From contig SUYQ01000003.1 of assembly GCA_015060325.1 (NCBI GenBank), forward strand, positions 20,528 to 84,527: DNA of 64,000 nucleotides. The letters are read 5' to 3'. Origin of the DNA: Bacteroidales bacterium (lineage in GTDB: Bacteria > Bacteroidota > Bacteroidia > Bacteroidales > UBA932). How positions within the stretch are numbered: the first letter of the stretch is position 1; each line of letters opens with the position of its first letter. Below are positions 1 to 64,000 of the stretch, one piece after another. The notes under the pieces were generated by a model. The model was not told the DNA's origin, ran no database searches, and was given only the letters and a program-made list of their open reading frames with translations. The translations under genes and the position numbers were made by a program.

Positions 1-280
1 TGATACCGAACAGCTCTCCACCTCCAGCTGGAGACAGAAGATCAATATCGTAAGATTTGAAGAAGTCTTCCAGATACTCCGCAGCGAGCTTCTCACCCTC
101 AGAGCCAGCCTTACGGCCTTCAAACATTGCAGAGGAAATCTCCCTTACATGGGTCTTGAAGGCAGATGTGGTTTCACTATCATAAAGTTCCTCATACGTA
201 TGACCGGTCCGTATCTGCGCACTTGCGACAGTCACGGAAAGCCAGGTAAGAGTTACGGCTATAAATCGAAATATCTTCAT
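1..280 (-). CDS. M28-family peptidase, N-terminal part (runs off window start)
   Basis: Manual translation from ATG at 280: MKIFRFIAVTLTWLSVTVASAQ (signal peptide) ...EGRKAGSEGEKLAAEYL, a typical M28 N-terminal motif. Not in the ORF track. Confidence 0.65.
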   Translation of the reverse strand, partial: MKIFRFIAVTLTWLSVTVASAQIRTGHTYEELYDSETTSAFKTHVREISSAMFEGRKAGSEGEKLAAEYLEDFFKSYDIDLLSPAGGGELFGI

Positions 281-281
281 T

Positions 282-851
282 CTATTCCTGATTGACAAGC
301 ACCCAAGCATCCTTAGGGCAGAATGGCTGTTCCTTCACATATTCAAGCATTTCCGCAATCTCAGACAGTCTGTCACGAGGACAGACACCTACGGCTTCCA
401 TACCTGTACGGAAATGCATCTTCACCGGTTCCATAGCAGAATCCTCTGCTACTCGCGCATAGAACTTATCTGCGTTGGCAGAATCTTTAAACGAGCCCAC
501 TATGATGTAATACTTATGGGAAAGTTCTCCTGATGAAAGTCCTTTGAGACTTTTAAGATTATACATCACGCATTTATATTGCTTCAACACAGCACGAGCA
601 TTCAGCGAATCCTCTACCGACTCTTTTTCAACAGGCACCTCAACTGCAATATCTGCAACAGATGTCATCACCGAATCTTCTTGAGCCTCTGCTGCATCAT
701 ACACGCCTGTTTCCATCTCAGCCTTGGCAATTGCCTCCTTCTTTCTGCGGATATCGTCTGATGTAGGGCGTCCTGCCACCTTACGGAAAAAGTCGCATCC
801 TGACACCATCATCATAATGACGGCAATGAAAATTATATGATTCTTCTTCAT
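282..851 (-). CDS. SPOR-domain lipoprotein
   Basis: Start reassigned to MKKNHII (851), just downstream of a TAAATTTG box at 876-883; lipobox VSGC; C-terminal YYIIVGSFKDSANA SPOR-like motif. Confidence 0.75.
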   Translation of the reverse strand: MKKNHIIFIAVIMMMVSGCDFFRKVAGRPTSDDIRRKKEAIAKAEMETGVYDAAEAQEDSVMTSVADIAVEVPVEKESVEDSLNARAVLKQYKCVMYNLKSLKGLSSGELSHKYYIIVGSFKDSANADKFYARVAEDSAMEPVKMHFRTGMEAVGVCPRDRLSEIAEMLEYVKEQPFCPKDAWVLVNQE

Positions 852-946
852 AGTATACAACAATGCACATTCGTGCAAATTTAACGAATTAATACTCTGA
901 GACAAAATAAAAGTGATATATTTGTAATCCTAAACAGCATTTTATT

Positions 947-2128
947 TTGCAGAAGATTCCATTGTCTACATATAAACATGCCATACTATCCGTATTACTG
1001 ATAATCCTCGGTTGCACAAACGCTTCCGGGCAGGTTTTATTGATTCCGGACAGGTGGAAATCCGAATGGTATGAGCCGCAGCCACTTTTCAATCCTGACA
1101 CCTTGAGCATATGCATACTGGGAGATGTGATGATGCACGGCAAACAAATCGAGAACACCCATAGAGAAGGCGATGTGCATGACTTTTCATCATTTTTCCG
1201 GTTCATCGAAGAGGACATAAGAAACGCAGATCTGTCAGTCGCAAACATGGAGTTCACTCTAGGAGGCAAGCCATATACCGGATATCCAAGCTTTTCAGCC
1301 CCAGACGGTTTTGAGACTTATCTTGCAGAATGCGGATTTGACATCTTTCTTGCAGCCAACAACCATATCTTCGACAAAGCGGCATATGGAGCAAGCAGAA
1401 CTCTTGAGAAATATCGTAATCTGCACCTCACCCACGGTGTAAGCTTTACCGGGCTTGCCGGATCCGAAGAGGAACTTGGCAGAACCACCCCTCTCCTGCT
1501 TCGTCGCAAAGGACTTAAGCTGGCATTCATCAACTTTACATATGGAACTAACCAGAGTTCAGGAAAACTCTGGCCACAGACCAACTGCTTAAGCGAGACA
1601 CTGAAGCTGGACAGCGCATTTGCAAAGTGTGACCAGTCTGGAGCAGATTACATAATTGCACTTCCTCATTGGGGAGTTGAATACAAGCTCAGACACTCAA
1701 AGATCCAGGAAAGCACTGCACAAAGGCTTGTCGGTTCCGGGGCAGATATAGTAATCGGCACCCACCCTCATGTAATACAGGACTGTCAGGATATCGACGG
1801 AGTCCAGATTGCGTACTCACTTGGAAATGCAGTATCAAACATGAGCGCAGCCAATACCCAGCTGGGGCTCATGGCTATAATCAGAATTGCTCGCGACCAA
1901 TACGGTCATACACGTATATTACCTTTGACTTTCAGATATCTATGGTGCTCGCTTCCAGGAGGATATGATAGCTCATACACAGTCATCCCGGTCGCGGAAT
2001 TCCTTGGACGGAAAGATGAATGGCAAGGTACTTGGGACTACGAAAAAATGGTAAGGACATACGAGCATGTCAAAAAAATCACAGGCATACCTGACTGTGG
2101 AAACGAAATGGAATTTAATAATGAGTAG
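947..2128 (+). CDS. CapA-family (PGA_cap) metallophosphoesterase-like protein
   Basis: Motifs GDVMMH, ANMEFT, AANNHIFD, HWGVEY, IGTHPHV, YSLGN. Confidence 0.9.
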   Translation: MQKIPLSTYKHAILSVLLIILGCTNASGQVLLIPDRWKSEWYEPQPLFNPDTLSICILGDVMMHGKQIENTHREGDVHDFSSFFRFIEEDIRNADLSVANMEFTLGGKPYTGYPSFSAPDGFETYLAECGFDIFLAANNHIFDKAAYGASRTLEKYRNLHLTHGVSFTGLAGSEEELGRTTPLLLRRKGLKLAFINFTYGTNQSSGKLWPQTNCLSETLKLDSAFAKCDQSGADYIIALPHWGVEYKLRHSKIQESTAQRLVGSGADIVIGTHPHVIQDCQDIDGVQIAYSLGNAVSNMSAANTQLGLMAIIRIARDQYGHTRILPLTFRYLWCSLPGGYDSSYTVIPVAEFLGRKDEWQGTWDYEKMVRTYEHVKKITGIPDCGNEMEFNNE

Positions 2129-3065
2129 GGAAACCATGAAACTTGAGGCAATGGATCCGGTTGAGATCTATGGGCCTGCTAACAAGAACCTTGAGGCGCT
2201 ATGCAGCTACTTCCCCGAACTGAAGATTGCTGCAAGAGGAAACGAAATAATCCTTGACGGCAATGATGCAGACATCTCAAGATTCAAGAAAAAGATGGAG
2301 CTCCTTATAGAAAGGAGGAACCATAAGATGAACCTGACTCCATACGATGTAGAGGAACTTTTCGATGGTGACGCATCACCAGACAGATACAGACTGCGTG
2401 GAGATGCTGTCATCGTCCACGGCAACGACGGAAAACCGATCAAGGCCCGCAACCGTACCCAGGAGGAAATGGTAAAGGCCTACTTCGAAAACGACCTCAT
2501 CTTTGCAGTGGGACCGGCTGGAACCGGAAAGACATACATCGCCATTGCGTTGGCAGTCAGAGCATTGAAAAACAGAGAAATCAAAAGGATCATCCTCACC
2601 AGGCCAGCTGTAGAGGCCGGTGAAAGACTCGGATTCCTGCCAGGCGACCTGAAAGACAAACTGGACCCGTATCTACAGCCGCTGTATGATGCGCTAGGAG
2701 ATATGATTCCGGCAAAAAGGCTTCAGGAATTCATGAATGACGGTACGATACAGATTGCTCCGCTAGCCTATATGAGAGGCCGTACTCTGGACCGGGCATG
2801 CGTAATACTTGACGAAGCACAGAACACAAACCTAGGTCAATTGAAGATGTTCCTGACCCGAATGGGATGCGATGCAAAATTCATCGTAACAGGAGACGCC
2901 AGCCAGATAGACCTCCCGAACAGACGTGATTCAGGCCTGCTGAAAGGAATAGAGCTCACAAAAGAGATAAAGGGCATCAAGACAATCACCTTCAGAAATG
3001 AAGACATCGTCCGACACCCTTTGGTCGCCAAGATCGTCAAGGCTTTTGACAGCGTCTCTGATTAG
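2121..3065 (+). CDS. phoH: PhoH-family ATPase
   Basis: GPAGTGKTY Walker A, LGFLPGDL, PLAYMRGRTL, ILDEAQN, VRHPLV; start reassigned to MSRETMK. Confidence 0.93.
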   Translation: MSRETMKLEAMDPVEIYGPANKNLEALCSYFPELKIAARGNEIILDGNDADISRFKKKMELLIERRNHKMNLTPYDVEELFDGDASPDRYRLRGDAVIVHGNDGKPIKARNRTQEEMVKAYFENDLIFAVGPAGTGKTYIAIALAVRALKNREIKRIILTRPAVEAGERLGFLPGDLKDKLDPYLQPLYDALGDMIPAKRLQEFMNDGTIQIAPLAYMRGRTLDRACVILDEAQNTNLGQLKMFLTRMGCDAKFIVTGDASQIDLPNRRDSGLLKGIELTKEIKGIKTITFRNEDIVRHPLVAKIVKAFDSVSD

Positions 3066-4414
3066 AGAGGCTTGCCTGCCTTGACTACCTCATTATATTT
3101 ATTGTAGCCTGCCTCATACTCCGGACCTTCTGTATAGAAACGGTAGTAGATATTCTTGAGGTACTCTGCAATATTCACTTTGAGAGCATCATCCTTTGAG
3201 ATGCCGTATGCCTTCTCAAACGGTTCGATGGCATTTTTAAGAGTCTGGGTAAACTGTTCGTTGAGAACATTATACTTCGCATCATCAAGTTCATTTGAAG
3301 CCTTCTCCTGAAGATCAAGTGCGATATTGTAGTACATGATACCCTTGCCGATGTAACCGAACTCATAATCCGGACTGATACTTGAACATGCATCATAAGC
3401 AGCAACAGCCTTCGCAAGATACTCATCAGCATTTTCAGGATCTGCTGCACGAAGTTCATTGTAGATATTGCCCTCAACATAGTAAAGTGAGGCATTATTC
3501 GGCTCATTCTTCTTTGCAAGACCGATAAGATCAAACAGTCTGTTGGAATCCTGCTTGTTCTGGACATAATAGTTGATCAGACCGATAAGAATGTTCTGAC
3601 TCTGAGGGAACTTGGTGAATCCATCCTCAAGAATCTTCACTGCCGCTTCTTTGTCACCGAGATTTGTGTAGATATCCGCAAGTTTCGCAAAGACATCTCC
3701 ACCCTCATGATAATATCCTGTCGCAAGGCATTCCTCAAGATATTTCTTTGCCGAATCATAATCCTTGTTCATCAACGACAGGAAACCGGCATTGTAGAGT
3801 GAGAGGGTATCAATCTGATTGAGAGGCGCAGTTTTGGATGCGTCAGCTGCAAGTGCAAACAGACGGCTTGCTTCATCGAGACGGCCTAAAGAATATGCAT
3901 TGAAAGCATCTGTGTTATATTTGGCATTGATGCTTGAAATACCTGCATTGATATCCTTCAGCTTTGACTGTTTCTCATCAACCTCGTAAGCCTTCTTGTA
4001 TGCCTCAAGAGCCTTTGCAAGAGGTTCTTCGCATACAGGCTTAGTAACTACTATCATCACGAGCTGGGTTGTTGCAGGATCATAATAGAAATCTGCGTGC
4101 TCATATACTTCCTTGAGATACTGTGCTCCATTGAGAGTAACAGCCTCTTCTGACTGAGGTTTCTGTGAGCCCATGAGGAGCATAAGTTCCTGCTTTGAAG
4201 CTCCGACCCATGCATTGCCTGCCGGTGCGTTATATGCATCCATGTAAGCCTCAGCAAGCTTTGTCCATGTAGCGACCTTAGCAGCCTTCTTTGCATCCTG
4301 AGTTGCAGCTACTGCCTTTTCGATTGCCTTAGCGGCAGCCTCTGGAGACTTAACCTGTGCATCAGCAGCCTGCACTGCAGCAAGCATTGCCAACGCGATC
4401 AAAATTCTTTTCAT
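3062..4414 (-). CDS. Exported TPR-repeat protein
   Basis: Signal peptide ending AADA-Q; multiple helical TPR-like repeats (LYNAG..AKKYLEECL). Confidence 0.8.
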   Translation of the reverse strand: MKRILIALAMLAAVQAADAQVKSPEAAAKAIEKAVAATQDAKKAAKVATWTKLAEAYMDAYNAPAGNAWVGASKQELMLLMGSQKPQSEEAVTLNGAQYLKEVYEHADFYYDPATTQLVMIVVTKPVCEEPLAKALEAYKKAYEVDEKQSKLKDINAGISSINAKYNTDAFNAYSLGRLDEASRLFALAADASKTAPLNQIDTLSLYNAGFLSLMNKDYDSAKKYLEECLATGYYHEGGDVFAKLADIYTNLGDKEAAVKILEDGFTKFPQSQNILIGLINYYVQNKQDSNRLFDLIGLAKKNEPNNASLYYVEGNIYNELRAADPENADEYLAKAVAAYDACSSISPDYEFGYIGKGIMYYNIALDLQEKASNELDDAKYNVLNEQFTQTLKNAIEPFEKAYGISKDDALKVNIAEYLKNIYYRFYTEGPEYEAGYNKYNEVVKAGKPL

Positions 4415-4436
4415 AATGTAATAGGTATTAAGTTAT

Positions 4437-6965
4437 TTATTCATTATTCTGTTCTGGAGTCTGTTCTACCGGTTGTTCCGCTGGCTGCTCGGGAGTATCT
4501 TCTTCACTCTTGTTGACTGCCGACACAGCTGCAATGGAATCACCCTCCTTGATGTTGATCAGGCGCACTCCCTGAGTTGCACGACCTGCCACCTTGATTC
4601 CTGAAACCGCCATTCTGATAGTAAGACCAGAGCGATTGATTATCATAAGGTCATTCTCATCCGTAACATTCTTGATTGCAACCAACTCTCCTGTCTTCTC
4701 AGTGATATTGAGTGTCTTGACACCCTTTCCTCCCCTGTTGGTCTTGCGATATTCATCAAAGTCAGAACGCTTTCCATATCCATGTTCGCTGACTACGAGT
4801 ATGCTGTGAGCTGCAGCATCTTCAGCAGAAGGATCATAGGTAATCATACCTACAACTTCATCATCTTCATCAATATTTATGCCACGAACACCTGATGCGG
4901 TCCTTCCGAGAGCCCTTGCATCGGTTTCATCGAAACGGCAGCAGCGTCCCTTGCGTCCTGCAAGGAGGATTTCGCTACGACCGTTTGTCATCACTGCCTC
5001 GAGGAGTTCATCACCATCCCTCACAGTAATCGCTATGACTCCATTTGCACGAGGACGTGAATATGCCTCCAGAGAAGTCTTCTTGATGATACCCTTCTTT
5101 GTTCCGAGAACGATGAAATTGTTGTTCACATAGTCCTCATCCTTAAGGTTCTTGACATTAAGGTATGTCTTGATCTTGTCGTCAGGCTCGATGTTGATCA
5201 CATTCTGGATAGCACGGCCCTTTGAAGCACGTGAGCCCTCAGGGATCTCGTATACCTTCAGCCAATAGCAACGACCGTTCTGAGTGAAGAGAAGCATAGT
5301 GCTATGCATGTTAGCAACATAAATGTGCTCTATGAAGTCCTCATCACGTGTCGCACTTCCCTTCATGCCTACGCCGCCGCGGTTCTGGAGACGGTACTCG
5401 GTAAGAGAAGTCCTCTTGATATATCCGAGGTGCGAGATCGTGATCACGACATCCTCATCAGCATAGAAGTCTTCCGGATTGAACTCTTCAGCTGAGAGTG
5501 CGATTTCCGTTCTTCTTGCATCTCCGTATTTCTCCTTCATCTCAAGAGTCTCATCCTTGATGATGCCAAGCTGCATGCTCTCGTTTGCGAGTACATCCTG
5601 ACAATACTGGATGAACTTCATAAGCTCGTCATACTCGCTCTGGAGCTTCTCCCTCTCGAGTCCGACAAGCTGACGCAGCCTCATCTCGACGATCGCAGTT
5701 GCCTGAAGATCAGAGAATCCGAAGCGCGCCATCAGCTCGGCCTTTGCCTCCTCCACGCTCTTCGAAGCACGGATGATGTTGATCACCTCATCAATGAAAT
5801 CAAGAGCCTTGAGGAGTCCTTCGAGGATATGGGCCCTCTTCTGAGCCTTGTCAAGATCGAACTTTGTCCTTCTGATGATCACCTCATGCCTGTGCTTAAC
5901 GAAGTACTTGATGAGCTGCTTGAGATTGAGGGTACGAGGACGTCCGTTGACAAGAGCGACATTGTTTACCGAGAAGCTTGACTGAAGCGGTGTGTATTTG
6001 AAGAGAGTATTCAGTACCACATTCGAATTCGCATCCTTCTTGAGACGGATCACGATGCGCACCCCCTTCATGGTGGTCTCATCGTTGATGTACGAAATTC
6101 CTTCAATCTTCTTGTTCTCAACGAGTTCCGCAATCTTCTCGATCATCTCCCTCTTGTTGACCATGTAAGGTATCTCTGTAACGACTATAGTCTCGCGGCC
6201 AGAGTCACTTACCTCGATATCTGTCTTCGAACGGATGACGATACGGCCCCTTCCGGTTTCAAATGCATCCTTGATGCCCTGACGGCCCTGGATGATGCCG
6301 CCGGTAGGGAAATCCGGTCCTTTTATATAGTGCATCAGCTCCTCTATGGTAATGTCTGGATTGTCGATATACGCACAGATAGCATCGCAGCACTCAGTCA
6401 GGTTGTGCGGAGCCATGTTTGTAGCCATTCCGACAGCAATGCCAGACGATCCGTTCAGCAAAAGAAGAGGAATCTTGGTCGGCAGAACGGTCGGCTCCTG
6501 GAGAGAGTCGTCAAAGTTGTTCTGAAAATCAACAGTATCCTTTTCAAGGTCAGCCAGGACTTCGTCAGAAAGCTTTGAAAGCTTGGCCTCGGTATAACGC
6601 ATCGCAGCAACAGGGTCACCGTCCATCGAACCGAAGTTACCCTGACCGAACACCAGAGGATATCTGAGGCTCCAGTCCTGTGCCATACGGGCCATTGCAT
6701 CATAAACACTTGAATCGCCATGCGGATGGAACTTACCAAGGACTTCACCGACGATACGGGCAGATTTCTTGGTCTGGCTGGTATGTCTCAAACCAAGACC
6801 GTCCATTCCGAAAAGCACTCTTCTATGTACAGGCTTGAATCCGTCACGCACATCAGGAAGTGCCCTCGACACGATTACAGACATGGAGTAGTCGATATAT
6901 GCACTCCTCATCTGCTGGTCAATGTTCACCTGCTCGATCCTACCTGTCTTTACTTCATTTTCCAT
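4437..6965 (-). CDS. gyrA: DNA gyrase subunit A
   Basis: [34 protein letters not shown] (catalytic Tyr), GyrA box QNRGGVG, C-terminal beta-pinwheel repeats. Confidence 0.98.
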
Positions 6966-7004
6966 ATATGTATTACTCTTTTAATTCTTGATTATACATC
7001 TTGG

Positions 7005-7032
7005 CAAAGTTACAAAAAAAATAGTAATTTTG
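7005..7032. promoter_or_regulatory. Divergent Bacteroidota -7 boxes for gyrA (minus, 7005-7012) and the Clp ATPase (plus, 7025-7032)
   Basis: TAACTTTG on minus and TAATTTTG on plus match TAnnTTTG. Confidence 0.65.
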
Positions 7033-7079
7033 TGCAATCAAATTTGAATTTGTTTCACCCTGAAAACACCTGAGCAGGC

Positions 7080-9422
7080 ATGAAAATAAACATATCCGAC
7101 GAACTGCATTCAATCATAAACTTTTCAAGAGAAGAAGCCCTTAGGACCGGAAGCTACGGGATATCTCCGGACCACCTCTATCTCGGCATGATACGACATC
7201 GTGAAAACACCGCAGTGGACACTCTGAGAGGACTCAGCATCGATATCGACGACATGAAGCAGTTCATAGACAGCAGGATCATGACGAACGAGCACCTTGC
7301 CTACTCGGAGATCGAACGCGTGACATTTTCCAGGGGCTCCCAGAACATCCTGAGCTTTACGATTCTCGAGGCGACAAAGGTACATTGTGCTACCGCCTCG
7401 TCCCAGCACCTTCTTCTGGCGCTGAGCCATCAGCCGGATTCCTACGGAAGCACATACCTCAGAGACCTTGGAACAGACTACAACAGCATCTACAGATATC
7501 TGGACAGCAACGACTTCCTCGATGATGGCGTGGACAGTTTCGGTAAGGATGCTGAAAGCCGGAAGAATGAAGAAGAACCCCAGATACGGTTCCACATCCA
7601 TGAAGAAGAGCCTCAGAAGGAGTCTGAAAACTTCTCACTTGAAGAATTCGGATATGACATAACCAAAGCCGCGAAAGAAGGAAAGCTTGATCCTCTTGTA
7701 GGAAGAGAGGACGAGATACAGAGGGTGATCCAGATCCTTGGACGCAGACGCAAGAACAACCCGATGCTTGTAGGTGACCCGGGAGTAGGAAAATCAGCGA
7801 TAGTCGAAGGCATCGCAATCAAGATCGTCAATGGTGACATCCCGTCATCCCTTGCCGGAAAAAGGCTTATATCGCTGGACCTGGGCTCAGTGGTTGCCGG
7901 CACAAAATACCGTGGAGATTTTGAGAAACGGCTGAAAGCCATAATAAATAAAGTGGCAGAGGATCCCGACATCATCCTTTTCATAGATGAGTTCCACACC
8001 ATAGTTGGCGCCGGTGGGGCATCAGGAAGTCTGGATGCTGCCAATATGCTGAAACCGGCCTTGGCAAGAGGCGACATACAGTGCATAGGTGCAACTACGA
8101 TGGATGAGTTCCGTAAGATCGTGGAAAAGGACAGGGCTCTGGACAGACGTTTCCAGAAGATCATTGTCGAGCACACAGACATCCAGCAGTCAATCTCGAT
8201 CCTGGAAAGCCTGAAGACAAATTACGAAAAGCACCACAATGTGATTTATACTGACGAGGCGCTGGAAGCATGCGTCAGGATGTCGGAAAGATATATAACT
8301 GACCTGTGTCTTCCTGACAAGGCAATCGACGCTATGGACGAGGCCGGTTCCATGGTAAGGCTGAAGAATCCTCATAAAACTGCTGAAGTGACTGCGGACG
8401 ACGTAGCAGAAATCATATCAAAGATGACTGGAATCCCTTCGGGAAAGGTAGCGGAGAGCGAAGGTGGAAGGCTCATCAGGATGAAAGAGAGGCTCAAGGA
8501 ACGCATTATCGGGCAGGACGAAGCGATCGACAACGTTGTACGTTCCATCCAGAGAAACAGAGCCGGGATCAAAGATCCGGGCAAACCTATAGGAACATTC
8601 ATTTTCTTCGGTCCGACTGGTGTGGGAAAGACTCAGCTAGCCAAGTCTCTTGCCGAATACCTGTTTGATTCTGAAGAGAACATGGTCAGGCTGGACATGA
8701 GCGAGTACATGGAGAAGTTCAACGTGACACGTCTTATCGGAGCGCCTCCGGGATATGTCGGCTTTGAAGACGGAGGGCAGCTTAGCGAAAGAGTCCGCCG
8801 CAAGCCATACTGCGTGGTACTGCTGGATGAAATAGAAAAAGCTCATCCGGACGTATACAATCTGCTGCTGCAGGTTATGGATGAAGGACGACTGACTGAC
8901 AGCAACGGAAGGACAGTCAGTTTCAGGAACACGATCCTGATCATGACATCCAACGTCGGCAGCCGTGAACTGGACGAATACGGCAGCGGCGTAGGCTTCA
9001 ATACAGGTGGCAAAAATATTGCAGGCAATAGAAAAGCCGTGCTGGAGAAAGCCGTCAAGAAGGTATTCCCGCCCGAATTCATAAACAGGGTTGACGAACA
9101 GGTGTTCTTCAATCCTCTTGACAAGGAAGATATCGGGAAGATCATTGACATTGAGCTCAAGGAACTCAAGAGAAGGGTGCGCGAAGCCGGCTTTGAACTC
9201 AGCGTGACAACAGGAGCCAAGAGGCTGGTGGCGGACGCCGGTTACGACCCAAGCTATGGCGCAAGACCGCTCAAGAGAGCCGTTCAGCGACTGATAGAGG
9301 ACCCCGTTTCCGAACTGATCATCACAGAGAGGATTCTATCCAAGAAAGGCGTAGATGGGCACAAGAAGATACGTATAAGCCTTTCAAAAGACAAGGAATA
9401 CACCTGCGTGGAATGGGCTTAG
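7080..9422 (+). CDS. clpC: ATP-dependent Clp protease ATP-binding subunit (ClpC/ClpA class)
   Basis: Clp N-domain repeats; two AAA+ modules (GDPGVGKS / LFIDEFH; GPTGVGKT / LLDEIEKAH); YGARPLKRAVQ. Confidence 0.9.
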   Translation: MKINISDELHSIINFSREEALRTGSYGISPDHLYLGMIRHRENTAVDTLRGLSIDIDDMKQFIDSRIMTNEHLAYSEIERVTFSRGSQNILSFTILEATKVHCATASSQHLLLALSHQPDSYGSTYLRDLGTDYNSIYRYLDSNDFLDDGVDSFGKDAESRKNEEEPQIRFHIHEEEPQKESENFSLEEFGYDITKAAKEGKLDPLVGREDEIQRVIQILGRRRKNNPMLVGDPGVGKSAIVEGIAIKIVNGDIPSSLAGKRLISLDLGSVVAGTKYRGDFEKRLKAIINKVAEDPDIILFIDEFHTIVGAGGASGSLDAANMLKPALARGDIQCIGATTMDEFRKIVEKDRALDRRFQKIIVEHTDIQQSISILESLKTNYEKHHNVIYTDEALEACVRMSERYITDLCLPDKAIDAMDEAGSMVRLKNPHKTAEVTADDVAEIISKMTGIPSGKVAESEGGRLIRMKERLKERIIGQDEAIDNVVRSIQRNRAGIKDPGKPIGTFIFFGPTGVGKTQLAKSLAEYLFDSEENMVRLDMSEYMEKFNVTRLIGAPPGYVGFEDGGQLSERVRRKPYCVVLLDEIEKAHPDVYNLLLQVMDEGRLTDSNGRTVSFRNTILIMTSNVGSRELDEYGSGVGFNTGGKNIAGNRKAVLEKAVKKVFPPEFINRVDEQVFFNPLDKEDIGKIIDIELKELKRRVREAGFELSVTTGAKRLVADAGYDPSYGARPLKRAVQRLIEDPVSELIITERILSKKGVDGHKKIRISLSKDKEYTCVEWA

Positions 9423-9541
9423 GACAAGGTTACATCCATCAGTTCAAGATCCATATCGCTTATCATATCGACCAGAGTCTTGTAAGATGCTTCCGACGCG
9501 AACATTGCACTGAGGCTTGAGATTGAAGTTTCTGTATTCAT
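9419..9541 (-). CDS. 40-aa acidic small protein, MNTETSISSLSAMFASEASYKTLVDMISDMDLELMDVTLS
   Basis: Manual translation; own TACCTTTG box at 9580-9587 (minus); stop overlaps the clp stop by 4 nt. Confidence 0.5.
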   Translation of the reverse strand: MNTETSISSLSAMFASEASYKTLVDMISDMDLELMDVTLS

Positions 9542-9636
9542 AACATTCGGTTTTAATGGTTCTTATCATTTAACTGATGCAAAGGTAAAGAGGTAATGTG
9601 CCATTTCACAGCACATGCAAAATAAATATTGATTTT

Positions 9637-10587
9637 ATGAAAAATCTTTTGATAACATTTACATTAGCCGTTCTCGGCATGACAGTCATATCGACATCGG
9701 CGACAGCACAGGCCATGCCTGATGCAGAATACTTGTATGCACAACGGGATACATGCAGCCTGTTCATGGACATATACGAGCCTTCTAAGGAAAAGATGCA
9801 TGACGAAAACGGATTGGAGAAGCCTACAATCATATTCATGTTCGGTGGCGGATTCATACATGGGACAAGAAACGATGCCAGTTACAGCAAATGGTTCCAG
9901 ACCATGAAAGAAGATGGATACAGAATCGTCTCCATCGATTACAGGCTCGGTCTGAAAGGAAGCAATAAAGTAGGAGTGGCTCAGGTGAACGTATTGGACA
10001 AAGCGATCCACATGGCAGTTGAAGACCTGTTCAGCGCAACAAGATTCCTGATTGACAATGCAGAAGAATTGGGTATTGACCCCGGGAACATAGTCATAAG
10101 CGGTTCATCTGCAGGAGCAATAACCGTGATGCAGGCAGAATATGAAATATGCAACAGAACATCGTGGAGCAAGGTTCTGCCGGAGGAATTCAACTATGCA
10201 GGAGTAATGTCATTCTCAGGAGCGATCCTGTCCCGCGAAGGAAAAGTTGACTACAAGGAGCCCCCTTGCCCGACTCTCATGCTGCACGGAACCGCAGACA
10301 AACTCGTCCCATACAAGCAGATAGCATTCTTCAACCTCGGATTCTTCGGGGGAGGAAAACTCGTAAAGAGATTCGAGAAGTTCGGATTCAACTACAACAT
10401 GTATCACTTCATGGACTATGGTCATGAGGTGGCAGGATCAATGGGAACGACCATCGACCTGCAGAAGAAATTCCTTAAATGCAATGTGATGCAGAAGAAG
10501 GAAAGAATCGTAGAAGCCTGGATATCTGACCCTGATGTATACAAGGGGGCCGGGCCACAATCCAGAAAAGAACTATACGGCAAATAA
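9637..10587 (+). CDS. Exported alpha/beta hydrolase (carboxylesterase-like)
   Basis: FGGGF oxyanion motif, GSSAG nucleophile elbow, LHGTAD, GHE; signal peptide; start reassigned to MKNLLI. Confidence 0.88.
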   Translation: MKNLLITFTLAVLGMTVISTSATAQAMPDAEYLYAQRDTCSLFMDIYEPSKEKMHDENGLEKPTIIFMFGGGFIHGTRNDASYSKWFQTMKEDGYRIVSIDYRLGLKGSNKVGVAQVNVLDKAIHMAVEDLFSATRFLIDNAEELGIDPGNIVISGSSAGAITVMQAEYEICNRTSWSKVLPEEFNYAGVMSFSGAILSREGKVDYKEPPCPTLMLHGTADKLVPYKQIAFFNLGFFGGGKLVKRFEKFGFNYNMYHFMDYGHEVAGSMGTTIDLQKKFLKCNVMQKKERIVEAWISDPDVYKGAGPQSRKELYGK

Positions 10588-10589
10588 TG

Positions 10590-10617
10590 AAAAAGCAGGT
10601 CAGTTGACCTGCTTTTT
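10590..10617. terminator. Bidirectional intrinsic terminator
   Basis: AAAAAGCAGGTC-AGTT-GACCTGCTTTTT between convergent genes. Confidence 0.9.
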
Positions 10618-11486
10618 TATTCTGCCAGTTTATCGAGACAGAGCTCGATAAGTTTGCGGACCTGAGCCTTGTAGTCAGGATTGCTTGCCTTGTGGTGGCG
10701 ATGTGCAATGATGCAACATACAGTTCCGGCATTATGCCCAAGGTGAGCTGCGATGCCGGCGATTGCAGATCCTTCCATCTCGAAGTTGGTGACTTTCTCG
10801 TCTCCGAACCTGAAGCTCTCGAATGTATCAAGCATGTCTGGCATGGCCAACGGCATACGAAGGACTCGTCCTTGAGGACCGTAGAATCCGGACGCTGCGA
10901 TCGTCATACCCTTGACAGTACAGTCACGGAACTTCTCTATCATCTTCTCGCCGGCCCGTACAAAGTAAGGATCAGGGAGATGCCTGTTCCATCCGGTATG
11001 TTTCTTAAAGGCCTCCTCCATGTCAAGAAGTGATATCTTGTCTCTGTCTGCATACCAGTTAAGAAGGCCGTCGCAACCTACTGAGATATGTGAGAAGACG
11101 AAAGCTCCGAGAGGGATTTCCGGCTGGATGGCACCGGAAGTGCCGATACGGAGAATATTGAGTGTGCGATGTTCAGGCTTGACCTCTCTTGTCTGGAAGT
11201 CGATATTTGCAAGAGCATCCAGTTCATTCATCACAATATCTATATTATCTGTACCGATACCTGTTGAAAGCGCTGTCATCCTGACCCCTTTGTACTTACC
11301 GGTTACGGAAACAAATTCCCGTGACTGATGTCTGAATTCCTTCTCGTCAAAATATTCTGCAATCATATCGACTCTGCCGGGATCTCCGACCAGGATCACA
11401 TTGTCGGCCAGCTCTTCCGGACGAAGGTGAAGGTGAAATACCGAACCGTCGCCATTGATTATAAGTTCTGATTCTGCGATTTTCAT
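10617..11486 (-). CDS. udp: Nucleoside (uridine/purine) phosphorylase, PNP_UDP_1 family
   Basis: VGDPGRV, STGIG, RIGTSG, FYGPQGR, NFEMEG motifs. Confidence 0.85.
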   Translation of the reverse strand: MKIAESELIINGDGSVFHLHLRPEELADNVILVGDPGRVDMIAEYFDEKEFRHQSREFVSVTGKYKGVRMTALSTGIGTDNIDIVMNELDALANIDFQTREVKPEHRTLNILRIGTSGAIQPEIPLGAFVFSHISVGCDGLLNWYADRDKISLLDMEEAFKKHTGWNRHLPDPYFVRAGEKMIEKFRDCTVKGMTIAASGFYGPQGRVLRMPLAMPDMLDTFESFRFGDEKVTNFEMEGSAIAGIAAHLGHNAGTVCCIIAHRHHKASNPDYKAQVRKLIELCLDKLAE

Positions 11487-11488
11487 AT

Positions 11489-11955
11489 TCTTTTCGTTTA
11501 ATGGTTGTTCGTATGTTGGATCTGACTGGTGCCGATGAGTAGGTCGAGGGGAAAAATATGAAAATCATTACGTTACCCTTTCCCTAAATCCCTTTCCTCA
11601 GGAAAGGGACTTACCATCGCTCCGCTCAAATCTCTTTTCGTTTAATGGTTGTTCGTATGTTGGATCTGACTGGTGCCGATGAGTAGGTCGAGGGGAAAAT
11701 ATGAAAATCATTACGTTACCCTTTCCCTAAATCCCTTTCCTCAGGAAAGGGACTTACCATCGCTCCGCTCAAATCTCTTTTCGTTTAATGGTTGTTCGTA
11801 TGTTGGATCTGACTGGTACCGATGAGTAGGTCGAGGGGGAAAATATGAAAATCATTACGTTACCCTTTCCCTAAATCCCTTTCCTCAGGAAAGGGACTTA
11901 CCATCGCTACGCTCAAATCTCTTTTCGTTTAATGGTTGTTCGTATGTTGGATCTG
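11489..11955. repeat. Tandem repeat: three 143-144 bp units plus a fourth copy of the 36-bp head
   Basis: TCTTTTCGTTTAATGGTTGTTCGTATGTTGGATCTG starts at 11489, 11633, 11776 and 11920; the intervening ~108 bp are near-identical. Confidence 0.97.
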
Positions 11956-11956
11956 T

Positions 11957-11993
11957 CAAATTTAGTTTTTTACTTTGAATTTTCCTATTTTTG
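11957..11993. promoter_or_regulatory. Divergent -7 boxes for udp (minus, 11957-11964) and the DUF4293 gene (plus, 11986-11993)
   Basis: TAAATTTG on minus; TATTTTTG on plus. Confidence 0.65.
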
Positions 11994-12010
11994 CATCAAA
12001 TATAGAATAT

Positions 12011-12445
12011 ATGTGGAAGAGAATACAAAATCTTTACCTTGCCATATCAACGGCATTCATCATATCAATGCTTTTCTGTAAAATAGGCAACATTCCTGCA
12101 GAAACCGGAAACGACTCGATTATCAGATATCATGAGATAAACTCATTTCTTATAATGATCATCATGATACTGGTCGCCAATATAATGGCCATAATATGTC
12201 TCAAAAAACCTCTTTTACAAGGAAGGGTATCTCTTATAAGCGCCCTGCTGATGATCGGATTCCAGATCTGGCTGGGCATTTCATACATAAAATTCAAGGG
12301 ATGGATGGTATTCTCGGTCAGCATGCTGTTTCCTCTGCTCTGCGCCTTCCTTAACTTCATGGCAGCACGCAGTGCGATGATAGACGGACTTACAATACAG
12401 ACCCTGAACAAGAAAAAGAAAGCGTCTCCTAAAAGAAGACGCTGA
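12011..12445 (+). CDS. DUF4293-family membrane protein
   Basis: MWKRIQNLYL N-terminus typical of this Bacteroidota family; four hydrophobic segments. Confidence 0.7.
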   Translation: MWKRIQNLYLAISTAFIISMLFCKIGNIPAETGNDSIIRYHEINSFLIMIIMILVANIMAIICLKKPLLQGRVSLISALLMIGFQIWLGISYIKFKGWMVFSVSMLFPLLCAFLNFMAARSAMIDGLTIQTLNKKKKASPKRRR

Positions 12446-12449
12446 TTCT

Positions 12450-14171
12450 CTATTCTACAAGTTTCGAAGCACGCTCCAGTGCCGGAACTATATGAGGGAA
12501 TATATTCTCCCTTCCGATTTCCTGATCCACCCCAAACTTTACCAAAGTTTCATTCACCTTATCTGTAACACCCGAAAGTATTACGGTAACTCCCCTCTTA
12601 CGGGTACGTTCACACAGGTTTCTCAGGTTATTTACACCTGTAGAGTCAATGAAAGGCACACGGCGCATCCTGATGATACGTACCTTCACCCCCTTGCCCT
12701 TCATACGCTCCAATTCTTCAAAGCGGCTCGCAAGTCCAAAGAAGAATGGGCCATCAATCTCATAGACTTCCACGCCTGACGGGATAGAGAGACGGTCAGT
12801 ATCCTCCATTGAAGCCTTCTCAGGATCTTCTGTCGCAGCCAGACTATTCCCCTGCAATACACTGACATGGGTGGTCTGCATCACTCGACGGACAAAAAGC
12901 ACGATTGCAAGAAGGACTCCGACTTCAATTGCAATAGTCAGGTCAAAAATCACTGTGAGGAAGAATGTCAGAAGAAGTACAGAAACATCAGAGCGATCAC
13001 CTCTGAGAAGATACTTGAATGTCTTCCATTCACTCATGTTATATGCAACCTGAACAAGTATGGCAGCCAGACAAGCCATAGGAACATATGACACATAAGG
13101 CATAAGGAAAAGGAAAATAAGCAATAAGACGACTGCATGAACAAGTCCGGTGACCGGAGACTTTCCTCCGTTATTTATACTTGCCATCGTTCTTGCGAGG
13201 GCACCGGTAGCAGGAATACCGCCAAAAAACGGTGTGACAATGTTAGCCACGCCTTGACCTATCAGCTCTGTATTGGCGTGATGGCGTTTTCCTGTCGCAC
13301 CGTCAGCGACCATTGCTGCCAACAATGATTCCACAGCACAAAGAATCGCAATGGTGAATGCAGGCGACACAAGCGCCGGAAGCTGTGAGAACTGAAAATC
13401 AGCCACACTGAAGGTAACTGCATCTCCAGACGCACTCTGGCCGGAACCGATCGTCGCAAAAGAATAATCTGTAAAATGACTTGTCAACAATGAGACGACA
13501 ACAGCAAAGATCAAGGCTATCAGAGATCCCGGAACCTTCTTGCTGACACGTTTCCATGTAAAGCATATTACCAGGCATGCAATGCTGAGCAATGTCTCCC
13601 ACCAATTTACTGCACCCTCAGTGAAATAGAATATCCACTTTCTGATGAACTCACTCGGCACACCGGAATAGAACTCCTCAGGCATTTCACCAAGACCCAG
13701 TCCAAAGAAATTATTCATCTGGGTTGAAAAGATCGTAAGAGCAATACCACTGGTAAATCCCACCACAATAGGATATGGTATATACTTGAATATCTCACCC
13801 ATCTTGAATACTCCCATCAGGACGAGGAATATACCTGCCATGATAGTAGCAATAAAAAGACCCTGAACACCATAACCGGCTATTATTCCGGTTATTATGA
13901 CAATAAATGCGCCGGTTGGTCCTCCTATGAGGAAATCCGAACCTCCTAGAAAAGAGATTAGGAATCCTGCCACTATAGCAGTGATAAGTCCATTCTGAGG
14001 AGGGACACCACTCGCAGTTGCGAAGGCTATGGCCAATGGCAGAGCAATGATACCGACAATCAGACCGGCCATGAGATCGGAAGCAAAGGTCTTCCTGTCA
14101 TACCGTCCTTTCTTGAACAGCCCGAAAAACTTGGGCTGAAATACTTCATTAAGGTTAAATTTCATATACAC
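12450..14171 (-). CDS. SulP-family anion transporter with STAS domain
   Basis: DLMAGLIVGIIALPLAIAFA, GPTGAF, PATGALART, C-terminal DGPFFFG...IDSTG STAS domain. Confidence 0.93.
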   Translation of the reverse strand: MYMKFNLNEVFQPKFFGLFKKGRYDRKTFASDLMAGLIVGIIALPLAIAFATASGVPPQNGLITAIVAGFLISFLGGSDFLIGGPTGAFIVIITGIIAGYGVQGLFIATIMAGIFLVLMGVFKMGEIFKYIPYPIVVGFTSGIALTIFSTQMNNFFGLGLGEMPEEFYSGVPSEFIRKWIFYFTEGAVNWWETLLSIACLVICFTWKRVSKKVPGSLIALIFAVVVSLLTSHFTDYSFATIGSGQSASGDAVTFSVADFQFSQLPALVSPAFTIAILCAVESLLAAMVADGATGKRHHANTELIGQGVANIVTPFFGGIPATGALARTMASINNGGKSPVTGLVHAVVLLLIFLFLMPYVSYVPMACLAAILVQVAYNMSEWKTFKYLLRGDRSDVSVLLLTFFLTVIFDLTIAIEVGVLLAIVLFVRRVMQTTHVSVLQGNSLAATEDPEKASMEDTDRLSIPSGVEVYEIDGPFFFGLASRFEELERMKGKGVKVRIIRMRRVPFIDSTGVNNLRNLCERTRKRGVTVILSGVTDKVNETLVKFGVDQEIGRENIFPHIVPALERASKLVE

Positions 14172-14195
14172 TAATTAATACACTAACTATAATCA

Positions 14196-15071
14196 TCATC
14201 TTTGCATATACGTTTCAAAACGTTTTGCACTATTGAGTTCCGCCTCTCGGGCTGAGGCTGCAACCACTTTGGTCTGCACCTTGGATGCCGGTTTCGAGAC
14301 TATCCTCACCATATCTTCAGTCTTTTCAACAGAAGGGAAATCCTTTTCCGAATAAAAGAGGCCCGCACCTATAGGAAAAGATTCTTCACCTTCCTTGACC
14401 GGATGGGGTCCCCACACAGAAATGTAACTTTCACCATATGCCACCTTCTGGCCTTGATGGTAATTGACCCCTGTCAGGAAACACACCTTTTTTCCGGACA
14501 GTTCGCGCGCAGTAACAACTGCCAGACGATCCTTGTCAACCACATCGATTCTTATAGAGATATCGACCAGATCATCACAATACTGTACACCATAGGCAAT
14601 CATCTCGGCATATGCTCCTTTTTTTGTCTCTCCGACTCTTGCAGTGCGTCCTTTGGTCGCTACGAGCTTGACTTCGTTCTCTCCGTCCCAAAGGGCAATA
14701 CCTCCCAGCCCCACAGTCTTCCCAACGATATATCCATCTACACCAAGAGACAATGTATCTCTCTGACCGGCAGTAGGATACCAAAGATACTCCATAAGTT
14801 CCATTCCGCGACCTGACTTTGAATACACATCGATTGCACCGCTGTCATTGAAATACAAGCGAAGAGCATAATGGCTGTTTTCGACTGCAGGACCATGATG
14901 GCCTACCTTATTATACTGATTTCCGACCTCAGCTGCAATCTCCTTGACCTGCAGGGAATCACTGCGCCAGAACAGGCTGGACGCAGTCTGCGCCTGCGCA
15001 CACAGCGACAATATGCAAACAGCCGGAACAATCAGCAAAAAAGCAAACAATCTTTTCATATATTCTATCAT
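14196..15071 (-). CDS. Exported DUF4861-like protein
   Basis: GHHGPAVEN, IDVYSK, VGKTVGLGG motifs; signal peptide (start may be Met5 at 15059). Confidence 0.6.
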   Translation of the reverse strand: MIEYMKRLFAFLLIVPAVCILSLCAQAQTASSLFWRSDSLQVKEIAAEVGNQYNKVGHHGPAVENSHYALRLYFNDSGAIDVYSKSGRGMELMEYLWYPTAGQRDTLSLGVDGYIVGKTVGLGGIALWDGENEVKLVATKGRTARVGETKKGAYAEMIAYGVQYCDDLVDISIRIDVVDKDRLAVVTARELSGKKVCFLTGVNYHQGQKVAYGESYISVWGPHPVKEGEESFPIGAGLFYSEKDFPSVEKTEDMVRIVSKPASKVQTKVVAASAREAELNSAKRFETYMQR

Positions 15072-15607
15072 ATAGGTTTCTCAAAGAAGGAAAAATGCAC
15101 GTTTCCATACTTTCTTTCCTTGCAGAAATAAGGGTGAGATGAAAAATCAAATTCCTGCGGATGCTCCAGAATGAAATATGCACCCGGGTGCAGGATATCC
15201 TGCGCAAACACCTTGTCAGGCAAAGAGTCAAGTCCGTCAAGGGCATAAGGAGGATCAGCAAATATGATATCGAACTTTTCCCGGCATATCTCCAGAAATT
15301 CAAACACATTATGCCGGACAGGAGTAAGGTTCTTCATACCGAACTTCGCCGCCTGGGACTTGATGAAATTTGCATGAAGAGGCAGCATCTCCACGCAATA
15401 TACCATTTCAGCACCACGTGATGCGAACTCATAAGATATTGCGCCAGTACCACCGAAAAGGTCCAGAACCTTCAGGCCTTCCATCTCGAACTCATTGTTG
15501 AGTATATTGAACAGTCCCTCCTTGGCAAAATCTGTAGTCGGCCTGGCCTTATAACCTTGCGGAGGTACTATTGTCTTCCCACGAAATTTTCCACCAATTA
15601 TCCTCAT
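15068..15607 (-). CDS. rsmD: 16S rRNA m2G966 methyltransferase
   Basis: MRIIGGKFRG, ARPTTDFAKEGLFN, LDLFGGTG, DPPY. Confidence 0.92.
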   Translation of the reverse strand: MRIIGGKFRGKTIVPPQGYKARPTTDFAKEGLFNILNNEFEMEGLKVLDLFGGTGAISYEFASRGAEMVYCVEMLPLHANFIKSQAAKFGMKNLTPVRHNVFEFLEICREKFDIIFADPPYALDGLDSLPDKVFAQDILHPGAYFILEHPQEFDFSSHPYFCKERKYGNVHFSFFEKPI

Positions 15608-15622
15608 CCCCAGCTGAAAATA

Positions 15623-16333
15623 TTATAACTGCTCAACGTTTCTGAAATATCTGTAAAGTGAAAGTTCCTGATCTTCCTCAAGAGGTGTCCTGAAGAATAT
15701 TGTAGAGATCTCAGGATTGAGCTGCAACTTCTTCAAGGTCATGAAAAGGAAATACTGAGCAGTTGTAAAATCCGAAGCCTTGAAAGTATTGCAGAACAAT
15801 AGGCTCTTTCCTTGGGCGACAACAAGATACAGATAGTCATCCTTATATGCAGCCAGTATCTTATTGTATTCCGGAATCTCCGAAAGGCTCCTGAGCATAT
15901 AATACGTCTCCGGCATCGGCTTAGCCTTGGATCCGTCAGTCATGAGCACCGTTTCTGACATTACGCGCGAAATAGCCCCTACCATTGTGGTCGAATACAG
16001 CAGAACCGCAGCAAATTCCGGTACAGGGACAAACTCCACAGAGTCCTGATCGGTAAGTTCAACCACATCCGACAGCATCTGCCTTGAAATCTCCGGCAAA
16101 TGGAACTGAGCCGGAACCAGTGCACATTTAGGAGTAAACACCGACACACATACATCTGAATAACGTACCTGGAACTCAGGGGTTCCAAAAATCCGTTCTG
16201 CGCTCATCCAACCGGAGGAACGCACAAAACCGTCTGCGTATATCCTAAAAGAATATCCACTCAAGCCGACTTGAATGGATATCCTGTCTTTCATATCTTT
16301 CATAGTCTTCAGACTACTCCCAGTTTCCTGCAT
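15623..16333 (-). CDS. DUF3822-family protein
   Basis: ISIQVGLSGYSF, LVPAQF, NTF...DFTTAQYFL; adjacent to rsmD. Confidence 0.7.
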   Translation of the reverse strand: MQETGSSLKTMKDMKDRISIQVGLSGYSFRIYADGFVRSSGWMSAERIFGTPEFQVRYSDVCVSVFTPKCALVPAQFHLPEISRQMLSDVVELTDQDSVEFVPVPEFAAVLLYSTTMVGAISRVMSETVLMTDGSKAKPMPETYYMLRSLSEIPEYNKILAAYKDDYLYLVVAQGKSLLFCNTFKASDFTTAQYFLFMTLKKLQLNPEISTIFFRTPLEEDQELSLYRYFRNVEQL

Positions 16334-17048
16334 TATTATTAGGTCTCTCCAAATCTCCTATCTTAAGTCCCGGATAACGATCAGAACTGTCTCTTTCTGC
16401 AATGAGATTGACAACAAGCTGCTTGTCAAGTCCCTTAAGAAGTGAGCTGTACGGCATCTTTGCCTCCAGAAGCGGAGTTCTCACATTAGAGACATCAGCA
16501 ACTATAGCTTTCATCTGAACCGAATCACCACCGCTGAAAGGAATGAATGCCAATGAGTCTACACAGAAATTCGCTCTTTCATTGAAGAGAGTATCCTTGA
16601 TAGGCATCTCATGCTCGATAGAGAATACAAGGCTCATATCACCGGCAAGATAACGCTTGTACAACGAATCCGGAATATCAGCATCCTTCACACGCTTTCT
16701 CTTAAGTTCAGCAATAGCCCTATCAGTATTGACAACTGCAAGAGAGTCATCGGTTGATCCTACCCTGAGAATCACAGGAAGCTTGCCTTCTCTGTAGAAC
16801 ATCTGAAGCGAATCCATTGTAGAAACGTAGCGTCCATTGATATTCTTGTATGCTTCCTGAAGCGTACGTATATCCTTCAATCTTTGAATTGCAACTTCTT
16901 CACGTGATTTCCTTGCGCTTTCAAAATTCAGCGGAGCAGTTATAGACATCCAATTCGCGTAAGCCAGATACAAAATTACCAAAGGCAGAACAACATAGGT
17001 TAAAGCTTTCCTGGTGATGTTCATCACTTTTTCGTTATTAAGTTCCAT
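16314..17048 (-). CDS. Conserved membrane-anchored hypothetical protein
   Basis: N-terminal TM helix; IQRLKDIRTLQEAY, GLKIGDLERPNNNAGNWE; operon context. Confidence 0.7.
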   Translation of the reverse strand: MELNNEKVMNITRKALTYVVLPLVILYLAYANWMSITAPLNFESARKSREEVAIQRLKDIRTLQEAYKNINGRYVSTMDSLQMFYREGKLPVILRVGSTDDSLAVVNTDRAIAELKRKRVKDADIPDSLYKRYLAGDMSLVFSIEHEMPIKDTLFNERANFCVDSLAFIPFSGGDSVQMKAIVADVSNVRTPLLEAKMPYSSLLKGLDKQLVVNLIAERDSSDRYPGLKIGDLERPNNNAGNWE

Positions 17049-17162
17049 TATCGTAAATATAATTTATTAATTCATTCCTGAAAATGCCGGACAAAGTTAT
17101 GAAATTCATTTATGAAATGCAATATAATTTTGTAATTTTGCGAAGTCAAAAAAGTATGACAG

Positions 17163-18215
17163 ATGATGATAATCAACAGACAGGAGACAGAACAGCTGAA
17201 TACTATGCTGCTGAACTCGGCCAGAACAGTGATAGTGACCCATATGAGACCCGACGGAGACGCAATGGGAAGCAGCACTGCCATGTACCACTATCTGAAG
17301 CAGCACACTACAGCCGATGTACGCATAGTATTGAACGACAGATTCCAGCATACCCTTGATTTCCTTACGGAAGGACCGCTGGTGCAGGATATGCACATCT
17401 TTATCGAAGACAGCAAGTCAGCAACTGACTCAATCGCAGATGCGGATCTCTTGATATGTCTGGATTTCAATGCATTTCATAGAACTGACAACCTGTGTCC
17501 CTTGCTAGAATCATCTACTGCGGCAAAAGTGCTGATCGATCATCATCTGTATCCTGATACAAGCAGTTTTGACCTGATATTCTCCAATCCGGAGATATCC
17601 TCCACCTGCGAACTGCTGTACCAGATCCTGATGGCGATGCCACAGATCGGGAACGATGCAACAAGGCTGCCCAAGGAAACCGCCACATCCCTGATGACCG
17701 GCATGACAACAGACACCAACAACTTCGCAAACTCCGTATACCCGTCAACCATGCTGATGGTATCTGCACTGCTGGGAGCTGGCGTCGACCGGGACAACAT
17801 CATCGACAAACTGTACAACCAGCATAGCGAGAGCCGGCTCCGCCTGATGGGACACCTCATGAAAGACCTGCTGTCCATCACCCCTGACGGGGCCGCTTAC
17901 ATCATACTTGACAAGAAGACTCAAGACGAATATAACGTCCAGGAGGGTGATACCGAGGGATTCGTCAACATGCCGCTTTCCATTGCGAAGGTAAGGATGA
18001 GCATCCTTATAAAAGAGGACAGCGGCCGTCTGAGAGTTTCCATCAGATCCAGGAAAGGCACTTCCGCAAACAAATGTGCCCGTTTGCACTTCAACGGAGG
18101 AGGACATGAGAATGCAGCAGGAGGAAGACTGGAAATCCCCGTAGAGGCAGCGGCAGAATACATCGAGAAACATGTTCATGACTACCTGATAGAAGAAGAT
18201 GAAAAGAATGATTAA
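17163..18215 (+). CDS. DHH/DHHA1 phosphoesterase (NrnA-like)
   Basis: HMRPDGDAMGS, CLDFN, IDHH, DTNNF, VSIRS, GGGHENAAG. Confidence 0.92.
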   Translation: MMIINRQETEQLNTMLLNSARTVIVTHMRPDGDAMGSSTAMYHYLKQHTTADVRIVLNDRFQHTLDFLTEGPLVQDMHIFIEDSKSATDSIADADLLICLDFNAFHRTDNLCPLLESSTAAKVLIDHHLYPDTSSFDLIFSNPEISSTCELLYQILMAMPQIGNDATRLPKETATSLMTGMTTDTNNFANSVYPSTMLMVSALLGAGVDRDNIIDKLYNQHSESRLRLMGHLMKDLLSITPDGAAYIILDKKTQDEYNVQEGDTEGFVNMPLSIAKVRMSILIKEDSGRLRVSIRSRKGTSANKCARLHFNGGGHENAAGGRLEIPVEAAAEYIEKHVHDYLIEEDEKND

Positions 18216-18804
18216 AGTAACGGTCTTATGCATTCTTGCGTTGGTTACCGCAAGCTCATGCGTAAAGGAAAAACTCGAAACCACATACAAGAAGCAGGAG
18301 ACGCAGATCGACTCCTACCTGAGCAGGAACAACACTGCAAGAAGAGACTCCACCATCATAAACGAAGACGGGACCACGCGCGACACGACATGGACCGACA
18401 CCCTGAAAATAGTTTACAACGGAGGAGCGGCCCGGCTCGTAAAAACCAAGGGACATGGTCCGGAATTATCTTCACATGGAGCTGTATCATTCTATTATGC
18501 AGGATACATCTTCAAGGGGAACAATGTCAGTTCGGCCAATCTTTTTGCCACCAACCATCAGGAAACAGCCGAAAGTTCAAATTTCAGTCTGACAGACCCA
18601 GACTACTCCCTATATGAAATGAACATCGGAGATACGGAAATGCTGGAAGGATTGAAAAAAGGCCTCATCGGCGTTCAGGCTGGAGAAATGTGCGAAATTC
18701 TGTTCACTGCAAAATACGGTTACGGAAAGCGCACTTTCGGCATAATTCCTGCAAACTCCGCACTGCTCTATAAAATTTGGGTGGTCGGTGTTTCCAATGA
18801 ATGA
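18199..18804 (+). CDS. FKBP-type peptidyl-prolyl isomerase lipoprotein
   Basis: Lipobox ASSC; GLKKGLIG, KYGYG, IPANSALLYKI. Confidence 0.82.
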   Translation: MKRMIKVTVLCILALVTASSCVKEKLETTYKKQETQIDSYLSRNNTARRDSTIINEDGTTRDTTWTDTLKIVYNGGAARLVKTKGHGPELSSHGAVSFYYAGYIFKGNNVSSANLFATNHQETAESSNFSLTDPDYSLYEMNIGDTEMLEGLKKGLIGVQAGEMCEILFTAKYGYGKRTFGIIPANSALLYKIWVVGVSNE

Positions 18805-18853
18805 TGCAATCCGGATTTTTATTATCTTTGCGAGTTAATTTTTATTCACGACA

Positions 18854-19951
18854 ATGAAGAAGTCACTTTCAACAGCATTATACATCGCAGCCGCACTTAT
18901 TGCAACCAGCTGCGCCAAGACAGAAAAAACAGGCCCTAACGACGCCTATCAGCGTTATTTTGATGCATGGATGCAGATAAACCATCCTGACGCCATTCCA
19001 ACTGGATTGGGCATATACATCGTTGACGAGACGACAGGAGAAGGAAAGACTGTAGGAGGAGAAGGCTTTGTACTTGTTGACTACAAGATCACAGACCTCG
19101 ATAAAAACATCTCATCATATACTGACGCAGCTACAGCAAAGCAGCTCGGTGAATTCGCAAAGACAAATTACTATGGTCCGAAGTTCTGGACAACAACGGA
19201 AACCACCCTTCCTGCAGGACTGAGGGAAGCCGTTGTAGGATCAACGGTCGGGACATACAGAAAAGTCATCATTCCAAGCTGGCTGATGTCATACAAGAAT
19301 TATGACAGCGAAGAAGACTATCTCAATCCACCTCTCAAGAAAGACGAGGAATATGATGCATCAAGTTTCTCAAACACAATCTACGAATTCACAATCAAGG
19401 ACTATACTGACGATCCTGCTCAGTGGCAGATCGACTCGATCGGCAGATTCTTCAACAACAGCGAGGTACGCGTGGACGGCAAGCCTGCATCCGAAGTATT
19501 CAGGACTGATGCAGGAACTGTGATGACAGCAGCTGACTCAGTATCGACCGGATTCTATTACAAGCAGCTCAGGGCTCCTGAGAACACTGAAAAATTCGCA
19601 AACGACACCACAATCTATATCAACTATGTCGGCAAGCTCCTCAACGGACTGGTGTTTGACACCAATATTGAAAGAGTAGCAAAAGACAACAATCTTTACT
19701 CCGCATCAAGGTCATACGAACCGATGAGGATCAACTGGGGCGAAGAGGTAACCGACCTTACCATGGGCTCGGACAAGAGTTCCATGATCACCGGTTTCGC
19801 AAAGACGCTTTGGGACATGAAGGCAATGGAAAAGGGCGTGGGAGTGTTCTATTCCAATATCGGATATGGCTATTCCGGCAGCGGTTCAAGCATTCCGGGA
19901 TACTCACCGCTTATCTTTGAAATCGAGATCGTAGCAAAGCCGGAGGAGTAA
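18854..19951 (+). CDS. FKBP-type peptidyl-prolyl isomerase lipoprotein (two FKBP-like domains)
   Basis: Lipobox ATSC; YVGKLLNGLVFDTN, GYG..IPGYSPLIFEIEIV. Confidence 0.85.
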   Translation: MKKSLSTALYIAAALIATSCAKTEKTGPNDAYQRYFDAWMQINHPDAIPTGLGIYIVDETTGEGKTVGGEGFVLVDYKITDLDKNISSYTDAATAKQLGEFAKTNYYGPKFWTTTETTLPAGLREAVVGSTVGTYRKVIIPSWLMSYKNYDSEEDYLNPPLKKDEEYDASSFSNTIYEFTIKDYTDDPAQWQIDSIGRFFNNSEVRVDGKPASEVFRTDAGTVMTAADSVSTGFYYKQLRAPENTEKFANDTTIYINYVGKLLNGLVFDTNIERVAKDNNLYSASRSYEPMRINWGEEVTDLTMGSDKSSMITGFAKTLWDMKAMEKGVGVFYSNIGYGYSGSGSSIPGYSPLIFEIEIVAKPEE

Positions 19952-19952
19952 G

Positions 19953-21356
19953 ATGGCAGAAGCTACAGTACAGATTCCAACAGAACTCGGGACCGAAAAT
20001 ATCGGCAGACTGCTGAAACAGTATGCCTTGCCAGCCATCATCGCCCAGATAGCCGCTTCGCTGTACAACATGGTGGACAGCATATATATCGGGCATATGG
20101 ACTCGAATGCGATATCCGGACTGGCCGTCACCTTTCCTTTGATGAACCTCTCGACAGCCTTCGGCACTCTGGTAGGAGCCGGAGCTGCAACCATGGTGTC
20201 CATACTTCTCGGACAGAAACACTATCATATGGGCAACAAAGTTCTGGGTAATGTAGTCAGCCTGAACATAATAATAGGATTTCTGTTCATGGCCGGAACG
20301 CTGGCATTTCTGGATCCCATATTATATTTCTTCGGCGCCAGTGACAATACACTGCCCTATGCCAGGGACTACATCACCATCATCCTGTATGGCAATATAG
20401 TCACCCATCTGTATTTTGGACTCAACGCCGCAATGAGATCGTCAGGCAATCCAAAGAAAGCGATGGGACTTACCATATTCACAGTGATATTCAATGCCAT
20501 ACTTGATCCTATATTCATATTCGGGCTTGATATGGGGATTGCCGGAGCAGCCTGGGCCACAGTGACAGCACAGGTAGTTGCAATGTTTGTCGTACTTCAC
20601 CACTTCAACGATCAGAACAGGGCGATTCATTTTGAAAAAGGCATATTCAGGTTGAACTGGAATGTCGCGAAGAAATCACTGATCATAGGAACAGGTCCAT
20701 TCCTGATGAACCTCGCGGCATGTGCGGTAACACTGTTCATCAACCAGCAGCTCAGAGAATTCAGCGGCAGTGCTGACGCCGGTGACGATTATATCGGAGC
20801 ATATGGCATATGTAACCGGGTCGTCTTCATGTTTATCATGATATGCATGGGACTCAACCAAGGAATGCAGCCTATTGCAGGATACAACTACGGAGCACGT
20901 CTGTATACCAGAGTCAAGGAGGTCTTCTGGAAGACAGCCAAGCTGGCAATGTGCATGACGACACTGTGTTTTGTAATCGGAATGTTTTTTCCACGTATTG
21001 CATGCAGTGCATTCACATCAGATCCGGAGCTGCTCGACATAGCTGAACGCGGAATGAGGCTCATCACCTTGGTATTCCCGATAGTGGGTCTTCAGATGAT
21101 AGGGACCAATTTCTTCCAGAGCCTTGGCCTGGTAAAGAAATCAATCTTCTTGTCATTGTCCAGACAGCTGTTGCTGTTGCTTCCGCTTCTCTACACCCTG
21201 CCATTATGGCTGGGCACAGACGGAGTCTGGCTAAGCTTCCCTATCTCCGATCTTTTATCCACCGTTCTGACAATAATCCTCCTGAAGAGATTGTTCAACA
21301 AATTCAACAGCCTCCATGACGGAGACAGCGCCAATGCGCTGGATGGCCAACTATAA
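19953..21356 (+). CDS. MATE-family efflux transporter
   Basis: ALPAIIAQ..LYNMVDSIYIG, NAILDPIFIF..GIAGAAWAT, QGMQPIAGYNYGA. Confidence 0.93.
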   Translation: MAEATVQIPTELGTENIGRLLKQYALPAIIAQIAASLYNMVDSIYIGHMDSNAISGLAVTFPLMNLSTAFGTLVGAGAATMVSILLGQKHYHMGNKVLGNVVSLNIIIGFLFMAGTLAFLDPILYFFGASDNTLPYARDYITIILYGNIVTHLYFGLNAAMRSSGNPKKAMGLTIFTVIFNAILDPIFIFGLDMGIAGAAWATVTAQVVAMFVVLHHFNDQNRAIHFEKGIFRLNWNVAKKSLIIGTGPFLMNLAACAVTLFINQQLREFSGSADAGDDYIGAYGICNRVVFMFIMICMGLNQGMQPIAGYNYGARLYTRVKEVFWKTAKLAMCMTTLCFVIGMFFPRIACSAFTSDPELLDIAERGMRLITLVFPIVGLQMIGTNFFQSLGLVKKSIFLSLSRQLLLLLPLLYTLPLWLGTDGVWLSFPISDLLSTVLTIILLKRLFNKFNSLHDGDSANALDGQL

Positions 21357-21367
21357 CATCCGGAGTT

Positions 21368-22705
21368 ATGAAAAGAAGAAAAGCAATAAGAAGGATACAG
21401 GCAAAAGGGCTGCTAGGAATCACGCTTCTGCTTGCACTTTTGTTCATCTGTGCCAAAAACATAAACAGCAGTAAAGATGGCAAGAGTGGAAGTCCAGACT
21501 CAGACATGGATGACATTGAAGAAGTTAACATGGAGCATAAGAGTCTGAACAGAAGGATAACCAACGAGATGTCTGCTGTCCCGGAACTGGAAGGTCTTGA
21601 CAAGAAGATAAAGAAATACATCAGGGACTGGCACATAAAGGGAGCGTCGCTTGCAATCGTCCGCAACGACTCACTGGTATATGCCAAGGGTTATGGATGG
21701 GCAGACAAGGAACTGGAGATTCCAATGGAACCGGGGCACATAATGAGGGTGGCATCAGTTTCCAAACTCATCACTGCAGCCGGCATCATGGTGCTTCAGG
21801 ACCAGGGAAAGCTGAACATAAAGGATAAGGTATTCGGCCCCGAAGGAATACTGAATGACGAATTCTTCAACAATCTCACCCAGTGCGACACGAAGTTTTA
21901 TGATCTGACAGTTGAAGACATATTGAGACATCGAAGCAGATTCTATAGCGATCCTGTATTCCGATCAATTCAGGTGCAGGAATATTTGGGACTTGACCAA
22001 CCGCCTACAAAAGAAGACTACTTCACTCTGGTACTCAGGAACGGCCTCCGTGGAGAGCCCGGCACAGCCACAAAATACTCGAATTTCGGCTATCTCGTAC
22101 TGTCCGAGATCATAGAAAAAGTATCCGGCATGCCTTATGAGACATTCATTAACAAATATGTAATGTACCCTGCCGGATGTTACGACATGCACATCGGAGG
22201 GGTCTACTACAAAGACAAGAGGAAAAATGAAGTAAGATATTACACCAATGACGGTGCCGGAAAATTCGTCCCTGACTTCAACAACCCGCAAGATACTGTC
22301 GAGCGTTGCTACGGAGGCAGCAACGTCACACTCCTGTCCGGAGCGGGAGGATGGTGCAGTTCTACTATAGAACTGGCCAGATTCGTATCTTCGATCAATG
22401 GTATCGATGGCGTACACGACATCATCAGCCAGGACAGCTTCGAACTGATGACAGAATACATAGATGACAACACATTTTCTCTCGGATGGAACGACACCCA
22501 TCCTACCAAAGGCTGGAACCGAACCGGAACACTGTCAGGTACAAGTGCACTGATCAGACATTATCCTGACGGAGAGTGCTGGATATTTGTAACCAACACA
22601 TGCACATACAAGGGCCCCAAATTTCCGAAGATCACTGACGCCCTTTTCACAGAATGCCGCAAGCTATACAGCTCTAAGCTACCTTACTGCAACTTGTTTG
22701 AGTAA
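21368..22705 (+). CDS. Serine hydrolase, beta-lactamase (class C-like) family
   Basis: ASVSK (SxxK), YSNFGY, RTG motif; N-terminal TM anchor. Confidence 0.87.
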   Translation: MKRRKAIRRIQAKGLLGITLLLALLFICAKNINSSKDGKSGSPDSDMDDIEEVNMEHKSLNRRITNEMSAVPELEGLDKKIKKYIRDWHIKGASLAIVRNDSLVYAKGYGWADKELEIPMEPGHIMRVASVSKLITAAGIMVLQDQGKLNIKDKVFGPEGILNDEFFNNLTQCDTKFYDLTVEDILRHRSRFYSDPVFRSIQVQEYLGLDQPPTKEDYFTLVLRNGLRGEPGTATKYSNFGYLVLSEIIEKVSGMPYETFINKYVMYPAGCYDMHIGGVYYKDKRKNEVRYYTNDGAGKFVPDFNNPQDTVERCYGGSNVTLLSGAGGWCSSTIELARFVSSINGIDGVHDIISQDSFELMTEYIDDNTFSLGWNDTHPTKGWNRTGTLSGTSALIRHYPDGECWIFVTNTCTYKGPKFPKITDALFTECRKLYSSKLPYCNLFE

Positions 22706-23799
22706 TACTTGATCTCGAACTCTCCTGCAAGGATACCGTATCCGTTTTCCGCCAAGGAAGCAAGCTCATTCTCTCCGGCATAGACCTCCACCGGAGCGAT
22801 GAATCCTACGCGTGACATAATATCCTCTACTATCATCTTGTCATAGGCAATGCCTCCTGTAAGGACGATTGCATCGACCTTTCCTCCGACGACAGTAGCC
22901 AGAGAACCGATATACTTGGCTACAGACACGGCAAAGCCCTTGAGGAAGATGTCGCACTTCTGATCTCCTGCCAGAGCACGTGCGCGTACCTCTCGGATAT
23001 CATTAGTACCGAAATATGCCACTGCACCTCCCTTTCCGACAAGCTTCTTCTTCACCTCATCCTTGGTATACCTGCCGCTGAAGCACATCTCCACAAGCGG
23101 AAAGCCAGGCACAGAGCCAGCACGTTCAGGGCTGATCGGCCCATCACCTCCGAGAGCATCATTGGTATCTATCACCAGACCGTTTCTATGAAGAGAAACA
23201 GAAGCGCCACCACCCATATGGGCAACAATAACAGTAACATCCTTATTGGTCTTGCCTATGCTGCGGGCATACCTGCGTACCATGGCACGAGAATTCAATG
23301 CATGGAAAAGGGTACGGCGCTCAAATTCCGGAAGACCGCCCACCTTCACTTCAGGAAGCATTTCATCTGCCATCGGAGGGTCTGCAATGAATGCCCGGCA
23401 CTTTTCAGCAATACCCTTTGCCTCACGGGCCTTGTTCACCTCTACTGCAATATCATCAGCGATAAGAGCACTCAGGTTGCATGCATGCACTCCATCCTTT
23501 CCTGACATCAAGGCATCACGCATCTCCTGATTGACTTCATAGACACCTGTCTTGATAGGAGTAATGAGACCGCCTCTAGCCATGGAAATGTCAATAGTCT
23601 CCAGAGGAATTCCCTTCTCCTTCAGGAAATCTGTTATGGTATCACGTCGCATATCTCCCTGATCCATTACAGAATGATACTTGGCTACCTCTTCAGCAGA
23701 ATGTGTAAGGTTTTTCTCGAACAGAAGTTCACCGGCATCGTAGACACCGATCTTTGTGGATGTGGAACCGGTATTGACTACCAGTATTCGGCCTTTCAT
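22684..23799 (-). CDS. buk: Butyrate kinase
   Basis: NTGSTSTKIG, ARGG, HALNS, AHMGGGASV, GPISPERAG, LTGGIAY. Confidence 0.92.
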   Translation of the reverse strand: MKGRILVVNTGSTSTKIGVYDAGELLFEKNLTHSAEEVAKYHSVMDQGDMRRDTITDFLKEKGIPLETIDISMARGGLITPIKTGVYEVNQEMRDALMSGKDGVHACNLSALIADDIAVEVNKAREAKGIAEKCRAFIADPPMADEMLPEVKVGGLPEFERRTLFHALNSRAMVRRYARSIGKTNKDVTVIVAHMGGGASVSLHRNGLVIDTNDALGGDGPISPERAGSVPGFPLVEMCFSGRYTKDEVKKKLVGKGGAVAYFGTNDIREVRARALAGDQKCDIFLKGFAVSVAKYIGSLATVVGGKVDAIVLTGGIAYDKMIVEDIMSRVGFIAPVEVYAGENELASLAENGYGILAGEFEIKYYSNKLQ

Positions 23800-23826
23800 A
23801 ATAAATTGGTCTTAGTGTTATTAAAA

Positions 23827-23908
23827 AGATTCTTCGCTGACGCTCAGAATGACAGTGGGAAGCGCTCAGAATGACAGTGGGGAGCGCTCAGAATGACAGT
23901 GGAAAGCG
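23827..23908 (+). repeat. REP-like palindrome AGATTCTTCGCTGACGCTCAGAATGACA plus 22-bp tandem copies of its GTCAT-tagged half
   Basis: CGCTCAGAATGACAGTGG at 23841, 23863 and 23885. Confidence 0.9.
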
Positions 23909-23926
23909 CCCCCAAAGTGGGTGTGG

Positions 23927-24835
23927 TTATTTTACTGACATCGCTGCGATGGCGATTGAATTGAGCTTGGTATCTATGCTGTCAGCGCGGCTGGAAAGCA
24001 CACAAGGAACCTTTGCACCTACAAGTATACCAGCCTGACGGACTCCCTGAACAAGTTTGGAATTGGCCTTATAGAAGACATTCCCGGACTCGATATTAGG
24101 GAAGAGCAGACAGTCTGCATCACCGGCAACAGGACTGACCAGTCCCTTGATCTGGACAGACTCCATGTCAATGGCAACATCCAGAGCGAGAGGGCCATCA
24201 GCAATGCAGCCCTTGATCTGACCACGGTCAACCATCTTTGAAAGCAAGGCAGCCTCAAGAGAAGCCGGCTGACTTGGAAGCACCTGCTCTGTAGCAGCGA
24301 TTATCGCAACCTTCGGAGTCTCAACTCCTACAGCCTTGGCAGTCTTTACAAGACACTCCATGATGGTCTGCTTCTGCTTGAGATCCGGTGCCGGAATAAC
24401 GGCAACGTCCCCCACAAACAGCAGCTTATGGTAAGAAGGAATCTCTAGTGTAGTACAATGGGTCAATGTACCCTTAGGAGGCAGAAGACCTGTCTCCTTG
24501 TTAAGGATTGCACGAAGGAACTTGTCTGTTGAGCAAAGGCCCTTCATAAGGAAGTCACCCTCGCCGTCACGTACCATCTGTACAGCCTGAGCAACCGACG
24601 GAAGTTCTGAAGGATTGTGGACGATTGTGAACCTTGAGATGTCAATTCCCTCTTCCTTGCATGCCTGTGCGATCATAGCCTCGTCACCCACGAGGGTAAC
24701 GTCTGCAAGTCCAAGTTCCACAGCCTTTCCTGCTGCAGCTACTGTATGACCGTCTACAGCCCATGCTGCAACCATTCTTTTTCTTATGCCCCTGCCGCTG
24801 AGCTCGGCATAAATCTGTTCGAAATTCGTAAACAT
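23927..24835 (-). CDS. ptb: Phosphate butyryltransferase
   Basis: LMKG, GPLALDVAI, LFPNIESGNVFYK, LSSRADS; adjacent to buk. Confidence 0.9.
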   Translation of the reverse strand: MFTNFEQIYAELSGRGIRKRMVAAWAVDGHTVAAAGKAVELGLADVTLVGDEAMIAQACKEEGIDISRFTIVHNPSELPSVAQAVQMVRDGEGDFLMKGLCSTDKFLRAILNKETGLLPPKGTLTHCTTLEIPSYHKLLFVGDVAVIPAPDLKQKQTIMECLVKTAKAVGVETPKVAIIAATEQVLPSQPASLEAALLSKMVDRGQIKGCIADGPLALDVAIDMESVQIKGLVSPVAGDADCLLFPNIESGNVFYKANSKLVQGVRQAGILVGAKVPCVLSSRADSIDTKLNSIAIAAMSVK

Positions 24836-24851
24836 ATGCGTATAAACAAAT

Positions 24852-24874
24852 AGTCCCCGGCACAGCCGAGGACT
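24852..24874 (-). terminator. Hairpin between ackA and ptb
   Basis: AGTCCCCGGC-ACA-GCCGAGGACT followed by a T-rich run on minus. Confidence 0.5.
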
Positions 24875-24884
24875 GATGACATGA

Positions 24885-26096
24885 TTATTTTCCGTTCTGA
24901 ACGATATTCATGGTATCGCGTGCAATCATCAGCTCTTCATTTGTAGTGATGAGAGCAACCTTTACCTTCGAATCAGGAAGAGTCAGGATAGTATCGACTC
25001 CCCTTACTGCATTCGCATCGTAATCGAACTTGACACCAAGGTAAGTCAGATTCTCACACACTCTGCGACGCACGCGTGTGTTGTTTTCACCGATTCCACC
25101 TGTAAATACGATGAGATCGACACCGTTCATCGCAGCAGCATAAGCACCGATGTACTTTGTGATCTCATACGTGAGTTTCTTCAAGGTGAGCTTAGCCTTA
25201 GGATTACCGTCGTTTGCAGCAGCATCGAGGTCACGGGCATCTGATGACACGCATGAAAGGCCGAGGAATCCGCTCTTCTTGTTGAGAACCTTGCTCATCT
25301 CAGCAGCAGAAAGGCCTTCCTTTTCCTGGATGTAAGTGACAACCTCCGGGTCGATGCTTCCGCTTCGGGTACCCATGATAAGGCCTTCAAGCGGAGTGAA
25401 TCCCATAGTGGTATCTACAGACTTGCCGTTCTCAACAGCAGTAATGGAGCTGCCGTTTCCGAGGTGACATGTGATGATCTTTGAAGACTCCAGGTCGAGA
25501 CCGGCGAACTTTGCGCCCTTTGCAGAGACGTATTTATGGCTTGTACCATGGAAACCATAACGGCGCACGCCGTATTTCTCATAATACTCATACGGAAGAC
25601 CGTACATATAAGCATATGCAGGCATTGTCTGGTGGAATGCCGTATCAAACACACCTACCTGCGGAACAGACGGAAGGACATCTGAAACCGCCCTGATTCC
25701 GAGGATGTTTGCAGGGTTGTGAAGCGGTGCAAATACAGAGCATTTCTCAAGCTGCTCGACAACCTTGTCGGTGATCAGCTGGCTGCATACAAATTCCTCT
25801 GCGCCATGAACAACACGATGGCCCACTGCATCAATCTCTTCAAGCTTGGAAAGGACGCCATGATCCTTGTCAAGAAGAGCATCAAGGACAGCCTTGATTC
25901 CGACTGTATGATTCTCGATCGGCATTTCCTTCTCAAATTTTTCCTTTCCGCTTGCCTGGTGCTTGAGACAGCCTGTCTCCATACCGATTCTTTCAACGAG
26001 TCCCTTAGCCATGAGATCGTACACCTCATCGTTCTTCATATCAAGAAGCTGATATTTGAGCGAAGAGCTTCCGCAATTAAGTACTAGAATGATCAT
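24885..26096 (-). CDS. ackA: Acetate kinase
   Basis: LNCGSSSLKY, GHRVVHG, FDTAFH, YGFHGTSH, HLGNGSS, FTGGIGEN, TNEEL. Confidence 0.96.
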   Translation of the reverse strand: MIILVLNCGSSSLKYQLLDMKNDEVYDLMAKGLVERIGMETGCLKHQASGKEKFEKEMPIENHTVGIKAVLDALLDKDHGVLSKLEEIDAVGHRVVHGAEEFVCSQLITDKVVEQLEKCSVFAPLHNPANILGIRAVSDVLPSVPQVGVFDTAFHQTMPAYAYMYGLPYEYYEKYGVRRYGFHGTSHKYVSAKGAKFAGLDLESSKIITCHLGNGSSITAVENGKSVDTTMGFTPLEGLIMGTRSGSIDPEVVTYIQEKEGLSAAEMSKVLNKKSGFLGLSCVSSDARDLDAAANDGNPKAKLTLKKLTYEITKYIGAYAAAMNGVDLIVFTGGIGENNTRVRRRVCENLTYLGVKFDYDANAVRGVDTILTLPDSKVKVALITTNEELMIARDTMNIVQNGK

Positions 26097-26191
26097 TTCA
26101 AATATTGTTTTTTATGTTTATTTCAGATTTTCAAGTGCATCTTTGCAAAGTTACAAAAATTATAACTATTTTAGCAAAAAATAGGAACGAA

Positions 26192-27292
26192 ATGAAAGCG
26201 GAGAGAGAGATAGAGGGGATTGCGTTCCCTTTTGCAGCCGGAGTCACGGCCGCAGCACTCTCGGGGATATCCCCCGTCTTTATCAATCCTACATGTCACA
26301 TGCTTGCATTGGGGATGACCGCCTTGTCCTCAATCCTATTGTATTACTCCTCCGCGAGGGGATGGGAGTCACGCATACAATGGCTATTGACCGCCCTCTG
26401 CACACTTTCGTGCGGCATATTCATCGGACTATGCGGGACAGAAATGCAGATAAGCGATCTTCCATCCAAAGGAAGACTTGCAGCTGCAGCCAGAGAAATG
26501 GCTTTTGCGATGGAATCAGCAATAGACAGCATTGATTTCCGGAACGAAGGGACAGGCGGGGTCATAAAGGCACTCCTGACGGGAAACCGGAATGGCATAA
26601 GCCCTGAAACCACGCAGGCATTCCGCGATAGCGGTGCCTCCCACATACTTGCACTATCAGGGCTGCACCTCGGAATAATATACGCCATAATTGCCCGGTT
26701 CCTGTCTTTAGCCGGAAACACAAGGCTGATACGGCGCAGCAGATCGGTGGCAGTCATCATCTTATGCGGACTTTATACCATGGCCACCGGAGCAGGAGCA
26801 TCGATAATGAGGGCATTCATATTCATTGTCCTGAAAGAAGTTGCAGACATGACCGGACGGCACGCAAGCCTGAAAAGCATTCTCGCCGCATCACTGATCA
26901 TCCACCTGACATTCGACCCTACAGGCATTGCAGACATCGGTTTCCAGCTATCTTACGCAGCCATTTTCGGCATTGCATACATATTCCCTTATCTCAGAAA
27001 TCTCTGGCAGAACGACTGGATCGGATTGAAACGGATATGGGAATCTGCGGCACTTTCGATAGCCTGCCAGCTTACTACAGGCCCGCTGGCATACTATTAT
27101 TTCGGAACATTTCCGCAGTATTTCCTGCTGACAAACCTCATTGCAGTGCCATTGGCAGGGTTTATGATTCCGGCGGCACTGCTTACACTGTCCCTGACCT
27201 CTCTCGGCTGCTGTCCGGACTTTCTGATTACAGCAACGGAATCGCTTGTGACAGCACTGACAGAGTCACTGAAAATCATCTCAACAATGTAG
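26192..27292 (+). CDS. comEC: ComEC/Rec2-family membrane protein (competence domain only)
   Basis: SGASHILALSGLHLG, GFQLSY..IFGI, QLTTGPL..YYF, LTNLIAVP; start reassigned to MKAERE. Confidence 0.85.
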   Translation: MKAEREIEGIAFPFAAGVTAAALSGISPVFINPTCHMLALGMTALSSILLYYSSARGWESRIQWLLTALCTLSCGIFIGLCGTEMQISDLPSKGRLAAAAREMAFAMESAIDSIDFRNEGTGGVIKALLTGNRNGISPETTQAFRDSGASHILALSGLHLGIIYAIIARFLSLAGNTRLIRRSRSVAVIILCGLYTMATGAGASIMRAFIFIVLKEVADMTGRHASLKSILAASLIIHLTFDPTGIADIGFQLSYAAIFGIAYIFPYLRNLWQNDWIGLKRIWESAALSIACQLTTGPLAYYYFGTFPQYFLLTNLIAVPLAGFMIPAALLTLSLTSLGCCPDFLITATESLVTALTESLKIISTM

Positions 27293-27299
27293 CCAGATC

Positions 27300-28352
27300 T
27301 TAATCTTCCAGAATGAATCCAGGTGTACACCAGGTCTTGAACTCCCCATCCTGGTCATAGATAAGGCAAGCCTCCATATCGGTACGCCCAGTAAAGAATT
27401 CCTTTGAAGCCTCCAGGCCCATCACCATGCAATAGGTAGCATAGGCATCTGCCAGCATGGCATTCTCAGCGATCACAGTAGCACTGAGCAGAGAATGGTC
27501 AACAGGATATCCTGTGCGAGGATCGATGGTATGGGCATACTTTTTACCGTCCTTTATGTAGAATTTGCGATAATTACCGGATGTCACCACCCCATGAGGC
27601 CCAGACGGCACTTTGAACACTCCCTGAATCTGCGCCCCAAGCTCGTCATTCCCGTCAACAGGCTTATCTATCCCCACCGTCCACGGCTGCCCGGTAGGGT
27701 TCTTGCCATCACAGTATATCTCTCCGATATTGACCAGCATGTCCTTTACGCCGATGGAATACAGATATTCAGCTACAAGATCACAGCTATATCCTTGTGC
27801 TATCGCATTATAGTTAAGCTGCGGCAGGACAGGCTCGTTCTCCACAAGCAGGTCCTGGGCATTGATCTTTTCTGCCGCAAATTTGTCAGACGCATCATAA
27901 CATCTTCCCAGACCACAGTTCCTTCTGGCGATCTCCACCTCGTCATCAGTCGGCATCTCCCCCGTCTTGAATCCGAATCCCCACATATCAAACAAAGGAG
28001 CACAGGCCACATCTACGACACCACCCGTCTCGTCATATATCTGATATCCGATGTCATAAGCATCCATAAAAAGTTGATTCGGCACAATATCCTCACCGGC
28101 ATTGAACCTGCTGAGCAATGAATTCTTATTATAGCCTGACAAAGTACCATCTATCTCATCCAGAATATCCTGGATGGCATTACGGATGTCCTCCGGCTTC
28201 TCCTTCACACCCTTGAGATTCAAAGTAACCGAATATATGCCACCTTGAGCATAGCCTTCGATCGTGATATATTTATCCTTGTCTTTGCGTTGACATGAAG
28301 TCATCAATAGAAACGCAATAATGGCACACGAACAACAAAATAACTTCTTCAT
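27300..28352 (-). CDS. apbE: FAD:protein FMN transferase
   Basis: NAIAQGYSCD, NIGEI, VTSGNYR, HTIDPRTG, ADAYAT; lipobox. Confidence 0.92.
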   Translation of the reverse strand: MKKLFCCSCAIIAFLLMTSCQRKDKDKYITIEGYAQGGIYSVTLNLKGVKEKPEDIRNAIQDILDEIDGTLSGYNKNSLLSRFNAGEDIVPNQLFMDAYDIGYQIYDETGGVVDVACAPLFDMWGFGFKTGEMPTDDEVEIARRNCGLGRCYDASDKFAAEKINAQDLLVENEPVLPQLNYNAIAQGYSCDLVAEYLYSIGVKDMLVNIGEIYCDGKNPTGQPWTVGIDKPVDGNDELGAQIQGVFKVPSGPHGVVTSGNYRKFYIKDGKKYAHTIDPRTGYPVDHSLLSATVIAENAMLADAYATYCMVMGLEASKEFFTGRTDMEACLIYDQDGEFKTWCTPGFILED

Positions 28353-28444
28353 ATATCTAGGGCAAAGTATTTGTGCAAAGGTAGTGGATTTTCAAATTAA
28401 AATATGCATCTTTGCATGTTTATCATTAAAATTTAAAGTATCAA

Positions 28445-29527
28445 ATGGGTCTTAAAAAGCTGAACTCACTTATTCTCTTCGGAGCTATTGTTCTATGTGC
28501 AGTCTCATGTAAAGATGATGATGAGAGCACAACGTATCCATCTCTCAGCGGATATCTGAACTTCGACGTTCCGACATTCGTCAAGCCGAACACAAAGATA
28601 ACAATGACTCCGCGCGGGTTGAACCATCCGGACGGAGAAGAACTGGGGTATTACTGGAAAGTCACTCCTACCATGACAAAATCCGATACCACACGCTTTG
28701 AAAACGGACTGGACAGATATGGAAACCCGTCAGACGGTTCTTTCACCCATACTTTCTCCGACACATTGAAGACATATACCGTATATGCCTATGCTTTTGC
28801 TGACGGATATTCAACATCTTCAGCGAGCAAATACTGCACAGTCGTAAGCGGAGGGCTCAACGAATCCATTACCGGCATAGGAATCTTTGGAGATACGCCT
28901 TACGAAACAATAGACGGCAAGCGCTACTACTATACTCCGATAAACGGCACAGACTGGATGAGATTCAATCTCGACACGCCATCCGCAGGTGCTCCATATG
29001 TCAACTGCACAGCAATGAGCGACGTCTTCGGAAGATACTACAGCTACGAAGAAGCGCTCACTGCATGTCCTGAGGGCTGGACACTTCCAACTGAAGAGGA
29101 CTGGATAGCACTGGCAAAGGCAGCAGGAGCCCCTGAAGACACCGAAAAGTACAGCAACATCCCAGGTATCGCAGCGTCATTGATGGTCAACGCATATTTC
29201 AATGACACAAGACTTTGGGAGTATTGGCCAGAAGTCGGTGACCTGACTGATGCCACAGGAATGTCCATATTGCCGGTCGGCTTCGCGATGCTCGGCAAAA
29301 AAGACCTGAACGCAGACCAGACCGATCCGAACAAAGAGCACACATACCCGAATGCCATCTTCAAAGGCTATAAAGAGTATGCAGCATTCTGGACTGCAGA
29401 CAAAGTTGATGGAGAAGAGGGAATGGCGTACTACAGATACCTCATCAACAAGCAGCCGGACCTGATGATCAACAAAGGCGACACGAAATCATTTGGAGCA
29501 TCCGTAAGATGCGTACGAAAGAAATAG
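28445..29527 (+). CDS. Lipoprotein with FISUMP (Fib_succ_major) domain
   Basis: Lipobox AVSC; WMRFNL, GRYYSY, CPEGWTLPT..DW, FWTA, SVRCVRK. Confidence 0.85.
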   Translation: MGLKKLNSLILFGAIVLCAVSCKDDDESTTYPSLSGYLNFDVPTFVKPNTKITMTPRGLNHPDGEELGYYWKVTPTMTKSDTTRFENGLDRYGNPSDGSFTHTFSDTLKTYTVYAYAFADGYSTSSASKYCTVVSGGLNESITGIGIFGDTPYETIDGKRYYYTPINGTDWMRFNLDTPSAGAPYVNCTAMSDVFGRYYSYEEALTACPEGWTLPTEEDWIALAKAAGAPEDTEKYSNIPGIAASLMVNAYFNDTRLWEYWPEVGDLTDATGMSILPVGFAMLGKKDLNADQTDPNKEHTYPNAIFKGYKEYAAFWTADKVDGEEGMAYYRYLINKQPDLMINKGDTKSFGASVRCVRKK

Positions 29528-29530
29528 AGG

Positions 29531-30139
29531 CTATCTCAGATCTGTAACGACCCAGTCAGAGCTGAACTTATTTTTAGGACTGAAGGAATCCAACGGCATT
29601 TCTTCAGTCTTTTTCATAGTCCTGACCTTGACCGAGAGCACATTGCCATCCTCTAGAGCAAACTCACCGCTGACCATCATTCCATCCGGAGAAAGTACAA
29701 GTATCGCATCAACGATCCCGCAATCAGCCACGGACTTGAGTTCATATTCTGTCAAACCCTTCACTGACTTATGCGACATCACCTTGAAATATCTGTCCAG
29801 ATCAGCCAAAACAAGAACCGGATTACTCATATACAGTTCCGACATATCCGACACAGACTCAACAACGACCTCACGCGCCTGCTCATCAATCGTCCAGACC
29901 GTTTCTCCGTTACAATACAGTTCCAGTCCATTGCCCTTCATATGGTACATATTGCCCTGAACACTGATCTGCATATCTCCGGAAAGGGATGTCTGACGAA
30001 AATCCATCCCGTACAGTGCATCTATTGATACTGCACTCTCTGAAAACATTGCACGAAGTGCGTCCATCGGAGCTTGTGCAAACGACTGCATCGCCACCAA
30101 AGACAATGCAGCCGTCAAAAGAAGTCGCAAAGATTTCAT
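29531..30139 (-). CDS. LolA-like outer-membrane lipoprotein carrier
   Basis: Signal peptide; YCNGETVWTID, NPVLV; directly downstream of ftsK as is usual. Confidence 0.7.
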   Translation of the reverse strand: MKSLRLLLTAALSLVAMQSFAQAPMDALRAMFSESAVSIDALYGMDFRQTSLSGDMQISVQGNMYHMKGNGLELYCNGETVWTIDEQAREVVVESVSDMSELYMSNPVLVLADLDRYFKVMSHKSVKGLTEYELKSVADCGIVDAILVLSPDGMMVSGEFALEDGNVLSVKVRTMKKTEEMPLDSFSPKNKFSSDWVVTDLR

Positions 30140-30144
30140 TTAAA

Positions 30145-32670
30145 TCAATTTAAGTATGACTGAAGGATTTCTTCAAGTTCCTGAAGATCCGCAACCAGTA
30201 CACGCCTTGGTCTTGAGCCATCCTGTGGTCCGACGATACCGGCAGCCTCCAGCTGGTCCATAACCCTTCCAGCTCTTGCATAACCCATACCAAGTTTTCT
30301 CTGTAGGTCTGAAGTCGAACCTTTCTGAGTGGTAACAACCATACGTGCTGCATCCTCGAACATCGCATCAATGTTCTGCATGTCGATGTTACCGCCGCCG
30401 GCCTCACCGTCCTGAGCGACAGGGACAGGCAGATAATATGGAGTATTGCTACACTGCTTATAGTTTGTCTGCTGGCCGATGAAGTTGGTAATATCCTTGA
30501 TTTCCTTCATATCCACAAACGCGCACTGCACTCTTTCCATCGATACACCGGCATAGTAAAGCATATCTCCCTTACCGATCAGATTCTCAGCACCGGTCGT
30601 ATCAAGAATCGTCTTGGAATCCGCACCAGAAAGGACTCTGAAAGCAATTCGTGTCGGGAAGTTGGCCTTGATCAGACCTGTAATCACGTTCACCGAAGGA
30701 CGCTGAGTTGCGATGATCACGTGTATACCGGCTGCCCTACCCTTTTGAGCCAGGCGAATGATGGATGACTCGATATGCTTGGCTGACTTCTTGGCTTCTG
30801 CACCTGAACCACCGGCCATGACCAGATCAGCATACTCATCAATGACTACGACTAGATATGGCATGTATTTGTGACCTTCGGTCGGAAGAAGAAGACGTTT
30901 CTTATACTTCTCATTATAATTCTTGAACCCGTTCACGCCTGCATCAGCAAGAAGCTTATAACGCTCGTCCATCTCTATGCAGAGGGCATTAAGCACCTGC
31001 TCTGCCTGCTGAGGCGTCTTAACGATAGACTTTTTACGTTCATCATCCTCACTCTGAGCAGTAGGGAGCACGGCAAGGTAATGCTTGAGGAGAGATGCGT
31101 ATGCCGTAAATTCAACCATCTTAGGGTCAATGAATACAAATTTCAGCTCTGAAGGATGCTTCGCATACAGCAGAGAAGCAATGATCACGTTCAGACACAC
31201 CGACTTACCCTGCATGGTAGCACCAGCCACAAGAAGGTGCGGAGCCGATGTAAGATCGAAGGTCTTCACTTCTCTGGTAATGGTGTATCCTATAGAAATA
31301 GGCAGTTCCGCCTTTGTGTTACAGAATGATGCAGAGCTGAGCATGGTCTTCAGAGGAACAAGCGACGGCTTGTCATTAGGGACCTCAATACCCACACTGT
31401 CGTGCAGCATCACAACGCGTACACCACTGGTGCCAAGAGCAATCGCAATCTCCCTGTGCAATTTTTCAATTGAGGAAACACGGACTCCGGATGCCGGAAA
31501 GACCTTATACAAAGTAACAGTCGGGCCGACAGATGCATCAATATCAAGAATGTTGATCTTATAATTCTCCAGAGTATTACGGATCCTCCCTTTGTTTATC
31601 TCAAGTTCATTGTCACTGACAACATACTGCTTTCCCGCATAATCTCCCAGAAGATCCAGGGACGGAGCAACAAAACTTTCGAATCCCTCACGATGATCAA
31701 TAGGAGGCAACTCGGCAGTTGAGACAAGCGGATCCAAGACTGTAGCATCTGCTGCAACAGGTTCATCCTGCGGCACGGATGGCACAGGGGGCGCAGGTGG
31801 CACTGGCGGCACAGGTGATACTGGCGGCGCAGGTGATACTGGAGGCGCAGGTGGCACTGGAGGCACAGGTGGTACTGGAGGCGTTGGAGTCACTGGAGGC
31901 GTTGGAGCAGGCTCATCTGCAACAGGAAACACATGGTAGCCATAGCCTCCATCCTGATTTCCACTTTCATCCTTAGCTCCATCTTCCTTATCCTTTGCGT
32001 CCTCCTCGTCAGCATCTGCCGACATAAAGACGTCAAGATCCTTGGACATCTTGCTGCCGACCTTGTCTCCTGCATTGGCAAACCAGCTGGCAAACCGTCC
32101 ATTCACGCATAAAAGCCATACAGCAGCAAGCAGGAAGACCAGAAATCCGGTGATGATATTACCGAATGTGGCTGAAAGCATAGCGATCACAGCATGTCCG
32201 GACGCCCCGCCCAGTCCCCTGCCAAACTCAGATCCGGAACCGAAGAGCGACAGCACCATCGAGACTATAAATGCCAGACTGACAGCAATAAAGGTCAAAC
32301 GAAGAACCTTGATGTCCGATTTCCAGAAAAAGATGCGTATGGCATAGAAACCAAACAACAATATCAGAACCAGACTGCCGATTCCGAGGCAATCGGCAAT
32401 AAGGAAATGAGCCCATTTCAAACCAGCTGCACCAGCTACATTCGCAACATCATCACCTGAAACAGACGAATGGCCTATAAGACTCTGGTCCTCTTTCCAG
32501 GTGAACAGGTAAGAAACTGATGCCACCAGAGAAAAGATGACAAATATAAACAAAGCGACACCCAGACCACGGATAATCAATGCCTTCTTCTCCGGGGTCA
32601 TATTAAAGGAAGAGCCTTTTTGCCTCTTCTTGCTTTTAGCGGTTTTCTTCGTTTGCTTCTTCGCAGCCAT
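30145..32670 (-). CDS. ftsK: DNA translocase FtsK
   Basis: N-terminal 4TM region; PHLLVAGATMQGKS, VIDEYADL, LAQKGRAAGIH, gamma domain LQRKLGMGYARAGR. Confidence 0.95.
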   Translation of the reverse strand: MAAKKQTKKTAKSKKRQKGSSFNMTPEKKALIIRGLGVALFIFVIFSLVASVSYLFTWKEDQSLIGHSSVSGDDVANVAGAAGLKWAHFLIADCLGIGSLVLILLFGFYAIRIFFWKSDIKVLRLTFIAVSLAFIVSMVLSLFGSGSEFGRGLGGASGHAVIAMLSATFGNIITGFLVFLLAAVWLLCVNGRFASWFANAGDKVGSKMSKDLDVFMSADADEEDAKDKEDGAKDESGNQDGGYGYHVFPVADEPAPTPPVTPTPPVPPVPPVPPAPPVSPAPPVSPVPPVPPAPPVPSVPQDEPVAADATVLDPLVSTAELPPIDHREGFESFVAPSLDLLGDYAGKQYVVSDNELEINKGRIRNTLENYKINILDIDASVGPTVTLYKVFPASGVRVSSIEKLHREIAIALGTSGVRVVMLHDSVGIEVPNDKPSLVPLKTMLSSASFCNTKAELPISIGYTITREVKTFDLTSAPHLLVAGATMQGKSVCLNVIIASLLYAKHPSELKFVFIDPKMVEFTAYASLLKHYLAVLPTAQSEDDERKKSIVKTPQQAEQVLNALCIEMDERYKLLADAGVNGFKNYNEKYKKRLLLPTEGHKYMPYLVVVIDEYADLVMAGGSGAEAKKSAKHIESSIIRLAQKGRAAGIHVIIATQRPSVNVITGLIKANFPTRIAFRVLSGADSKTILDTTGAENLIGKGDMLYYAGVSMERVQCAFVDMKEIKDITNFIGQQTNYKQCSNTPYYLPVPVAQDGEAGGGNIDMQNIDAMFEDAARMVVTTQKGSTSDLQRKLGMGYARAGRVMDQLEAAGIVGPQDGSRPRRVLVADLQELEEILQSYLN
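31771..31915 (-). repeat. 9/18-bp coding repeat encoding a Pro-rich FtsK linker (PPVTPTPPVPPVPPVPPAPPVSP...)
   Basis: Repeated GGCACAGGTGG/TACTGG units. Confidence 0.85.
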
Positions 32671-32672
32671 GA

Positions 32673-33341
32673 CTATTTATGCTGTTTTCTGTTTTTCTGA
32701 TTATTCTTCTGTCTCTGATTCTTTCCTCCCTTAGAAGGATTTATGCCCGGACGCGAGTAGCTGGCACCGGAATCTACCTTCGTAAGCTTCAGTCCTTCCG
32801 GAACCTTGATACGGTTATTGGAAAGTCTTTCAATATCCTGAAAAATGGTTTCGTCCGAAACAGAATCCTTGTTCCAGATAAGATACTGCTGTCTCATATA
32901 GACCGCAAGAGAACGCACCATCTCAGTCCTCACATCCTCATCTTCGATAGATGCGGTAAGCTCGATTATGTTTTCAATGTTTCTTCCGTAATGAACTGCC
33001 TTGATCGGACGTTTCTCTATCGGAACCGGCAAAGGACGCTCATTCAGGCTCTCAGGAGCAGGAACCGGATATGGAGAATCCACATCCAGACTGAAATCCG
33101 AGATGATGTGAAGATGGTCCCAGAGCTTATGCTCATAATCTTCCTGAAGCTTTACAGCAGGATTTATGATCTCCATCACGCGGATCACTGCCCTGGCCTG
33201 CTCATTCCTCTTCTGACGGTCCTCTATCGTCTTGAGGTAGTCCACCATCTTCTGGACATTTCTGCCGTACTCCGGAATGTAAAGCCTCACCCTCTCGGTA
33301 TTATACAGAAGCTTACAAGTATCTATTTCCTTATTTTCCAT
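32673..33341 (-). CDS. DUF4290-family protein
   Basis: YNTER..IPEYGRNVQKM, HKLWDHLHIISDF, YLIWNKDSV. Confidence 0.85.
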   Translation of the reverse strand: MENKEIDTCKLLYNTERVRLYIPEYGRNVQKMVDYLKTIEDRQKRNEQARAVIRVMEIINPAVKLQEDYEHKLWDHLHIISDFSLDVDSPYPVPAPESLNERPLPVPIEKRPIKAVHYGRNIENIIELTASIEDEDVRTEMVRSLAVYMRQQYLIWNKDSVSDETIFQDIERLSNNRIKVPEGLKLTKVDSGASYSRPGINPSKGGKNQRQKNNQKNRKQHK

Positions 33342-33398
33342 AATTCATCAAGTATAACCACACAATCTGCAAATATACAAAATTTGCGTCATATATCA

Positions 33399-36300
33399 CT
33401 ATCTGACACTGACAATATCACCACTCTGCACGTACCAAAGATCTGCCGACAGGACATCATATCCCATTCTTTCCCACAAGGAAACATACCGGCTCAGCTG
33501 CCTCTCATACCTGCGATGGTGCCCGCCGAACTTATAATCCACTATCATCACCTTGCCATCTCGTATGACAACCCTGTCCGGACGATAGAGGCATCCGTCA
33601 GCATCAATGATCTCGACCTCGTTGAAAACACGGGAAGCATCCTCTGAAAACCATCCCTTCGCTGAAACTGAGTCAATACGGTCACGCAGCATATCCTTGA
33701 TCCCATCAACATCTTCTACAGAAATATTTCCGGCCAGCAATGCTCCCTCAACGGCAGAATCCAGATCGGAAGGAATCGTTACGGAAGCCAATATATCATG
33801 CAGCACGATTCCTTTCATACGCTGCGAAGCGGCACTTCCGGACTCTCCATCCGCATTGAAGAAATCAGCAGCATCAGCATTTATCCTAAGGCGTCCCCTC
33901 TCCAGAACCGGTCCCTCATCCTCATCTCCGGCCGGATTCAATGCCCATGAGCAGAAACGGGCAGGAAGAGGAATCATCGCAGATTCCTCATTCTCAGCTT
34001 GTCTACGAGGAATCTGCCCATAAACGAAACTCTCTTCGCCATCCTCTACGAACCCCAGCCTCATACCGTCATTCAACGCATACCAATACAGCAGTTCAGA
34101 GAAATCCTTCACCATGCTCCTGTCATACATTTGATTGCGCACAGCCTCACATACATCATCTTCCGGTATCGAAGAAACAATCTCCATACACTCAGCAGCA
34201 CGAGTCAAGGCTACATACAAGACATTGATATTATCCACATACTGCATCAGCATCTCATTTCTGTAATGCGACGAGAACAGCGTTTCCTCGCTCCTGGAAG
34301 AAAGGACCACATCGTATATACCTCCGGCAATCCCGTCGAGAGCCGTACCGCTCACATCAGGACGGCACCATTTCTTATCAAATTTATACAGCTGTATCCC
34401 CTCTGTAAACGGCACTATGACATACGGGAAGTCCAAGCCCTTGGACTTATGTACGGTCATTACCCTGACGGCATCACCAGTCTTCGGAGAACTGATGCTC
34501 TGCTTGTTTCCCTCCCAATCCTTGAGGAAAGAATGAAGGCTGTTGCCGTTCTTGGCCAGATAGTCCTTGAGGATATCCATGAACGACTGGACATACAGGA
34601 CCTCAGAGTCAAACAGGTCCTCATTGTAGTCTCTCAACTTTCTGAGCAGGTCCTCACACAGATCTATAACTGAAGGGCAATGCTCAGGAATGCTCACATC
34701 CAGATGCTCTGCCAGATAACGCGCCATGGTATCATCCGGATTGTCGATGCTCGAAAGCAACGAGACCAGCCTACGAACCGTCAGCGACGAAGAAATCTGA
34801 AGCGAATCATCCGTCACCACACGTACCTTGTTGGCAATCAGATAGGATGCGACCTCTGCTCCGACCTTGTTCCAGCGGACCAATATGGCAATGTCCTTAT
34901 ATGAGTACCCATGTTCCAGCGCAGTATTCACTGAGTTCAGAACAGCCTGCAGCTCGTCTTCCTGACTACAGAAAGTCAGTTTTACGGCACCGTCGGATCT
35001 TTTGGCAACATTCTGAGACACATCTTCATATATTCCCGAAATCACTCCCTCTCCCTTCTCATATCCGAGCTTGCTGTCAAGTACTCCGGATGCAACCTCA
35101 AAAAAGGAATTGTTGAAACGTACGATATTTCCGAAACTGCGCCAGTTGGTCTTCAGAGTATCCTCCTTCACCATGCTTCCGAAACTTCCGGAAACCTCAT
35201 CCCTGAGCAGCTTCCAGTCCGAATTCCTGAAACGGTATATGCTCTGCTTCACATCACCCACTATCAGATTGTAGAACCCGCTGTCAATGCTGTTCTTCAG
35301 CAGCGGTCGGAAATTCTCCCACTGCACATTGGATGTATCCTGGAACTCATCCAAAAGGAAATGCTCATATCTTACACCCAGCTTCTCATAGATGAACGGG
35401 GTTTCAGTCCCGTCTATGATATTCTTCAGAATACTGTTCGAATCATCCAGGCACAGTACATTCTTCTCTTTCATCAATGCTTCGAACTCACGATGAAGTT
35501 CATTGGCAATTCCGAAACCATACACCTGTCCCTTGAGCAGGAGGGCCGTATTATAGACCTTGTATTCATGATCGAACAATGATATGAAGCGGGACAACGC
35601 AGAAGTCATTTCAGAAGTGACCATTCCTTTAAAGTGGGCCTTTGCTTTCGGGAACCACTTTTCAGTATCTTCGGCATTCGCCCTGAAACTTTCAGTAATG
35701 CATGGAATCTGAGCGGAATCGGAGATGGAAAGATACTTGTTCAGGCAGTTGGACATGAAATGACGGGAAGTATCGAAAGGATCTATCCCGGCCTGTCGGA
35801 ATGCAGCACTCACATCCCCGACAGCCTCCTTCAATGCCTTCAGATAATCGTCACACACACGCTCACACCCTTCTGCAAGTCTTTGAAGATTCTCCTCACC
35901 ATATATCACATCCTCGTCCAGTCCTTCGGCCTCGACCATAGTACGATGCTCTTCACTCTTCAGTCTCATGGCTACGTTCTTCAAGAGAAAATCCAACTTA
36001 TAGCCCTCTCCCTTTTCAATCTGAGATATTGAATTATCAGTCAGCCATTTAAGTTTTTTTTCATCCTTCAGCCCGCCGGTCATCGAATCAAGTACCCTGT
36101 CTACGCTCTCGGATATGAGAGAGTTCCTGTCAAGTTCCACCTGATAAGACGCAAACTGTCCGATCTCACGAGAGAATGCCTTCAAGGTCTGCTGGAAGAA
36201 CCTGTCTATGGTACTTACTGCAAAAGCACTGTAATCATGCAGGATATTGCATAGCACAGTCCCGGCAGCCTTTCGTAGCCCGGCAGAATCAGCATAATAT

Positions 36301-36530
36301 GACGGAACGAAATCATTGTAATAGTCAGACTTCTCCGGACTGACCGCCATGGTGTGAAGTTCCTTCAGGATACGGCTCTTCATCTCCTCCGTAGCCTTGT
36401 TGGTGAACGTAACAGCCAGGATATGCCTGTATGCATACCTGTCTTCATTCTGAAGCAGGAGCATTATATATTTTCTTGCAAGAGTAAAGGTCTTGCCCGA
36501 GCCGGCTGATGCCTTAAGTATTTCTATCAT
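33399..36530 (-). CDS. UvrD-like helicase-nuclease (AddA-type)
   Basis: KASAGSGKT, TFTNKAT, LDEFQDT, VGDVKQSIYRFR, TVHKSKGL, YVALTRA; C-terminal RPDRV..IVDYKFG nuclease. Confidence 0.93.
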   Translation of the reverse strand: MIEILKASAGSGKTFTLARKYIMLLLQNEDRYAYRHILAVTFTNKATEEMKSRILKELHTMAVSPEKSDYYNDFVPSYYADSAGLRKAAGTVLCNILHDYSAFAVSTIDRFFQQTLKAFSREIGQFASYQVELDRNSLISESVDRVLDSMTGGLKDEKKLKWLTDNSISQIEKGEGYKLDFLLKNVAMRLKSEEHRTMVEAEGLDEDVIYGEENLQRLAEGCERVCDDYLKALKEAVGDVSAAFRQAGIDPFDTSRHFMSNCLNKYLSISDSAQIPCITESFRANAEDTEKWFPKAKAHFKGMVTSEMTSALSRFISLFDHEYKVYNTALLLKGQVYGFGIANELHREFEALMKEKNVLCLDDSNSILKNIIDGTETPFIYEKLGVRYEHFLLDEFQDTSNVQWENFRPLLKNSIDSGFYNLIVGDVKQSIYRFRNSDWKLLRDEVSGSFGSMVKEDTLKTNWRSFGNIVRFNNSFFEVASGVLDSKLGYEKGEGVISGIYEDVSQNVAKRSDGAVKLTFCSQEDELQAVLNSVNTALEHGYSYKDIAILVRWNKVGAEVASYLIANKVRVVTDDSLQISSSLTVRRLVSLLSSIDNPDDTMARYLAEHLDVSIPEHCPSVIDLCEDLLRKLRDYNEDLFDSEVLYVQSFMDILKDYLAKNGNSLHSFLKDWEGNKQSISSPKTGDAVRVMTVHKSKGLDFPYVIVPFTEGIQLYKFDKKWCRPDVSGTALDGIAGGIYDVVLSSRSEETLFSSHYRNEMLMQYVDNINVLYVALTRAAECMEIVSSIPEDDVCEAVRNQMYDRSMVKDFSELLYWYALNDGMRLGFVEDGEESFVYGQIPRRQAENEESAMIPLPARFCSWALNPAGDEDEGPVLERGRLRINADAADFFNADGESGSAASQRMKGIVLHDILASVTIPSDLDSAVEGALLAGNISVEDVDGIKDMLRDRIDSVSAKGWFSEDASRVFNEVEIIDADGCLYRPDRVVIRDGKVMIVDYKFGGHHRRYERQLSRYVSLWERMGYDVLSADLWYVQSGDIVSVR

Positions 36531-36544
36531 AATCCTCTTACTTT

Positions 36545-39463
36545 TTATCTGCCACAAATCATCCTGAAGTCACACCACTCGCAATTCCTGACATCTTCTG
36601 CCATCGTAAAAGGAACCTCAGGATTCCTGATTTCCGAGATCAGACGCTCAAGCCGCATGTCAAGTTCATCAGCAAAGACCGGATCCAGCGGACATATCTG
36701 CGCCGGAGCAGTAAAAAGTCCCGCTGTCGCATACATGGAATTGGACACATGCTTCATATCCGCTATTCCCTTTTCATGCAGCATCTTATCATAGATGAAG
36801 AACTGAAGGCCAGCCTTCACTTTCTTACGCTTGTCATAAGAGCCGGCAAAAATCGTATCCGCAACATCGGATGCATCCGCTGCCCCTGTCATCAGCACAG
36901 ACGGATCATCCTTACCGCTCTTGTAATCCACCATCCTGACGTCACCCCCCGGTCCCACACGGTCTATGCGGTCAGCCACACCGTAGAACTTCTGGCCATG
37001 AAGTTCCGCAGACAGAGGAATCTCCAGTCCGATTATCTCAAAGCAATCAGCTTGTCTTGATTCCAGAAGCTGCAGATCACGCTTTATCGTCTCCAGCACA
37101 TACCTCACTATAACACTGAGCGTCACAAGGTTACGGCCTACAACCTCATCCGTGCCCAGCTCAGCACACATCAGAGACTCCACCTTCCTGCGCACATCCG
37201 ATTCACGTCCAGACCAAGACCTCAAATATTCCGCAGTAACCTTCGGCATTGGAGACGGTTTCCTGTCACGCTTGTCATAGACCCTGTCACACATCATTTC
37301 CTCCTCAGAGGTAAACAACGCCCACATGGTATTGTGGTATACAGTTCCTATCATGGCAGGATCCAACGACTCGGCCACCTCCTTGTCCTTCGTCAGCCTT
37401 GCTACGGTATGGTAGTAGAAACGCATCGGGCAGTCTATGTAGTTCTGGAGCGCAGAGGCCGACAGACTGCAATCTGCAATACGTTCAAGCATTTCCGGAG
37501 TCTTTTCCACGACATGCCCTTCTTCCGAAGGCAGTCCGGGCTCAGCATCAGACACATATGTACGGACAGGCACCTGGAAATGATAGCGCACCTGCTTGAT
37601 ATACCGGCTTTCCTCCCCGTTCTTAAGTCCCTCCGTACGTGAATCATACAGCATCCATACGTTTTCGGCACGTGCTATCAGTCTATAGAAATAATATGCC
37701 CACACAGCATCCTGATACTCATATGTAGGGAGTCCGAATCCTCTCCTCAGTTCAGGAGGGATAAAAGAAGAACTGACACTCCGATGAGGGAAAACGCCCT
37801 CATTGCATGAAAGTATGACCACATTCCTGAAATCCAACGTCCTGGTCTCAAGAGGGCCCATGATCTGAAGACCCTTCAACGGCTCTCCGGAGAACGGCAC
37901 GGACACTCCTGCCAGAACAGAATCCAGCAGACGCACGTATGTGGCAGGCAGGATTTCAAGATCCATGGCATCCAACCTGTTGACAGCACACCAATATTCC
38001 TTGGCAAAGACCGTTTCCAAGGCAGTTTCTGCACTCTCGGAAAGATAAGGAGCTAGTGCAGACACCACAGTCTTCTGATATCCGGCCATTGCCTTTATCT
38101 GCTCCCTGCTGTTTGAAGACATATCCTTCACGACCGGACGGAAAATGATATCGAACAGCGGAATTCCTGCAAGATCCCGGGTAGAAATATAATATTTCGC
38201 ATCCTGCTTTATCTGAGCCATCCTTTCATGAGCCCCCTCTATACTCACCCTACGGAAAAGAGGGTTGGAGAACACGTTCCAGACATACTTATGATAGAAC
38301 TGGCACTCTTCCCCTTTATATCTCACATGAAGCTGCATCTTCATGATGTCTCCCATCAACGCCCTGAACTCGCTGGCTGACATCGGATATCCCATCGTGA
38401 CATTTATGTCTTCGATCTGCGGAGGAACAGAATTTAGCAGCGGCAAGAGAAGCGTCTCATCAGGAAGGACCACGGCGCAGTCTGACGGGTCGGCAAAAGC
38501 TCCTACCTGAGAAAGGATATCGGGCACATGCTTGACCTGTCCATAAGCAGAAGGGACACAGACAACATTAAATGAGGGCTGCCCGACGCCTTCAGCATCT
38601 ACCTCAAACGCCTGCGGATACTCCTTGACGTTCTGCGACATGAAGAAAGACGACTTGTTAAGCGGGTCCTGAATCATATCACCCGAATAATCCCAGCAGA
38701 ACTCTGCAATGTCGGCATCACGCATCCGTCCCATCACGGTCTTTTCACACTCGTTGAGTGCGTTCAGTCCGATGAACACATATGAGCTGCATCCGAATAT
38801 GCCGGACAACATATCTGCAATGGATCCCTTTCCGGCCTGATCGGCAAAATACCTGTACACCATTCCCTCATAGGCCAGCCCCTTGTCCCACAGAGCCTTG
38901 TTGAAGTCAAGATACAAAGGATACAGGATGTTCCATATATGCATGAACAGACGGCTTGCATCCTTGGCTTTCGGATTGGTGCTCCTGCCTGAGGTGCGCC
39001 CGATAAAGTGACCGGAAAACTTTTCAATCGCCTCCCTCTGCCTTTCTGTCAGATACTCGAACGAATCCTGAATATTCTTGAGATCGGACACATTCGTGAA
39101 AATCTGCTTGGGATCTGCCAGATATTTGTCCACATCATTGAAATCACCAAGCAGAATATCTCCCCAGAAGATGAAATCATCCAGAGGCTCTGCCTGAGGA
39201 TTATGCCTGACATAACTATCGTAAAGGGTCAGGAGAAGCGTAACCCTATCCGCAACCTTCATAGGTGCGGCCTCACAGAAGAAGTCACTCACCGTAAGCA
39301 GCTTAGGCACAATAAGCGGCCTACCGGACACAGCCTCAACAGCTTCAGACAGATATTTCTTGAAGAACACCATAGAACGGCGGTTAGGGAAGATGAAGCA
39401 TCTGTCTTCAATTCCCCCAATCCCATAATAGTGCTCAGCAACCTGTTTCAGAAAAGGTTTCAT
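36545..39463 (-). CDS. PD-(D/E)XK nuclease, AddB-type partner
   Basis: FIFPNRRS N-terminus; SASALQNYIDCP..FY, ADRID..VDYKSG, CEWCDFRMIC Fe-S cysteines; co-transcribed with the AddA-like gene. Confidence 0.88.
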   Translation of the reverse strand: MKPFLKQVAEHYYGIGGIEDRCFIFPNRRSMVFFKKYLSEAVEAVSGRPLIVPKLLTVSDFFCEAAPMKVADRVTLLLTLYDSYVRHNPQAEPLDDFIFWGDILLGDFNDVDKYLADPKQIFTNVSDLKNIQDSFEYLTERQREAIEKFSGHFIGRTSGRSTNPKAKDASRLFMHIWNILYPLYLDFNKALWDKGLAYEGMVYRYFADQAGKGSIADMLSGIFGCSSYVFIGLNALNECEKTVMGRMRDADIAEFCWDYSGDMIQDPLNKSSFFMSQNVKEYPQAFEVDAEGVGQPSFNVVCVPSAYGQVKHVPDILSQVGAFADPSDCAVVLPDETLLLPLLNSVPPQIEDINVTMGYPMSASEFRALMGDIMKMQLHVRYKGEECQFYHKYVWNVFSNPLFRRVSIEGAHERMAQIKQDAKYYISTRDLAGIPLFDIIFRPVVKDMSSNSREQIKAMAGYQKTVVSALAPYLSESAETALETVFAKEYWCAVNRLDAMDLEILPATYVRLLDSVLAGVSVPFSGEPLKGLQIMGPLETRTLDFRNVVILSCNEGVFPHRSVSSSFIPPELRRGFGLPTYEYQDAVWAYYFYRLIARAENVWMLYDSRTEGLKNGEESRYIKQVRYHFQVPVRTYVSDAEPGLPSEEGHVVEKTPEMLERIADCSLSASALQNYIDCPMRFYYHTVARLTKDKEVAESLDPAMIGTVYHNTMWALFTSEEEMMCDRVYDKRDRKPSPMPKVTAEYLRSWSGRESDVRRKVESLMCAELGTDEVVGRNLVTLSVIVRYVLETIKRDLQLLESRQADCFEIIGLEIPLSAELHGQKFYGVADRIDRVGPGGDVRMVDYKSGKDDPSVLMTGAADASDVADTIFAGSYDKRKKVKAGLQFFIYDKMLHEKGIADMKHVSNSMYATAGLFTAPAQICPLDPVFADELDMRLERLISEIRNPEVPFTMAEDVRNCEWCDFRMICGR

Positions 39464-39669
39464 ATAATATCGTTTCTATTTTCAACAGACAAAGGTAGCA
39501 TTCGCTTTTGCCAAATCATAGCACAACACGAAAATAATGAATAAATTAGAATTTTTCTAAATTTTTATGACATAATGTTTGGACATTTCAGTTTTTTTCA
39601 TACCTTTGCATTAGAAACAATTTAGAATTATTCAAAATTACAATTACTAACATCAAAATAATCAAAGTT

Positions 39670-39795
39670 ATGGCAAAGAAATATATATGTCTCGTATGCG
39701 GATACATCCATGAAGGTGAAACAGCTCCTGAGCAGTGTCCTGTCTGCTTTGTAGGTCCGGAAGATTTCAAGGAAGTGACAGAAGACAATGAGTAA
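39670..39795 (+). CDS. 41-aa rubredoxin-like protein, MAKKYICLVCGYIHEGETAPEQCPVCFVGPEDFKEVTEDNE
   Basis: Manual translation; two CxxC motifs; own TACCTTTG box at 39601-39608 and own terminator. Confidence 0.9.
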   Translation: MAKKYICLVCGYIHEGETAPEQCPVCFVGPEDFKEVTEDNE

Positions 39796-39797
39796 CC

Positions 39798-39828
39798 AAA
39801 AAACGCGGGAAAACATCCCGCGTTTTTT
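39798..39828. terminator. Bidirectional intrinsic terminator
   Basis: AAAAAACGCGGGA-AAACA-TCCCGCGTTTTTT. Confidence 0.9.
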
Positions 39829-39831
39829 GTT

Positions 39832-40272
39832 TTATTCGTCCTCAAATCCGAAATCCGAAGCAAAACGTTCTGCAATATCGTCAGGCACATCAAAACTGAG
39901 ATTGCTCCAGAGATCCTCCATCTGACGGCGATCCTTCTTGGTAGGGCGTCCCGCACCTCGGTCTCTTTTAAGAAAGAATGTCTCCACCGGAGCCCTTAGC
40001 TTGTCAAGTTCCTCCTGAGGGGTAAGATTTTCCGCATACAGAGGAACCAGTCTGGCACCCTGACGTTTGTCAATGAGCTGCAGGACCTTATAGGTATATG
40101 TAACTGCACCCTTGCGGGCCACTATCGTATCCCCCACCTTGACTGCCTTGGAAGGCTTGGTATCTGCTCCGTTGACACGGATCTTGCCTCCCTTGCATGC
40201 ATCAGTAGCCTCACTTCTGGTCTTGAACACGCGGATGGACCAAAGATACTTATCTATCCTTACCTCTTCCAT
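39832..40272 (-). CDS. hslR: S4-domain RNA-binding protein (Hsp15)
   Basis: RIDKYLWSIRVFKTRS, GAGRPTKKDRR. Confidence 0.9.
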   Translation of the reverse strand: MEEVRIDKYLWSIRVFKTRSEATDACKGGKIRVNGADTKPSKAVKVGDTIVARKGAVTYTYKVLQLIDKRQGARLVPLYAENLTPQEELDKLRAPVETFFLKRDRGAGRPTKKDRRQMEDLWSNLSFDVPDDIAERFASDFGFEDE

Positions 40273-41588
40273 CAGCTGAAGAAATTAAGCGGAGACGCAC
40301 CCTTCGGAGTTTCCGGCTCATCGTCAAAAGCTCCGTCCTCAAGGCCCTCATAATCCTCTCCCTCAAGGAATGCCTCCGTATCAGGATTGATATAACCGTC
40401 GACCTCCTCTGCAGGACGTGTCACAGCCTCAAGCAGTTTAGTGGACTTATCGCGCGGAACCAGGAAGAAATCAGGCATATCGGCAGGAACAAGCACTGTC
40501 TCACCCTTTGAGAACTCATATGTATCCATACATGCCTGGCCATCTGCATTCCTTGAAGGCACCTGAATGGAAGCCGCACCCTCAAGACATATATATACTA
40601 TGAATGATTCGAACTTTTCGGTGTAGATGTGGAGCGCATCGGTAAGATCTATCTTCGATACGCTGAACTGAGGACATTCCACCAGGTTCTGTATCATCTG
40701 ACCTTCCTGACTCTCCTCATGGCAATGACACTCATGTCCCTCCTCATGGCAGTGACACTCCTCGTCACCGCAATGGCATTCATGCGCCATGCAAGGCACA
40801 TATGAAGCTTCTTCGCCCCAGAGCGGTCCCTTTCTGTAAAGTCCCTGATCGAAAGGACGGTAGTCTATGACGTCAATGGCCTCATCAAGGTGAGTCTTTC
40901 TTGCAGTTGCAGGATTAAACTCACGTCCCCAGTCATAGAGTCTGAATGTCATATCAGACGATTCCTGGATCTCAGCAATCAGAAGACCGCCGTCAGCAGC
41001 ATGTACGGTACCCGGAGTAATGAAGATCACATCCCCCTTCCTTGGCTCCACCACGTTAAGTATCTCCTCGACCGTACCGGCATGGCATCTGTCATAGAAT
41101 TCCTGGGCAGTAACCTCACGGGTGAAGCCGCAGTACATCTTTGCGCCAGGCTTTGCATCCATGACATACCAGATCTCAGCCTTTCCCAAAGAATCATAAC
41201 GCTCAGCAGCCACTTCATCGTCAGGATGGACCTGAACCGACAGCTTGTCATTGATATCAAGGAACTTTATCAGGAGAGGGAACTGACGTCCATAATAGTT
41301 ATAGACATTTTCTCCTACGATTCTTTCAAGGTATGTCTCCATCAGCTCACTGATGGTGTTTCCTGCAAGCCATCCGTTCGCAACTACAGAGTCCTCTATG
41401 CCCATGTCCGCAAGCTCCCAGCTCTCGCCTATCAGGACATCCTCGCCGATGACCGACTCGTTTCCCTCTTCATCACACTCTACGAAATGCTTGTTCAACT
41501 CCTTGACAAGCGCACTGCCACCCCAAGGTCTCCTTGAAGCGACAGGCACAAATTTAAACGGGTATAATTTCTTCTCCATCAATTTCAT
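40272..41588 (-). CDS. manA: Mannose-6-phosphate isomerase, class I
   Basis: PWGG, GESWE, PLLIKFLD..LSVQVHP, KAEIWY, GTVHA, EIQESSD.TFRLYD. Confidence 0.9.
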   Translation of the reverse strand: MKLMEKKLYPFKFVPVASRRPWGGSALVKELNKHFVECDEEGNESVIGEDVLIGESWELADMGIEDSVVANGWLAGNTISELMETYLERIVGENVYNYYGRQFPLLIKFLDINDKLSVQVHPDDEVAAERYDSLGKAEIWYVMDAKPGAKMYCGFTREVTAQEFYDRCHAGTVEEILNVVEPRKGDVIFITPGTVHAADGGLLIAEIQESSDMTFRLYDWGREFNPATARKTHLDEAIDVIDYRPFDQGLYRKGPLWGEEASYVPCMAHECHCGDEECHCHEEGHECHCHEESQEGQMIQNLVECPQFSVSKIDLTDALHIYTEKFESFIVYICLEGAASIQVPSRNADGQACMDTYEFSKGETVLVPADMPDFFLVPRDKSTKLLEAVTRPAEEVDGYINPDTEAFLEGEDYEGLEDGAFDDEPETPKGASPLNFFS

Positions 41589-41651
41589 TTTCTTTATTCT
41601 CCGGCAAAGATAGGCATAAAATCACAATCAACAGCGCCCTGAAAGAAAAAA

Positions 41652-41673
41652 GACGGCGCCATACGGCACCGTC
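41652..41673 (-). terminator. Intrinsic terminator of the acidic-protein gene
   Basis: GACGGTGCC-GTAT-GGCGCCGTC followed by a T-run on minus. Confidence 0.8.
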
Positions 41674-41709
41674 AGAACAAAGTTTAACAATTGAAGAACA
41701 GACTCATCA

Positions 41710-42711
41710 TCAGCAGACATCGTCATCAGCCCCGCCACCGATCGCATCCATTGAAACCTCACCATCATGGAGATCGAAAACTTCATCTGCATCTACCATT
41801 CCATCATCATCCATATCAACTACCTTGTAGTCTGCCATTCCGTCCTCATCAACATCAGCATAGACAGCATCATGTCCGTCAATCTCTCCAGAAACCGCAT
41901 GCACATCAATAGTGTCGGAATCTATAACGGTCACGTTTTCCTCTATGATGACCTGCTGACCTGTTTCAGGATCGGTATATGTCTCCTGCTCACTTACAGT
42001 TACCTCAACTGCAGTCGTATGAGAAACAAGCACATCTTCCCTACCTTCAAGAGATGCTGCAATTTCTGCTTCAGTAGGATCCTCTGCCACTTCCTCGAAC
42101 TCACTCATGTCAGTCCTATAGTACTGCTCCATATACTCACCTCGGTCTTCCTCATCCATATTATCCCACTCCTCCTTGGTATATGTACTGTAGTTATTTC
42201 CGTGCCACTGGAATACTCCGCCAGGGCCTACCTCAGCGCGGGCAGCTGCAAATGCCTCACCAAAAGACATGCTGTCATCAACATCTGCGACCTGAAGCGG
42301 TTCTGGCAGCAATACAGCATCTTCCTCGAGAACTTCATCCTCAGCAACTTCATCAACTATCGCATCAACAGCCTCATCAAGCGTCAGTTCATCTTCAACA
42401 ACTTCAGCCTCAACCTCTGTTTCAGCCTCAACTGCACCTTCTTCTGCTACAACAACATCCTCAGCATCTTTATTGAGTCCCAGAATGTCTTCCGCAGCAT
42501 CCTTCATATCCTCCACAACATCGTCAAAATCATCAGAAGTCGCATACGCAGCAGCCGCAACACCCGCTCCACCGAGCAAGATACCAGGAACGGCTCCCAG
42601 CATTACCACTTTACCGAATCCGGCACCTTTACGACCTTCTGAAGGCAGTACTACATTCACCTGAACTTTTTCAGTTGCATCAGCAACATTCTTTTCTACT
42701 TTTGTTCCCAT
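41710..42711 (-). CDS. Highly acidic hypothetical protein with one TM segment and DxDxDG motifs
   Basis: Gly-rich hydrophobic segment near the N-terminus; SFGEAFAAARAEVGPGGVFQWHGN block; DVDEDG/DMDDDG at the C-terminus. Confidence 0.8.
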   Translation of the reverse strand: MGTKVEKNVADATEKVQVNVVLPSEGRKGAGFGKVVMLGAVPGILLGGAGVAAAAYATSDDFDDVVEDMKDAAEDILGLNKDAEDVVVAEEGAVEAETEVEAEVVEDELTLDEAVDAIVDEVAEDEVLEEDAVLLPEPLQVADVDDSMSFGEAFAAARAEVGPGGVFQWHGNNYSTYTKEEWDNMDEEDRGEYMEQYYRTDMSEFEEVAEDPTEAEIAASLEGREDVLVSHTTAVEVTVSEQETYTDPETGQQVIIEENVTVIDSDTIDVHAVSGEIDGHDAVYADVDEDGMADYKVVDMDDDGMVDADEVFDLHDGEVSMDAIGGGADDDVC

Positions 42712-42781
42712 GGTTATTAAGATTTAAAATGATTATTTCGTTTTAGTGTTACAAAGCTAGAAATATAAAGTTCAATAACAA

Positions 42782-42812
42782 AGGGGTTTCGCGCATTCTA
42801 CACGAAACCCCT
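42782..42812 (-). terminator. Intrinsic terminator after pgi
   Basis: AGGGGTTTCG ... CGAAACCCCT stem. Confidence 0.8.
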
Positions 42813-42834
42813 CGATTTTTGTATGAAATGTCGA

Positions 42835-44175
42835 TTACAGTCTTGATTTCAATGCCTCTGCCTGTGCCTCGTAACCAGGCTTGCCAAGAAGAGCGAACAT
42901 ATTCTTCTTATAAGCCTCGACACCTGGCTGGTCAAACGGATTCACGCCTAGGATGTATCCGCTTATGCCGCAAGCCTTCTCGAAGAAATAGAAGAGAGCT
43001 CCGAGGTTGTACTCATTGATGCACTCAATGCTGAGAGAGAGCTGAGGAACACCGCCGTCGATGTGAGCGAGCTTCGTTCCGAGCTCTGCCATTGCATTGC
43101 ACTCCTCGACATGCTTTCCAGCGAGGAAGTTAAGACCGTCAAGATTCTGAGGGTCGTTCTCTATGAGCATGGAACGCTTGCTCTTCTCAACAGTCACGAC
43201 TGTCTCCATAAGCGTACGCTCGCCGTCCTGGATATACTGACCCATAGAGTGGAGGTCTGTAGTAAAGTTTACAGATGCCGGGAATATTCCAAGACCGTCC
43301 TTGCCTTCAGACTCGCCATAGAGCTGCTTCCACCACTCGCCGAGGTATGTGAGCTTAGGATTGTATGCAACAAGGATCTCGATCTTCTTGCCCTGGGCAT
43401 AAAGAGCGTTACGCATTGCAGCATACTGAACAGCCGGGTTGCACTCGCTCTTCTGGGCGCAAGCCTCCTCCATTGCAAGAGCACCCTCGAGCATAGCCTT
43501 CATATCGAAACCTGCGAGGACGATAGGAAGAATTCCTACCGGAGTGAGGACAGAGAAACGACCTCCTACGTTATCCTCGATCACGAATGTCTTGTAACCC
43601 TCCTGGGTAGAGAGTGACTTGAGGGCACCGCGAGCCTTGTCTGTAACTGCAACGATACGCTCGGCAGCCTCAGCCTTGCCATATGTATCCTCAAGATATT
43701 TCTTCACGAGACGGAATGCGACAGCCGGCTCTGTTGTAGTACCTGACTTTGAAATGACCACGCATGCTGCATTTCTCTCCTGTACGAGATCCATGAGTTC
43801 GCACATATATTCCTCCGAAAGGTTCTGTCCTGCAAATACGATCTCAGGAGCGTCACCCTTGGTCTTCATCTGCTTTGCAAACTGGTGTGAAAGAGCCTCA
43901 AGAGCACACTTTGCACCAAGATAAGAACCTCCGATTCCGATTACAACCACGAGATCGATGTTCTTTGCCTTCCATGCATCCCTGACAGCCTCACACTCAG
44001 AAAGGAGTGAACCTGCGAGAGTTTCAGAAGGAAGGTGCTTCCAACCGAGGAAGTCATTTCCCTTTCCAGTCTCGTTCTCAAGAACCTCAAGTGCGGCGAG
44101 GGCCTTTTCCACATAAGCGTTGTAGTCTGCATCTTTTACAAAGGAGCTGCAGCCTCCCAAATTTACTTTTACCAT
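42835..44175 (-). CDS. pgi: Glucose-6-phosphate isomerase
   Basis: IGIGGSYLG, ISKSGTTTEP, VGGRFSV, QLYGESEGK, NPFDQPGVEAYK. Confidence 0.97.
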   Translation of the reverse strand: MVKVNLGGCSSFVKDADYNAYVEKALAALEVLENETGKGNDFLGWKHLPSETLAGSLLSECEAVRDAWKAKNIDLVVVIGIGGSYLGAKCALEALSHQFAKQMKTKGDAPEIVFAGQNLSEEYMCELMDLVQERNAACVVISKSGTTTEPAVAFRLVKKYLEDTYGKAEAAERIVAVTDKARGALKSLSTQEGYKTFVIEDNVGGRFSVLTPVGILPIVLAGFDMKAMLEGALAMEEACAQKSECNPAVQYAAMRNALYAQGKKIEILVAYNPKLTYLGEWWKQLYGESEGKDGLGIFPASVNFTTDLHSMGQYIQDGERTLMETVVTVEKSKRSMLIENDPQNLDGLNFLAGKHVEECNAMAELGTKLAHIDGGVPQLSLSIECINEYNLGALFYFFEKACGISGYILGVNPFDQPGVEAYKKNMFALLGKPGYEAQAEALKSRL

Positions 44176-44311
44176 AATTATATTATTTAATATACACTAT
44201 CACTATCTGTCACGGCTGTGACATCCCGGCAAAGTTAACATTTTTTGCATTAACGCGTGCAAAATTATTATATTTGTATCGTAAAGCATTATAAACCAAA
44301 ATTTGGAAAAC

Positions 44312-45118
44312 ATGAAGAGAATCATCCTACTGTCGGCCATGATCGCCGGACTATTCCTGTCACAGAACATTTCATATGCCCAGAAGCAGTGCGGCATCGT
44401 CGCTCATCGCGGATTCTGGAACTGCGAGGAAGCCGGCTATGCAAAGAACTCCATAGCGGCCCTCAGATGTGCCCAGGAGCATGGTTTCTGGGGAAGCGAA
44501 TTTGACGTGAACATGACCGAGGATGGAGTGCTCATAGTATATCACGACAGCGACGTAAAGGGCAAGAAGATCGAAAAGCACCCTTACTCCGAATTCAAGG
44601 ATTTCAAGATAAAGAACGGCGAGGTCATTCCTACAATAGACATGTTTCTGGAGCAGGGAAAGAAATATCCGGAGACCATGCTTGTATACGAACTGAAGCC
44701 ACATTCATGCGATGAGGTGGAAGACAGGTTCGTGGAAATAACCATCGAAAAACTCAAGGAGCATGGGCTGCTGGACCCAAGCCGCGTGATGTTCATCTCC
44801 TTCAGCATCCATATCTGTGAGGTGCTGGCTCAGAAGCTGCCTGAATTCACCGTTCAGTTCCTCGGCTCCAGCAAGAGTCCTGAGCAGCTTGCAGAAAAAG
44901 GCATCAATGGAGTCGACTACAACCACGGCGTATATAAAACCCACAAGAAATGGTACAAGCAGGCCCGCAAGAACGGAATGAGCGTAAACGCATGGACAGT
45001 CAACGACGAGAAGGACATGAAGAAGATGCTCAAGATGGGTGTGGACATGCTTACAACAGACAACCCCCTTGGAGCAAGGGGGCTGATGGAAAAGTCTAAG
45101 ATCAACGAGTTGAAATAG
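44312..45118 (+). CDS. Glycerophosphodiester phosphodiesterase
   Basis: AHRG, EFDV, VYHD, YELK, WTVN, GVDMLTTD; signal peptide. Confidence 0.92.
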   Translation: MKRIILLSAMIAGLFLSQNISYAQKQCGIVAHRGFWNCEEAGYAKNSIAALRCAQEHGFWGSEFDVNMTEDGVLIVYHDSDVKGKKIEKHPYSEFKDFKIKNGEVIPTIDMFLEQGKKYPETMLVYELKPHSCDEVEDRFVEITIEKLKEHGLLDPSRVMFISFSIHICEVLAQKLPEFTVQFLGSSKSPEQLAEKGINGVDYNHGVYKTHKKWYKQARKNGMSVNAWTVNDEKDMKKMLKMGVDMLTTDNPLGARGLMEKSKINELK

Positions 45119-45120
45119 GG

Positions 45121-46560
45121 CTATTCTACCTTAATCCAGAACGGGGCCACAGGCATACCCTCGCAGTTCTTGAGATTGCCGGGGTTGAAGTCTCCCCATC
45201 CGTAACGGACCTCACATGGATCCGGAACAAACTCGGACCTCACTCTCAGCACCTTTGGATTCCACTCGAAATAGGCATAAGTCACCGGATAGAAGATGCC
45301 TTCGCTTCCGGCCACTTCCAGACCTTCGATCTCCATCCAACGGCTGAGGCCGTTCCAGCAGTTCGTGAGTTCAACAGCAAGTTCGCTTGGACTCCATCGT
45401 GTACACTTGACAGCCTCCGGGCTGTAGCAAGCCACTTTTGACATACCGTAGTCGCGGTTCAACGCCAGACGCGCAAGCCTGTCGCCCACCTCACGCTTCT
45501 TTGCAGGGTGGATATTGTCCTGCTCATAACTCTCGACCAGGTCGTTGGTAACGACGATGGCGCTGTTCGGAATATTTCTGGCAGCCTCATGCTGTGCCTG
45601 CCTCAGAAGCGACGCATAGCTTACGGCCGAATATGGCTTGTAACGATATGGAGCAATCTCCACCATATAGAACGGAAGTTCGGCATTCTTGTCATCCCAG
45701 CACTCTCTCCAGTGGTTGACCATGTTGGTCATACGCTCGACAAACTGCTCGTGCTTGCCTACATTCGAGCACCCCTGATACCAGATGAAACCCTTGATGG
45801 TATATCCCATTACAGGACAGAGCATGGCATTGTATGCAAGGTATGGACGTGTATAATGGTGAGTTGCCTCTATCTTTTCCCGGCTCAGATCCTCATCAGG
45901 ATAGGTCTCCAGGATCTCCTTCGGGGTCCAGCTCTCAATTCGGGCTCCACCGTATGCACATGATACAATACCGACAGGAAGGTCAAGCACCCTGTTGAGC
46001 TCGCGTGCAAAGAAGAATGCTGTGGCACTCATTTCAGAAACCGTCTCAGAGTCCGCCCCTACCCATTTTGATTCGACCTCGGTCAAAGGCTCATAAGACT
46101 GCTTGATAGGGACAGTGAACATCCTTATCTTCTCCCGCGCAGGAGGGGCAGCGATATAGTCAGCGGCATTCTCGACAGGACAATTGTAGAAACCTCTCAT
46201 CGGCATCTCCATATTGCTCTGACCCGACGCCAGCCACACCTCTCCCACAAGCACATCCTTGATCGTTACGGAAGACCCGTCGCCCTTCACAACGATGTCA
46301 TAGGCCTTGTAGCTTCCCTCGGGAGTCTGGACCATTACTTCCCACCTTCCCTCGGAATCCGCCTTGCAGCGACAGGCCTTTCCGTTCCATGACGGAGTGA
46401 CTGTCACCTGGGCTCCTGCAGAGGCTGTTCCCCAGATCTTCGCCTCCGTATTCTGCTGCAGGACCATCGAGTCGCTGCACAAGCTTGACAAAACAAGCTT
46501 GGCCTCGGACACCATGCTGATGCACAGCGCCAAGGCCAATACTGTAAATATGCGTTTCAT
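45121..46560 (-). CDS. Sialate O-acetylesterase (SASA family)
   Basis: GEVWLASGQSNM, WYQGCSN, IHPAKK. Confidence 0.9.
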   Translation of the reverse strand: MKRIFTVLALALCISMVSEAKLVLSSLCSDSMVLQQNTEAKIWGTASAGAQVTVTPSWNGKACRCKADSEGRWEVMVQTPEGSYKAYDIVVKGDGSSVTIKDVLVGEVWLASGQSNMEMPMRGFYNCPVENAADYIAAPPAREKIRMFTVPIKQSYEPLTEVESKWVGADSETVSEMSATAFFFARELNRVLDLPVGIVSCAYGGARIESWTPKEILETYPDEDLSREKIEATHHYTRPYLAYNAMLCPVMGYTIKGFIWYQGCSNVGKHEQFVERMTNMVNHWRECWDDKNAELPFYMVEIAPYRYKPYSAVSYASLLRQAQHEAARNIPNSAIVVTNDLVESYEQDNIHPAKKREVGDRLARLALNRDYGMSKVACYSPEAVKCTRWSPSELAVELTNCWNGLSRWMEIEGLEVAGSEGIFYPVTYAYFEWNPKVLRVRSEFVPDPCEVRYGWGDFNPGNLKNCEGMPVAPFWIKVE

Positions 46561-46569
46561 ATTGATGAA

Positions 46570-47514
46570 TTATAGTGACTTCAGACAGTCGGTAACATTC
46601 TTCTCGATGCGTGCCGAGATGTTCTCACCCTCAGCCTTTACGAACTTCTCACCGATGATGTTTTCATAGAGCTCGATGTAGCGCTCTGTGATGCCGTCCA
46701 CGATCTCGTCTGTCATCTCAGGCACCTGCTGTCCCTCCTGACCCTGGAAACCGTTGGCCATCAGCCACTCACGAACAAACTCCTTCGAGAGCTGCTTCTG
46801 CTTTTCACCCTTTGCGAGACGCTCCTCATAGCCCTCTGCGTAGAAGTAGCGTGATGAGTCAGGAGTATGGATCTCGTCCATGAGATAGATCTTTCCGTCC
46901 TTCTTTCCGAACTCATATTTCGTATCCACAAGGATAAGCCCCATCTTGGCAGCGATCTCCGTTCCTCTCTGGAAGATGGCTCTTGTGTAGGCTTCGAGCT
47001 GCTCATAATCTTCCTTGCTTACGATACCCTGAGCGATGATCTCCTCCTTTGAGATGTCCTCATCGTGACCTTCTGCGGCCTTGGTAGTAGGAGTGATGAT
47101 AGGCTGAGGGAACTTCTGGTTCTCTACCATTCCTTCCGGCATCTCAACGCCGCATATCGTGCGCTTGCCGGCCTTGTACTCTCTCCAGGCGTGGCCTGAA
47201 AGATATCCACGGATAACCATCTCGACCTTAAAAGGCTCGCACTTGTGACCCACAGTCACCATCGGATCCGGAACTGCTATCTTCCAGTTCGGAAGGATGT
47301 CTGCAGTCGCATCAAGAAACTTGGCAGCAATCTGATTCAGCACCTGTCCCTTGAAAGGGATTCCCTTAGGGAGCACCACATCAAATGCTGAAATACGGTC
47401 AGACACGACCATTACCAGATAATCATCACCGATGCTGTATACGTCACGCACCTTACCTACATAGTGGCCGTTCTGGCCAGGAAAATTAAAATCTGTCTTT
47501 ACGATTGCTTCCAT
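46570..47514 (-). CDS. purC: SAICAR synthase
   Basis: [46 protein letters not shown]; true start MEAIVKT at 47514. Confidence 0.96.
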
Positions 47515-47561
47515 GTCTATATTATTATTTTCTTTTATTTCGGATTCTGTTTCCGGTTCCC

Positions 47562-47666
47562 CACTGTCATTTCGAGCGAGCGAAGCCCCACTGTCATTTC
47601 GAGCGAGCGAAGAGAGTCGAGACAATCGACGAAGTCGCTTGAGCGTCAGCGAAAGAATCTCCAGCC
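47562..47666. repeat. REP-like mosaic: two 27-bp CACTGTCATTTCGAGCGAG units plus an inverted AGATTCTTTCGCTGACGCTC element
   Basis: Units at 47562 and 47589; 47641-47660 is the reverse complement of the 23827 element head. Confidence 0.88.
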
Positions 47667-47681
47667 GCCAAAGATACGAAT

Positions 47682-48704
47682 TTATTCGTACTCCGTAATC
47701 TTCAACCGGTATTTATTGCTACCCAGATTCTGAAAATACCGGGGAACGTCCTGCATCTCCTGTCCGATAATCCCGGTCATCCCCGACCTGACAGTTCCGG
47801 TCATCCCCGGTTTGACATCCCCCGTCATCCCCGGCTTGACCGGGGATCTCCTCCACTGCCCGTCAACACAGAACAGCACCGGATCCTTCACGCCCTCAAG
47901 TTTAAACCCAAGCTGCTCATATACAGCGCCTTCTGACCACTCCAAGTCAGCGTAGCTCATCACATCATCCGGATGCACATCATCTATAAAAGCCTTGAGC
48001 ATCTTGCCCATGCCGCCATTGATCCTCACGCCAGGGAGGGATGCATACCGTGTCCATTCATAAGACCGTATCGTCTTCTCCCCCTTCTGCCACTTTCGGG
48101 CATTGGAAAACGTAGCCACCGCCACCAGACTCCCCGGCTCTACCCAACTGTCATTTCGAGCAAGCGAGTCCACACTGCCATTTCGAACAATCGAGTCCCC
48201 ACGGTCATTTCGAGCGAGAGAGCCTACACTGTCATTTCGAGCGAGCGAAGCGAGTCGAGAAATCTCCAGCCACCTGCCAGTATACCGCTTCAAATACAGC
48301 CCATACCGATACCGGCACGCAGCATCACCATAGCTATGATTTTCACTCAGGAATGCCGCCGCAGTCTCCTTATCGATCTTCCTTACCTCGCAATTGCGGG
48401 CATACATCGATATGAAGATCTCGAGATGCGCCAAAAGCCTGGCTTTCATCATTTCCGGCTGACGCCTCCAGCGATCTTCAGTGATGATCACTGCTGCTGA
48501 TCCTTCTTGACTCAAAACAGCCAGCAAATTATTGATAGTTCTTGCATCCTCGCGAGCCTGCTCCTCATTTTCAGCCTGGACATCCCACGGCACCACACAC
48601 TTCCGTCCTACACTCAGCACTTCCACCCCGCAGCGGGCTTCCGCCACACAGTCAAACGCGTTAGCACAAAGAAAATCACGTATTTCGTCTGCCAAAAGAG
48701 TCAT
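47682..48704 (-). CDS. Hef/Mom-like GNAT-fold protein with a degenerate Vsr/DUF559-like N-terminus and two in-frame repeat insertions
   Basis: IITEDRW; [16 protein letters not shown]; LVAVATFS; YEWTRYAS; [13 protein letters not shown]; [16 protein letters not shown]. Start MTLLAD lies 5 nt after a TAATTTTG box (48710-48717). Confidence 0.65.
47776..47849 (+). repeat. Palindrome GTCATCCCCGGCTTGACCGGGGATCT with two further 24-bp half-copies, in frame within the CDS
   Basis: GTCATCCCCG at 47776, 47800 and 47824; encodes VKPGMTG repeats. Confidence 0.93.
48146..48265 (+). repeat. Palindrome CACTGTCATTTCGAGCGAGCGAAGCGAGTCGAGAAATCT with three further 27-bp half-copies, in frame within the CDS
   Basis: Units at 48146, 48173, 48200 and 48227; 120 nt = 40 codons (SLARNDS repeats). 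Confidence 0.93.
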
Positions 48705-48917
48705 GACCGCAAAATTACACAAAATCTTCGTTTGCCGTTGTATTTGCAGACAAATCCTGCAATCTGTGGCACAGAAAAAATTGAAAATCAGGCAATTGCC
48801 TAGCACTGCGTGCTCCCCTTTGGCGGCACGCAAATGTAGCTATACACCTAACACACAACGAATTACGCGCCACTCTCATTTATATAGTCATCCAACCCTT
48901 TGACCACCAACAACTTG

Positions 48918-48955
48918 ACTACCAACACGGTGGGTCATTTTGCCCCACCGTGTTG
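48918..48955. repeat. Hairpin CAACACGGTGGG-TCATTTTGC-CCCACCGTGTTG; 48918-48949 is a perfect inverted copy of 51191-51222
   Basis: Direct comparison of the two positions. Confidence 0.9.
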
Positions 48956-49058
48956 ATAGTTAATGCGCTGACCGATAGCGCTTTATGTGTCCATCAGATT
49001 GTAGGCATTTCGTTCATCTGGACATTTAGTGGGAGAGATTGGGAAATCAAGTTCAATA

Positions 49059-49185
49059 GTGAACATTTCGGGTGGCAGGGAAGGCAACAGCCAGGCGCGA
49101 GGAGAGCCCTTCAAGGGTAGGGCTCCCCGCAGCGCTTGAGCTGTAGTCGTCGGAGAACGTATATTCCGACGACGGTGCCGTGCAT
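49059..49185 (+). ncRNA. Repeated structured element (predicted four-way junction), copy 1
   Basis: Near-identical to 50948-51074 and to the reverse complement of 59892-59993; four stems predicted by eye. Whether it acts as RNA or DNA is unknown. Confidence 0.45.
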
Positions 49186-49336
49186 ATCGGTATGTAGGCC
49201 ACGATAGACCAATGATACCGGATGGGCAATATTACACATGACAGCGCAATACAACGCGTTAACTGTCAACCACTTACGTCTTTATTATGACATCAAAGCG
49301 CACGGTATCAACAATATAACATCCTGATACTCAGAC

Positions 49337-49750
49337 AGTTATATTGCGCAACCGATGAGACATTTAATATGAAAGAAGCTGACAGCAAGGGAGGTTGAAT
49401 CCTTGTTGTCAGCTTCATGTTATCAGTTCATGTTGCCTGATCATGTTACTTGATCATGTTGCCAGCTCCTGGTGCGAGCTTCATGTTTTTGCAGAACGGT
49501 ATGTTCTAGAAAGACTGGAATGTCGACCATTTCGTGTTGGCCTCGGCTGCTGTCTCAACGCCATCCGGAAGATTCACGAAGAAGTCAAATCCGGTCCAGG
49601 ACTCGATCTGGTCTACTGAGACTGCGTAGTTTGTGTAGGAATCCGAGTAGGTCTTATGCTCGAACCAGAAACCTATAGCACTTACACCCGGCAGTTCAAG
49701 CCAGGACTTGCCAGACACAGCCGGCAGCTGTGCAGCGACAGTCGTGAATG
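49337..49750 (-). repeat. Diverged direct duplicate of 51770-52067 plus 52626-52700 (nuclease 3' end, terminator and downstream flank)
   Basis: Shared CAGTTATATTGCGCAACCGATGAGACATT and AAGAAGCTGACAGCAAGG hairpin; homologous coding segments. Confidence 0.92.
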
Positions 49751-49766
49751 ACACCACCGGGCCCAT
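49506..49766 (-). pseudogene. Orphan endonuclease fragment with an in-frame internal deletion of the catalytic core
   Basis: SWLELPG joined directly to VSAIGFWFEHK; lacks the 186 codons (equivalent to 52068-52625) that include RGH; C-terminal 58 aa are 51/58 identical to the intact copy. Confidence 0.85.
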
Positions 49767-49803
49767 ATCAGTCTTTATAAAACTAACACAGCATGCTGAT
49801 TAC

Positions 49804-50736
49804 TTAAATTCTTGAGATCAATGCCTCAACCTGCTCAACTGTAAGCATAGTCAGCTTCGCCACTTGCTGCACATCCATTCCAGCTGCAAGCATATTAACA
49901 GCCACTTCTGCACGACCCTCAGCACGACCCTCAGCACGACCTTCTGCACGACCTTCTGCAAGTCCCTTCTCACGACCCTCTGCAAGTCCCTTCTCACGAC
50001 CTTCTTCCAGTCCGGTCTTAATCGCATAGGCAAATTGATTTCTCAAATCTCTTTCTGTTGTCATTTTGCTCAATATTAAAGTTCGTAAATCATCACTGCT
50101 CATTATCAGTTCACCTGTATCGAATATCTTATCAAAGACATCATGAGTCAAAGCTTTGGGACGTCCCTGCAACAGATGCATGTTCTTCAAGCAGAAATAC
50201 ATTCCTTCAAGTATATTGCCATCAAGCTCATCTTCGGTCTTCTTAAACTTTGGCAATTCAAGAAAAATGTATGTCAGTCTATTGGATAAAAGTCTATGGT
50301 GTTCTTGTTCCAACAACCTGTATACGGTTTTGACATTCGTCAGGCCCTCATTCTGTTTGAGGGTAAAATCCAAAATACTGATTACATAAATCGGACAAAA
50401 GTCATAACTGTCCTGTGCAGAATCAACTTGTTTCAGAACCTGATGCATAGAATAGTAGAGCATCCTCTCTGCATACCATTCCTGCTTTCGATTCTGAAGT
50501 TCAACAATAATTCTAGAACCATCATCTGTCTTACAGAACAAATCATAGATTGATGTTTTACGGTCACGAATATTCGGATGCATTTCCTTATCCATAAAAT
50601 CAACATCCACAATCTTCCTGTCATCAATCACCTGATTGAGAAACTCAATCATGACAGTCTTCGTAGACTCCTGTCCAAAAACCAGTTTGAAGGCATCATC
50701 GACCATCAAATCCGGATACTTTACATCTTCATGCAT
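49804..50736 (-). CDS. Rpn-family recombination-promoting nuclease / putative transposase (PDDEXK_2)
   Basis: DDAFKLVFG, IYDLFC.TDDG.RIIVELQN, ERMLYY, FLELPKF; C-terminal EGREKG/EGRAEG repeats; AVNML helix. Confidence 0.92.
   Translation of the reverse strand: MHEDVKYPDLMVDDAFKLVFGQESTKTVMIEFLNQVIDDRKIVDVDFMDKEMHPNIRDRKTSIYDLFCKTDDGSRIIVELQNRKQEWYAERMLYYSMHQVLKQVDSAQDSYDFCPIYVISILDFTLKQNEGLTNVKTVYRLLEQEHHRLLSNRLTYIFLELPKFKKTEDELDGNILEGMYFCLKNMHLLQGRPKALTHDVFDKIFDTGELIMSSDDLRTLILSKMTTERDLRNQFAYAIKTGLEEGREKGLAEGREKGLAEGRAEGRAEGRAEGRAEVAVNMLAAGMDVQQVAKLTMLTVEQVEALISRI
49906..50007 (-). repeat. 12/24-bp coding repeats in the Rpn C-terminus
   Basis: EGREKGLA x2, EGRA x4. Confidence 0.9.
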
Positions 50737-50947
50737 AAATTTTAATTTTAGATTAAACACTCCCAATACGGGCTAATAAAAATTTATGCATCCTCCCCTC
50801 AACGATTCCCCACAAATGTGCAAAAAAATCCGCACCAAGTCAACACACTGATACAGATTTTTCTTTTTATTTAACAAACTTTTTCTAAATCTTTAAATTT
50901 TTTCTTTTTTTTAATCTCCTCTGTGGTCTTCATTCCGGGTCACGTTG

Positions 50948-51074
50948 GTGAACATTTCGGGTGGCAGGGAGGGCAGCAGCAAAGTGCGAGGAGAGCCCTT
51001 CAAGGGTAGGGCTCCCCGCAGCGCTTGAGCTGTAGTCGTCGGAGACCGTATATTCCGACGACGGTGCCGTGCAT
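50948..51074 (+). ncRNA. Repeated structured element, copy 2
   Basis: See copy 1; differences are concentrated in the 5' flank and loops. Confidence 0.45.
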
Positions 51075-51148
51075 GTGTTCAGGGACTCTAGGATACGCAA
51101 ATACAACTATTGAACAAGACGACAGATAAGACAGCAGGCAAGATAATG

Positions 51149-51764
51149 GACATGTAAGTAGCTGATGATCAGCAAGATGAGTATTATGAGGGTGGGGCAA
51201 AATGACCCACCGTGTTGGTAGTTAGATAGTTGATAATCAGGAGGTTGCATGACCAAGAGAAGGCATTGAGTTCAACGATAATTTCGGTTGATTGGCTTTC
51301 CCGTCCATGAAAACGGGCAATTTCGTGGACGGGATACATCAAATTGATGGCCCCATCCATGAAAAGGACTGTTTTTGTGGATGGCGAAGTTCTGTTTAAA
51401 GTTCACGTCTATAGAAAGGGTCTATTTTGTGGAGAGAAAGACAGGACATTAGACATGTAGGTAGCTGATAGTCAGCAAGATGAGTACCGAGAGGATGGGG
51501 CAAAATGACCCACCGCATTGGTAGTTAGATAGTTGATAATCAGGAGGTTGCATGACCAAGAAAGGCATTGAGTTCAACGATAATTTCGGTTGATTGAACT
51601 GCGCCCCATCCATGAAAAGGGCTGTTTTTGTGGATGGCGCAGTTCTGTTTAAAGGTCACGCCTATAGAAAGGGTCTATTTTGTAGAGAGAAAGACAGGAT
51701 ATTAGACATGTAGGTAGCTGATAGTCAGCAAGATGAGTACCGAGAGGGTGGGGCAAAATGACCC
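51149..51764 (+). repeat. Non-coding tandem repeat: units of 303 and 253 bp plus a 60-bp partial, each with several hairpins
   Basis: GACATGTA(A/G)GTAGCTGAT starts at 51149, 51452 and 51705. Confidence 0.95.
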
Positions 51765-51806
51765 TCGGCCAGTTATATTGCGCAACCGATGAGACATTCA
51801 ATATGA

Positions 51807-51865
51807 AAGAAGCTGACAGCAAGGGAGGTTAACCTTGTAGGTTAAATCCTTGTTGTCAGCTTCTT
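51807..51865. terminator. Long hairpin downstream of the nuclease ORF (second copy near 49374-49416)
   Basis: AAGAAGCTGACAGCAAGG ... CCTTGTTGTCAGCTTCTT. Confidence 0.75.
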
Positions 51866-51887
51866 GTTTTTTGCAGAACGTTATGTT

Positions 51888-53006
51888 CTAAAAAGACTGG
51901 AATGTCGACCATTCAGCGTTGCTTTCAGCTTCTGCCTCAACAGTATCCGGAAGATTCACGAAGAAGTCAAATCCGGTCCAGGACTCGATCTTGTCTACAG
52001 AGACAGCATAGTTCGTGTAGGAGTCCGAGTAGGTCTTATGCTCGAACCAGAAACCTATAGCACTTGCGCCTGTTACCGTGCTGCCGGACTTATTGACCTT
52101 CAGGACGACCTTGTAGAAGTAGTTCGGAACCGGAACGCTCTTGGTGTCATCCTGGGCAGTCGTGTATGTTATCGACTTCGACTCCCCGACCTTATTGAAG
52201 GCCACACCGGTCACGATGTAGATCTCTTCGCTCTTCGCAATCGACTGGAGAGCGGCTTCAAGGTTCTGCCATACTCCTCCGTTGAAGTTGTTCTGGATCT
52301 GCGGAACAGAGTTGGTCACATAGAAGGTCTGCAGCTGCATCGTCTCGTTGCCGTTACGGGATGCATTCGGAATCATATGACCGCGCGAGTAGCTGTCATT
52401 GTAGCTGCTCGAACGCAGATCCACCTGATAGGACTGATCGATGCTCGGGCTGTAACTCCACTTGCTCGGGCGGCTCAGACTGCCCATATGGGACGAGTTC
52501 AGATGATATGCCGTCCACAACGAAGTGTAGGTCGACTTATCATAACAATGGGTGTAGTTGCGGTTGGCGTCAGTGGTCGAAGATCCATAATAGGTATTAA
52601 CGACGTAATCAGTTCCGCTCACCGCTCCCGGCAGCTCAAGCCAGGACTTTCCTGACACGGCAGGCACCTGTGCAGCGACAGTCTTGAATGACGTCACAGA
52701 GCCCGTGAAGGTCTGACCGCCAACCACAACATAAGACTGGACATAATATGTCGTGCCGGCAGACAGTCCCTCAACATCTGCACTGAATGAAGATGCCGTA
52801 CCGCTGTAATTGTCACATGTAATCGTTTTTGTCAAAGACGAGGAAGAAGTTCCATATCGGAATCCCACCTCCGTGGGCTCAGAAGACGCTTCCGTATACG
52901 AAGCAGACAGGCTGGCGCCTGTCTGCTCTATGTTCGTCACGGTAGTCGTCGTTACTGTTGCACCCACTGCGGGCTCATCACCCCCGACGCCTCCGCCGGA
53001 TGATGG
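51888..53006 (-). CDS. Fn3-like plus DNA/RNA non-specific endonuclease (His-Me finger) module; no signal peptide; in frame behind the upstream UGA
   Basis: SRGHMIPNA, FYVTNSVPQ..FNGGVWQNLE, YIVTG, VPNYFYKV. The frame is open from 53006 (PSSGGGVGGDEP linker); first possible own start is GTG at 52967. Confidence 0.88.
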   Translation of the reverse strand, partial: PSSGGGVGGDEPAVGATVTTTTVTNIEQTGASLSASYTEASSEPTEVGFRYGTSSSSLTKTITCDNYSGTASSFSADVEGLSAGTTYYVQSYVVVGGQTFTGSVTSFKTVAAQVPAVSGKSWLELPGAVSGTDYVVNTYYGSSTTDANRNYTHCYDKSTYTSLWTAYHLNSSHMGSLSRPSKWSYSPSIDQSYQVDLRSSSYNDSYSRGHMIPNASRNGNETMQLQTFYVTNSVPQIQNNFNGGVWQNLEAALQSIAKSEEIYIVTGVAFNKVGESKSITYTTAQDDTKSVPVPNYFYKVVLKVNKSGSTVTGASAIGFWFEHKTYSDSYTNYAVSVDKIESWTGFDFFVNLPDTVEAEAESNAEWSTFQSF

Positions 53007-55721
53007 TCACTGAAGTTTATAGATTGCAATATCTAACTGACCACTTGAATAGCAAGAGAAAATACGGCTTGAGCTATTATATCTCATCCAATTTCTTGTA
53101 TTGGTTCCATTTGCTTTAACAGTGGCAACACCTGCTGACGTAATTGATATAGTCCAAGAACTATTTGCAGACAATGTAGTTTCTGTTCTCAGATAGTTTT
53201 TAGAAGATGACGCAGCGTAAAGGTAACCAGAACCAGTATTAAAAGCATATGTTCCTGTAGTCTTACCAGTTTCAAGAGTCAATATCTGTACGTCACTGCC
53301 GAAAGTAATAGTATTACCACTCTTAGATACAGATGCTTGACCTCTGTTATTGCTATTCTGTGTAGTACTCAATGCATTATTTGAAGCACTTGCAACAATT
53401 ACCACCTGATCTCCAACAGCAAGGTTATTCACATCTGTAACTAAAGTCCAAGTTTTATCTGTCTCAACTACGTCAGATACGGTGATTTGATAAGTCGTTG
53501 TCTTGTCCTCATAGCTGACTGTTACGGTATATGTGTCAGCAACAGACATATTATAACCGTCAAAAGTAGCTGATGCAGTCACATCTTCTTTCGAGCCATC
53601 TGAATATGTTGCTGTAACAGTTGGCTTTACAAACTCCTCACCTACAGTGTATGTTGTCTTTTCACCTGATACAGCTATTGATTCCAAAGTTGCAGGTGCT
53701 TCTTCTCCCTCAACGGCTTTAATCAGATACAGATCCTGTGCCTGGGTACCAGCGTACATCGCAAAATAGTCATTACCTTGAGTACCATTAAGGCTTAAAT
53801 AACGATCTCCAGACACAAAGTTAAACGAGCCATCATCTTGTTTTGTAACAGTAAACTGTAAACCTGTCTCAGACATTACTGCTGAATTACCAGACGTCCA
53901 AGATACATACTCTTCTGATGCTACAGACTGAATTGTATATACTGATCCAGACTTAGAAACATTCCACAGTTTAGACGCAGCGACCTCTACATTATCTTCC
54001 GGCATATTTGCTCCTGCTGATACTGCTGTAAGTCTAACTGTTGAGGTACTTGTTTCTTCATTAGTCAAATAATAGTATAGAGACTCTGAGTTTCTATATG
54101 CCACAATCGCATACTGTCCAGAGTAGTCAGAATCATCAACCACCGTCGCCGAAACAGTTATATTGTAGGATGTAGTCACAGTCACTTCACCCTCAGTATA
54201 GGAAACTGTAACTTCCTTGGTTCCTTCCGACGCCAAATCATTGCCACTAAATGTAGCACCTGTTACTGTTTCAGTGCTTGCATCATCATAAGTAGCCTTA
54301 ACTGTCGGTTCAACAAACTCATCACCTACGGTATATTCGATCTGCGGATTCTCCACAGCAATCGACACCAAAGTTTTAGGTTCTGGCTCTGGAGTCTCGC
54401 CACCCTCGTTTTCGGTATAGTAAACAACAACAGAAGTAAATCCGCATGTACCTCCAATAGTGGCAGTCATCGGCTGAGTTCCGTTCGTTGGAGTAACAGT
54501 TACAGTAGTAGTATTCACTTCAGCTGAAGCATTTGTCCAAGAACTACCCGAAAGAGCAGTTGCATAGTTTGCTGATGTTGCAGTAAAGACAACAGATGTA
54601 ATCTTGTATCCAGTCTTAGAAGCAATGGTCAAGACACTATTTTTGTAGAACCTTGTACTAGTCCTGCTGTCGCTATTACCACCATAATAATTGTTTGTTG
54701 GAGTTGATGCACCACCCTTTTCACAATACATCTCAGCGAAATCACTTGTCCAAGCGATCTTAGTATCAGACACTTCCGATGTCTCATTTATTGACAAATT
54801 CCATGTTACATTTTCTGGTTCTGGTTCTACTACATCAGCCGAAGAAATTGTATATGGAGTAGTGTTATACTTTCCTGCCTCGAATGATATTCCGTTCAAT
54901 GTAACAGTCTTTGTGTAAGTCTTGCCCTCTGCGTCGGTAACCTTGAATGTCACATCTCCCGAGTAATTTGAGAGAGGAGCCATTACAAAGTAAACTGGAA
55001 GAGATTCGCCAGCTGCAACTGTACCATTTGTTACATTTACAGTGATAGCTGATGACTCATTTTGCTTTATAGATATAGATGGTGTTTCGAAAGACTCCAC
55101 ATTAAACACACCCGCGATATCAGCACCTTCAGCTGTCATCTCAAACTTTGCAACCTCAATTTCAGCACCTGTATTATTCTTTACATCTACCTGCATCATT
55201 GTATAGATGTGCGACATCGTTACCTGAGCAGCCTCGGTCATAGGAGTAGTGGCAGTAAAGGTACCTACGAGTGCATCATTTTCCTTGATATGAGCAGTAG
55301 GATTTGCGCAATCCTGTGACTGAGTTGCCTCAAGTTTATGCGTTGTTGATGCTCCACGATGATATGACTTCTGGTTAGCTCTAGCATACATAGCATTAAA
55401 TGTATACTCGCCATCAGATATTGTGGATCCTGTCGTAAACTTTCCATCATTGTATGCATACTCTGCTATTGTAGCAGCCTCTGTATCATTTGCATACGGT
55501 GCCCCCCAAGTACCGTCTGTCGTAACTAGATAGAGTACATCTCCTTCCTCCCACTCAACTGAAAGGCCATCTAGAGTTGTCTTTGTCTGTGCAATCTCTG
55601 CTACAAGTTCAAATGAAGAACCTTCTGCTTTGGCATTTGGGTCTTCGATTTCATTTTTCTGGCATCCTGCAAAATTAACCATAGCAGCAGCCATACCTAA
55701 CAAAAGAACTATTTTTTTCAT
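53007..55721 (-). CDS. Fimbrillin-like (type V pilin, Mfa-like) lipoprotein with two Big_3-type Ig domains and beta-rich C-terminal modules
   Basis: Lipobox FAGC; QTKTTL..VEWEEGDV pilin N-terminus; two repeats of SIAV..YTVG.EF..PTV.ATY.D..VTVSY; AT-rich sequence. Confidence 0.78.
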   Translation of the reverse strand: MKKIVLLLGMAAAMVNFAGCQKNEIEDPNAKAEGSSFELVAEIAQTKTTLDGLSVEWEEGDVLYLVTTDGTWGAPYANDTEAATIAEYAYNDGKFTTGSTISDGEYTFNAMYARANQKSYHRGASTTHKLEATQSQDCANPTAHIKENDALVGTFTATTPMTEAAQVTMSHIYTMMQVDVKNNTGAEIEVAKFEMTAEGADIAGVFNVESFETPSISIKQNESSAITVNVTNGTVAAGESLPVYFVMAPLSNYSGDVTFKVTDAEGKTYTKTVTLNGISFEAGKYNTTPYTISSADVVEPEPENVTWNLSINETSEVSDTKIAWTSDFAEMYCEKGGASTPTNNYYGGNSDSRTSTRFYKNSVLTIASKTGYKITSVVFTATSANYATALSGSSWTNASAEVNTTTVTVTPTNGTQPMTATIGGTCGFTSVVVYYTENEGGETPEPEPKTLVSIAVENPQIEYTVGDEFVEPTVKATYDDASTETVTGATFSGNDLASEGTKEVTVSYTEGEVTVTTSYNITVSATVVDDSDYSGQYAIVAYRNSESLYYYLTNEETSTSTVRLTAVSAGANMPEDNVEVAASKLWNVSKSGSVYTIQSVASEEYVSWTSGNSAVMSETGLQFTVTKQDDGSFNFVSGDRYLSLNGTQGNDYFAMYAGTQAQDLYLIKAVEGEEAPATLESIAVSGEKTTYTVGEEFVKPTVTATYSDGSKEDVTASATFDGYNMSVADTYTVTVSYEDKTTTYQITVSDVVETDKTWTLVTDVNNLAVGDQVVIVASASNNALSTTQNSNNRGQASVSKSGNTITFGSDVQILTLETGKTTGTYAFNTGSGYLYAASSSKNYLRTETTLSANSSWTISITSAGVATVKANGTNTRNWMRYNSSSRIFSCYSSGQLDIAIYKLQ

Positions 55722-55753
55722 CTTTACTTTCCTTTTAGTTGTTTGACTTACTA

Positions 55754-55909
55754 CTATTCGAACCAGTTATTGTTACCGGTTTCCCAATCTTGTGCATCGA
55801 AATCTCCCGATGCACACAGCACTCCTTCGCTCAAAACTTCGAGCGTTTTTACGGAAGGGGTTTCGTATGCTGAAACCTCTCCCATGAATTGTTTCCTTTC
55901 TAGGGTCAT
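55754..55909 (-). CDS. 51-aa small protein, MTLERKQFMGEVSAYETPSVKTLEVLSEGVLCASGDFDAQDWETGNNNWFE
   Basis: Manual translation; ends TAG-TAG-TAA; lies between the TAAATTTG box (55991-55998) and the fimbrillin gene. Confidence 0.75.
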   Translation of the reverse strand: MTLERKQFMGEVSAYETPSVKTLEVLSEGVLCASGDFDAQDWETGNNNWFE

Positions 55910-55990
55910 AATTAATTGATATTTAGTTTGTTAATATTTTCTACACACATTCCACGCGCGCATCGCATGCACAACGCGCACATTAAGCGG

Positions 55991-55998
55991 CAAATTTA
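55991..55998 (-). promoter_or_regulatory. -7 box of the sORF-fimbrillin-nuclease unit
   Basis: TAAATTTGC on minus. Confidence 0.65.
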
Positions 55999-56084
55999 GA
56001 CTATAAATTCCTGATAATCAAGAAAAATCTCCGATAGTTGAAAAACTTTCGGAGATGTCACATAATATGGCACATAGACCGGTA

Positions 56085-57071
56085 TTATTCTGCAAGATAT
56101 TTTTTAAACGAAATCCAGTCGGACGCAGTCTCAGAAACCGTCTCTATCGGGTCAGGCAGACCGGCAAAAAGATCGAGTCCAGTGAGCTTTTCAATATCGT
56201 CGACGGTGACCGTGAATTCAGAATACGAATGTCCCTTGAGGTCTTCGTGTGGGAGAAGAAATCCTATGGTCCTGGCCTCAACCACCCCATCACTTCCCCG
56301 CTCAACCTTAAGCAGAGCCTTCCAATAGCTTTCGGGCACAGGAAGAGTCTTGGAGTCGTTCTTATTGACTATGGTCCTGACGGCACTGAGCTCATCACCC
56401 TGAGAGAAAATGGCTCCCGTCACGACATAGAGCGTATCTTCCGGAGGCACTGCTGAGCGCACCGCTTCCTCCAGTTTAGCCCATATCCCTCCGTTGAATC
56501 CATGCTGGATCTGAGGAGTCATGTTTGTCGAAAAATAGGTCTGAGCCTGCATTTCAGGGACTGCACTGCGGTCTGCATTCGGGATCTGGTGGCCTCGGGC
56601 ATAGAAGTTCTTCGGGTAGTTTGCAGTCGGGACAGATACGCCATAGCCGCTGCGTACATTGGTCTGGATGACCCTGGAAAGCTGCGGATCATACCCCCAG
56701 GTCTCCTCACGTCCCTTGGATGTGTGCGCGCTGCAGAGAGGATATGCCACCCAATGGGCCGCATACAGGTCCTGGTCGTAACAGAGGGTGTAGTTGCGCT
56801 GGAGCGTTCCATTCATATGCGCTCTATGGGTCACGATATGACATCCCTCCATATCCCCCTTTCCCTGAGGCAGTTCCAGCCAGTCAGGAGTTCCGGGGCC
56901 AGCAGATGACGCCATAGCCTTGCGAGCCTTTCCGGCTCCGTCGTCAGACGGACCGTTCCCGGCATCCTGGGCAGAAGCCGATTGTGACTTGCTGCCAAAT
57001 ACGACAAAAAGCAGCAACACCAGGCTCAGGCCTAGTATCACTGCTATAGTTATTCTGGTACTTTTCTTCAT
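56085..57071 (-). CDS. Membrane-anchored DNA/RNA non-specific endonuclease
   Basis: N-terminal TM helix; NYTLCYD..AAHWVAY, YARGHQIPNAD, YFSTNMTPQ..FNGGIWAKLE. Confidence 0.93.
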   Translation of the reverse strand: MKKSTRITIAVILGLSLVLLLFVVFGSKSQSASAQDAGNGPSDDGAGKARKAMASSAGPGTPDWLELPQGKGDMEGCHIVTHRAHMNGTLQRNYTLCYDQDLYAAHWVAYPLCSAHTSKGREETWGYDPQLSRVIQTNVRSGYGVSVPTANYPKNFYARGHQIPNADRSAVPEMQAQTYFSTNMTPQIQHGFNGGIWAKLEEAVRSAVPPEDTLYVVTGAIFSQGDELSAVRTIVNKNDSKTLPVPESYWKALLKVERGSDGVVEARTIGFLLPHEDLKGHSYSEFTVTVDDIEKLTGLDLFAGLPDPIETVSETASDWISFKKYLAE

Positions 57072-57094
57072 ATCAATTTACGAGGCAGGGGTAA

Positions 57095-57195
57095 AGATCC
57101 TTCGCTTCGCTCAGGATGACAGTGAGGGGCTCAGGATGACAGTGAGGGGCTCAGGATGGCAGAGAGGGGGCTCAGGATGACAGTGAGGGGCTAAG
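57095..57195 (+). repeat. REP-like AGATCCTTCGCTTCGCTCAGGATGACA plus 20-bp tandem half-copies
   Basis: GCTCAGGATG(A/G)CAG(T/A)GAGGG at 57109, 57129, 57149 and 57170. Confidence 0.92.
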
Positions 57196-58975
57196 GCTGG
57201 ACAAACGCGAGGATCTCACCCTTGGCAACCATGTCGCCCTGCTTGGCGCATACAGCGATTATGCGTCCGTCAACCGCAGGGACGACCTCCTCCATTCCGT
57301 AGTAGGTCTGGACGTGGCCCATGGCGGTGCCGGCAACAACCTTGGTGCCGGCAACAGGCGCCGTCGAGGCGTCGTCCACGTCGATCTGCCAGAGGATCTG
57401 GCCCTTTACAGGAGCCTGGACAGGAACTGCAGACGGGTATTTCCGTACGATCTCATCCACATCGAACTTCGGCATCTCGACCACAGGGCGCTCGATGACA
57501 ATCGGCGCTCCGGCCTTGGCCTTCGCCGCCTCAAGGTCAGCGCGGAAGCGTTCCTTCGCAACGCCGCTCCTGTAGTCACGATACTGCCTCTCGTGCATAG
57601 CGAACTCGAAGAGTTCTTCTTCGTCCTGTCCGACATCCCATCCCTCTTCCTTCATCATTGCGCGGAACCTGTCGAGCTCGTTCGGGAATGCATCCTGCGG
57701 GTTGCCCGTGTAGAACTCGAGACCCTTCTGCTTTGCGAGCTCCACGATCTCCGGTGCGAGCGGGCCCGGAAGGGTTCCCATCTTGCCGAGGATCATGTTC
57801 CAGGTATCCTTGTCGATGGTTGTCCAGCGAGGCTGGCCCTTTAGGATGTTCATGAGGTTCATCAGTGCGGTGTTCTTGACATACTGGCTGAACGGGGTCA
57901 CGAGCGGCGGATAGCCCAAGCGTGGCCATACATATTCAACTTCCTGGAAGAGCATGACCATCAGCTGGTCGAGGCTGAGCTCGGCCTTGCCCTGGGCGCG
58001 GAGCGAAGCGTTGATCGCGCCGTGGAAGCCCTTGAGGTCGGCCATCATCGAGCCCATCATGCCGCCCGGGAGGCCGCAGCCGACCAGGAGCGAGCTCATG
58101 TGCGAGTTGTTAGGGTCGATCCAGTAGCCGAGGAAGTCGTCCATGAACTTCTGGGTCAGCGCCCTGACTTCCATGTAGGCGTTCATGTTCAGGTCTTTGA
58201 CCGTGAAACCGTCGGCCTTGAGCATCTCGCGGATGGTGATCACGTCAGGATGCACCTTGCCCCATGAAAGAGGCTCTACTGCCACGTCGAGGTAGTCGGC
58301 ACCGGCGCGTGCGACCTCGAGCATCGAGGCCGGAGAGAAGCCGGGGCCACAGTGGCCGTGGTACTGTACTGCTATATGCGGATATTTCTTCTTTATCTGC
58401 CTGGTGAGTTCGCCCAGGAAGGTAGGGCGGCCGATGCCTGCCATGTCCTTGAGGCAGATCTCGTCGCAGCCGTATTCAACTACCTTGTCGACCACGCCCA
58501 TGTAGTATTCGACCGTGTGGACCGGAGAGTTGGTGATCGAGAGGGCTACCTGTGAGATCATGCCGCCTTTCTTGGCGTATTCGACGCTGAGGCGGAGATT
58601 GCGGTGGTCATTCAGACCGCAGAACGATCGCGAGATGTCTGTTCCCTGTGCCTTCTTCACCTTGTACATGAGTTCGCGGACATCGGCCGGAACCGGATTC
58701 ATGCGGAGTGCGTTCAGACCGCGTTCGAGCATGTGCGTCTGGATGCCTGCCTTGTGGAAAGGGGCAGTCCATTCACGGACAGCCCTGTTAGGGTTCTCAC
58801 CGAAGAGGAGGTTGACCTGCTCGAATGCACCTCCGTTGGTCTCAACCCTGTCGAAACATCCCATATCGATGATTGCCGGAGCAACTTCCTTCAACTGACT
58901 GACAGTAGGAACATATCGTCCTGATGACTGCCACATGTCCCTGTACACAAGGGAGAATCTGATTTCTTTTGCCAT
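57191..58975 (-). CDS. Pyruvate carboxylase subunit B / oxaloacetate decarboxylase alpha-like carboxyltransferase with biotinyl-like C-terminus
   Basis: RDMWQS, ETNGGA, CLKDMAG, HGHCG, PGGM, PPLVTPFSQ; start reassigned to MAKEIRF. Confidence 0.88.
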   Translation of the reverse strand: MAKEIRFSLVYRDMWQSSGRYVPTVSQLKEVAPAIIDMGCFDRVETNGGAFEQVNLLFGENPNRAVREWTAPFHKAGIQTHMLERGLNALRMNPVPADVRELMYKVKKAQGTDISRSFCGLNDHRNLRLSVEYAKKGGMISQVALSITNSPVHTVEYYMGVVDKVVEYGCDEICLKDMAGIGRPTFLGELTRQIKKKYPHIAVQYHGHCGPGFSPASMLEVARAGADYLDVAVEPLSWGKVHPDVITIREMLKADGFTVKDLNMNAYMEVRALTQKFMDDFLGYWIDPNNSHMSSLLVGCGLPGGMMGSMMADLKGFHGAINASLRAQGKAELSLDQLMVMLFQEVEYVWPRLGYPPLVTPFSQYVKNTALMNLMNILKGQPRWTTIDKDTWNMILGKMGTLPGPLAPEIVELAKQKGLEFYTGNPQDAFPNELDRFRAMMKEEGWDVGQDEEELFEFAMHERQYRDYRSGVAKERFRADLEAAKAKAGAPIVIERPVVEMPKFDVDEIVRKYPSAVPVQAPVKGQILWQIDVDDASTAPVAGTKVVAGTAMGHVQTYYGMEEVVPAVDGRIIAVCAKQGDMVAKGEILAFVQP

Positions 58976-59130
58976 AATAGTTATAATGAGTGCTAACAAA
59001 GTTATGCAAAAGAATCCTGACAACGCAAGGGATATCGTAGAAAATAAGCGTAATATCAGATTATGGGGTCAAATACTTTACTGTGGTCAAAAATTTCACC
59101 ACACAGTATTGCAGGTTTGAAAATTTTACG

Positions 59131-59138
59131 TATCTTTG
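59131..59138 (+). promoter_or_regulatory. -7 box of the tRNA-His gene
   Basis: TATCTTTG about 19 nt upstream of the tRNA. Confidence 0.65.
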
Positions 59139-59156
59139 CAGTCCTTAAACCAACAT

Positions 59157-59231
59157 GGTGCCCATAGTTCAGTTGGTTAGAGCGTCAGATTGTGGTTCTG
59201 AATGTCGTGGGTTCGAATCCCACTGGGCACC
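59157..59231 (+). tRNA. tRNA-His(GUG), G-1 encoded, CCA not encoded
   Basis: Acceptor GTGCCCA/TGGGCAC; anticodon arm TCAGA-TTGTGGT-TCTGA; T arm GTGGG-TTCGAAT-CCCAC; discriminator C. Confidence 0.97.
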
Positions 59232-59236
59232 CTGGA

Positions 59237-59278
59237 AAACTCCTTATGATCGTCCGTTCATAAGGAGTTTCTTTTTTT
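59237..59278 (+). terminator. Intrinsic terminator after tRNA-His
   Basis: AAACTCCTTATGA-N8-TCATAAGGAGTTT followed by a T-run. Confidence 0.9.
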
Positions 59279-59744
59279 CGCGGTTGTTTTGCATTCTGTC
59301 AGACCGTCCGACATTAAAAATGCGAAAAAGTTGCCGGACGGTGCCCAAAATAGGTGTTTTATGTCAGAAATAGGGACCGTCCGACATGAATTTGGGCATT
59401 TTGATGCCGGACGCTTTTCCGGCCGACATGTGAGACCTGTCGGAATACGGTTTTCCGTAGCATCGCTTGGATGAAGCGATATGGATATGCAACCACCTGG
59501 TAGAGTGCGGCTTACCTATAAACAGATTTGCAGATATGCTGGTCGGAATGCAGCTCTACCCCCACGATACCTTTGGGCTCTACTGAGAATCCACGGATGT
59601 TTTGTCCTCCCGTCCATGGTTTTCCACTTTTCATGGACGGCTGCCACATATATCTACACGACGCCTCACTGCCACACCTCCAGAATGCTCCATTGCCTTT
59701 ATTTCGCCTTGTTCAATCGACTTTGTCGATTTCAACCGAGCCCA

Positions 59745-59881
59745 CCCTGTAATTTCTTTCGCCTTACTTAAGCGGAAAGCCGATTGCGACCGAGCCACCT
59801 TCTTGTGTGCCCCTGTCATTTCTTTCGCTGGCGCTCAAGCGGCAAGCCGATTGCGACCGAGCGGAGCGAGTGGAGAAATCT
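59745..59881 (+). repeat. Extended GTCAT...GAGAAATCT element with a 66-bp upstream partial duplicate
   Basis: CCCTGT(A/C)ATTTCTTTCGC...AAGCCGATTGCGACCGAGC at 59745 and 59811. Confidence 0.8.
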
Positions 59882-59891
59882 GGTATGTTGA

Positions 59892-59993
59892 GCGCGGCAC
59901 CGTCGTCGGAATATACGGTTTCCGACGACTACAGCGCAGGCGCTGCGGGGAGCTCGACCCTGAAGGGCTCTCCTCGTGCCTGGCTGTTGCCTT
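59892..59993 (-). ncRNA. Repeated structured element, copy 3 (inverted, more diverged)
   Basis: Reverse complement matches 49081-49181, with stem-preserving changes. Confidence 0.45.
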
Positions 59994-60203
59994 TTAGCCC
60001 ATATATATGTTTGCGCACGTGCTCGAAGGGCGGTTTGGGTTAATGGAAACGGAGTGCTTGGTCATGAAATGCCTCAAACTCGGCCAAGCGGTGTGGATTT
60101 TATGCTGAAAATGCTTTTTTGTAGTACCGCTTGTGCCTAAATCGCTCGAAACTCGTCCAAGCGGTTTACTTTGCTGACTCGGAGTTCTGCGGGGTATCCG
60201 TAA

Positions 60204-60426
60204 AGATCCTTCGCTGCGCTCAGGATGACAGTGGTGACAAAGCTCAGGATGACAGTGGTGACAAGACTCAGGATGACAGTGGTGACAAAGCTCAGGATGA
60301 CAGTGGTGACAAAGCTCAGGATGACAGTGGTGACAAAGCTCAGAATGACAGTGGTGACAAAACTCAGGACGACAGTGGTGACAAAACGCAGGAGGACAGT
60401 GGTGACAAAACGCAGGATGACAGTGG
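60204..60426 (+). repeat. REP-like AGATCCTTCGCTGCGCTCAGGATGACA plus nine 24-bp tandem units
   Basis: (G/A)CTCAGGATGACAGTGGTGACAAA every 24 bp from 60218 to 60410, degrading distally; a related degenerate element at 60441-60498. Confidence 0.95.
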
Positions 60427-60589
60427 GCGGTCTGTGTTCAAGATCCTCACGTCGCGTCACTCCTCAGGAGAACAGAGAATCGGTCAGGAGGACAGTGATA
60501 AAACAGCTGTCCCGTCGGAGAGGAAAGCGTTTGTTGTTCAGGTTTCTGCTTTCCGACCGACGGGGACCGGTATTTTCAAATGTATTATA

Positions 60590-61243
60590 CTACTTCTTCT
60601 CGCCGTAGGCAAGGTCGCCGGCATCGCCGAGACCTGGGACGATGTATGAATGGCTGGTAAGTTCCTCGTCGATGGCGGCCACCCAGAGGGTCACACCCTC
60701 TTCAGGGAGATGTTTCTGCAGATATTCCACTGCATATGCACTTGATATAGGGCATACAAGGTGGGTATGGAAAGGCTGGCCTTCCTCGCAGAGTCTCTTG
60801 TAGGCAATCTCGAGAGAGGCACCTGTAGCAAGCATGGTATCAGCTAGAATCAATGTCTTTCCTGTAAGGTCAGGAGTGCTGGCATACTCGATCTGGATAT
60901 GGAAGTCTTCGCCCTTGTCATACTTTCTGTACGCTGCCACGAATGCATTCTGAGCATCATCAAAATAGTTCAGGATGCCCTGATGGAGAGGAAGACCAGC
61001 CCTGAGGATGGTAGCTACGACGATCTTCTCGTCGTATGTAGGGATCTGAGCGATGCCGAGAGGTGTGACATATGGCTTCACAGAGTTGTCAAGCGTCTTG
61101 CTGATCTCATAGGCGAAGATCTCGCCGAGCCTTTCAAGGTTTCTACGGAATCGCATGCTGTCCTTCTGGACATCCTTGTCACGCATCTGCGCAACGAACT
61201 TGTTCAGGATGGAATTGTTTTCCCCGAGATTGATGACTTTCAT
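60590..61243 (-). CDS. upp: Uracil phosphoribosyltransferase
   Basis: FRRNLERLG, ILRAGL, ADTMLATGAS, YIVPGLGDAGD. Confidence 0.96.
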   Translation of the reverse strand: MKVINLGENNSILNKFVAQMRDKDVQKDSMRFRRNLERLGEIFAYEISKTLDNSVKPYVTPLGIAQIPTYDEKIVVATILRAGLPLHQGILNYFDDAQNAFVAAYRKYDKGEDFHIQIEYASTPDLTGKTLILADTMLATGASLEIAYKRLCEEGQPFHTHLVCPISSAYAVEYLQKHLPEEGVTLWVAAIDEELTSHSYIVPGLGDAGDLAYGEKK

Positions 61244-61293
61244 TTCAGTGTGGTTTAATTATCAAGGCAAATATATCTTTATTTTTCACCACA

Positions 61294-62019
61294 TCAAAAT
61301 TTTTCAGCCACATGACGCATTCTCCCTGATGCATTTCTCTCGACCACCTGCTCATCCGAGAAGCTGTAATAGGCAGCTCCGGCAACTATCACATGGTCTA
61401 TCAGCTGGAGCCCGCAAGAAGAGAGGGCCTTGTGCAGATCCCTTGTCTGATTGATATCCTCGATGCTGGGCATGGCGTTGCCGGAAGGATGGTTATGCAC
61501 AAGGATCAGCGCTGCCGCCTTGCGTTCGATAGCCCGTCGTATCACAACGCGCTTGTCCAGCATCGTAAAGTCCTGTCCGCCAGTAGTCATCCTCTCCTTG
61601 GCAATCAGCTTGTTGGACCTGTTGAGAAACAAGGCCCAGCACTCTTCATGGTCCAGATCCCGCATCAACGGCAGCATGATCCGATAGACTTTCTGCGGAG
61701 AGTCCAGCCGGCAGGCATCCGCCATGCCGGATTCCACAGAAAGCCGGCGCCCGAGCTCGAAGGCTGCAAGCACGGTGACAGCCTTCCCCGGCCCGACTCC
61801 ATCTATCTGACACAGCCGTTCCACGGGCATGGAGGCGAGATCTCCCAGGCGTTCTTCGCACGCCTTGATGATCTCGCGCGCCACGTCCACTACATTCCTC
61901 TTCCCCGTACCGGTCCTCAACAATATGGCCAGCAGCTCCGCATTGGTAAGAGCTCCGGCTCCTCTGTCCAACATCTTTTCGCGTGGACGTTCTTCCTTGC
62001 ACAGTTCCTTTATCTTCAT
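61294..62019 (-). CDS. radC: RadC (JAB-domain) protein
   Basis: ERPREKML, ELLAILLRTG, HNHPSG..PS.ED, LIDHVIV; start reassigned to MKIKEL. Confidence 0.94.
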   Translation of the reverse strand: MKIKELCKEERPREKMLDRGAGALTNAELLAILLRTGTGKRNVVDVAREIIKACEERLGDLASMPVERLCQIDGVGPGKAVTVLAAFELGRRLSVESGMADACRLDSPQKVYRIMLPLMRDLDHEECWALFLNRSNKLIAKERMTTGGQDFTMLDKRVVIRRAIERKAAALILVHNHPSGNAMPSIEDINQTRDLHKALSSCGLQLIDHVIVAGAAYYSFSDEQVVERNASGRMRHVAEKF

Positions 62020-62120
62020 GCGGCAAATATATGACAGATCGCCGCTCCCGTCCATTAATTGTGACGAAAGCGGCGAAGATTTTTCTTTTTTTTAAAATTA
62101 TTTCTTTTTCTTTAACAGAA

Positions 62121-63533
62121 TCAGAGTTCCTTGCGAAGACGGGCCTTAGGAATACCGAGCTGATCGCGATACTTTGCGATGGTACGGCGGGCAACCTTGT
62201 AGCCTTTCTCTGTCATCTTCACCACAAGTTCGTCGTCCGTGAGCGGACGGCGCTTGTCCTCCGTGTCGACACAGTCCTGAAGAGCCTTCTTGAGTTCGCG
62301 GGTCGAAACCTCTTCTCCTTCCGCATTTTCCAGACCTTCCGAGAAGAAATACTTCAGCGAATAGATTCCGAAATGGGTCTCGATGTATTTGCTGTTGACT
62401 ACTCTGGAAATAGTTGAGATGTCAAATCCGGTCTTCTCGGCAATGTCCTTGAGCACCATCGGCTTGAGGTGGGTCTCATCACCGTCGATGAAATATTCCC
62501 TCTGATAGTCCACAATGGCCTGCATCGTATTGGACAGAGTGTTGTGACGCTGCTTGATAGCCTCGACGAACCACTTCGCCGAATCCATCTTCTTCTTCAC
62601 GAAAGCGGCAGCCTCCTTCTTTTCACGCTCCGACGAGTTCGCCGCATCCACCAGAAGTTCCGCGTATTTCCTGTTAACCCTAAGTTCCGGAATAGAGAAG
62701 CGAGGCATGCTGAGCTTGAGTTCCCCGTCAGTGTATTCAAGGACGAAGTCCGGCACTATCTGCTGGGCCTGGTCGTTGTACGAATCATCTATCTGACCTC
62801 CGGGAGAAGGATTGAGCTTGAGGATCTTCGACATGGCAGCCTTCAGCTGTTCCTCCGTAATGTTCAAACGAGTCATGATCTTCTGGAAGTGCTTGCTGGT
62901 GAAGTCATGGAAATAGTTGTTGAGAATCTTGATAGCAAGCTCCACTTCCGGAGTCTTCCTGCAGTGTCTTATCTGCAGGAGCAGGCACTCGCGAAGGTCA
63001 CGTGCCCCGACGCCGGCAGGCTCAAACTCCTGGATTACCTTCAGCATCTCGAGCACCTCGTCCTCGTCCGTTTCGATGTTTGCACGGAAAGAGATGTCAT
63101 CCACCACGCTGTCTATGCTTCGGCGCAGATATCCGTCATCGTCAAGACTGCCTATTATAAAGGAAGCCACCGCATATTGATGCTCGGTCAGCTGGCGATA
63201 GCCAAGCTGTTCCTGCAGACTTTGAGTAAAGCTCTCCTTGACAGAAAAGGTGTTGTACTGCGGGCGTTCATCCTTTGAATAATTGTCCGCTCGCAGTCGG
63301 TAACTCGGTATGTAGTCGTCATCCTTATATTCGGAAAGCGAAACTTCTCTTGGAGCCTCTCCTTCCTCCTCCTTTTCCTTTGGGAGATCCTCGTCCAGGA
63401 CAGGATTCTCCTCCAGTTCCTTACGTATCCTCTGCTCCAGTTCCTGGATCGGAAGCTCGATGAGCTTGATCGTCTGGATCTGCAAAGGAGACAGCTTCTG
63501 GGTCTGCTTGAGTTCAAGTCCTTGCTTTAGCAT
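62121..63533 (-). CDS. rpoN: RNA polymerase sigma-54 factor
   Basis: Q/L-rich region I, PAGVGARDLRECL, ISTISRVVNSKY, RpoN box ARRTIAKYR. Confidence 0.96.
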   Translation of the reverse strand: MLKQGLELKQTQKLSPLQIQTIKLIELPIQELEQRIRKELEENPVLDEDLPKEKEEEGEAPREVSLSEYKDDDYIPSYRLRADNYSKDERPQYNTFSVKESFTQSLQEQLGYRQLTEHQYAVASFIIGSLDDDGYLRRSIDSVVDDISFRANIETDEDEVLEMLKVIQEFEPAGVGARDLRECLLLQIRHCRKTPEVELAIKILNNYFHDFTSKHFQKIMTRLNITEEQLKAAMSKILKLNPSPGGQIDDSYNDQAQQIVPDFVLEYTDGELKLSMPRFSIPELRVNRKYAELLVDAANSSEREKKEAAAFVKKKMDSAKWFVEAIKQRHNTLSNTMQAIVDYQREYFIDGDETHLKPMVLKDIAEKTGFDISTISRVVNSKYIETHFGIYSLKYFFSEGLENAEGEEVSTRELKKALQDCVDTEDKRRPLTDDELVVKMTEKGYKVARRTIAKYRDQLGIPKARLRKEL

Positions 63534-63563
63534 ACACTACTGATTGAATGAATAAATATAAGA

Positions 63564-64000
63564 CTAGCGTGTCGACATGTCTTCCGGCAATGCCAGAGGG
63601 CGCAACACCTTAACTGTATCTATTTCATATGTAAAGTCCTGGTCCAGCACAGGATAACATATATTTTCCTTCACAACAAAGGCGCTTGGAAAATCTTTCT
63701 TGATCTGTCCCAGCAGCGCCATGGCTTCAGACTTTGTCCTGCAGTCACCTACAGTCACCTTGAAGTAAGGATTGGAGTAAGTTCTATATGCCGGCACACC
63801 TCTGTACATCTCAGTGAATCTTGCCATAGTCTTCTCGGATTCAACTTTCGCCGACTGCTTGTTGTCGAAGAATATCCTGACCCTGAATCCGGCAATCGCA
63901 CGGGAAGGATTTGACTTTATATATTCATTCATCGAACCCGCAAGTTCGGCAGACTGTCTGACATTAAGATCAAAGACTCTCTTTCCGACATATGCCGTAT
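63564..64000 (-). CDS. SPOR-domain protein, C-terminal part (start outside the window)
   Basis: Frame open from the window end; GFRVRIF..YFKVTVGDCRTKSEA SPOR motif. Confidence 0.75.
   Translation of the reverse strand, partial: TAYVGKRVFDLNVRQSAELAGSMNEYIKSNPSRAIAGFRVRIFFDNKQSAKVESEKTMARFTEMYRGVPAYRTYSNPYFKVTVGDCRTKSEAMALLGQIKKDFPSAFVVKENICYPVLDQDFTYEIDTVKVLRPLALPEDMSTR

Follow-up and report, generated by a model that had tools for sequence, protein, structure and literature searches.

A conserved in-frame UGA and hairpin between a variable lectin-like lipoprotein and a nuclease module in gut Bacteroidales: a candidate for programmed readthrough

Introduction

Does an in-frame UGA placed between a surface lipoprotein and a nuclease module simply end a gene, or is it there to be read by some of the ribosomes that reach it? 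Stop-codon readthrough by design is very rare among bacterial genes. The question is raised by a locus on the minus strand of a 64-kb stretch of Bacteroidales DNA (the window), in which a lipoprotein open reading frame, a TGA, and then a nuclease module follow one another in one frame, from 55721 to 51888. A first, sequence-only reading had claimed a single frame from ...DIAIYKLQ-UGA onward, and the minus-strand frame confirms this; its translation, with the single stop read, yields a product of 1277 aa. That reading proposed either readthrough or a one-off module swap. Elements of both are retained here, but not as alternatives, since they are properties of the whole family. The interpretation favored below on comparative evidence, with a probability of about 0.65, is that the lipoprotein, which is variable and lectin-like, would also be made in small amounts in a longer form that carries the nuclease, through programmed UGA readthrough.

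The lipoprotein upstream of the stop

The upstream frame, ORF A (53010..55721, minus strand), would constitute the short isoform, a 904-aa lipoprotein with a GC content of 0.41. It begins with MKKIVLLLGMAAAMVNFAGC, carries a signal peptide and lipobox at 55721-55662 (MKKIVLLLGMAAAMVNFAG followed by C, minus strand), and ends in ...DIAIYKLQ directly before the TGA. Residues 56-295 (54837..55556) match the fimbrillin-like domain Mfa_like_1 (PF13149) with an E-value of 2e-12 and 48 bits, against a cutoff of 27. The label "pilin-like" thus holds at the level of fold and family only: ORF A shows a fimbrillin-like fold and a lipobox, and any pilin identity beyond these, with cleavage and polymerization, is putative. 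Like the type V (FimA/Mfa) pilins of Bacteroidales, it is a lipoprotein precursor with an N-terminal Mfa_like_1 domain, and it appears to share the conserved basic residue (K47, in T-K-T) found at their cleavage position. Unlike these pilins, it is much longer and bears lectin-like modules. The T-K47-T motif precedes the fimbrillin-like domain and was aligned by eye with the T-[RK]-T of relatives. No pilus operon partners were seen within the window.

A tentative first beta-trefoil-like region lies at about residues 520-660 (53742..54164, minus strand), where the RicinB_lectin_2 match (E 2e-4) is under Pfam's cutoff. It is flanked by two Ig-like, Big_3-type segments that are similar to each other, with a Big_3 (PF07523) match at residues 687-748 (E 2e-5). 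Adjoining the stop, in the position of the variable cassette, is a C-terminal module (53010..53480, minus strand) that belongs to no Pfam family and is predicted to be a lectin-like beta-trefoil. Its AF2 model has a pLDDT of 95.9, and Foldseek against the PDB matches it to beta-trefoil proteins, among them botulinum HA33, fascin, and ThreeFoil, and to the BT0265 GH43 entry (TM ~0.6, E 2e-4). This module was absent from the domain list of the sequence-only reading.

The module downstream of the stop

After the TGA, the frame reads PSSGGGVGGDEPAV, then GTG (52967), and stays open as far as its terminal stop (51890-51888). The Gly-rich interdomain linker (52965..53006, minus strand) starts directly after the stop, without a start codon, and is predicted to be disordered (AF2 pLDDT ~39). 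It is followed in the same frame by an Fn3/Ig-like beta-sandwich (52683..52958, extension residues 17-108), modeled with seven strands at pLDDT 85-92. NCBIfam gives a partial match of this domain to the N-terminal beta-sandwich region of BT0360, and relatives match PhoD_N or Pur_ac_phosph_N at this place. The last domain (51945..52604) is a DNA/RNA non-specific endonuclease (Endonuclease_NS, PF01223, E 1e-42), in agreement with the earlier nuclease assignment, and it also matches Anabaena NucA, EXOG, EndoG, and the Serratia nuclease. Two further copies lie nearby on the same strand: upstream, a paralogous 328-aa Endonuclease_NS (56085..57071) that has a signal or membrane anchor of its own at the N-terminus and is syntenic in relatives, and a relic of a second Fn3-nuclease copy (49506..49766), in which an internal deletion has left an 86-aa ORF.

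The suggestion that the nuclease half might be silent or decaying is contradicted by its sequence. The motifs SRGHMIPN and TNSVPQ are intact, the catalytic motif columns are invariant in the alignment of relatives, and the dN/dS medians of the nuclease and the Fn3 domain are 0.22 and 0.33, respectively. In loci without the Fn3 domain, the linker varies from 19 to 48 codons and is in frame every time. Judging from these patterns, the post-stop sequence is under selection as a coding sequence from its very first codon.

These data bear on a two-cistron organization, in which the TGA would do no more than terminate translation, the nuclease would be produced by reinitiation or from a non-canonical start, or hardly expressed, and the junction DNA (stop, hairpin, and linker) would be kept mainly as a homology arm or boundary at which the upstream modules recombine. 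Gene callers do place GTG or ATG starts in some loci, one of which (L009) has TAG-ATG. Nevertheless, in ~22 loci the stretch from the stop to the nuclease domain contains no ATG, GTG, or TTG. The frame is open, and the Fn3 region, which comes before any usable start, is under the purifying selection given above, with linker indels that never break the frame. The downstream module lacks a signal peptide in every junction locus and has only GTG as a start candidate here, both as had been claimed, while the nuclease of stop-less relatives is the C-terminal domain of an exported lipoprotein. A non-specific nuclease made in the cytoplasm would, moreover, be toxic, and no conserved inhibitor gene adjoins it. 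Together with the stop usage and hairpin evidence presented below, this makes two separate cistrons an unlikely account of the locus.

Conservation and context of the in-frame stop

The candidate readthrough codon is the TGA at 53009-53007 (minus strand), with C at +4, so that the UGA-C context claimed earlier is correct. Its homologues were collected from 35 GTDB species-representative loci and from metagenome loci, giving 65 distinct in-frame-stop junctions in related gut Bacteroidales, mostly Candidatus Cryptobacteroides. The codon is TGA at 62 junctions, TAG at two, and TAA at one, and it immediately precedes the linker, after a same-frame lipoprotein ORF that is hundreds of aa long, 1032 at most. 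As the junctions are phylogenetically related and exchanged by recombination, these counts do not represent independent events. The recurrence of the stop/linker/nuclease arrangement at 65 distinct junctions is, even so, far beyond chance, and its presence at so many distinct, related loci looks like deliberate stop-codon readthrough. Metatranscriptome contigs cross the junction at related loci.

Uninterrupted relatives share the modular plan. In P0065, the same beta-trefoil is fused directly to the nuclease, with no stop, and in L040-42, GGA (Gly) stands exactly at the TGA position and the hairpin is degenerating. These fusions (also P0069, P0081, and P0104) combine a lipobox, a fimbrillin-like N-terminus, variable binding modules (beta-trefoil, BACON-like, and others), an acidic or Gly-rich linker, and Endonuclease_NS; unlike the locus studied here, they have no stop and no conserved hairpin, and P0065 has no GC step either. 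We take them to prove that the lipoprotein-nuclease fusion is a functional architecture.

In ordinary genes of these genomes, TGA is the rarest stop, with 9/44 window genes (a count that takes in the junction stop itself) and 11/111 in the loci. If the codon were a neutral terminator, drift should turn it into TAA or TAG, the prevailing stops of these genomes, and this also speaks against two cistrons. At ordinary window TGA stops, the +4 base is T in 8/8, so the junction stop, with its C, has an atypical context for the window. Across junctions, +4 is not fixed (C 34, A 18, T 7, G 6). The three loci with UAG or UAA have stops that are harder to read through than UGA. No other real gene pair in the 64-kb window is split by an in-frame TGA, and judging from these gene pairs, UGA has not been reassigned across the genome. 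Among the stop codons, UGA leaks most, and a C in the +4 position promotes this (PMC7026636).

A stop at this place could also stem from an error in sequencing or assembly, from contigs joined wrongly at a repeat, or from a recent nonsense mutation in a gene that is being lost. The junction is a short repeat common to many contigs, at which k=31 contigs break, and a few loci carry extra lesions (a second TGA in L026, and a TAG inside WLELP in L045 and L087). However, the shared repeat is ~40 nt, far below the k=141 used, and identical copies of the 904-aa protein, with the same join and neighbors, are encoded by 23 or more independent contigs in ENA and JGI, which come from various projects and assemblers. 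No variant was found at 53007-53009 among the assembled contigs of four metagenomes, a level at which minor sense-codon variants could escape notice; the arrangement recurs at all 65 junctions, and the sequence downstream is under purifying selection. Artefact or decay is already refuted as far as sequence data allow, and its remaining probability is negligible.

A conserved hairpin seven nucleotides after the stop

The stop is followed by a 7-nt spacer (CCAUCAU, 53000..53006), whose length is invariant across loci while its sequence varies, and then by a conserved 6-bp GC hairpin (CCGGCG-GAGG-CGUCGG, 52984..52999, minus strand). The sequence-only reading had located a hairpin correctly, at 52976-53005, but not its pairing: the conserved core is that at 52999-52984. 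In the window, an extension pairs CAUCAU (53005-53000) with GUGAUG (52981-52976), and this outer extension is found in a subset of loci only.

Several measures support the core hairpin. In its register, pairing holds in 94% of cells, but in only 35-70% once the register is shifted, and compensatory variants occur (CCGUCG/CGACGG, CCGCCG/CGGCGG, and CCGGUG/CACCGG), with a covariation score matched by 0/500 shuffles. The hairpin is more stable than synonymous recodings in 42/42 junctions tested, representing 33 different peptides (mean z -2.2). A covariance model gives one match per stop-bearing locus and none elsewhere in 505 kb. G.U pairs are common, which indicates a constraint on RNA rather than on DNA; with the compensatory changes, this again argues against a two-cistron reading. 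On the other hand, the hairpin is short and lies within Gly-codon-rich sequence, where CCGG palindromes arise easily from xCC-GGx dipeptide codons. Hairpins are also present in some stop-less linkers (L089 and L091), as two cistrons would allow, and the linker class SGGSGGGGS has a fold that differs from the consensus. Overall, a conserved UGA, a selected open frame, and a hairpin 7 nt on, in dozens of species, favor programmed readthrough as the probable function.

A UGA closely trailed by a conserved hairpin also recalls bacterial selenoprotein genes, in which the UGA would encode selenocysteine and the hairpin would be a SECIS element bound by SelB. In both, the hairpin lies inside the coding sequence and within ~10 nt of the stop, and the loop here usually starts with G, but the resemblance is superficial. 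The codon opens a low-complexity Gly/Ser interdomain linker and is not part of a redox active site; where relatives lack the stop, the position is either Gly (GGA) or missing, and in no case Cys; and three loci use UAG or UAA. The loop sequence is variable (GAGG, GCGG, GGGG, GUGA, ACCC, and AGGGAAA) and is only ~13 nt past the UGA. Rfam gives no SECIS family match; its sole match at E up to 10 is to a viral element that is unrelated and lies on the opposite strand. Selenocysteine insertion is, therefore, highly improbable.

The junction as the border of a variable region

The GC counts reported earlier for the flanks of the stop are exact: 21/60 and 24/60 in the 60-nt blocks of 53041-53160, versus 36/60 and 33/60 in 52861-52980. 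For the complete ORFs, GC3 rises from 0.29 before the stop to 0.62 after it. An AT-rich/GC-rich step exists at all junctions (mean 0.39 vs 0.55) and is, therefore, no recent accident of this genome. Between strains, the flanks are 92-97% identical, while the modules just upstream of the TGA are unalignable, and the homology boundary coincides with the TGA. As the module is swapped between strains with its boundary at this codon, the GC step is a family trait. The proposal of an AT-rich cassette swap, thus, stands as regards swapping at the linker, but not as a recent one-off event. Judging from the strain alignments, the binding modules upstream of the border are evidently exchanged by recombination, and we propose that the variable region has a fixed right-hand border made up of stop, spacer, hairpin, and linker. 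A two-cistron reading would draw on the same exchange, with its boundary exactly at the TGA, and on the abundance of junction k-mers, which in one community is ~20 times that of the flanks; in part, the junction's conserved nucleotides could be an effect of its role as a recombination homology arm.

Comparison with known readthrough systems

The locus resembles viral readthrough (the MuLV gag-pol pseudoknot, and the UGA stem-loops of alphaviruses, tobraviruses, and furoviruses) in its putatively leaky in-frame stop, mostly UGA and often with +4 C, and in a downstream domain without its own start codon. Base-paired elements 7-9 nt past the stop with compensatory changes, and flux between stop and sense codons among relatives, are likewise shared (PMC3159437, PMC7026636); one viral structure begins at 12 nt (PMC3159437). 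Unlike the viral cases, this is a cellular bacterial gene, translated by 70S ribosomes with RF2; in place of a 100-200-nt structure or pseudoknot, it has a compact hairpin of 6 bp (up to ~12 bp when extended); and the candidate signal coincides with a recombination boundary.

Bacterial ribosomes read a UGA at a low rate in coliphage Q-beta (A1, from the coat-protein UGA) and in a Bacillus subtilis enzyme, where the minor product gains a C-terminal extension and, with it, a further function. In contrast to these cases, a whole enzymatic domain would here be appended to a surface lipoprotein, and the signal is conserved over a genus-level clade of chromosomal genes. To our knowledge, both cases rely on context-dependent leakiness, with no conserved stimulatory hairpin described, and we know of no established precedent for hairpin-stimulated readthrough among bacterial cellular genes. 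Apart from coliphage Q-beta, the extended Bacillus subtilis enzyme is the only bacterial case in a recoding review (PMC7026636).

The same anatomy would be expected if the UGA were read efficiently only with a dedicated suppressor, either a host tRNA with enhanced UGA reading or a suppressor tRNA from a stop-codon-recoded phage of Bacteroidales, which would make the isoform condition-specific. Recoded phages of gut Bacteroidales exist: an experimentally confirmed reassignment of UAG to Gln is reported for crAss-like phages (PMC9523058). UGA-reading tRNA-Trp variants with 4-bp anticodon stems also occur in various bacteria (PMC13092985). Nevertheless, neither the window nor 45 related loci yielded a tRNA of suppressor type, IMG/VR viral contigs do not contain the hairpin motif, and an intracellular anti-phage role is not obvious for an exported product. 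Such conditional suppression is decidedly unlikely.

Proposed mechanism and biological meaning

Under programmed readthrough, most ribosomes would terminate at the UGA and release the 904-aa surface lipoprotein, composed of the fimbrillin-like N-terminal domain, Ig-like domains, and beta-trefoil lectin-like modules. We infer that a minority would decode the UGA, most likely by a near-cognate tRNA such as tRNA-Trp, and proceed in frame through the Gly-rich linker and the Fn3-like domain into the NucA/EndoG-type non-specific nuclease. With the UGA in the A site, a hairpin starting 7 nt past the stop would sit at the mRNA entrance of the ribosome, where it may promote readthrough in the manner of the 3' structures of viruses. 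Export and display of the nuclease would be possible only via the signal peptide of the lipoprotein, and the long form would, therefore, be the isoform that carries the nuclease, probably at the cell surface, behind binding modules that vary between strains.

Organization of the locus and its reading frame

The minus strand of the locus carries a 904-aa ORF (ORF A, 55721-53010), which begins with a lipoprotein signal peptide (MKKIVLLLGMAAAMVNFAG followed by C; lipobox ...FAG/C20) and ends in ...DIAIYKLQ at an in-frame TGA (53009-53007, minus strand) with C at the +4 position. Beyond this stop, on the same strand, the frame remains open via PSSGGGVGGDEPAV, reaches a GTG at 52967 and continues for 358 codons to the stop at 51888. 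Reading through the single stop is predicted from the frame to yield a product of 1277 aa. Translation of the minus strand confirmed the sequence-only reading on each of these points (ORF A, TGA-C, open frame to 51888, 1277 aa), and its GC counts around the stop were exact on recount. In the window, the nuclease module has only GTG candidates as start codons, and no intrinsic terminator was found on the coding strand between both ORFs.

The surrounding genes are, in order, those for sigma-54, RadC and a paralogous nuclease, followed by ORF A and its downstream nuclease. The paralogue (Endonuclease_NS, 328 aa, 56085-57071, minus strand) adjoins the lipoprotein gene on its upstream side, and its product bears an N-terminal signal or membrane anchor. 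Two nucleases are thus encoded at the locus, one secreted conventionally and the other dependent on the stop. The position of the paralogue is syntenic in related genomes (loci L001-L008).

Several traces of rearrangement are found beyond the nuclease. An 86-aa ORF (49506-49766, minus strand) is a second Fn3-nuclease copy reduced to a relic by internal deletion, in which the end of the Fn3 domain and WLELPG are fused to the last ~60 nuclease residues, with 81-85% amino acid identity to the live copy. The DNA repeats behind it pair 49486-49688 with 51868-52070, and 49687-49764 with 52627-52704, and the relic suggests an earlier duplication or allele replacement at the locus. Between the live nuclease and the relic lies a low-GC gene (49804-50766, minus strand) for a 'transposase' of the PD-(D/E)XK nuclease family (PF12784, E 2e-47), with an EGR/AEGR repeat at its C-terminus, which may be connected with the rearrangement. 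Just past the nuclease stop, a unit of ~250-300 nt is repeated three times in tandem (51136-51830, 60-95% identical), each copy having a GGTGGG...CCCACC palindrome; a related 62-nt piece is found at 48901-48962.

Conservation of the in-frame stop

Assembly error or chimera can be ruled out as the origin of the stop. At least 23 contigs, drawn from independent metagenome assemblies in ENA and JGI, encode the exact 904-aa protein with the same stop and the same neighbours, and the repeated stretch at the junction is only about 40 nt long, far below k=141, which makes a chimera unlikely. No base other than those of the TGA was seen at 53007-53009 in assembled contigs from four gut or faecal metagenomes. 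The k-mer depth of the two deepest data sets is about 2150-2500 at 52973-53014 vs about 100-135 in the flanks, an enrichment of about 20-fold over roughly 40 nt around the stop, and several contigs part exactly at 53009 in all four metagenomes (at least six in the two deepest). This depth and these parting contigs indicate that the stop, hairpin and linker are common to many genes or strains in one community.

Homologues of the extension (linker, Fn3-like domain and nuclease) are mostly recorded as 'proteins' of 280-390 aa without signal peptide, starting in the linker or the Fn3 domain. Their DNA loci, together with 35 GTDB species-representative loci and 55 metagenome loci, were therefore walked upstream in the nuclease frame to find the junctions. 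A stop directly before a Gly-rich linker (xSSGGGvGGDEP and variants) was found in 65 distinct junctions, which are related and exchanged by recombination, and are thus not phylogenetically independent counts; three further loci (L040-42) have a sense codon, GGA, instead. Before each junction stop, the same frame contains a lipoprotein ORF several hundred residues long, the largest having 1032, and nearly all of those complete on their contigs begin with a lipobox signal peptide. The junctions come from organisms labelled for the most part as Candidatus Cryptobacteroides or as unclassified Bacteroidales/Rikenellaceae, sampled in the gut of ruminants, horses, chickens and humans. A few short junction contigs are binned as Firmicutes, probably by mis-binning.

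Additional lesions occur in single loci: L026 (~2768-2800) has TAA as its primary stop and a second in-frame TGA in the linker, L045 and L087 have a TAG inside the WLELP motif (W-to-stop), and in L098 the linker is frameshifted. Such lesions give the impression that the extension decays occasionally.

Selection, initiation and export of the downstream module

Median pairwise dN/dS is 0.22 in the nuclease and 0.33 in the Fn3-like region; dS is often saturated in these comparisons. The SRGHMIPN and TNSVPQ catalytic motifs are invariant among relatives, and the beta-beta-alpha-metal motif (RGH ... N) is intact. The possibility raised from sequence alone, that the nuclease half is decaying, is contradicted by the dN/dS of 0.22 and the invariant motifs. 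A recent pseudogene is ruled out by the conservation of the stop across junctions and by the dN/dS downstream, and an origin of the split frame as artefact or pseudogene, having almost no probability left, is excluded as far as sequence data allow. As in a readthrough site, the stop is conserved phylogenetically and protein-coding selection persists beyond it.

The downstream module has no evident way to be made or exported by itself. In about 22 loci, all devoid of an Fn3 domain, no ATG, GTG, or TTG occurs from the stop to the W(L/P)ELP start of the nuclease; the linker in these loci measures 19-48 codons, a spread implying many indels, and the stop is in frame with the nuclease every time. 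Secreted bacterial members of PF01223 carry their own export signal, whereas the sequence past the stop lacks a signal peptide in every locus examined. In the relatives that lack the stop, the nuclease is the C-terminal domain of a lipoprotein. Metatranscriptome contigs cross the junction in related strains; ORF A of this strain is not covered by them. A single in-frame stop, a long open frame and a downstream module without independent start are further properties of a readthrough site, and the downstream module, judging from its codons, is probably translated yet unable to start or be exported by itself.

Domains of the two products

ORF A is composed of the lipobox, a fimbrillin-like Mfa_like_1 domain (residues 56-295, E 2e-12), a domain without assignment, two Ig-like Big_3-type segments, a weak RicinB-like region and a C-terminal module. 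It combines the lipoprotein signal peptide and the fimbrillin-like fold of type V pilins, and a conserved T-[KR]-T motif (K47 in ORF A) is visible across ORF A and the sequences of its relatives; no anchor, tip, or other pilin genes were seen among the adjoining genes. The C-terminal module (157 residues) was predicted by AlphaFold with a pLDDT of 96, and Foldseek matched it, with a TM of about 0.6, to beta-trefoil proteins such as botulinum HA33, fascin, and ThreeFoil, as well as to the BT0265 GH43 entry. On this structural model, the module is a predicted beta-trefoil, lectin-like domain. NCBIfam and PDB sequence searches with ORF A returned nothing useful.

Profile search assigned the nuclease to the DNA/RNA non-specific endonucleases (PF01223, E 1e-42), its nearest solved relatives in the PDB being Anabaena NucA, EXOG, EndoG, and the Serratia nuclease. 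AlphaFold2 modelled the extension as a disordered linker, then a confident seven-strand Fn3/Ig-like sandwich, then the nuclease; from an alignment of 10 sequences, the nuclease model was poor (mean pLDDT 56) and the Fn3-like part alone was confident.

Identity and context of the stop

The stop at the junctions is TGA in 62 cases, TAG in two and TAA in one. Among 44 likely genes of the window, stops are TAA (19), TAG (16), and TGA (9, including the junction stop), and in the flanking genes of related loci TGA is the rarest stop (11/111). Of the three stops, UGA is the most prone to readthrough, and a C at +4 makes leakage more likely (PMC7026636). In the window, all eight ordinary TGA stops are followed by T, vs C at the junction; this suggests, for a small sample, that TGAT is a strong tetranucleotide termination signal in this genome. 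The picture is less clean in the flanking genes of related loci, where TGA is followed by A (4), T (3), C (3), or G (1). At the junctions, the +4 base is C in 34, A in 18, T in 7 and G in 6 (C 52%, T 11%), and is thus not fixed. A leaky stop in such a context, with TGA at 62/65 junctions, is what a readthrough site would carry. For a plain terminator, a change from TGA to TAA would be neutral, and nearby synonymous sites are saturated, so that the retention of TGA argues for codon-specific selection, as far as junctions that are related and exchanged by recombination allow.

Genome-wide reassignment of UGA is ruled out by the eight ordinary TGA-ended genes of the window, together with the lack of any other real gene pair split by an in-frame TGA in it. 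Conditional suppression by a special host or phage tRNA would be a variant of programmed readthrough, and is considered improbable. The window and 45 related loci contain no suppressor-like tRNA and no tRNA-Sec, but only tRNA-His, Lys, Ile, Ala, and Arg, and the junction motif was not found in phage or viral contigs. Decoding of the UGA as selenocysteine is very improbable: the codon is located in the linker, stop-less relatives have Gly (GGA) or no residue at this position, not Cys, and three loci have UAG or UAA. The hairpin loops also vary, and a search of Rfam gave no known RNA family at the junction and, at E up to 10, no SECIS match.

The hairpin following the stop

The stop is followed by a spacer of 7 nt, constant in length and variable in sequence, and then by a conserved hairpin, CCGGCG-GAGG-CGYCGG (52999-52984, minus strand), in which nt 11-16 pair with nt 21-26, the U of UGA being nt 1; the helix is short, and CCGG palindromes arise easily from Gly/Ser/Pro codons. 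The hairpin proposed from sequence alone (CAUCAUCC/GGGUGAUG) lies in the right region; nevertheless, its outer part exists in a subset of loci only, and its register is off the conserved core.

Several observations point to a maintained RNA helix. Pairing amounts to 94% in the conserved register and to 35-70% when the 3' arm is slid, and the observed covariation score was reached by 0/500 column shuffles. Variants that change the peptide preserve the helix (CCGUCG/CGACGG, CCGCCG/CGGCGG, CUGCCG/CGGCGG, CCGGAG/UUCCGG, CCGGUG/CAUCGG, and CCGGUG-7 nt-CACCGG). G.U pairs (codon GUC) are frequent, a sign of pairing in RNA and not in duplex DNA. Synonymous resampling of the first 11 codons past the stop, in 42 junctions encoding 33 different peptides, left the native fold the more stable in 42/42 (mean z -2.2; p<0.05 in 74%). 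A covariance model of stop, spacer and hairpin gave one match per stop-bearing locus and none elsewhere in 505 kb, and had no match at stop-less loci. Third-position entropy is modestly lower in the Gly codons of the junction (1.39 bits) than in the nuclease (1.72 bits), which, taken alone, is weak evidence. Folding of the whole region is not significant (z-score -0.26), the support being confined to the local hairpin. One linker class folds differently from the conserved hairpin, and hairpins are also present in some stop-less linkers. A conserved 3' RNA structure at a fixed short distance is characteristic of readthrough sites, and a stimulatory role of this one is putative.

Relatives lacking the stop

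In the protein P0065, encoded on locus L101, a homologue of the C-terminal beta-trefoil of ORF A is fused straight to the nuclease (...SCYSSGQKDISIYRMPGGSSGEEEPP...), without stop, without this type of hairpin and without GC step. The next gene on L101 is composed of a 735-aa ORF, an in-frame TGA and a nuclease; its hairpin differs (GGGAGGGG-AAAC-CCCUCCC, 17 nt past the stop). With the fusion and the TGA-split gene in tandem (L101 2028-7160, GCA_965330685.1), both forms coexist in one genome. In L040-42, GGA occupies the exact position of the TGA and the spacer is unchanged, while 5/6 pairs of the hairpin are intact in one locus and the hairpin is degraded in the other two. Together, P0065 and L040-42 show that the fusion protein is a viable, used architecture, and that stop and sense codon interconvert by one base change.

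GC step and exchange of upstream modules

Over whole ORFs, GC3 is 0.29 upstream and 0.62 downstream of the stop, and 0.57-0.74 in neighbouring genes. A GC step is present at all junctions: mean GC over 300 nt rises from 0.39 on the upstream side of the stop to 0.55 on the downstream side. Loci L062 and L064 are 100% identical at their N-termini and 96% in their nucleases, with the last 120 residues before the stop unalignable. In a comparison of a locus pair at the DNA level, identity is 97% from 3 nt before the TGA through 4.6 kb downstream and 92-94% in the 5' portion of the ORF; over about 1 kb preceding the stop, no similarity is left. The converse mosaicism also exists: the same upstream module is paired with nucleases that share only 50% identity, and the number of Fn3 domains accompanying it ranges from zero to two. 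Upstream binding modules therefore act as exchangeable cassettes between the conserved 5' part and the stop-hairpin-linker. The module swapping proposed from sequence alone thus holds as a process of the whole family, but not as a one-off event that stranded the nuclease, given the GC step at all junctions. Six loci (L013, L016, L017, L005, L047, and L048) have a near-identical signal peptide (MKMNMKKIISWGMMLAAAFTLTNCAKE) on upstream ORFs of 642-925 aa with unrelated C-terminal modules, which identifies the 5' end as the left-hand conserved arm of the variable region.

Such cassette exchange would also fit two cistrons expressed independently, in which case the junction would persist solely as an arm for recombination. 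This explanation is nevertheless unlikely, as starts and signal peptides are missing downstream, the open frame is under selection from the stop onward, and the junctions are biased towards TGA.

Proposed mechanism and significance

From comparative sequence evidence, namely the observed anatomy, conservation, selection and covariation of the junction, a mechanism can be inferred for the decoding of the UGA, its efficiency and the role of the hairpin. Most ribosomes would stop at the UGA and release the lectin-like lipoprotein, while a fraction would incorporate an amino acid at this codon (probably through near-cognate decoding) and keep translating, adding the Fn3 domain and the nuclease to a protein already bearing its export and lipidation signal. 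In viruses, readthrough-stimulating structures typically sit 7-9 nt past the stop codon (PMC3159437). The hairpin, at 7 nt, occupies the corresponding place when the UGA is in the A site, which is why a stimulatory effect on readthrough is proposed for it. Such a mechanism resembles the programmed readthrough of viruses or eukaryotes that involves a 3' structure, and the A1 protein of coliphage Q-beta is likewise a minor extended isoform. In a further-reaching reading, to which a probability of roughly one half is given, the UGA, 7-nt spacer and GC hairpin would constitute a dedicated readthrough signal across a genus-level clade of gut Bacteroidales, setting the proportion of isoforms with and without the nuclease for a hypervariable, lectin-like lipoprotein of the surface, and serving as a fixed module-swap junction between strains.

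There is ample documentation of programmed stop-codon readthrough for viruses and eukaryotes and, to our knowledge, almost none for bacterial chromosomal genes. Full-text literature searches found no earlier account of readthrough in Bacteroidales or Cryptobacteroides, nor of this gene family. The only bacterial cellular readthrough gene in a review of recoding is that of a Bacillus subtilis enzyme (PMC7026636). If correct, this would be the first structured-RNA-stimulated programmed readthrough to be described in cellular bacterial genes besides selenocysteine insertion, and a UGA-hairpin deciding on the presence of a nuclease on a surface protein would be an added recoding mechanism in bacterial gene expression. 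The element is compact (about 30 nt) and directly testable in reporters. It would also flag 'split' genes now annotated as two unrelated ORFs, a 'hypothetical protein' and an 'endonuclease' with a doubtful start and without signal peptide. The family itself would be a recombining, modular adhesin or lectin-nuclease of abundant but uncultured gut and rumen Bacteroidales, of relevance to the breakdown of extracellular DNA, to interactions with biofilms or NETs, and to variation of the cell surface at strain level.

Follow-up and report, generated by a model that had tools for sequence, protein, structure and literature searches.

A small-protein gene with a constant head and a partner-matched tail precedes pilin-fold lipoprotein genes in gut and rumen Bacteroidales

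The window analysed here, a 64,000-nucleotide stretch of Bacteroidales DNA, carries on its minus strand a 51-aa open reading frame (ORF) that runs from an ATG at 55909 to its last sense codon at 55757 and encodes MTLERKQFMGEVSAYETPSVKTLEVLSEGVLCASGDFDAQDWETGNNNWFE. The motif Y-E-T-P-S-V-x7-E-G-V-L-C-A-S occupies positions 55867 to 55808 of this frame and is followed by an acidic, Trp/Asn-rich tail, and the first of three consecutive stop codons lies 32 nt before the ATG (55721) of a gene for a 904-aa lipoprotein. A first-pass annotation had pointed to this ORF, without giving its strand, and to its motif, its acidic tail, the triple stop and the 32-nt gap, each of which is present in the sequence; that the ORF track had missed it, as was also claimed, is plausible, the named homologues among those listed all being called 'hypothetical protein' and one having an NCBI protein accession. 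In the order in which they would be transcribed, the features of the locus are:

56085–57071, minus strand: upstream gene for an Endonuclease_NS protein whose N-terminus is a membrane anchor or signal; its own transcription unit
56019–56056, minus strand: terminator-like hairpin and T-run closing the upstream nuclease gene
55991–55998, minus strand: Bacteroidetes-type −7 box TAAATTTG, 89 nt upstream of the peptide ATG
55954–55983, minus strand: GC-rich stem-loop where the transcript is predicted to begin
55757–55909, minus strand: 51-aa small-protein gene (sense codons only), identified by its homologues and purifying selection
55868–55909, minus strand: residues 1–14, basic Asn/Lys-rich N-terminus, following lineage and common to peptides with different tails
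55808–55867, minus strand: residues 15–34, family-wide head motif YETPSVKTLEVLSEGVLCAS, from the alignment of diverse members
55813–55815, minus strand: 5′ cassette breakpoint at codon 32/33, from DNA comparison with loci L054, L055 and L056
55757–55807, minus strand: residues 35–51, cassette-specific acidic/aromatic tail GDFDAQDWETGNNNWFE of the 'F..DW..G...WF' type
55748–55756, minus strand: stops TAG TAG TAA after the peptide gene
53010–55721, minus strand: 904-aa surface-type lipoprotein with signal peptide, lipobox Cys20 and acidic post-Cys stretch
54840–55619, minus strand: type-V-pilin-like (Mfa_like_1) two-domain module, lipoprotein residues about 35–294
53007–53009, minus strand: in-frame TGA between the lipoprotein and nuclease frames, and 3′ cassette border
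52972–53000, minus strand: nearly invariant 29-nt element TCCGGCGGAGGCGTCGGGGGTGATGAGCC, encoding SGGGVGGDEP
51888–53006, minus strand: linker, Fn3-like domain and Endonuclease_NS domain, in the lipoprotein's frame and lacking a signal peptide

The interval 55910–55998 comprises the 5′ UTR and −7 box of the peptide gene. A similar box (the Bacteroidetes −7 consensus is TAnnTTTG) lies 49–110 nt upstream in most homologous loci, and equivalent hairpins of differing sequence occur at many of them; the terminator-like hairpin further upstream indicates that the peptide heads its own transcription unit. At 48 of 49 loci with room, the lipoprotein gene starts no more than 17 nt ahead of the peptide stop and no more than 32 nt behind it, several stop/start pairs almost touching (e.g. 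TAAATG, TAAGATG). The peptide, as first cistron, lies 4–32 nt ahead of the lipoprotein start or overlaps it by at most 17 nt, an arrangement consistent with co-transcription and translational coupling. The peptide stop is TAA in 31 of the 32 distinct intergenic regions examined, the exception being the triple stop of the window. Metatranscriptome contigs cross the peptide/lipoprotein junction (55717–55888), at low depth and with DNA carry-over possible. Only one anomalous contig (L047) has the peptide without a lipoprotein and, approached from the lipoprotein side, three of three further lipoprotein homologues have a family peptide upstream. An Rfam scan of 49000–61000, which covers the UTR, returned no family except a tRNA. 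No convincing inverted repeats were found flanking the promoter, which speaks against phase variation by an invertible promoter.

A first homologue search returned 48 close relatives of the peptide, and larger protein sets yielded, at E<=1e-3, 316 cluster representatives (among 1.84 billion proteins) and 833 homologous proteins (in a 5.8-billion protein set), almost all of 36–97 aa and typically about 40–60 aa long. Carriers of the peptide and lipoprotein pair are gut and rumen Bacteroidales, and a genome scan with one alignment of the family matched only two Candidatus Cryptobacteroides MAGs. Profile searches of Pfam and NCBIfam found no family at E<=1, a search of PDB sequences gave only a chance nanobody match (E 0.8), and literature queries on the motif strings, on smORFs with fimbrillin and on readthrough in Bacteroidetes returned nothing relevant. 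The first-pass annotation had placed similar short ORFs upstream of Bacteroidales lipoprotein and fimbrillin genes; the abundant homologues do adjoin lipoprotein genes with a fimbrillin-like/type-V-pilin-like N-domain, and since this association is strict, neither a lack of homologues nor a lack of association stands against its reading. Its description of a leader-like layout also extends to the family, in which a conserved head precedes a variable acidic tail.

The family head motif is Y-x-x-P-x9-E-G-V-L-C-x-S, with Y15, P18, E28 and C32 invariant across 105 diverse members and G29 and S34 kept in at least 90% (the 'invariant' Cys being absent from one divergent member). The Y, P, E, G, V, L, C and S of the head are retained through varying codons, including both AGY and TCN for Ser, and pS is 0.75 against a pN of 0.245, so that the family keeps amino acids while synonymous codons vary freely. 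Within one tail type, pN/pS is 0.24 in the tail versus 0.38 in the first 140 codons of the lipoprotein. On these patterns of substitution, the peptide is a real protein-coding gene under amino-acid selection, and one previously undescribed. Its product carries a net charge of about −7 and neither a signal peptide nor a recognisable export leader, and when folded alone by AF2 it gave no stable fold (pLDDT 57), as expected if it folds on a partner. A degenerate lipoprotein precursor was ruled out, as the region before Cys32 is acidic and the Leu at −1 is unfit for a lipobox.

The lipoprotein begins with the signal MKKIVLLLGMAAAMVNFAG-C20 and continues, after its acidic stretch, with an anchor-strand region, TK47T, the pilin-like domain, a further beta-rich region, two Big_3 domains, a beta-trefoil-like domain and a C-terminal domain. 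The lipobox Cys, the anchor-strand region and W..GD recur in all distinct partners aligned (440–1050 aa across the family), and T-K/R-T after the first strand, a candidate Arg/Lys protease-site position, in nearly all. The first-pass label of 'pilin' holds for the N-terminal part: the first 299 aa scanned alone match Mfa_like_1 (PF13149; E 4.9e-12, 46.8 bits, cut-off 27), although a Pfam scan of the full-length protein gave no fimbrillin match. The AF2 model of the module (pLDDT 86) matched 3t2l (E 8e-11), 3ufi, 3sy6, 5nf4 and 5nfi in Foldseek (probability 1.0, TM about 0.37–0.61), matches that include BF1858, BF1861, Mfa2 and Mfa3. Just 3 of 20 other partners pass the Pfam cut-off; most share 26–58% identity over the pilin-like domain. 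About 600 further residues follow the module, with no C-terminal donor strand directly behind it, and the protein looks like a tip or accessory pilin, or like a surface scaffold that does not polymerise. The term 'pilin operon' was only half right, since the Pfam-labelled genes in the downstream flanks examined include no stalk or anchor pilins and the pilin-like lipoprotein sits between two nuclease genes. No Cys is conserved among the lipoproteins, one of which has none, which rules out a disulfide partner for Cys32.

The lipoprotein and the downstream nuclease form one reading frame, split by a conserved stop and the 29-nt element. The nuclease domain has no start codon of its own, the stop is TGA or TAG across loci, and a hairpin within the element (CCGGCG-GAGG-CGTCGG, 52984–52999) begins 7 nt past it; translation across the stop would read ...YKLQ-X-PSSGGGVGGDEP. 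We regard stop and element together as a candidate readthrough site from their sequence, though the element could instead be a recombination junction. Metatranscriptome contig matches include loose ends at 53009. An alternative genetic code was ruled out, as the site carries TGA at some loci and TAG at others, and the window's remaining long ORFs are intact under table 11. In the window, as in most close homologues, Endonuclease_NS genes flank the pair; no nuclease accompanies it in L018/L019 or in any distant subfamily with room (L031, L039 and L042–L045 among them). Genes for Rpn-like PD-(D/E)XK proteins adjoin the locus in the window and in L011.

Tails, which range from 12 to 25 residues, form discrete types, each tied to one type of fimbrillin-like lipoprotein. 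Distances between tails correlate with those between lipoproteins (Mantel r 0.48, p<=0.0005; partial r 0.46 after controlling for the N-terminus), compared with an r of only 0.22 for residues 1–14. Peptides with the same N-terminus and different tails had distant lipoproteins in 22 of 22 pairs, and the '..DWF' tail stays with its lipoprotein type even beside a degenerate head. Against L054, L055 and L056, the window shows 97–100% DNA identity upstream of codon 32/33 and at most 65% downstream, and L017 and L020 differ from one another by the same breakpoint pattern. The WFE, WEF and WGIL tails are three alleles at one chromosomal site, with [tail + lipoprotein] cassettes differing between otherwise near-identical strains; as read from the aligned DNA, tail and lipoprotein move as one cassette, with the crossover exactly at the head/tail border. 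Their covariation could be mere linkage arising from crossovers in the conserved head-coding DNA. That the tail both covaries and is co-exchanged with the lipoprotein favours a specific partner or signal over a generic role, and a constant head with a swappable tail that travels with the lipoprotein suggests a matched peptide–protein pair.

We therefore tentatively favour, as a possible rather than a probable account, an accessory peptide with a constant head and an allele-specific tail that recognises its own pilin-fold lipoprotein. The tail would act as the specificity element, binding the cognate lipoprotein, most plausibly at its pilin-fold N-domain or the anchor-strand region there, as this is the only part common to all partners, while the head would dock to a shared factor encoded elsewhere, be it an exporter, a processing enzyme or an assembly factor. 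Type V pilins polymerise through inserted donor strands of ~20 residues, the very C-terminus being essential, and tip and adaptor pilins lack donor strands (PMC13655056). By analogy, a pilin module lacking a donor strand might have its strand-exchange groove filled or capped by a free peptide, either strand-like or a ligand, and such occupancy could control whether the lipoprotein and its enzyme cargo stay anchored, are released or join other subunits. Known donor strands are less acidic and more hydrophobic than the tail, which counts against this account. So does the missing signal peptide, a real obstacle to any extracytoplasmic role, given that the pilin domain folds only after Sec export.

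A broader reading, rather unlikely as a whole, joins all the parts of the locus into a strain-variable matched pair with a strand or ligand tail supplied in trans, a readthrough nuclease and cassette exchange. The tail would decide between anchoring, release and assembly of the lipoprotein, a pherotype-like self/non-self code on a pilin scaffold; programmed readthrough, driven by the 29-nt element, would extend the lipoprotein into a surface-displayed nuclease; and whole cassettes would be swapped, with the constant head at one end and the constant readthrough element at the other.

The peptide might instead act in cis, as a leader whose translation, perhaps with stalling at the motif, governs how the lipoprotein gene is transcribed, how stable its mRNA is or whether translation re-initiates on it, a point of relevance here because these bacteria are Shine-Dalgarno-independent. 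In every case the ORF comes first in the unit, close to or overlapping the lipoprotein start; it is served by a promoter of its own and a structured 5′ UTR and, L047 aside, is not found without a lipoprotein. Its few invariant residues recall arrest peptides, its lack of a fold in isolation also suits this role, and a ribosome-bound peptide would remove the topology problem posed by the missing signal peptide. We nevertheless consider such a role unlikely, because the conserved block lies 17–36 residues from the stop and the residues that would sit near the peptidyl-transferase centre are the variable ones. Generic stalling needs neither purifying selection on tails within a type nor types matched to lipoproteins, and no small-molecule logic or alternative RNA structure was found that links the ORF to the downstream start.

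Quite unlikely, in our judgement, is a RiPP-like precursor whose head is recognised by unlinked enzymes (RRE-type, through YxxPxV) and whose tail or E-G-V-L-C-x-S is modified and cleaved, giving an exported natural product or signal, with no requirement to bind the lipoprotein. A conserved leader with a hypervariable C-terminus, many paralogues, Cys, Ser and Glu invariant in the head and disorder in isolation all suit this idea, as does the Y-x-x-P-x-[VIL] of the head, which we take to resemble lasso and PqqA leaders. The lasso resemblance that the first-pass annotation had noted extends to YxxPx[VL] and stops there: the conserved Thr of lasso leaders at −2 is missing, positions −2/−1 in the family being A/G and S and never T, and B, C and RRE genes are absent from the contexts examined. 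Its remark that no modifying enzyme lies nearby proved correct both in the window, where ORF N-termini were read by eye, and among Pfam-labelled neighbours of homologues; neither set showed genes for radical-SAM, ATP-grasp, YcaO, LanB/C or lasso B/C enzymes, a peptidase or an ABC exporter. Of the tail types, the two commonest (WFE and ESLDF) begin with Gly and have Asp at position 7, a pattern expected by chance in such acidic tails, but other types begin with Tyr, Phe or Ser and offer no consistent ring acceptor. One member lacks the Cys, and the strict coupling to a pilin-fold lipoprotein would be left unexplained.

An acidic inhibitor or immunity peptide, guarding the cytoplasm from the neighbouring endonucleases and especially from the signal-less downstream one, would be in keeping with a cytoplasmic, highly acidic product and the flanking Endonuclease_NS genes. 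We reject it as the main explanation, and think it very improbable, because the pair also occurs without nucleases; moreover, tail type follows the lipoprotein and not nuclease architecture, and the nuclease is more simply explained as a readthrough extension of an exported lipoprotein. Equally remote is the idea that the ORF matters mainly as DNA, with the head block as 5′ and the 29-nt element as 3′ homology arm and the peptide incidental, since the sharp breakpoints at codon 32/33 and the lipoprotein stop, the near-invariance of the 3′ element at the nucleotide level and the adjacent Rpn-like genes on which it can draw are outweighed by a head kept as protein and not as DNA (with all synonymous codons used), by hundreds of members that preserve ORF length, start and stop, and by purifying selection on the tail, although peptide and DNA roles are not mutually exclusive.

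Type V pili and fimbrillin-like lipoproteins are major surface structures of gut Bacteroidales, and we know of no small accessory peptide described for either. A widespread peptide tied genetically to such lipoproteins, and exchanged along with them from strain to strain, would represent a new component in the biogenesis, regulation or recognition of these proteins and a means of following how cell surfaces vary among strains in gut and rumen communities, in a part of biology left largely invisible in databases by automatic annotation, which largely skips the gene. The lipoprotein/nuclease junction, if read through, would be a rare conserved case of chromosomal stop-codon readthrough in bacteria and would explain a signal-less nuclease at the cell surface.

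Several known systems share parts of this arrangement. With Q-beta A1 and MuLV gag-pol readthrough, the junction has in common a single in-frame UGA or UAG, an element invariant in its nucleotides whose hairpin starts 7 nt after the stop and a downstream domain without its own start codon or signal peptide; unlike them, the locus is chromosomal and bacterial, and readthrough here is a candidate suggested by sequence. In the manner of lasso and PqqA-type leaders, the peptide has Y/W-x-x-P-x-hydrophobic followed by a beta-strand-like segment and a variable C-terminus, but B, C, RRE and radical-SAM genes are absent nearby and most tail types do not follow the core rules consistently. The lipoprotein matches type V accessory and tip pilins (Mfa3-5, FimC-E; BF1858/BF1861-type) in its lipoprotein signal with lipobox Cys, its anchor-strand region at the N-terminus, with a conserved Lys/Arg in the loop behind it, and its ~260-residue two-domain module, all-beta in the model and with an Mfa_like_1 match, and shares with tip and adaptor pilins the absence of a C-terminal donor strand directly behind that module. 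It departs from them in its ~600 extra C-terminal residues (Big_3, beta-trefoil-like and other), in the nuclease frame behind an in-frame stop, in flanks examined that lack stalk and anchor pilins, and in the small-protein gene that always stands ahead of it, none being described in fim/mfa operons. Cassette exchange recalls CdiA-CT/CdiI and Rhs-CT/RhsI, where a constant region, a short conserved junction motif and a variable C-terminus precede a cognate gene and cassettes swap by recombination at the junction; here, however, the variable part is an acidic tail of 12–25 residues and not a toxin domain, and the downstream product is a large exported protein (440–1050 aa) instead of a small immunity protein. 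Pherotype loci (ComC/ComD, AgrD/AgrC) differ in having double-glycine leaders, AgrB-like, ABC/peptidase and histidine kinase genes, none of which appeared in the contexts examined, whereas our neighbour is a pilin-fold lipoprotein, the hosts are Bacteroidales and export and processing of the peptide are only putative; with those loci the family nonetheless shares a short precursor whose N-terminal part is conserved and whose C-terminal part is allele-specific, a co-varying adjacent gene, and alleles that replace one another at a single site with the breakpoint at the border between constant and variable parts.

On the evidence of its sequence, the 51-residue ORF at the head of the lipoprotein transcription unit is a real gene with a translated, selected product. 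The first-pass annotation had called a small peptide gene here, and the call is borne out by sequence searches that returned 48 close homologues, 316 cluster representatives at E ≤ 1e-3 (of 1.84 billion proteins) and 833 proteins at the same threshold in a 5.8-billion collection. Almost all matches are 36–97 aa long, longer ones being over-extended starts, and the few source names among the matches listed all read ‘hypothetical protein’. The peptide has no match in Pfam or NCBIfam, and AF2 gives it no fold in isolation (pLDDT 57). The family is carried by uncultured Bacteroidales of gut and rumen, among which Candidatus Cryptobacteroides MAGs are the only genomes with a name, and the DNA runs bearing the window come from metagenomes of faeces and sheep gut. 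The gene and its surroundings are as follows:

55909 (ATG) to 55757 (last codon), minus strand: peptide ORF, product MTLERKQFMGEVSAYETPSVKTLEVLSEGVLCASGDFDAQDWETGNNNWFE
Directly after the peptide ORF, minus strand: stop codons TAG TAG TAA
55998..55991, minus strand: Bacteroidetes-type −7 box, TAAATTTG
56019..56056, upstream of the −7 box: hairpin and T-run ending the preceding nuclease gene

Because the hairpin and T-run terminate the nuclease gene upstream of the box, the peptide ORF heads its own transcription unit, with 32 nt between its first stop and the ATG (55721) of the 904-aa lipoprotein ORF. The remainder of the interval annotated earlier (55910..55998) is 5′ UTR and −7 box, an element whose consensus is well established in Bacteroidetes. 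Metatranscriptome contigs from two runs span the two-gene junction (55717..55888), at low depth and with DNA carry-over possible. A few nucleotides past the −7 box, at the predicted mRNA 5′ end, lies a stem-loop (55954..55983, minus strand) with no match in Rfam. Equivalents with unrelated sequences occur at other loci carrying the peptide (L001, L005, L009–L014, L016, L027, L029, L032 and L038), so structure rather than sequence is conserved; the stem-loop probably stabilises the mRNA as a 5′ hairpin.

The peptide is tripartite. Residues 1–14 are Asn/Lys-rich and basic and track lineage, residues 15–34 form a universal head (Y-E-[TSA]-P-x-[VI]-x-x-[LV]-[ED]-[VI]-x-S-E-G-V-L-C-x-S), and the tail comprises 12–25 acidic residues rich in Trp, Phe, Tyr, Gly and Asn, ending in most members on a hydrophobic or aromatic residue. 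Four residues (Y15, P18, E28, C32) do not vary across 105 diverse members, and G29 and S34 occur in at least 90%. In a set of 37 distinct DNA sequences for the head, synonymous sites approach saturation (pS 0.75) and pN is low (0.245); every codon of the invariant residues is in use, both Ser families included, and selection on the head therefore acts on protein, not DNA. For the ESLDF tail type only, pN/pS is 0.24 in the tail vs 0.38 in the first 140 codons of the lipoprotein, which argues that the tail is functional sequence and not a spacer. Tails sort into recurring types:

..F.I.DWE.D.ESLDF
..F...DW..G...WFE, the type of the window peptide
YGDANKAG....E.N.W[DEN]F
SSP.STIDDATEDDWGTL
FD.DN.TE.F....EEL
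YKWTEGGAGTY...INDNGEY
YD....GYD..NDLGEI
Q.EEW...W forms, shorter

As first cistron of its unit, the peptide gene has a strict partner, the gene of a pilin-fold lipoprotein. The proposed association of the family with fimbrillin genes holds up: of the 49 loci with room for one, 48 have an adjoining lipoprotein gene that starts −17 to +32 nt from the peptide stop (the sole exception, L047, appears chimeric), and a family peptide lies just upstream in all three further lipoprotein homologues fetched starting from the lipoprotein. In full length, the window lipoprotein (53010..55721, minus strand) yields only Big_3 and a weak ricin-type match in Pfam; its first 299 residues scanned alone match Mfa_like_1 (‘fimbrillin-like’; E 4.9e-12, 46.8 bits, cut-off 27). 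An AF2 model of the N-terminal part (pLDDT 86) resembles Bacteroides ‘cell adhesion’ and fimbrial proteins, with structure matches to BF1858 (3t2l, E 8e-11), BACOVA_04980 and BF1861, and also to the P. gingivalis pilins Mfa3 (tip) and Mfa2 (anchor). Among 20 other partners, only three exceed the Pfam threshold, and most are 26–58% identical to the window protein over the pilin-like domain. All aligned distinct partners share an N-terminal design of lipobox Cys, acidic post-Cys stretch, first β-strand, T-K/R-T and W..GD. The acidic stretch resembles the Bacteroidetes surface-export signal. The first strand followed by conserved T-K/R-T is like the design of type V pilins, in which an anchor strand precedes a basic protease site (PMC13655056). 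Parts C-terminal of the pilin module vary (Big_3, β-trefoil-like, BACON, Fn3, LamG or CBM-like), and the partners look like pilin-fold scaffolds displaying enzymes or binding modules. The earlier description of a pilin operon thus stands for the fold, the operon itself being no more than putative: the Pfam-labelled genes in the downstream flanks include no stalk or anchor pilin genes. Extra lipoprotein ORFs adjoining distant loci are fimbrillin-like as judged by eye only.

Tail and lipoprotein vary together. Across 37 distinct peptide–lipoprotein pairs, distance between lipoprotein N-domains correlates with tail distance (Mantel r 0.48, p ≤ 0.0005; partial r 0.46 with the N-terminus controlled) and with distance over residues 1–14 at r 0.22. 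Lipoproteins are distant in 22 of 22 pairs with similar N-termini and different tails, and related where tail type is the same and N-termini differ; some ‘..DWF’ members keep the window's lipoprotein type despite drifted heads (DTAVCQAS in one, no Cys in another). Three loci (L054–L056) are 97–100% identical to the window from the upstream nuclease gene through promoter, UTR and peptide head, up to a break at 55813–55815 (codon 32/33), beyond which identity is ≤65%. Their tails differ from the window's (YGDANKAG..WEF and SSPDSTIEDATEDNWGIL), and L055, on a contig long enough, bears the matching other lipoprotein type. An equally sharp break separates L017 from L020. The 3′ border is the lipoprotein stop codon: L009, despite its different lipoprotein type, becomes similar to the window again from 53033, and loose ends of RNA contigs fall at 53009. 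Tail and lipoprotein therefore form a replaceable cassette, inherited and exchanged together and flanked on the 5′ side by a constant block of promoter, UTR, N-terminus and head and on the 3′ side by a second constant block. Linkage arising from crossovers in the conserved head may account for the covariation.

At 16 distinct loci (window 51888..53009, minus strand; L001, L005, L009–L014, L016, L017, L021, L025, L026, L029 and L030), the lipoprotein ORF runs in the same frame as the Endonuclease_NS ORF behind it, and a single stop parts the two (TGA at 14 loci, TAG at two). The codons right after it read x-x-S-G-G-G-V-G-G-D-E-P, and a start codon is absent there in most loci. All downstream nucleases lack a signal peptide, whereas the upstream ones have a membrane anchor or signal. 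The junction contains one nearly DNA-invariant feature between variable flanks:

52972..53000: 29-nt element TCCGGCGGAGGCGTCGGGGGTGATGAGCC, encoding SGGGVGGDEP

Inside it, a hairpin (CCGGCG-GAGG-CGUCGG) begins 7 nt past the stop, with pairing in 97.9% of cells, one compensatory change, CG>UA, at two loci and a GU>GC change at five; it appears in MFE and centroid folds, and overall folding energy is unremarkable. At L018, which lacks the nuclease, the lipoprotein stops at TAA with just a linker remnant behind it. The simplest reading would be programmed readthrough, as a candidate only, which would yield a minor lipoprotein–nuclease fusion, with the lipoprotein's signal directing its export. 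A further possible role of the element is as the 3′ homology arm in cassette exchange. In a distant member (L039, 2817..4454), a TAG closes the lipoprotein ORF and the frame stays open for 74 more codons, which resemble a β-sandwich binding module (..DANWNVNRGGSW..GTYDVYL..); stop-separated C-terminal modules may thus be a more general feature of these bacteria.

Several rearrangements and repeats accompany these loci. L018 and L019, both with the TAA ending, only a linker remnant and no nuclease, carry a peptide identical to that of L017 (at 8001..8153 and 2863..3015, respectively) ~550 nt from a divergent tyrosine-recombinase/integrase gene, and may be a cassette copy on a mobile or rearranged segment. 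In the window, the 3′ part of the nuclease and downstream DNA are duplicated (49059..49764 vs 50948..52704, 86–95% identity), leaving an internally deleted 86-aa nuclease remnant (49506..49766) and surrounding a 320-aa gene (49804..50766, minus strand). By eye this resembles the PD-(D/E)XK gene (PDDEXK_2, Rpn/YhgA-like) beside L011, whose position directly upstream of the peptide possibly links it to cassette rearrangements; near the C-terminus of the window gene, a 12-nt periodic repeat (49881..50012, minus strand) encodes (E/A)GR(A/E) repeats. Just downstream of the nuclease gene, 51136..51814 holds 2–3 non-coding direct copies of a 120–170-nt unit (60–95% identity, spacing 253–303 nt). Arrays of 20–27-nt repeats (GCTCAGGATGACAGTGAGGG and relatives) occupy intergenic or doubtful-ORF DNA at 57109..57200, 60218..60426, 47559..47612 and 48147..48248; word depth at 57095..57158 reaches about 940 in one metatranscriptome run, and the family is multi-copy and apparently transcribed.

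As to function, we tentatively favour a tail that recognises its cognate lipoprotein and a constant head that would dock to a shared factor encoded elsewhere. The likely tail target would be the pilin N-domain or anchor-strand region, since no other part is shared by all partners. Joining of type V pilins proceeds by insertion of a foreign donor strand of about 20 residues with a critical C-terminus; insertion also uncouples the acceptor from its lipid-anchored strand, and tip or adaptor pilins lack a donor strand (PMC13655056). By occupying or capping the strand site, a free peptide could thus govern whether the scaffold is anchored, released or joined. The peptide has no signal peptide, and hence no known route to a folded pilin domain. 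That absence, like the position of the ORF, would suit a cis-acting leader or arrest peptide, which we consider unlikely because it leaves the type-specific, selected tails unexplained. Less probable again is a RiPP-like precursor with unlinked enzymes: the YxxP motif and leader/core layout fit, but no modifying enzyme was seen in the window (judged by eye) or among Pfam-labelled neighbours at the homologous loci, and core rules are inconsistent. A nuclease inhibitor, given that the peptide–lipoprotein pair also occurs without nucleases, and a mere DNA homology block, contradicted by protein-level selection, are both very improbable.

The peptide family is absent from the profile libraries, solved structures and papers searched, each of the known families considered falls short on one or more defining features, and a peptide and pilin-fold lipoprotein cassette with two constant junctions appears undescribed in those libraries and papers. 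In its genetic layout the cassette resembles the ComC/ComD and AgrD/AgrC pherotype loci and CdiA-CT/CdiI cassettes, by analogy and not by membership.
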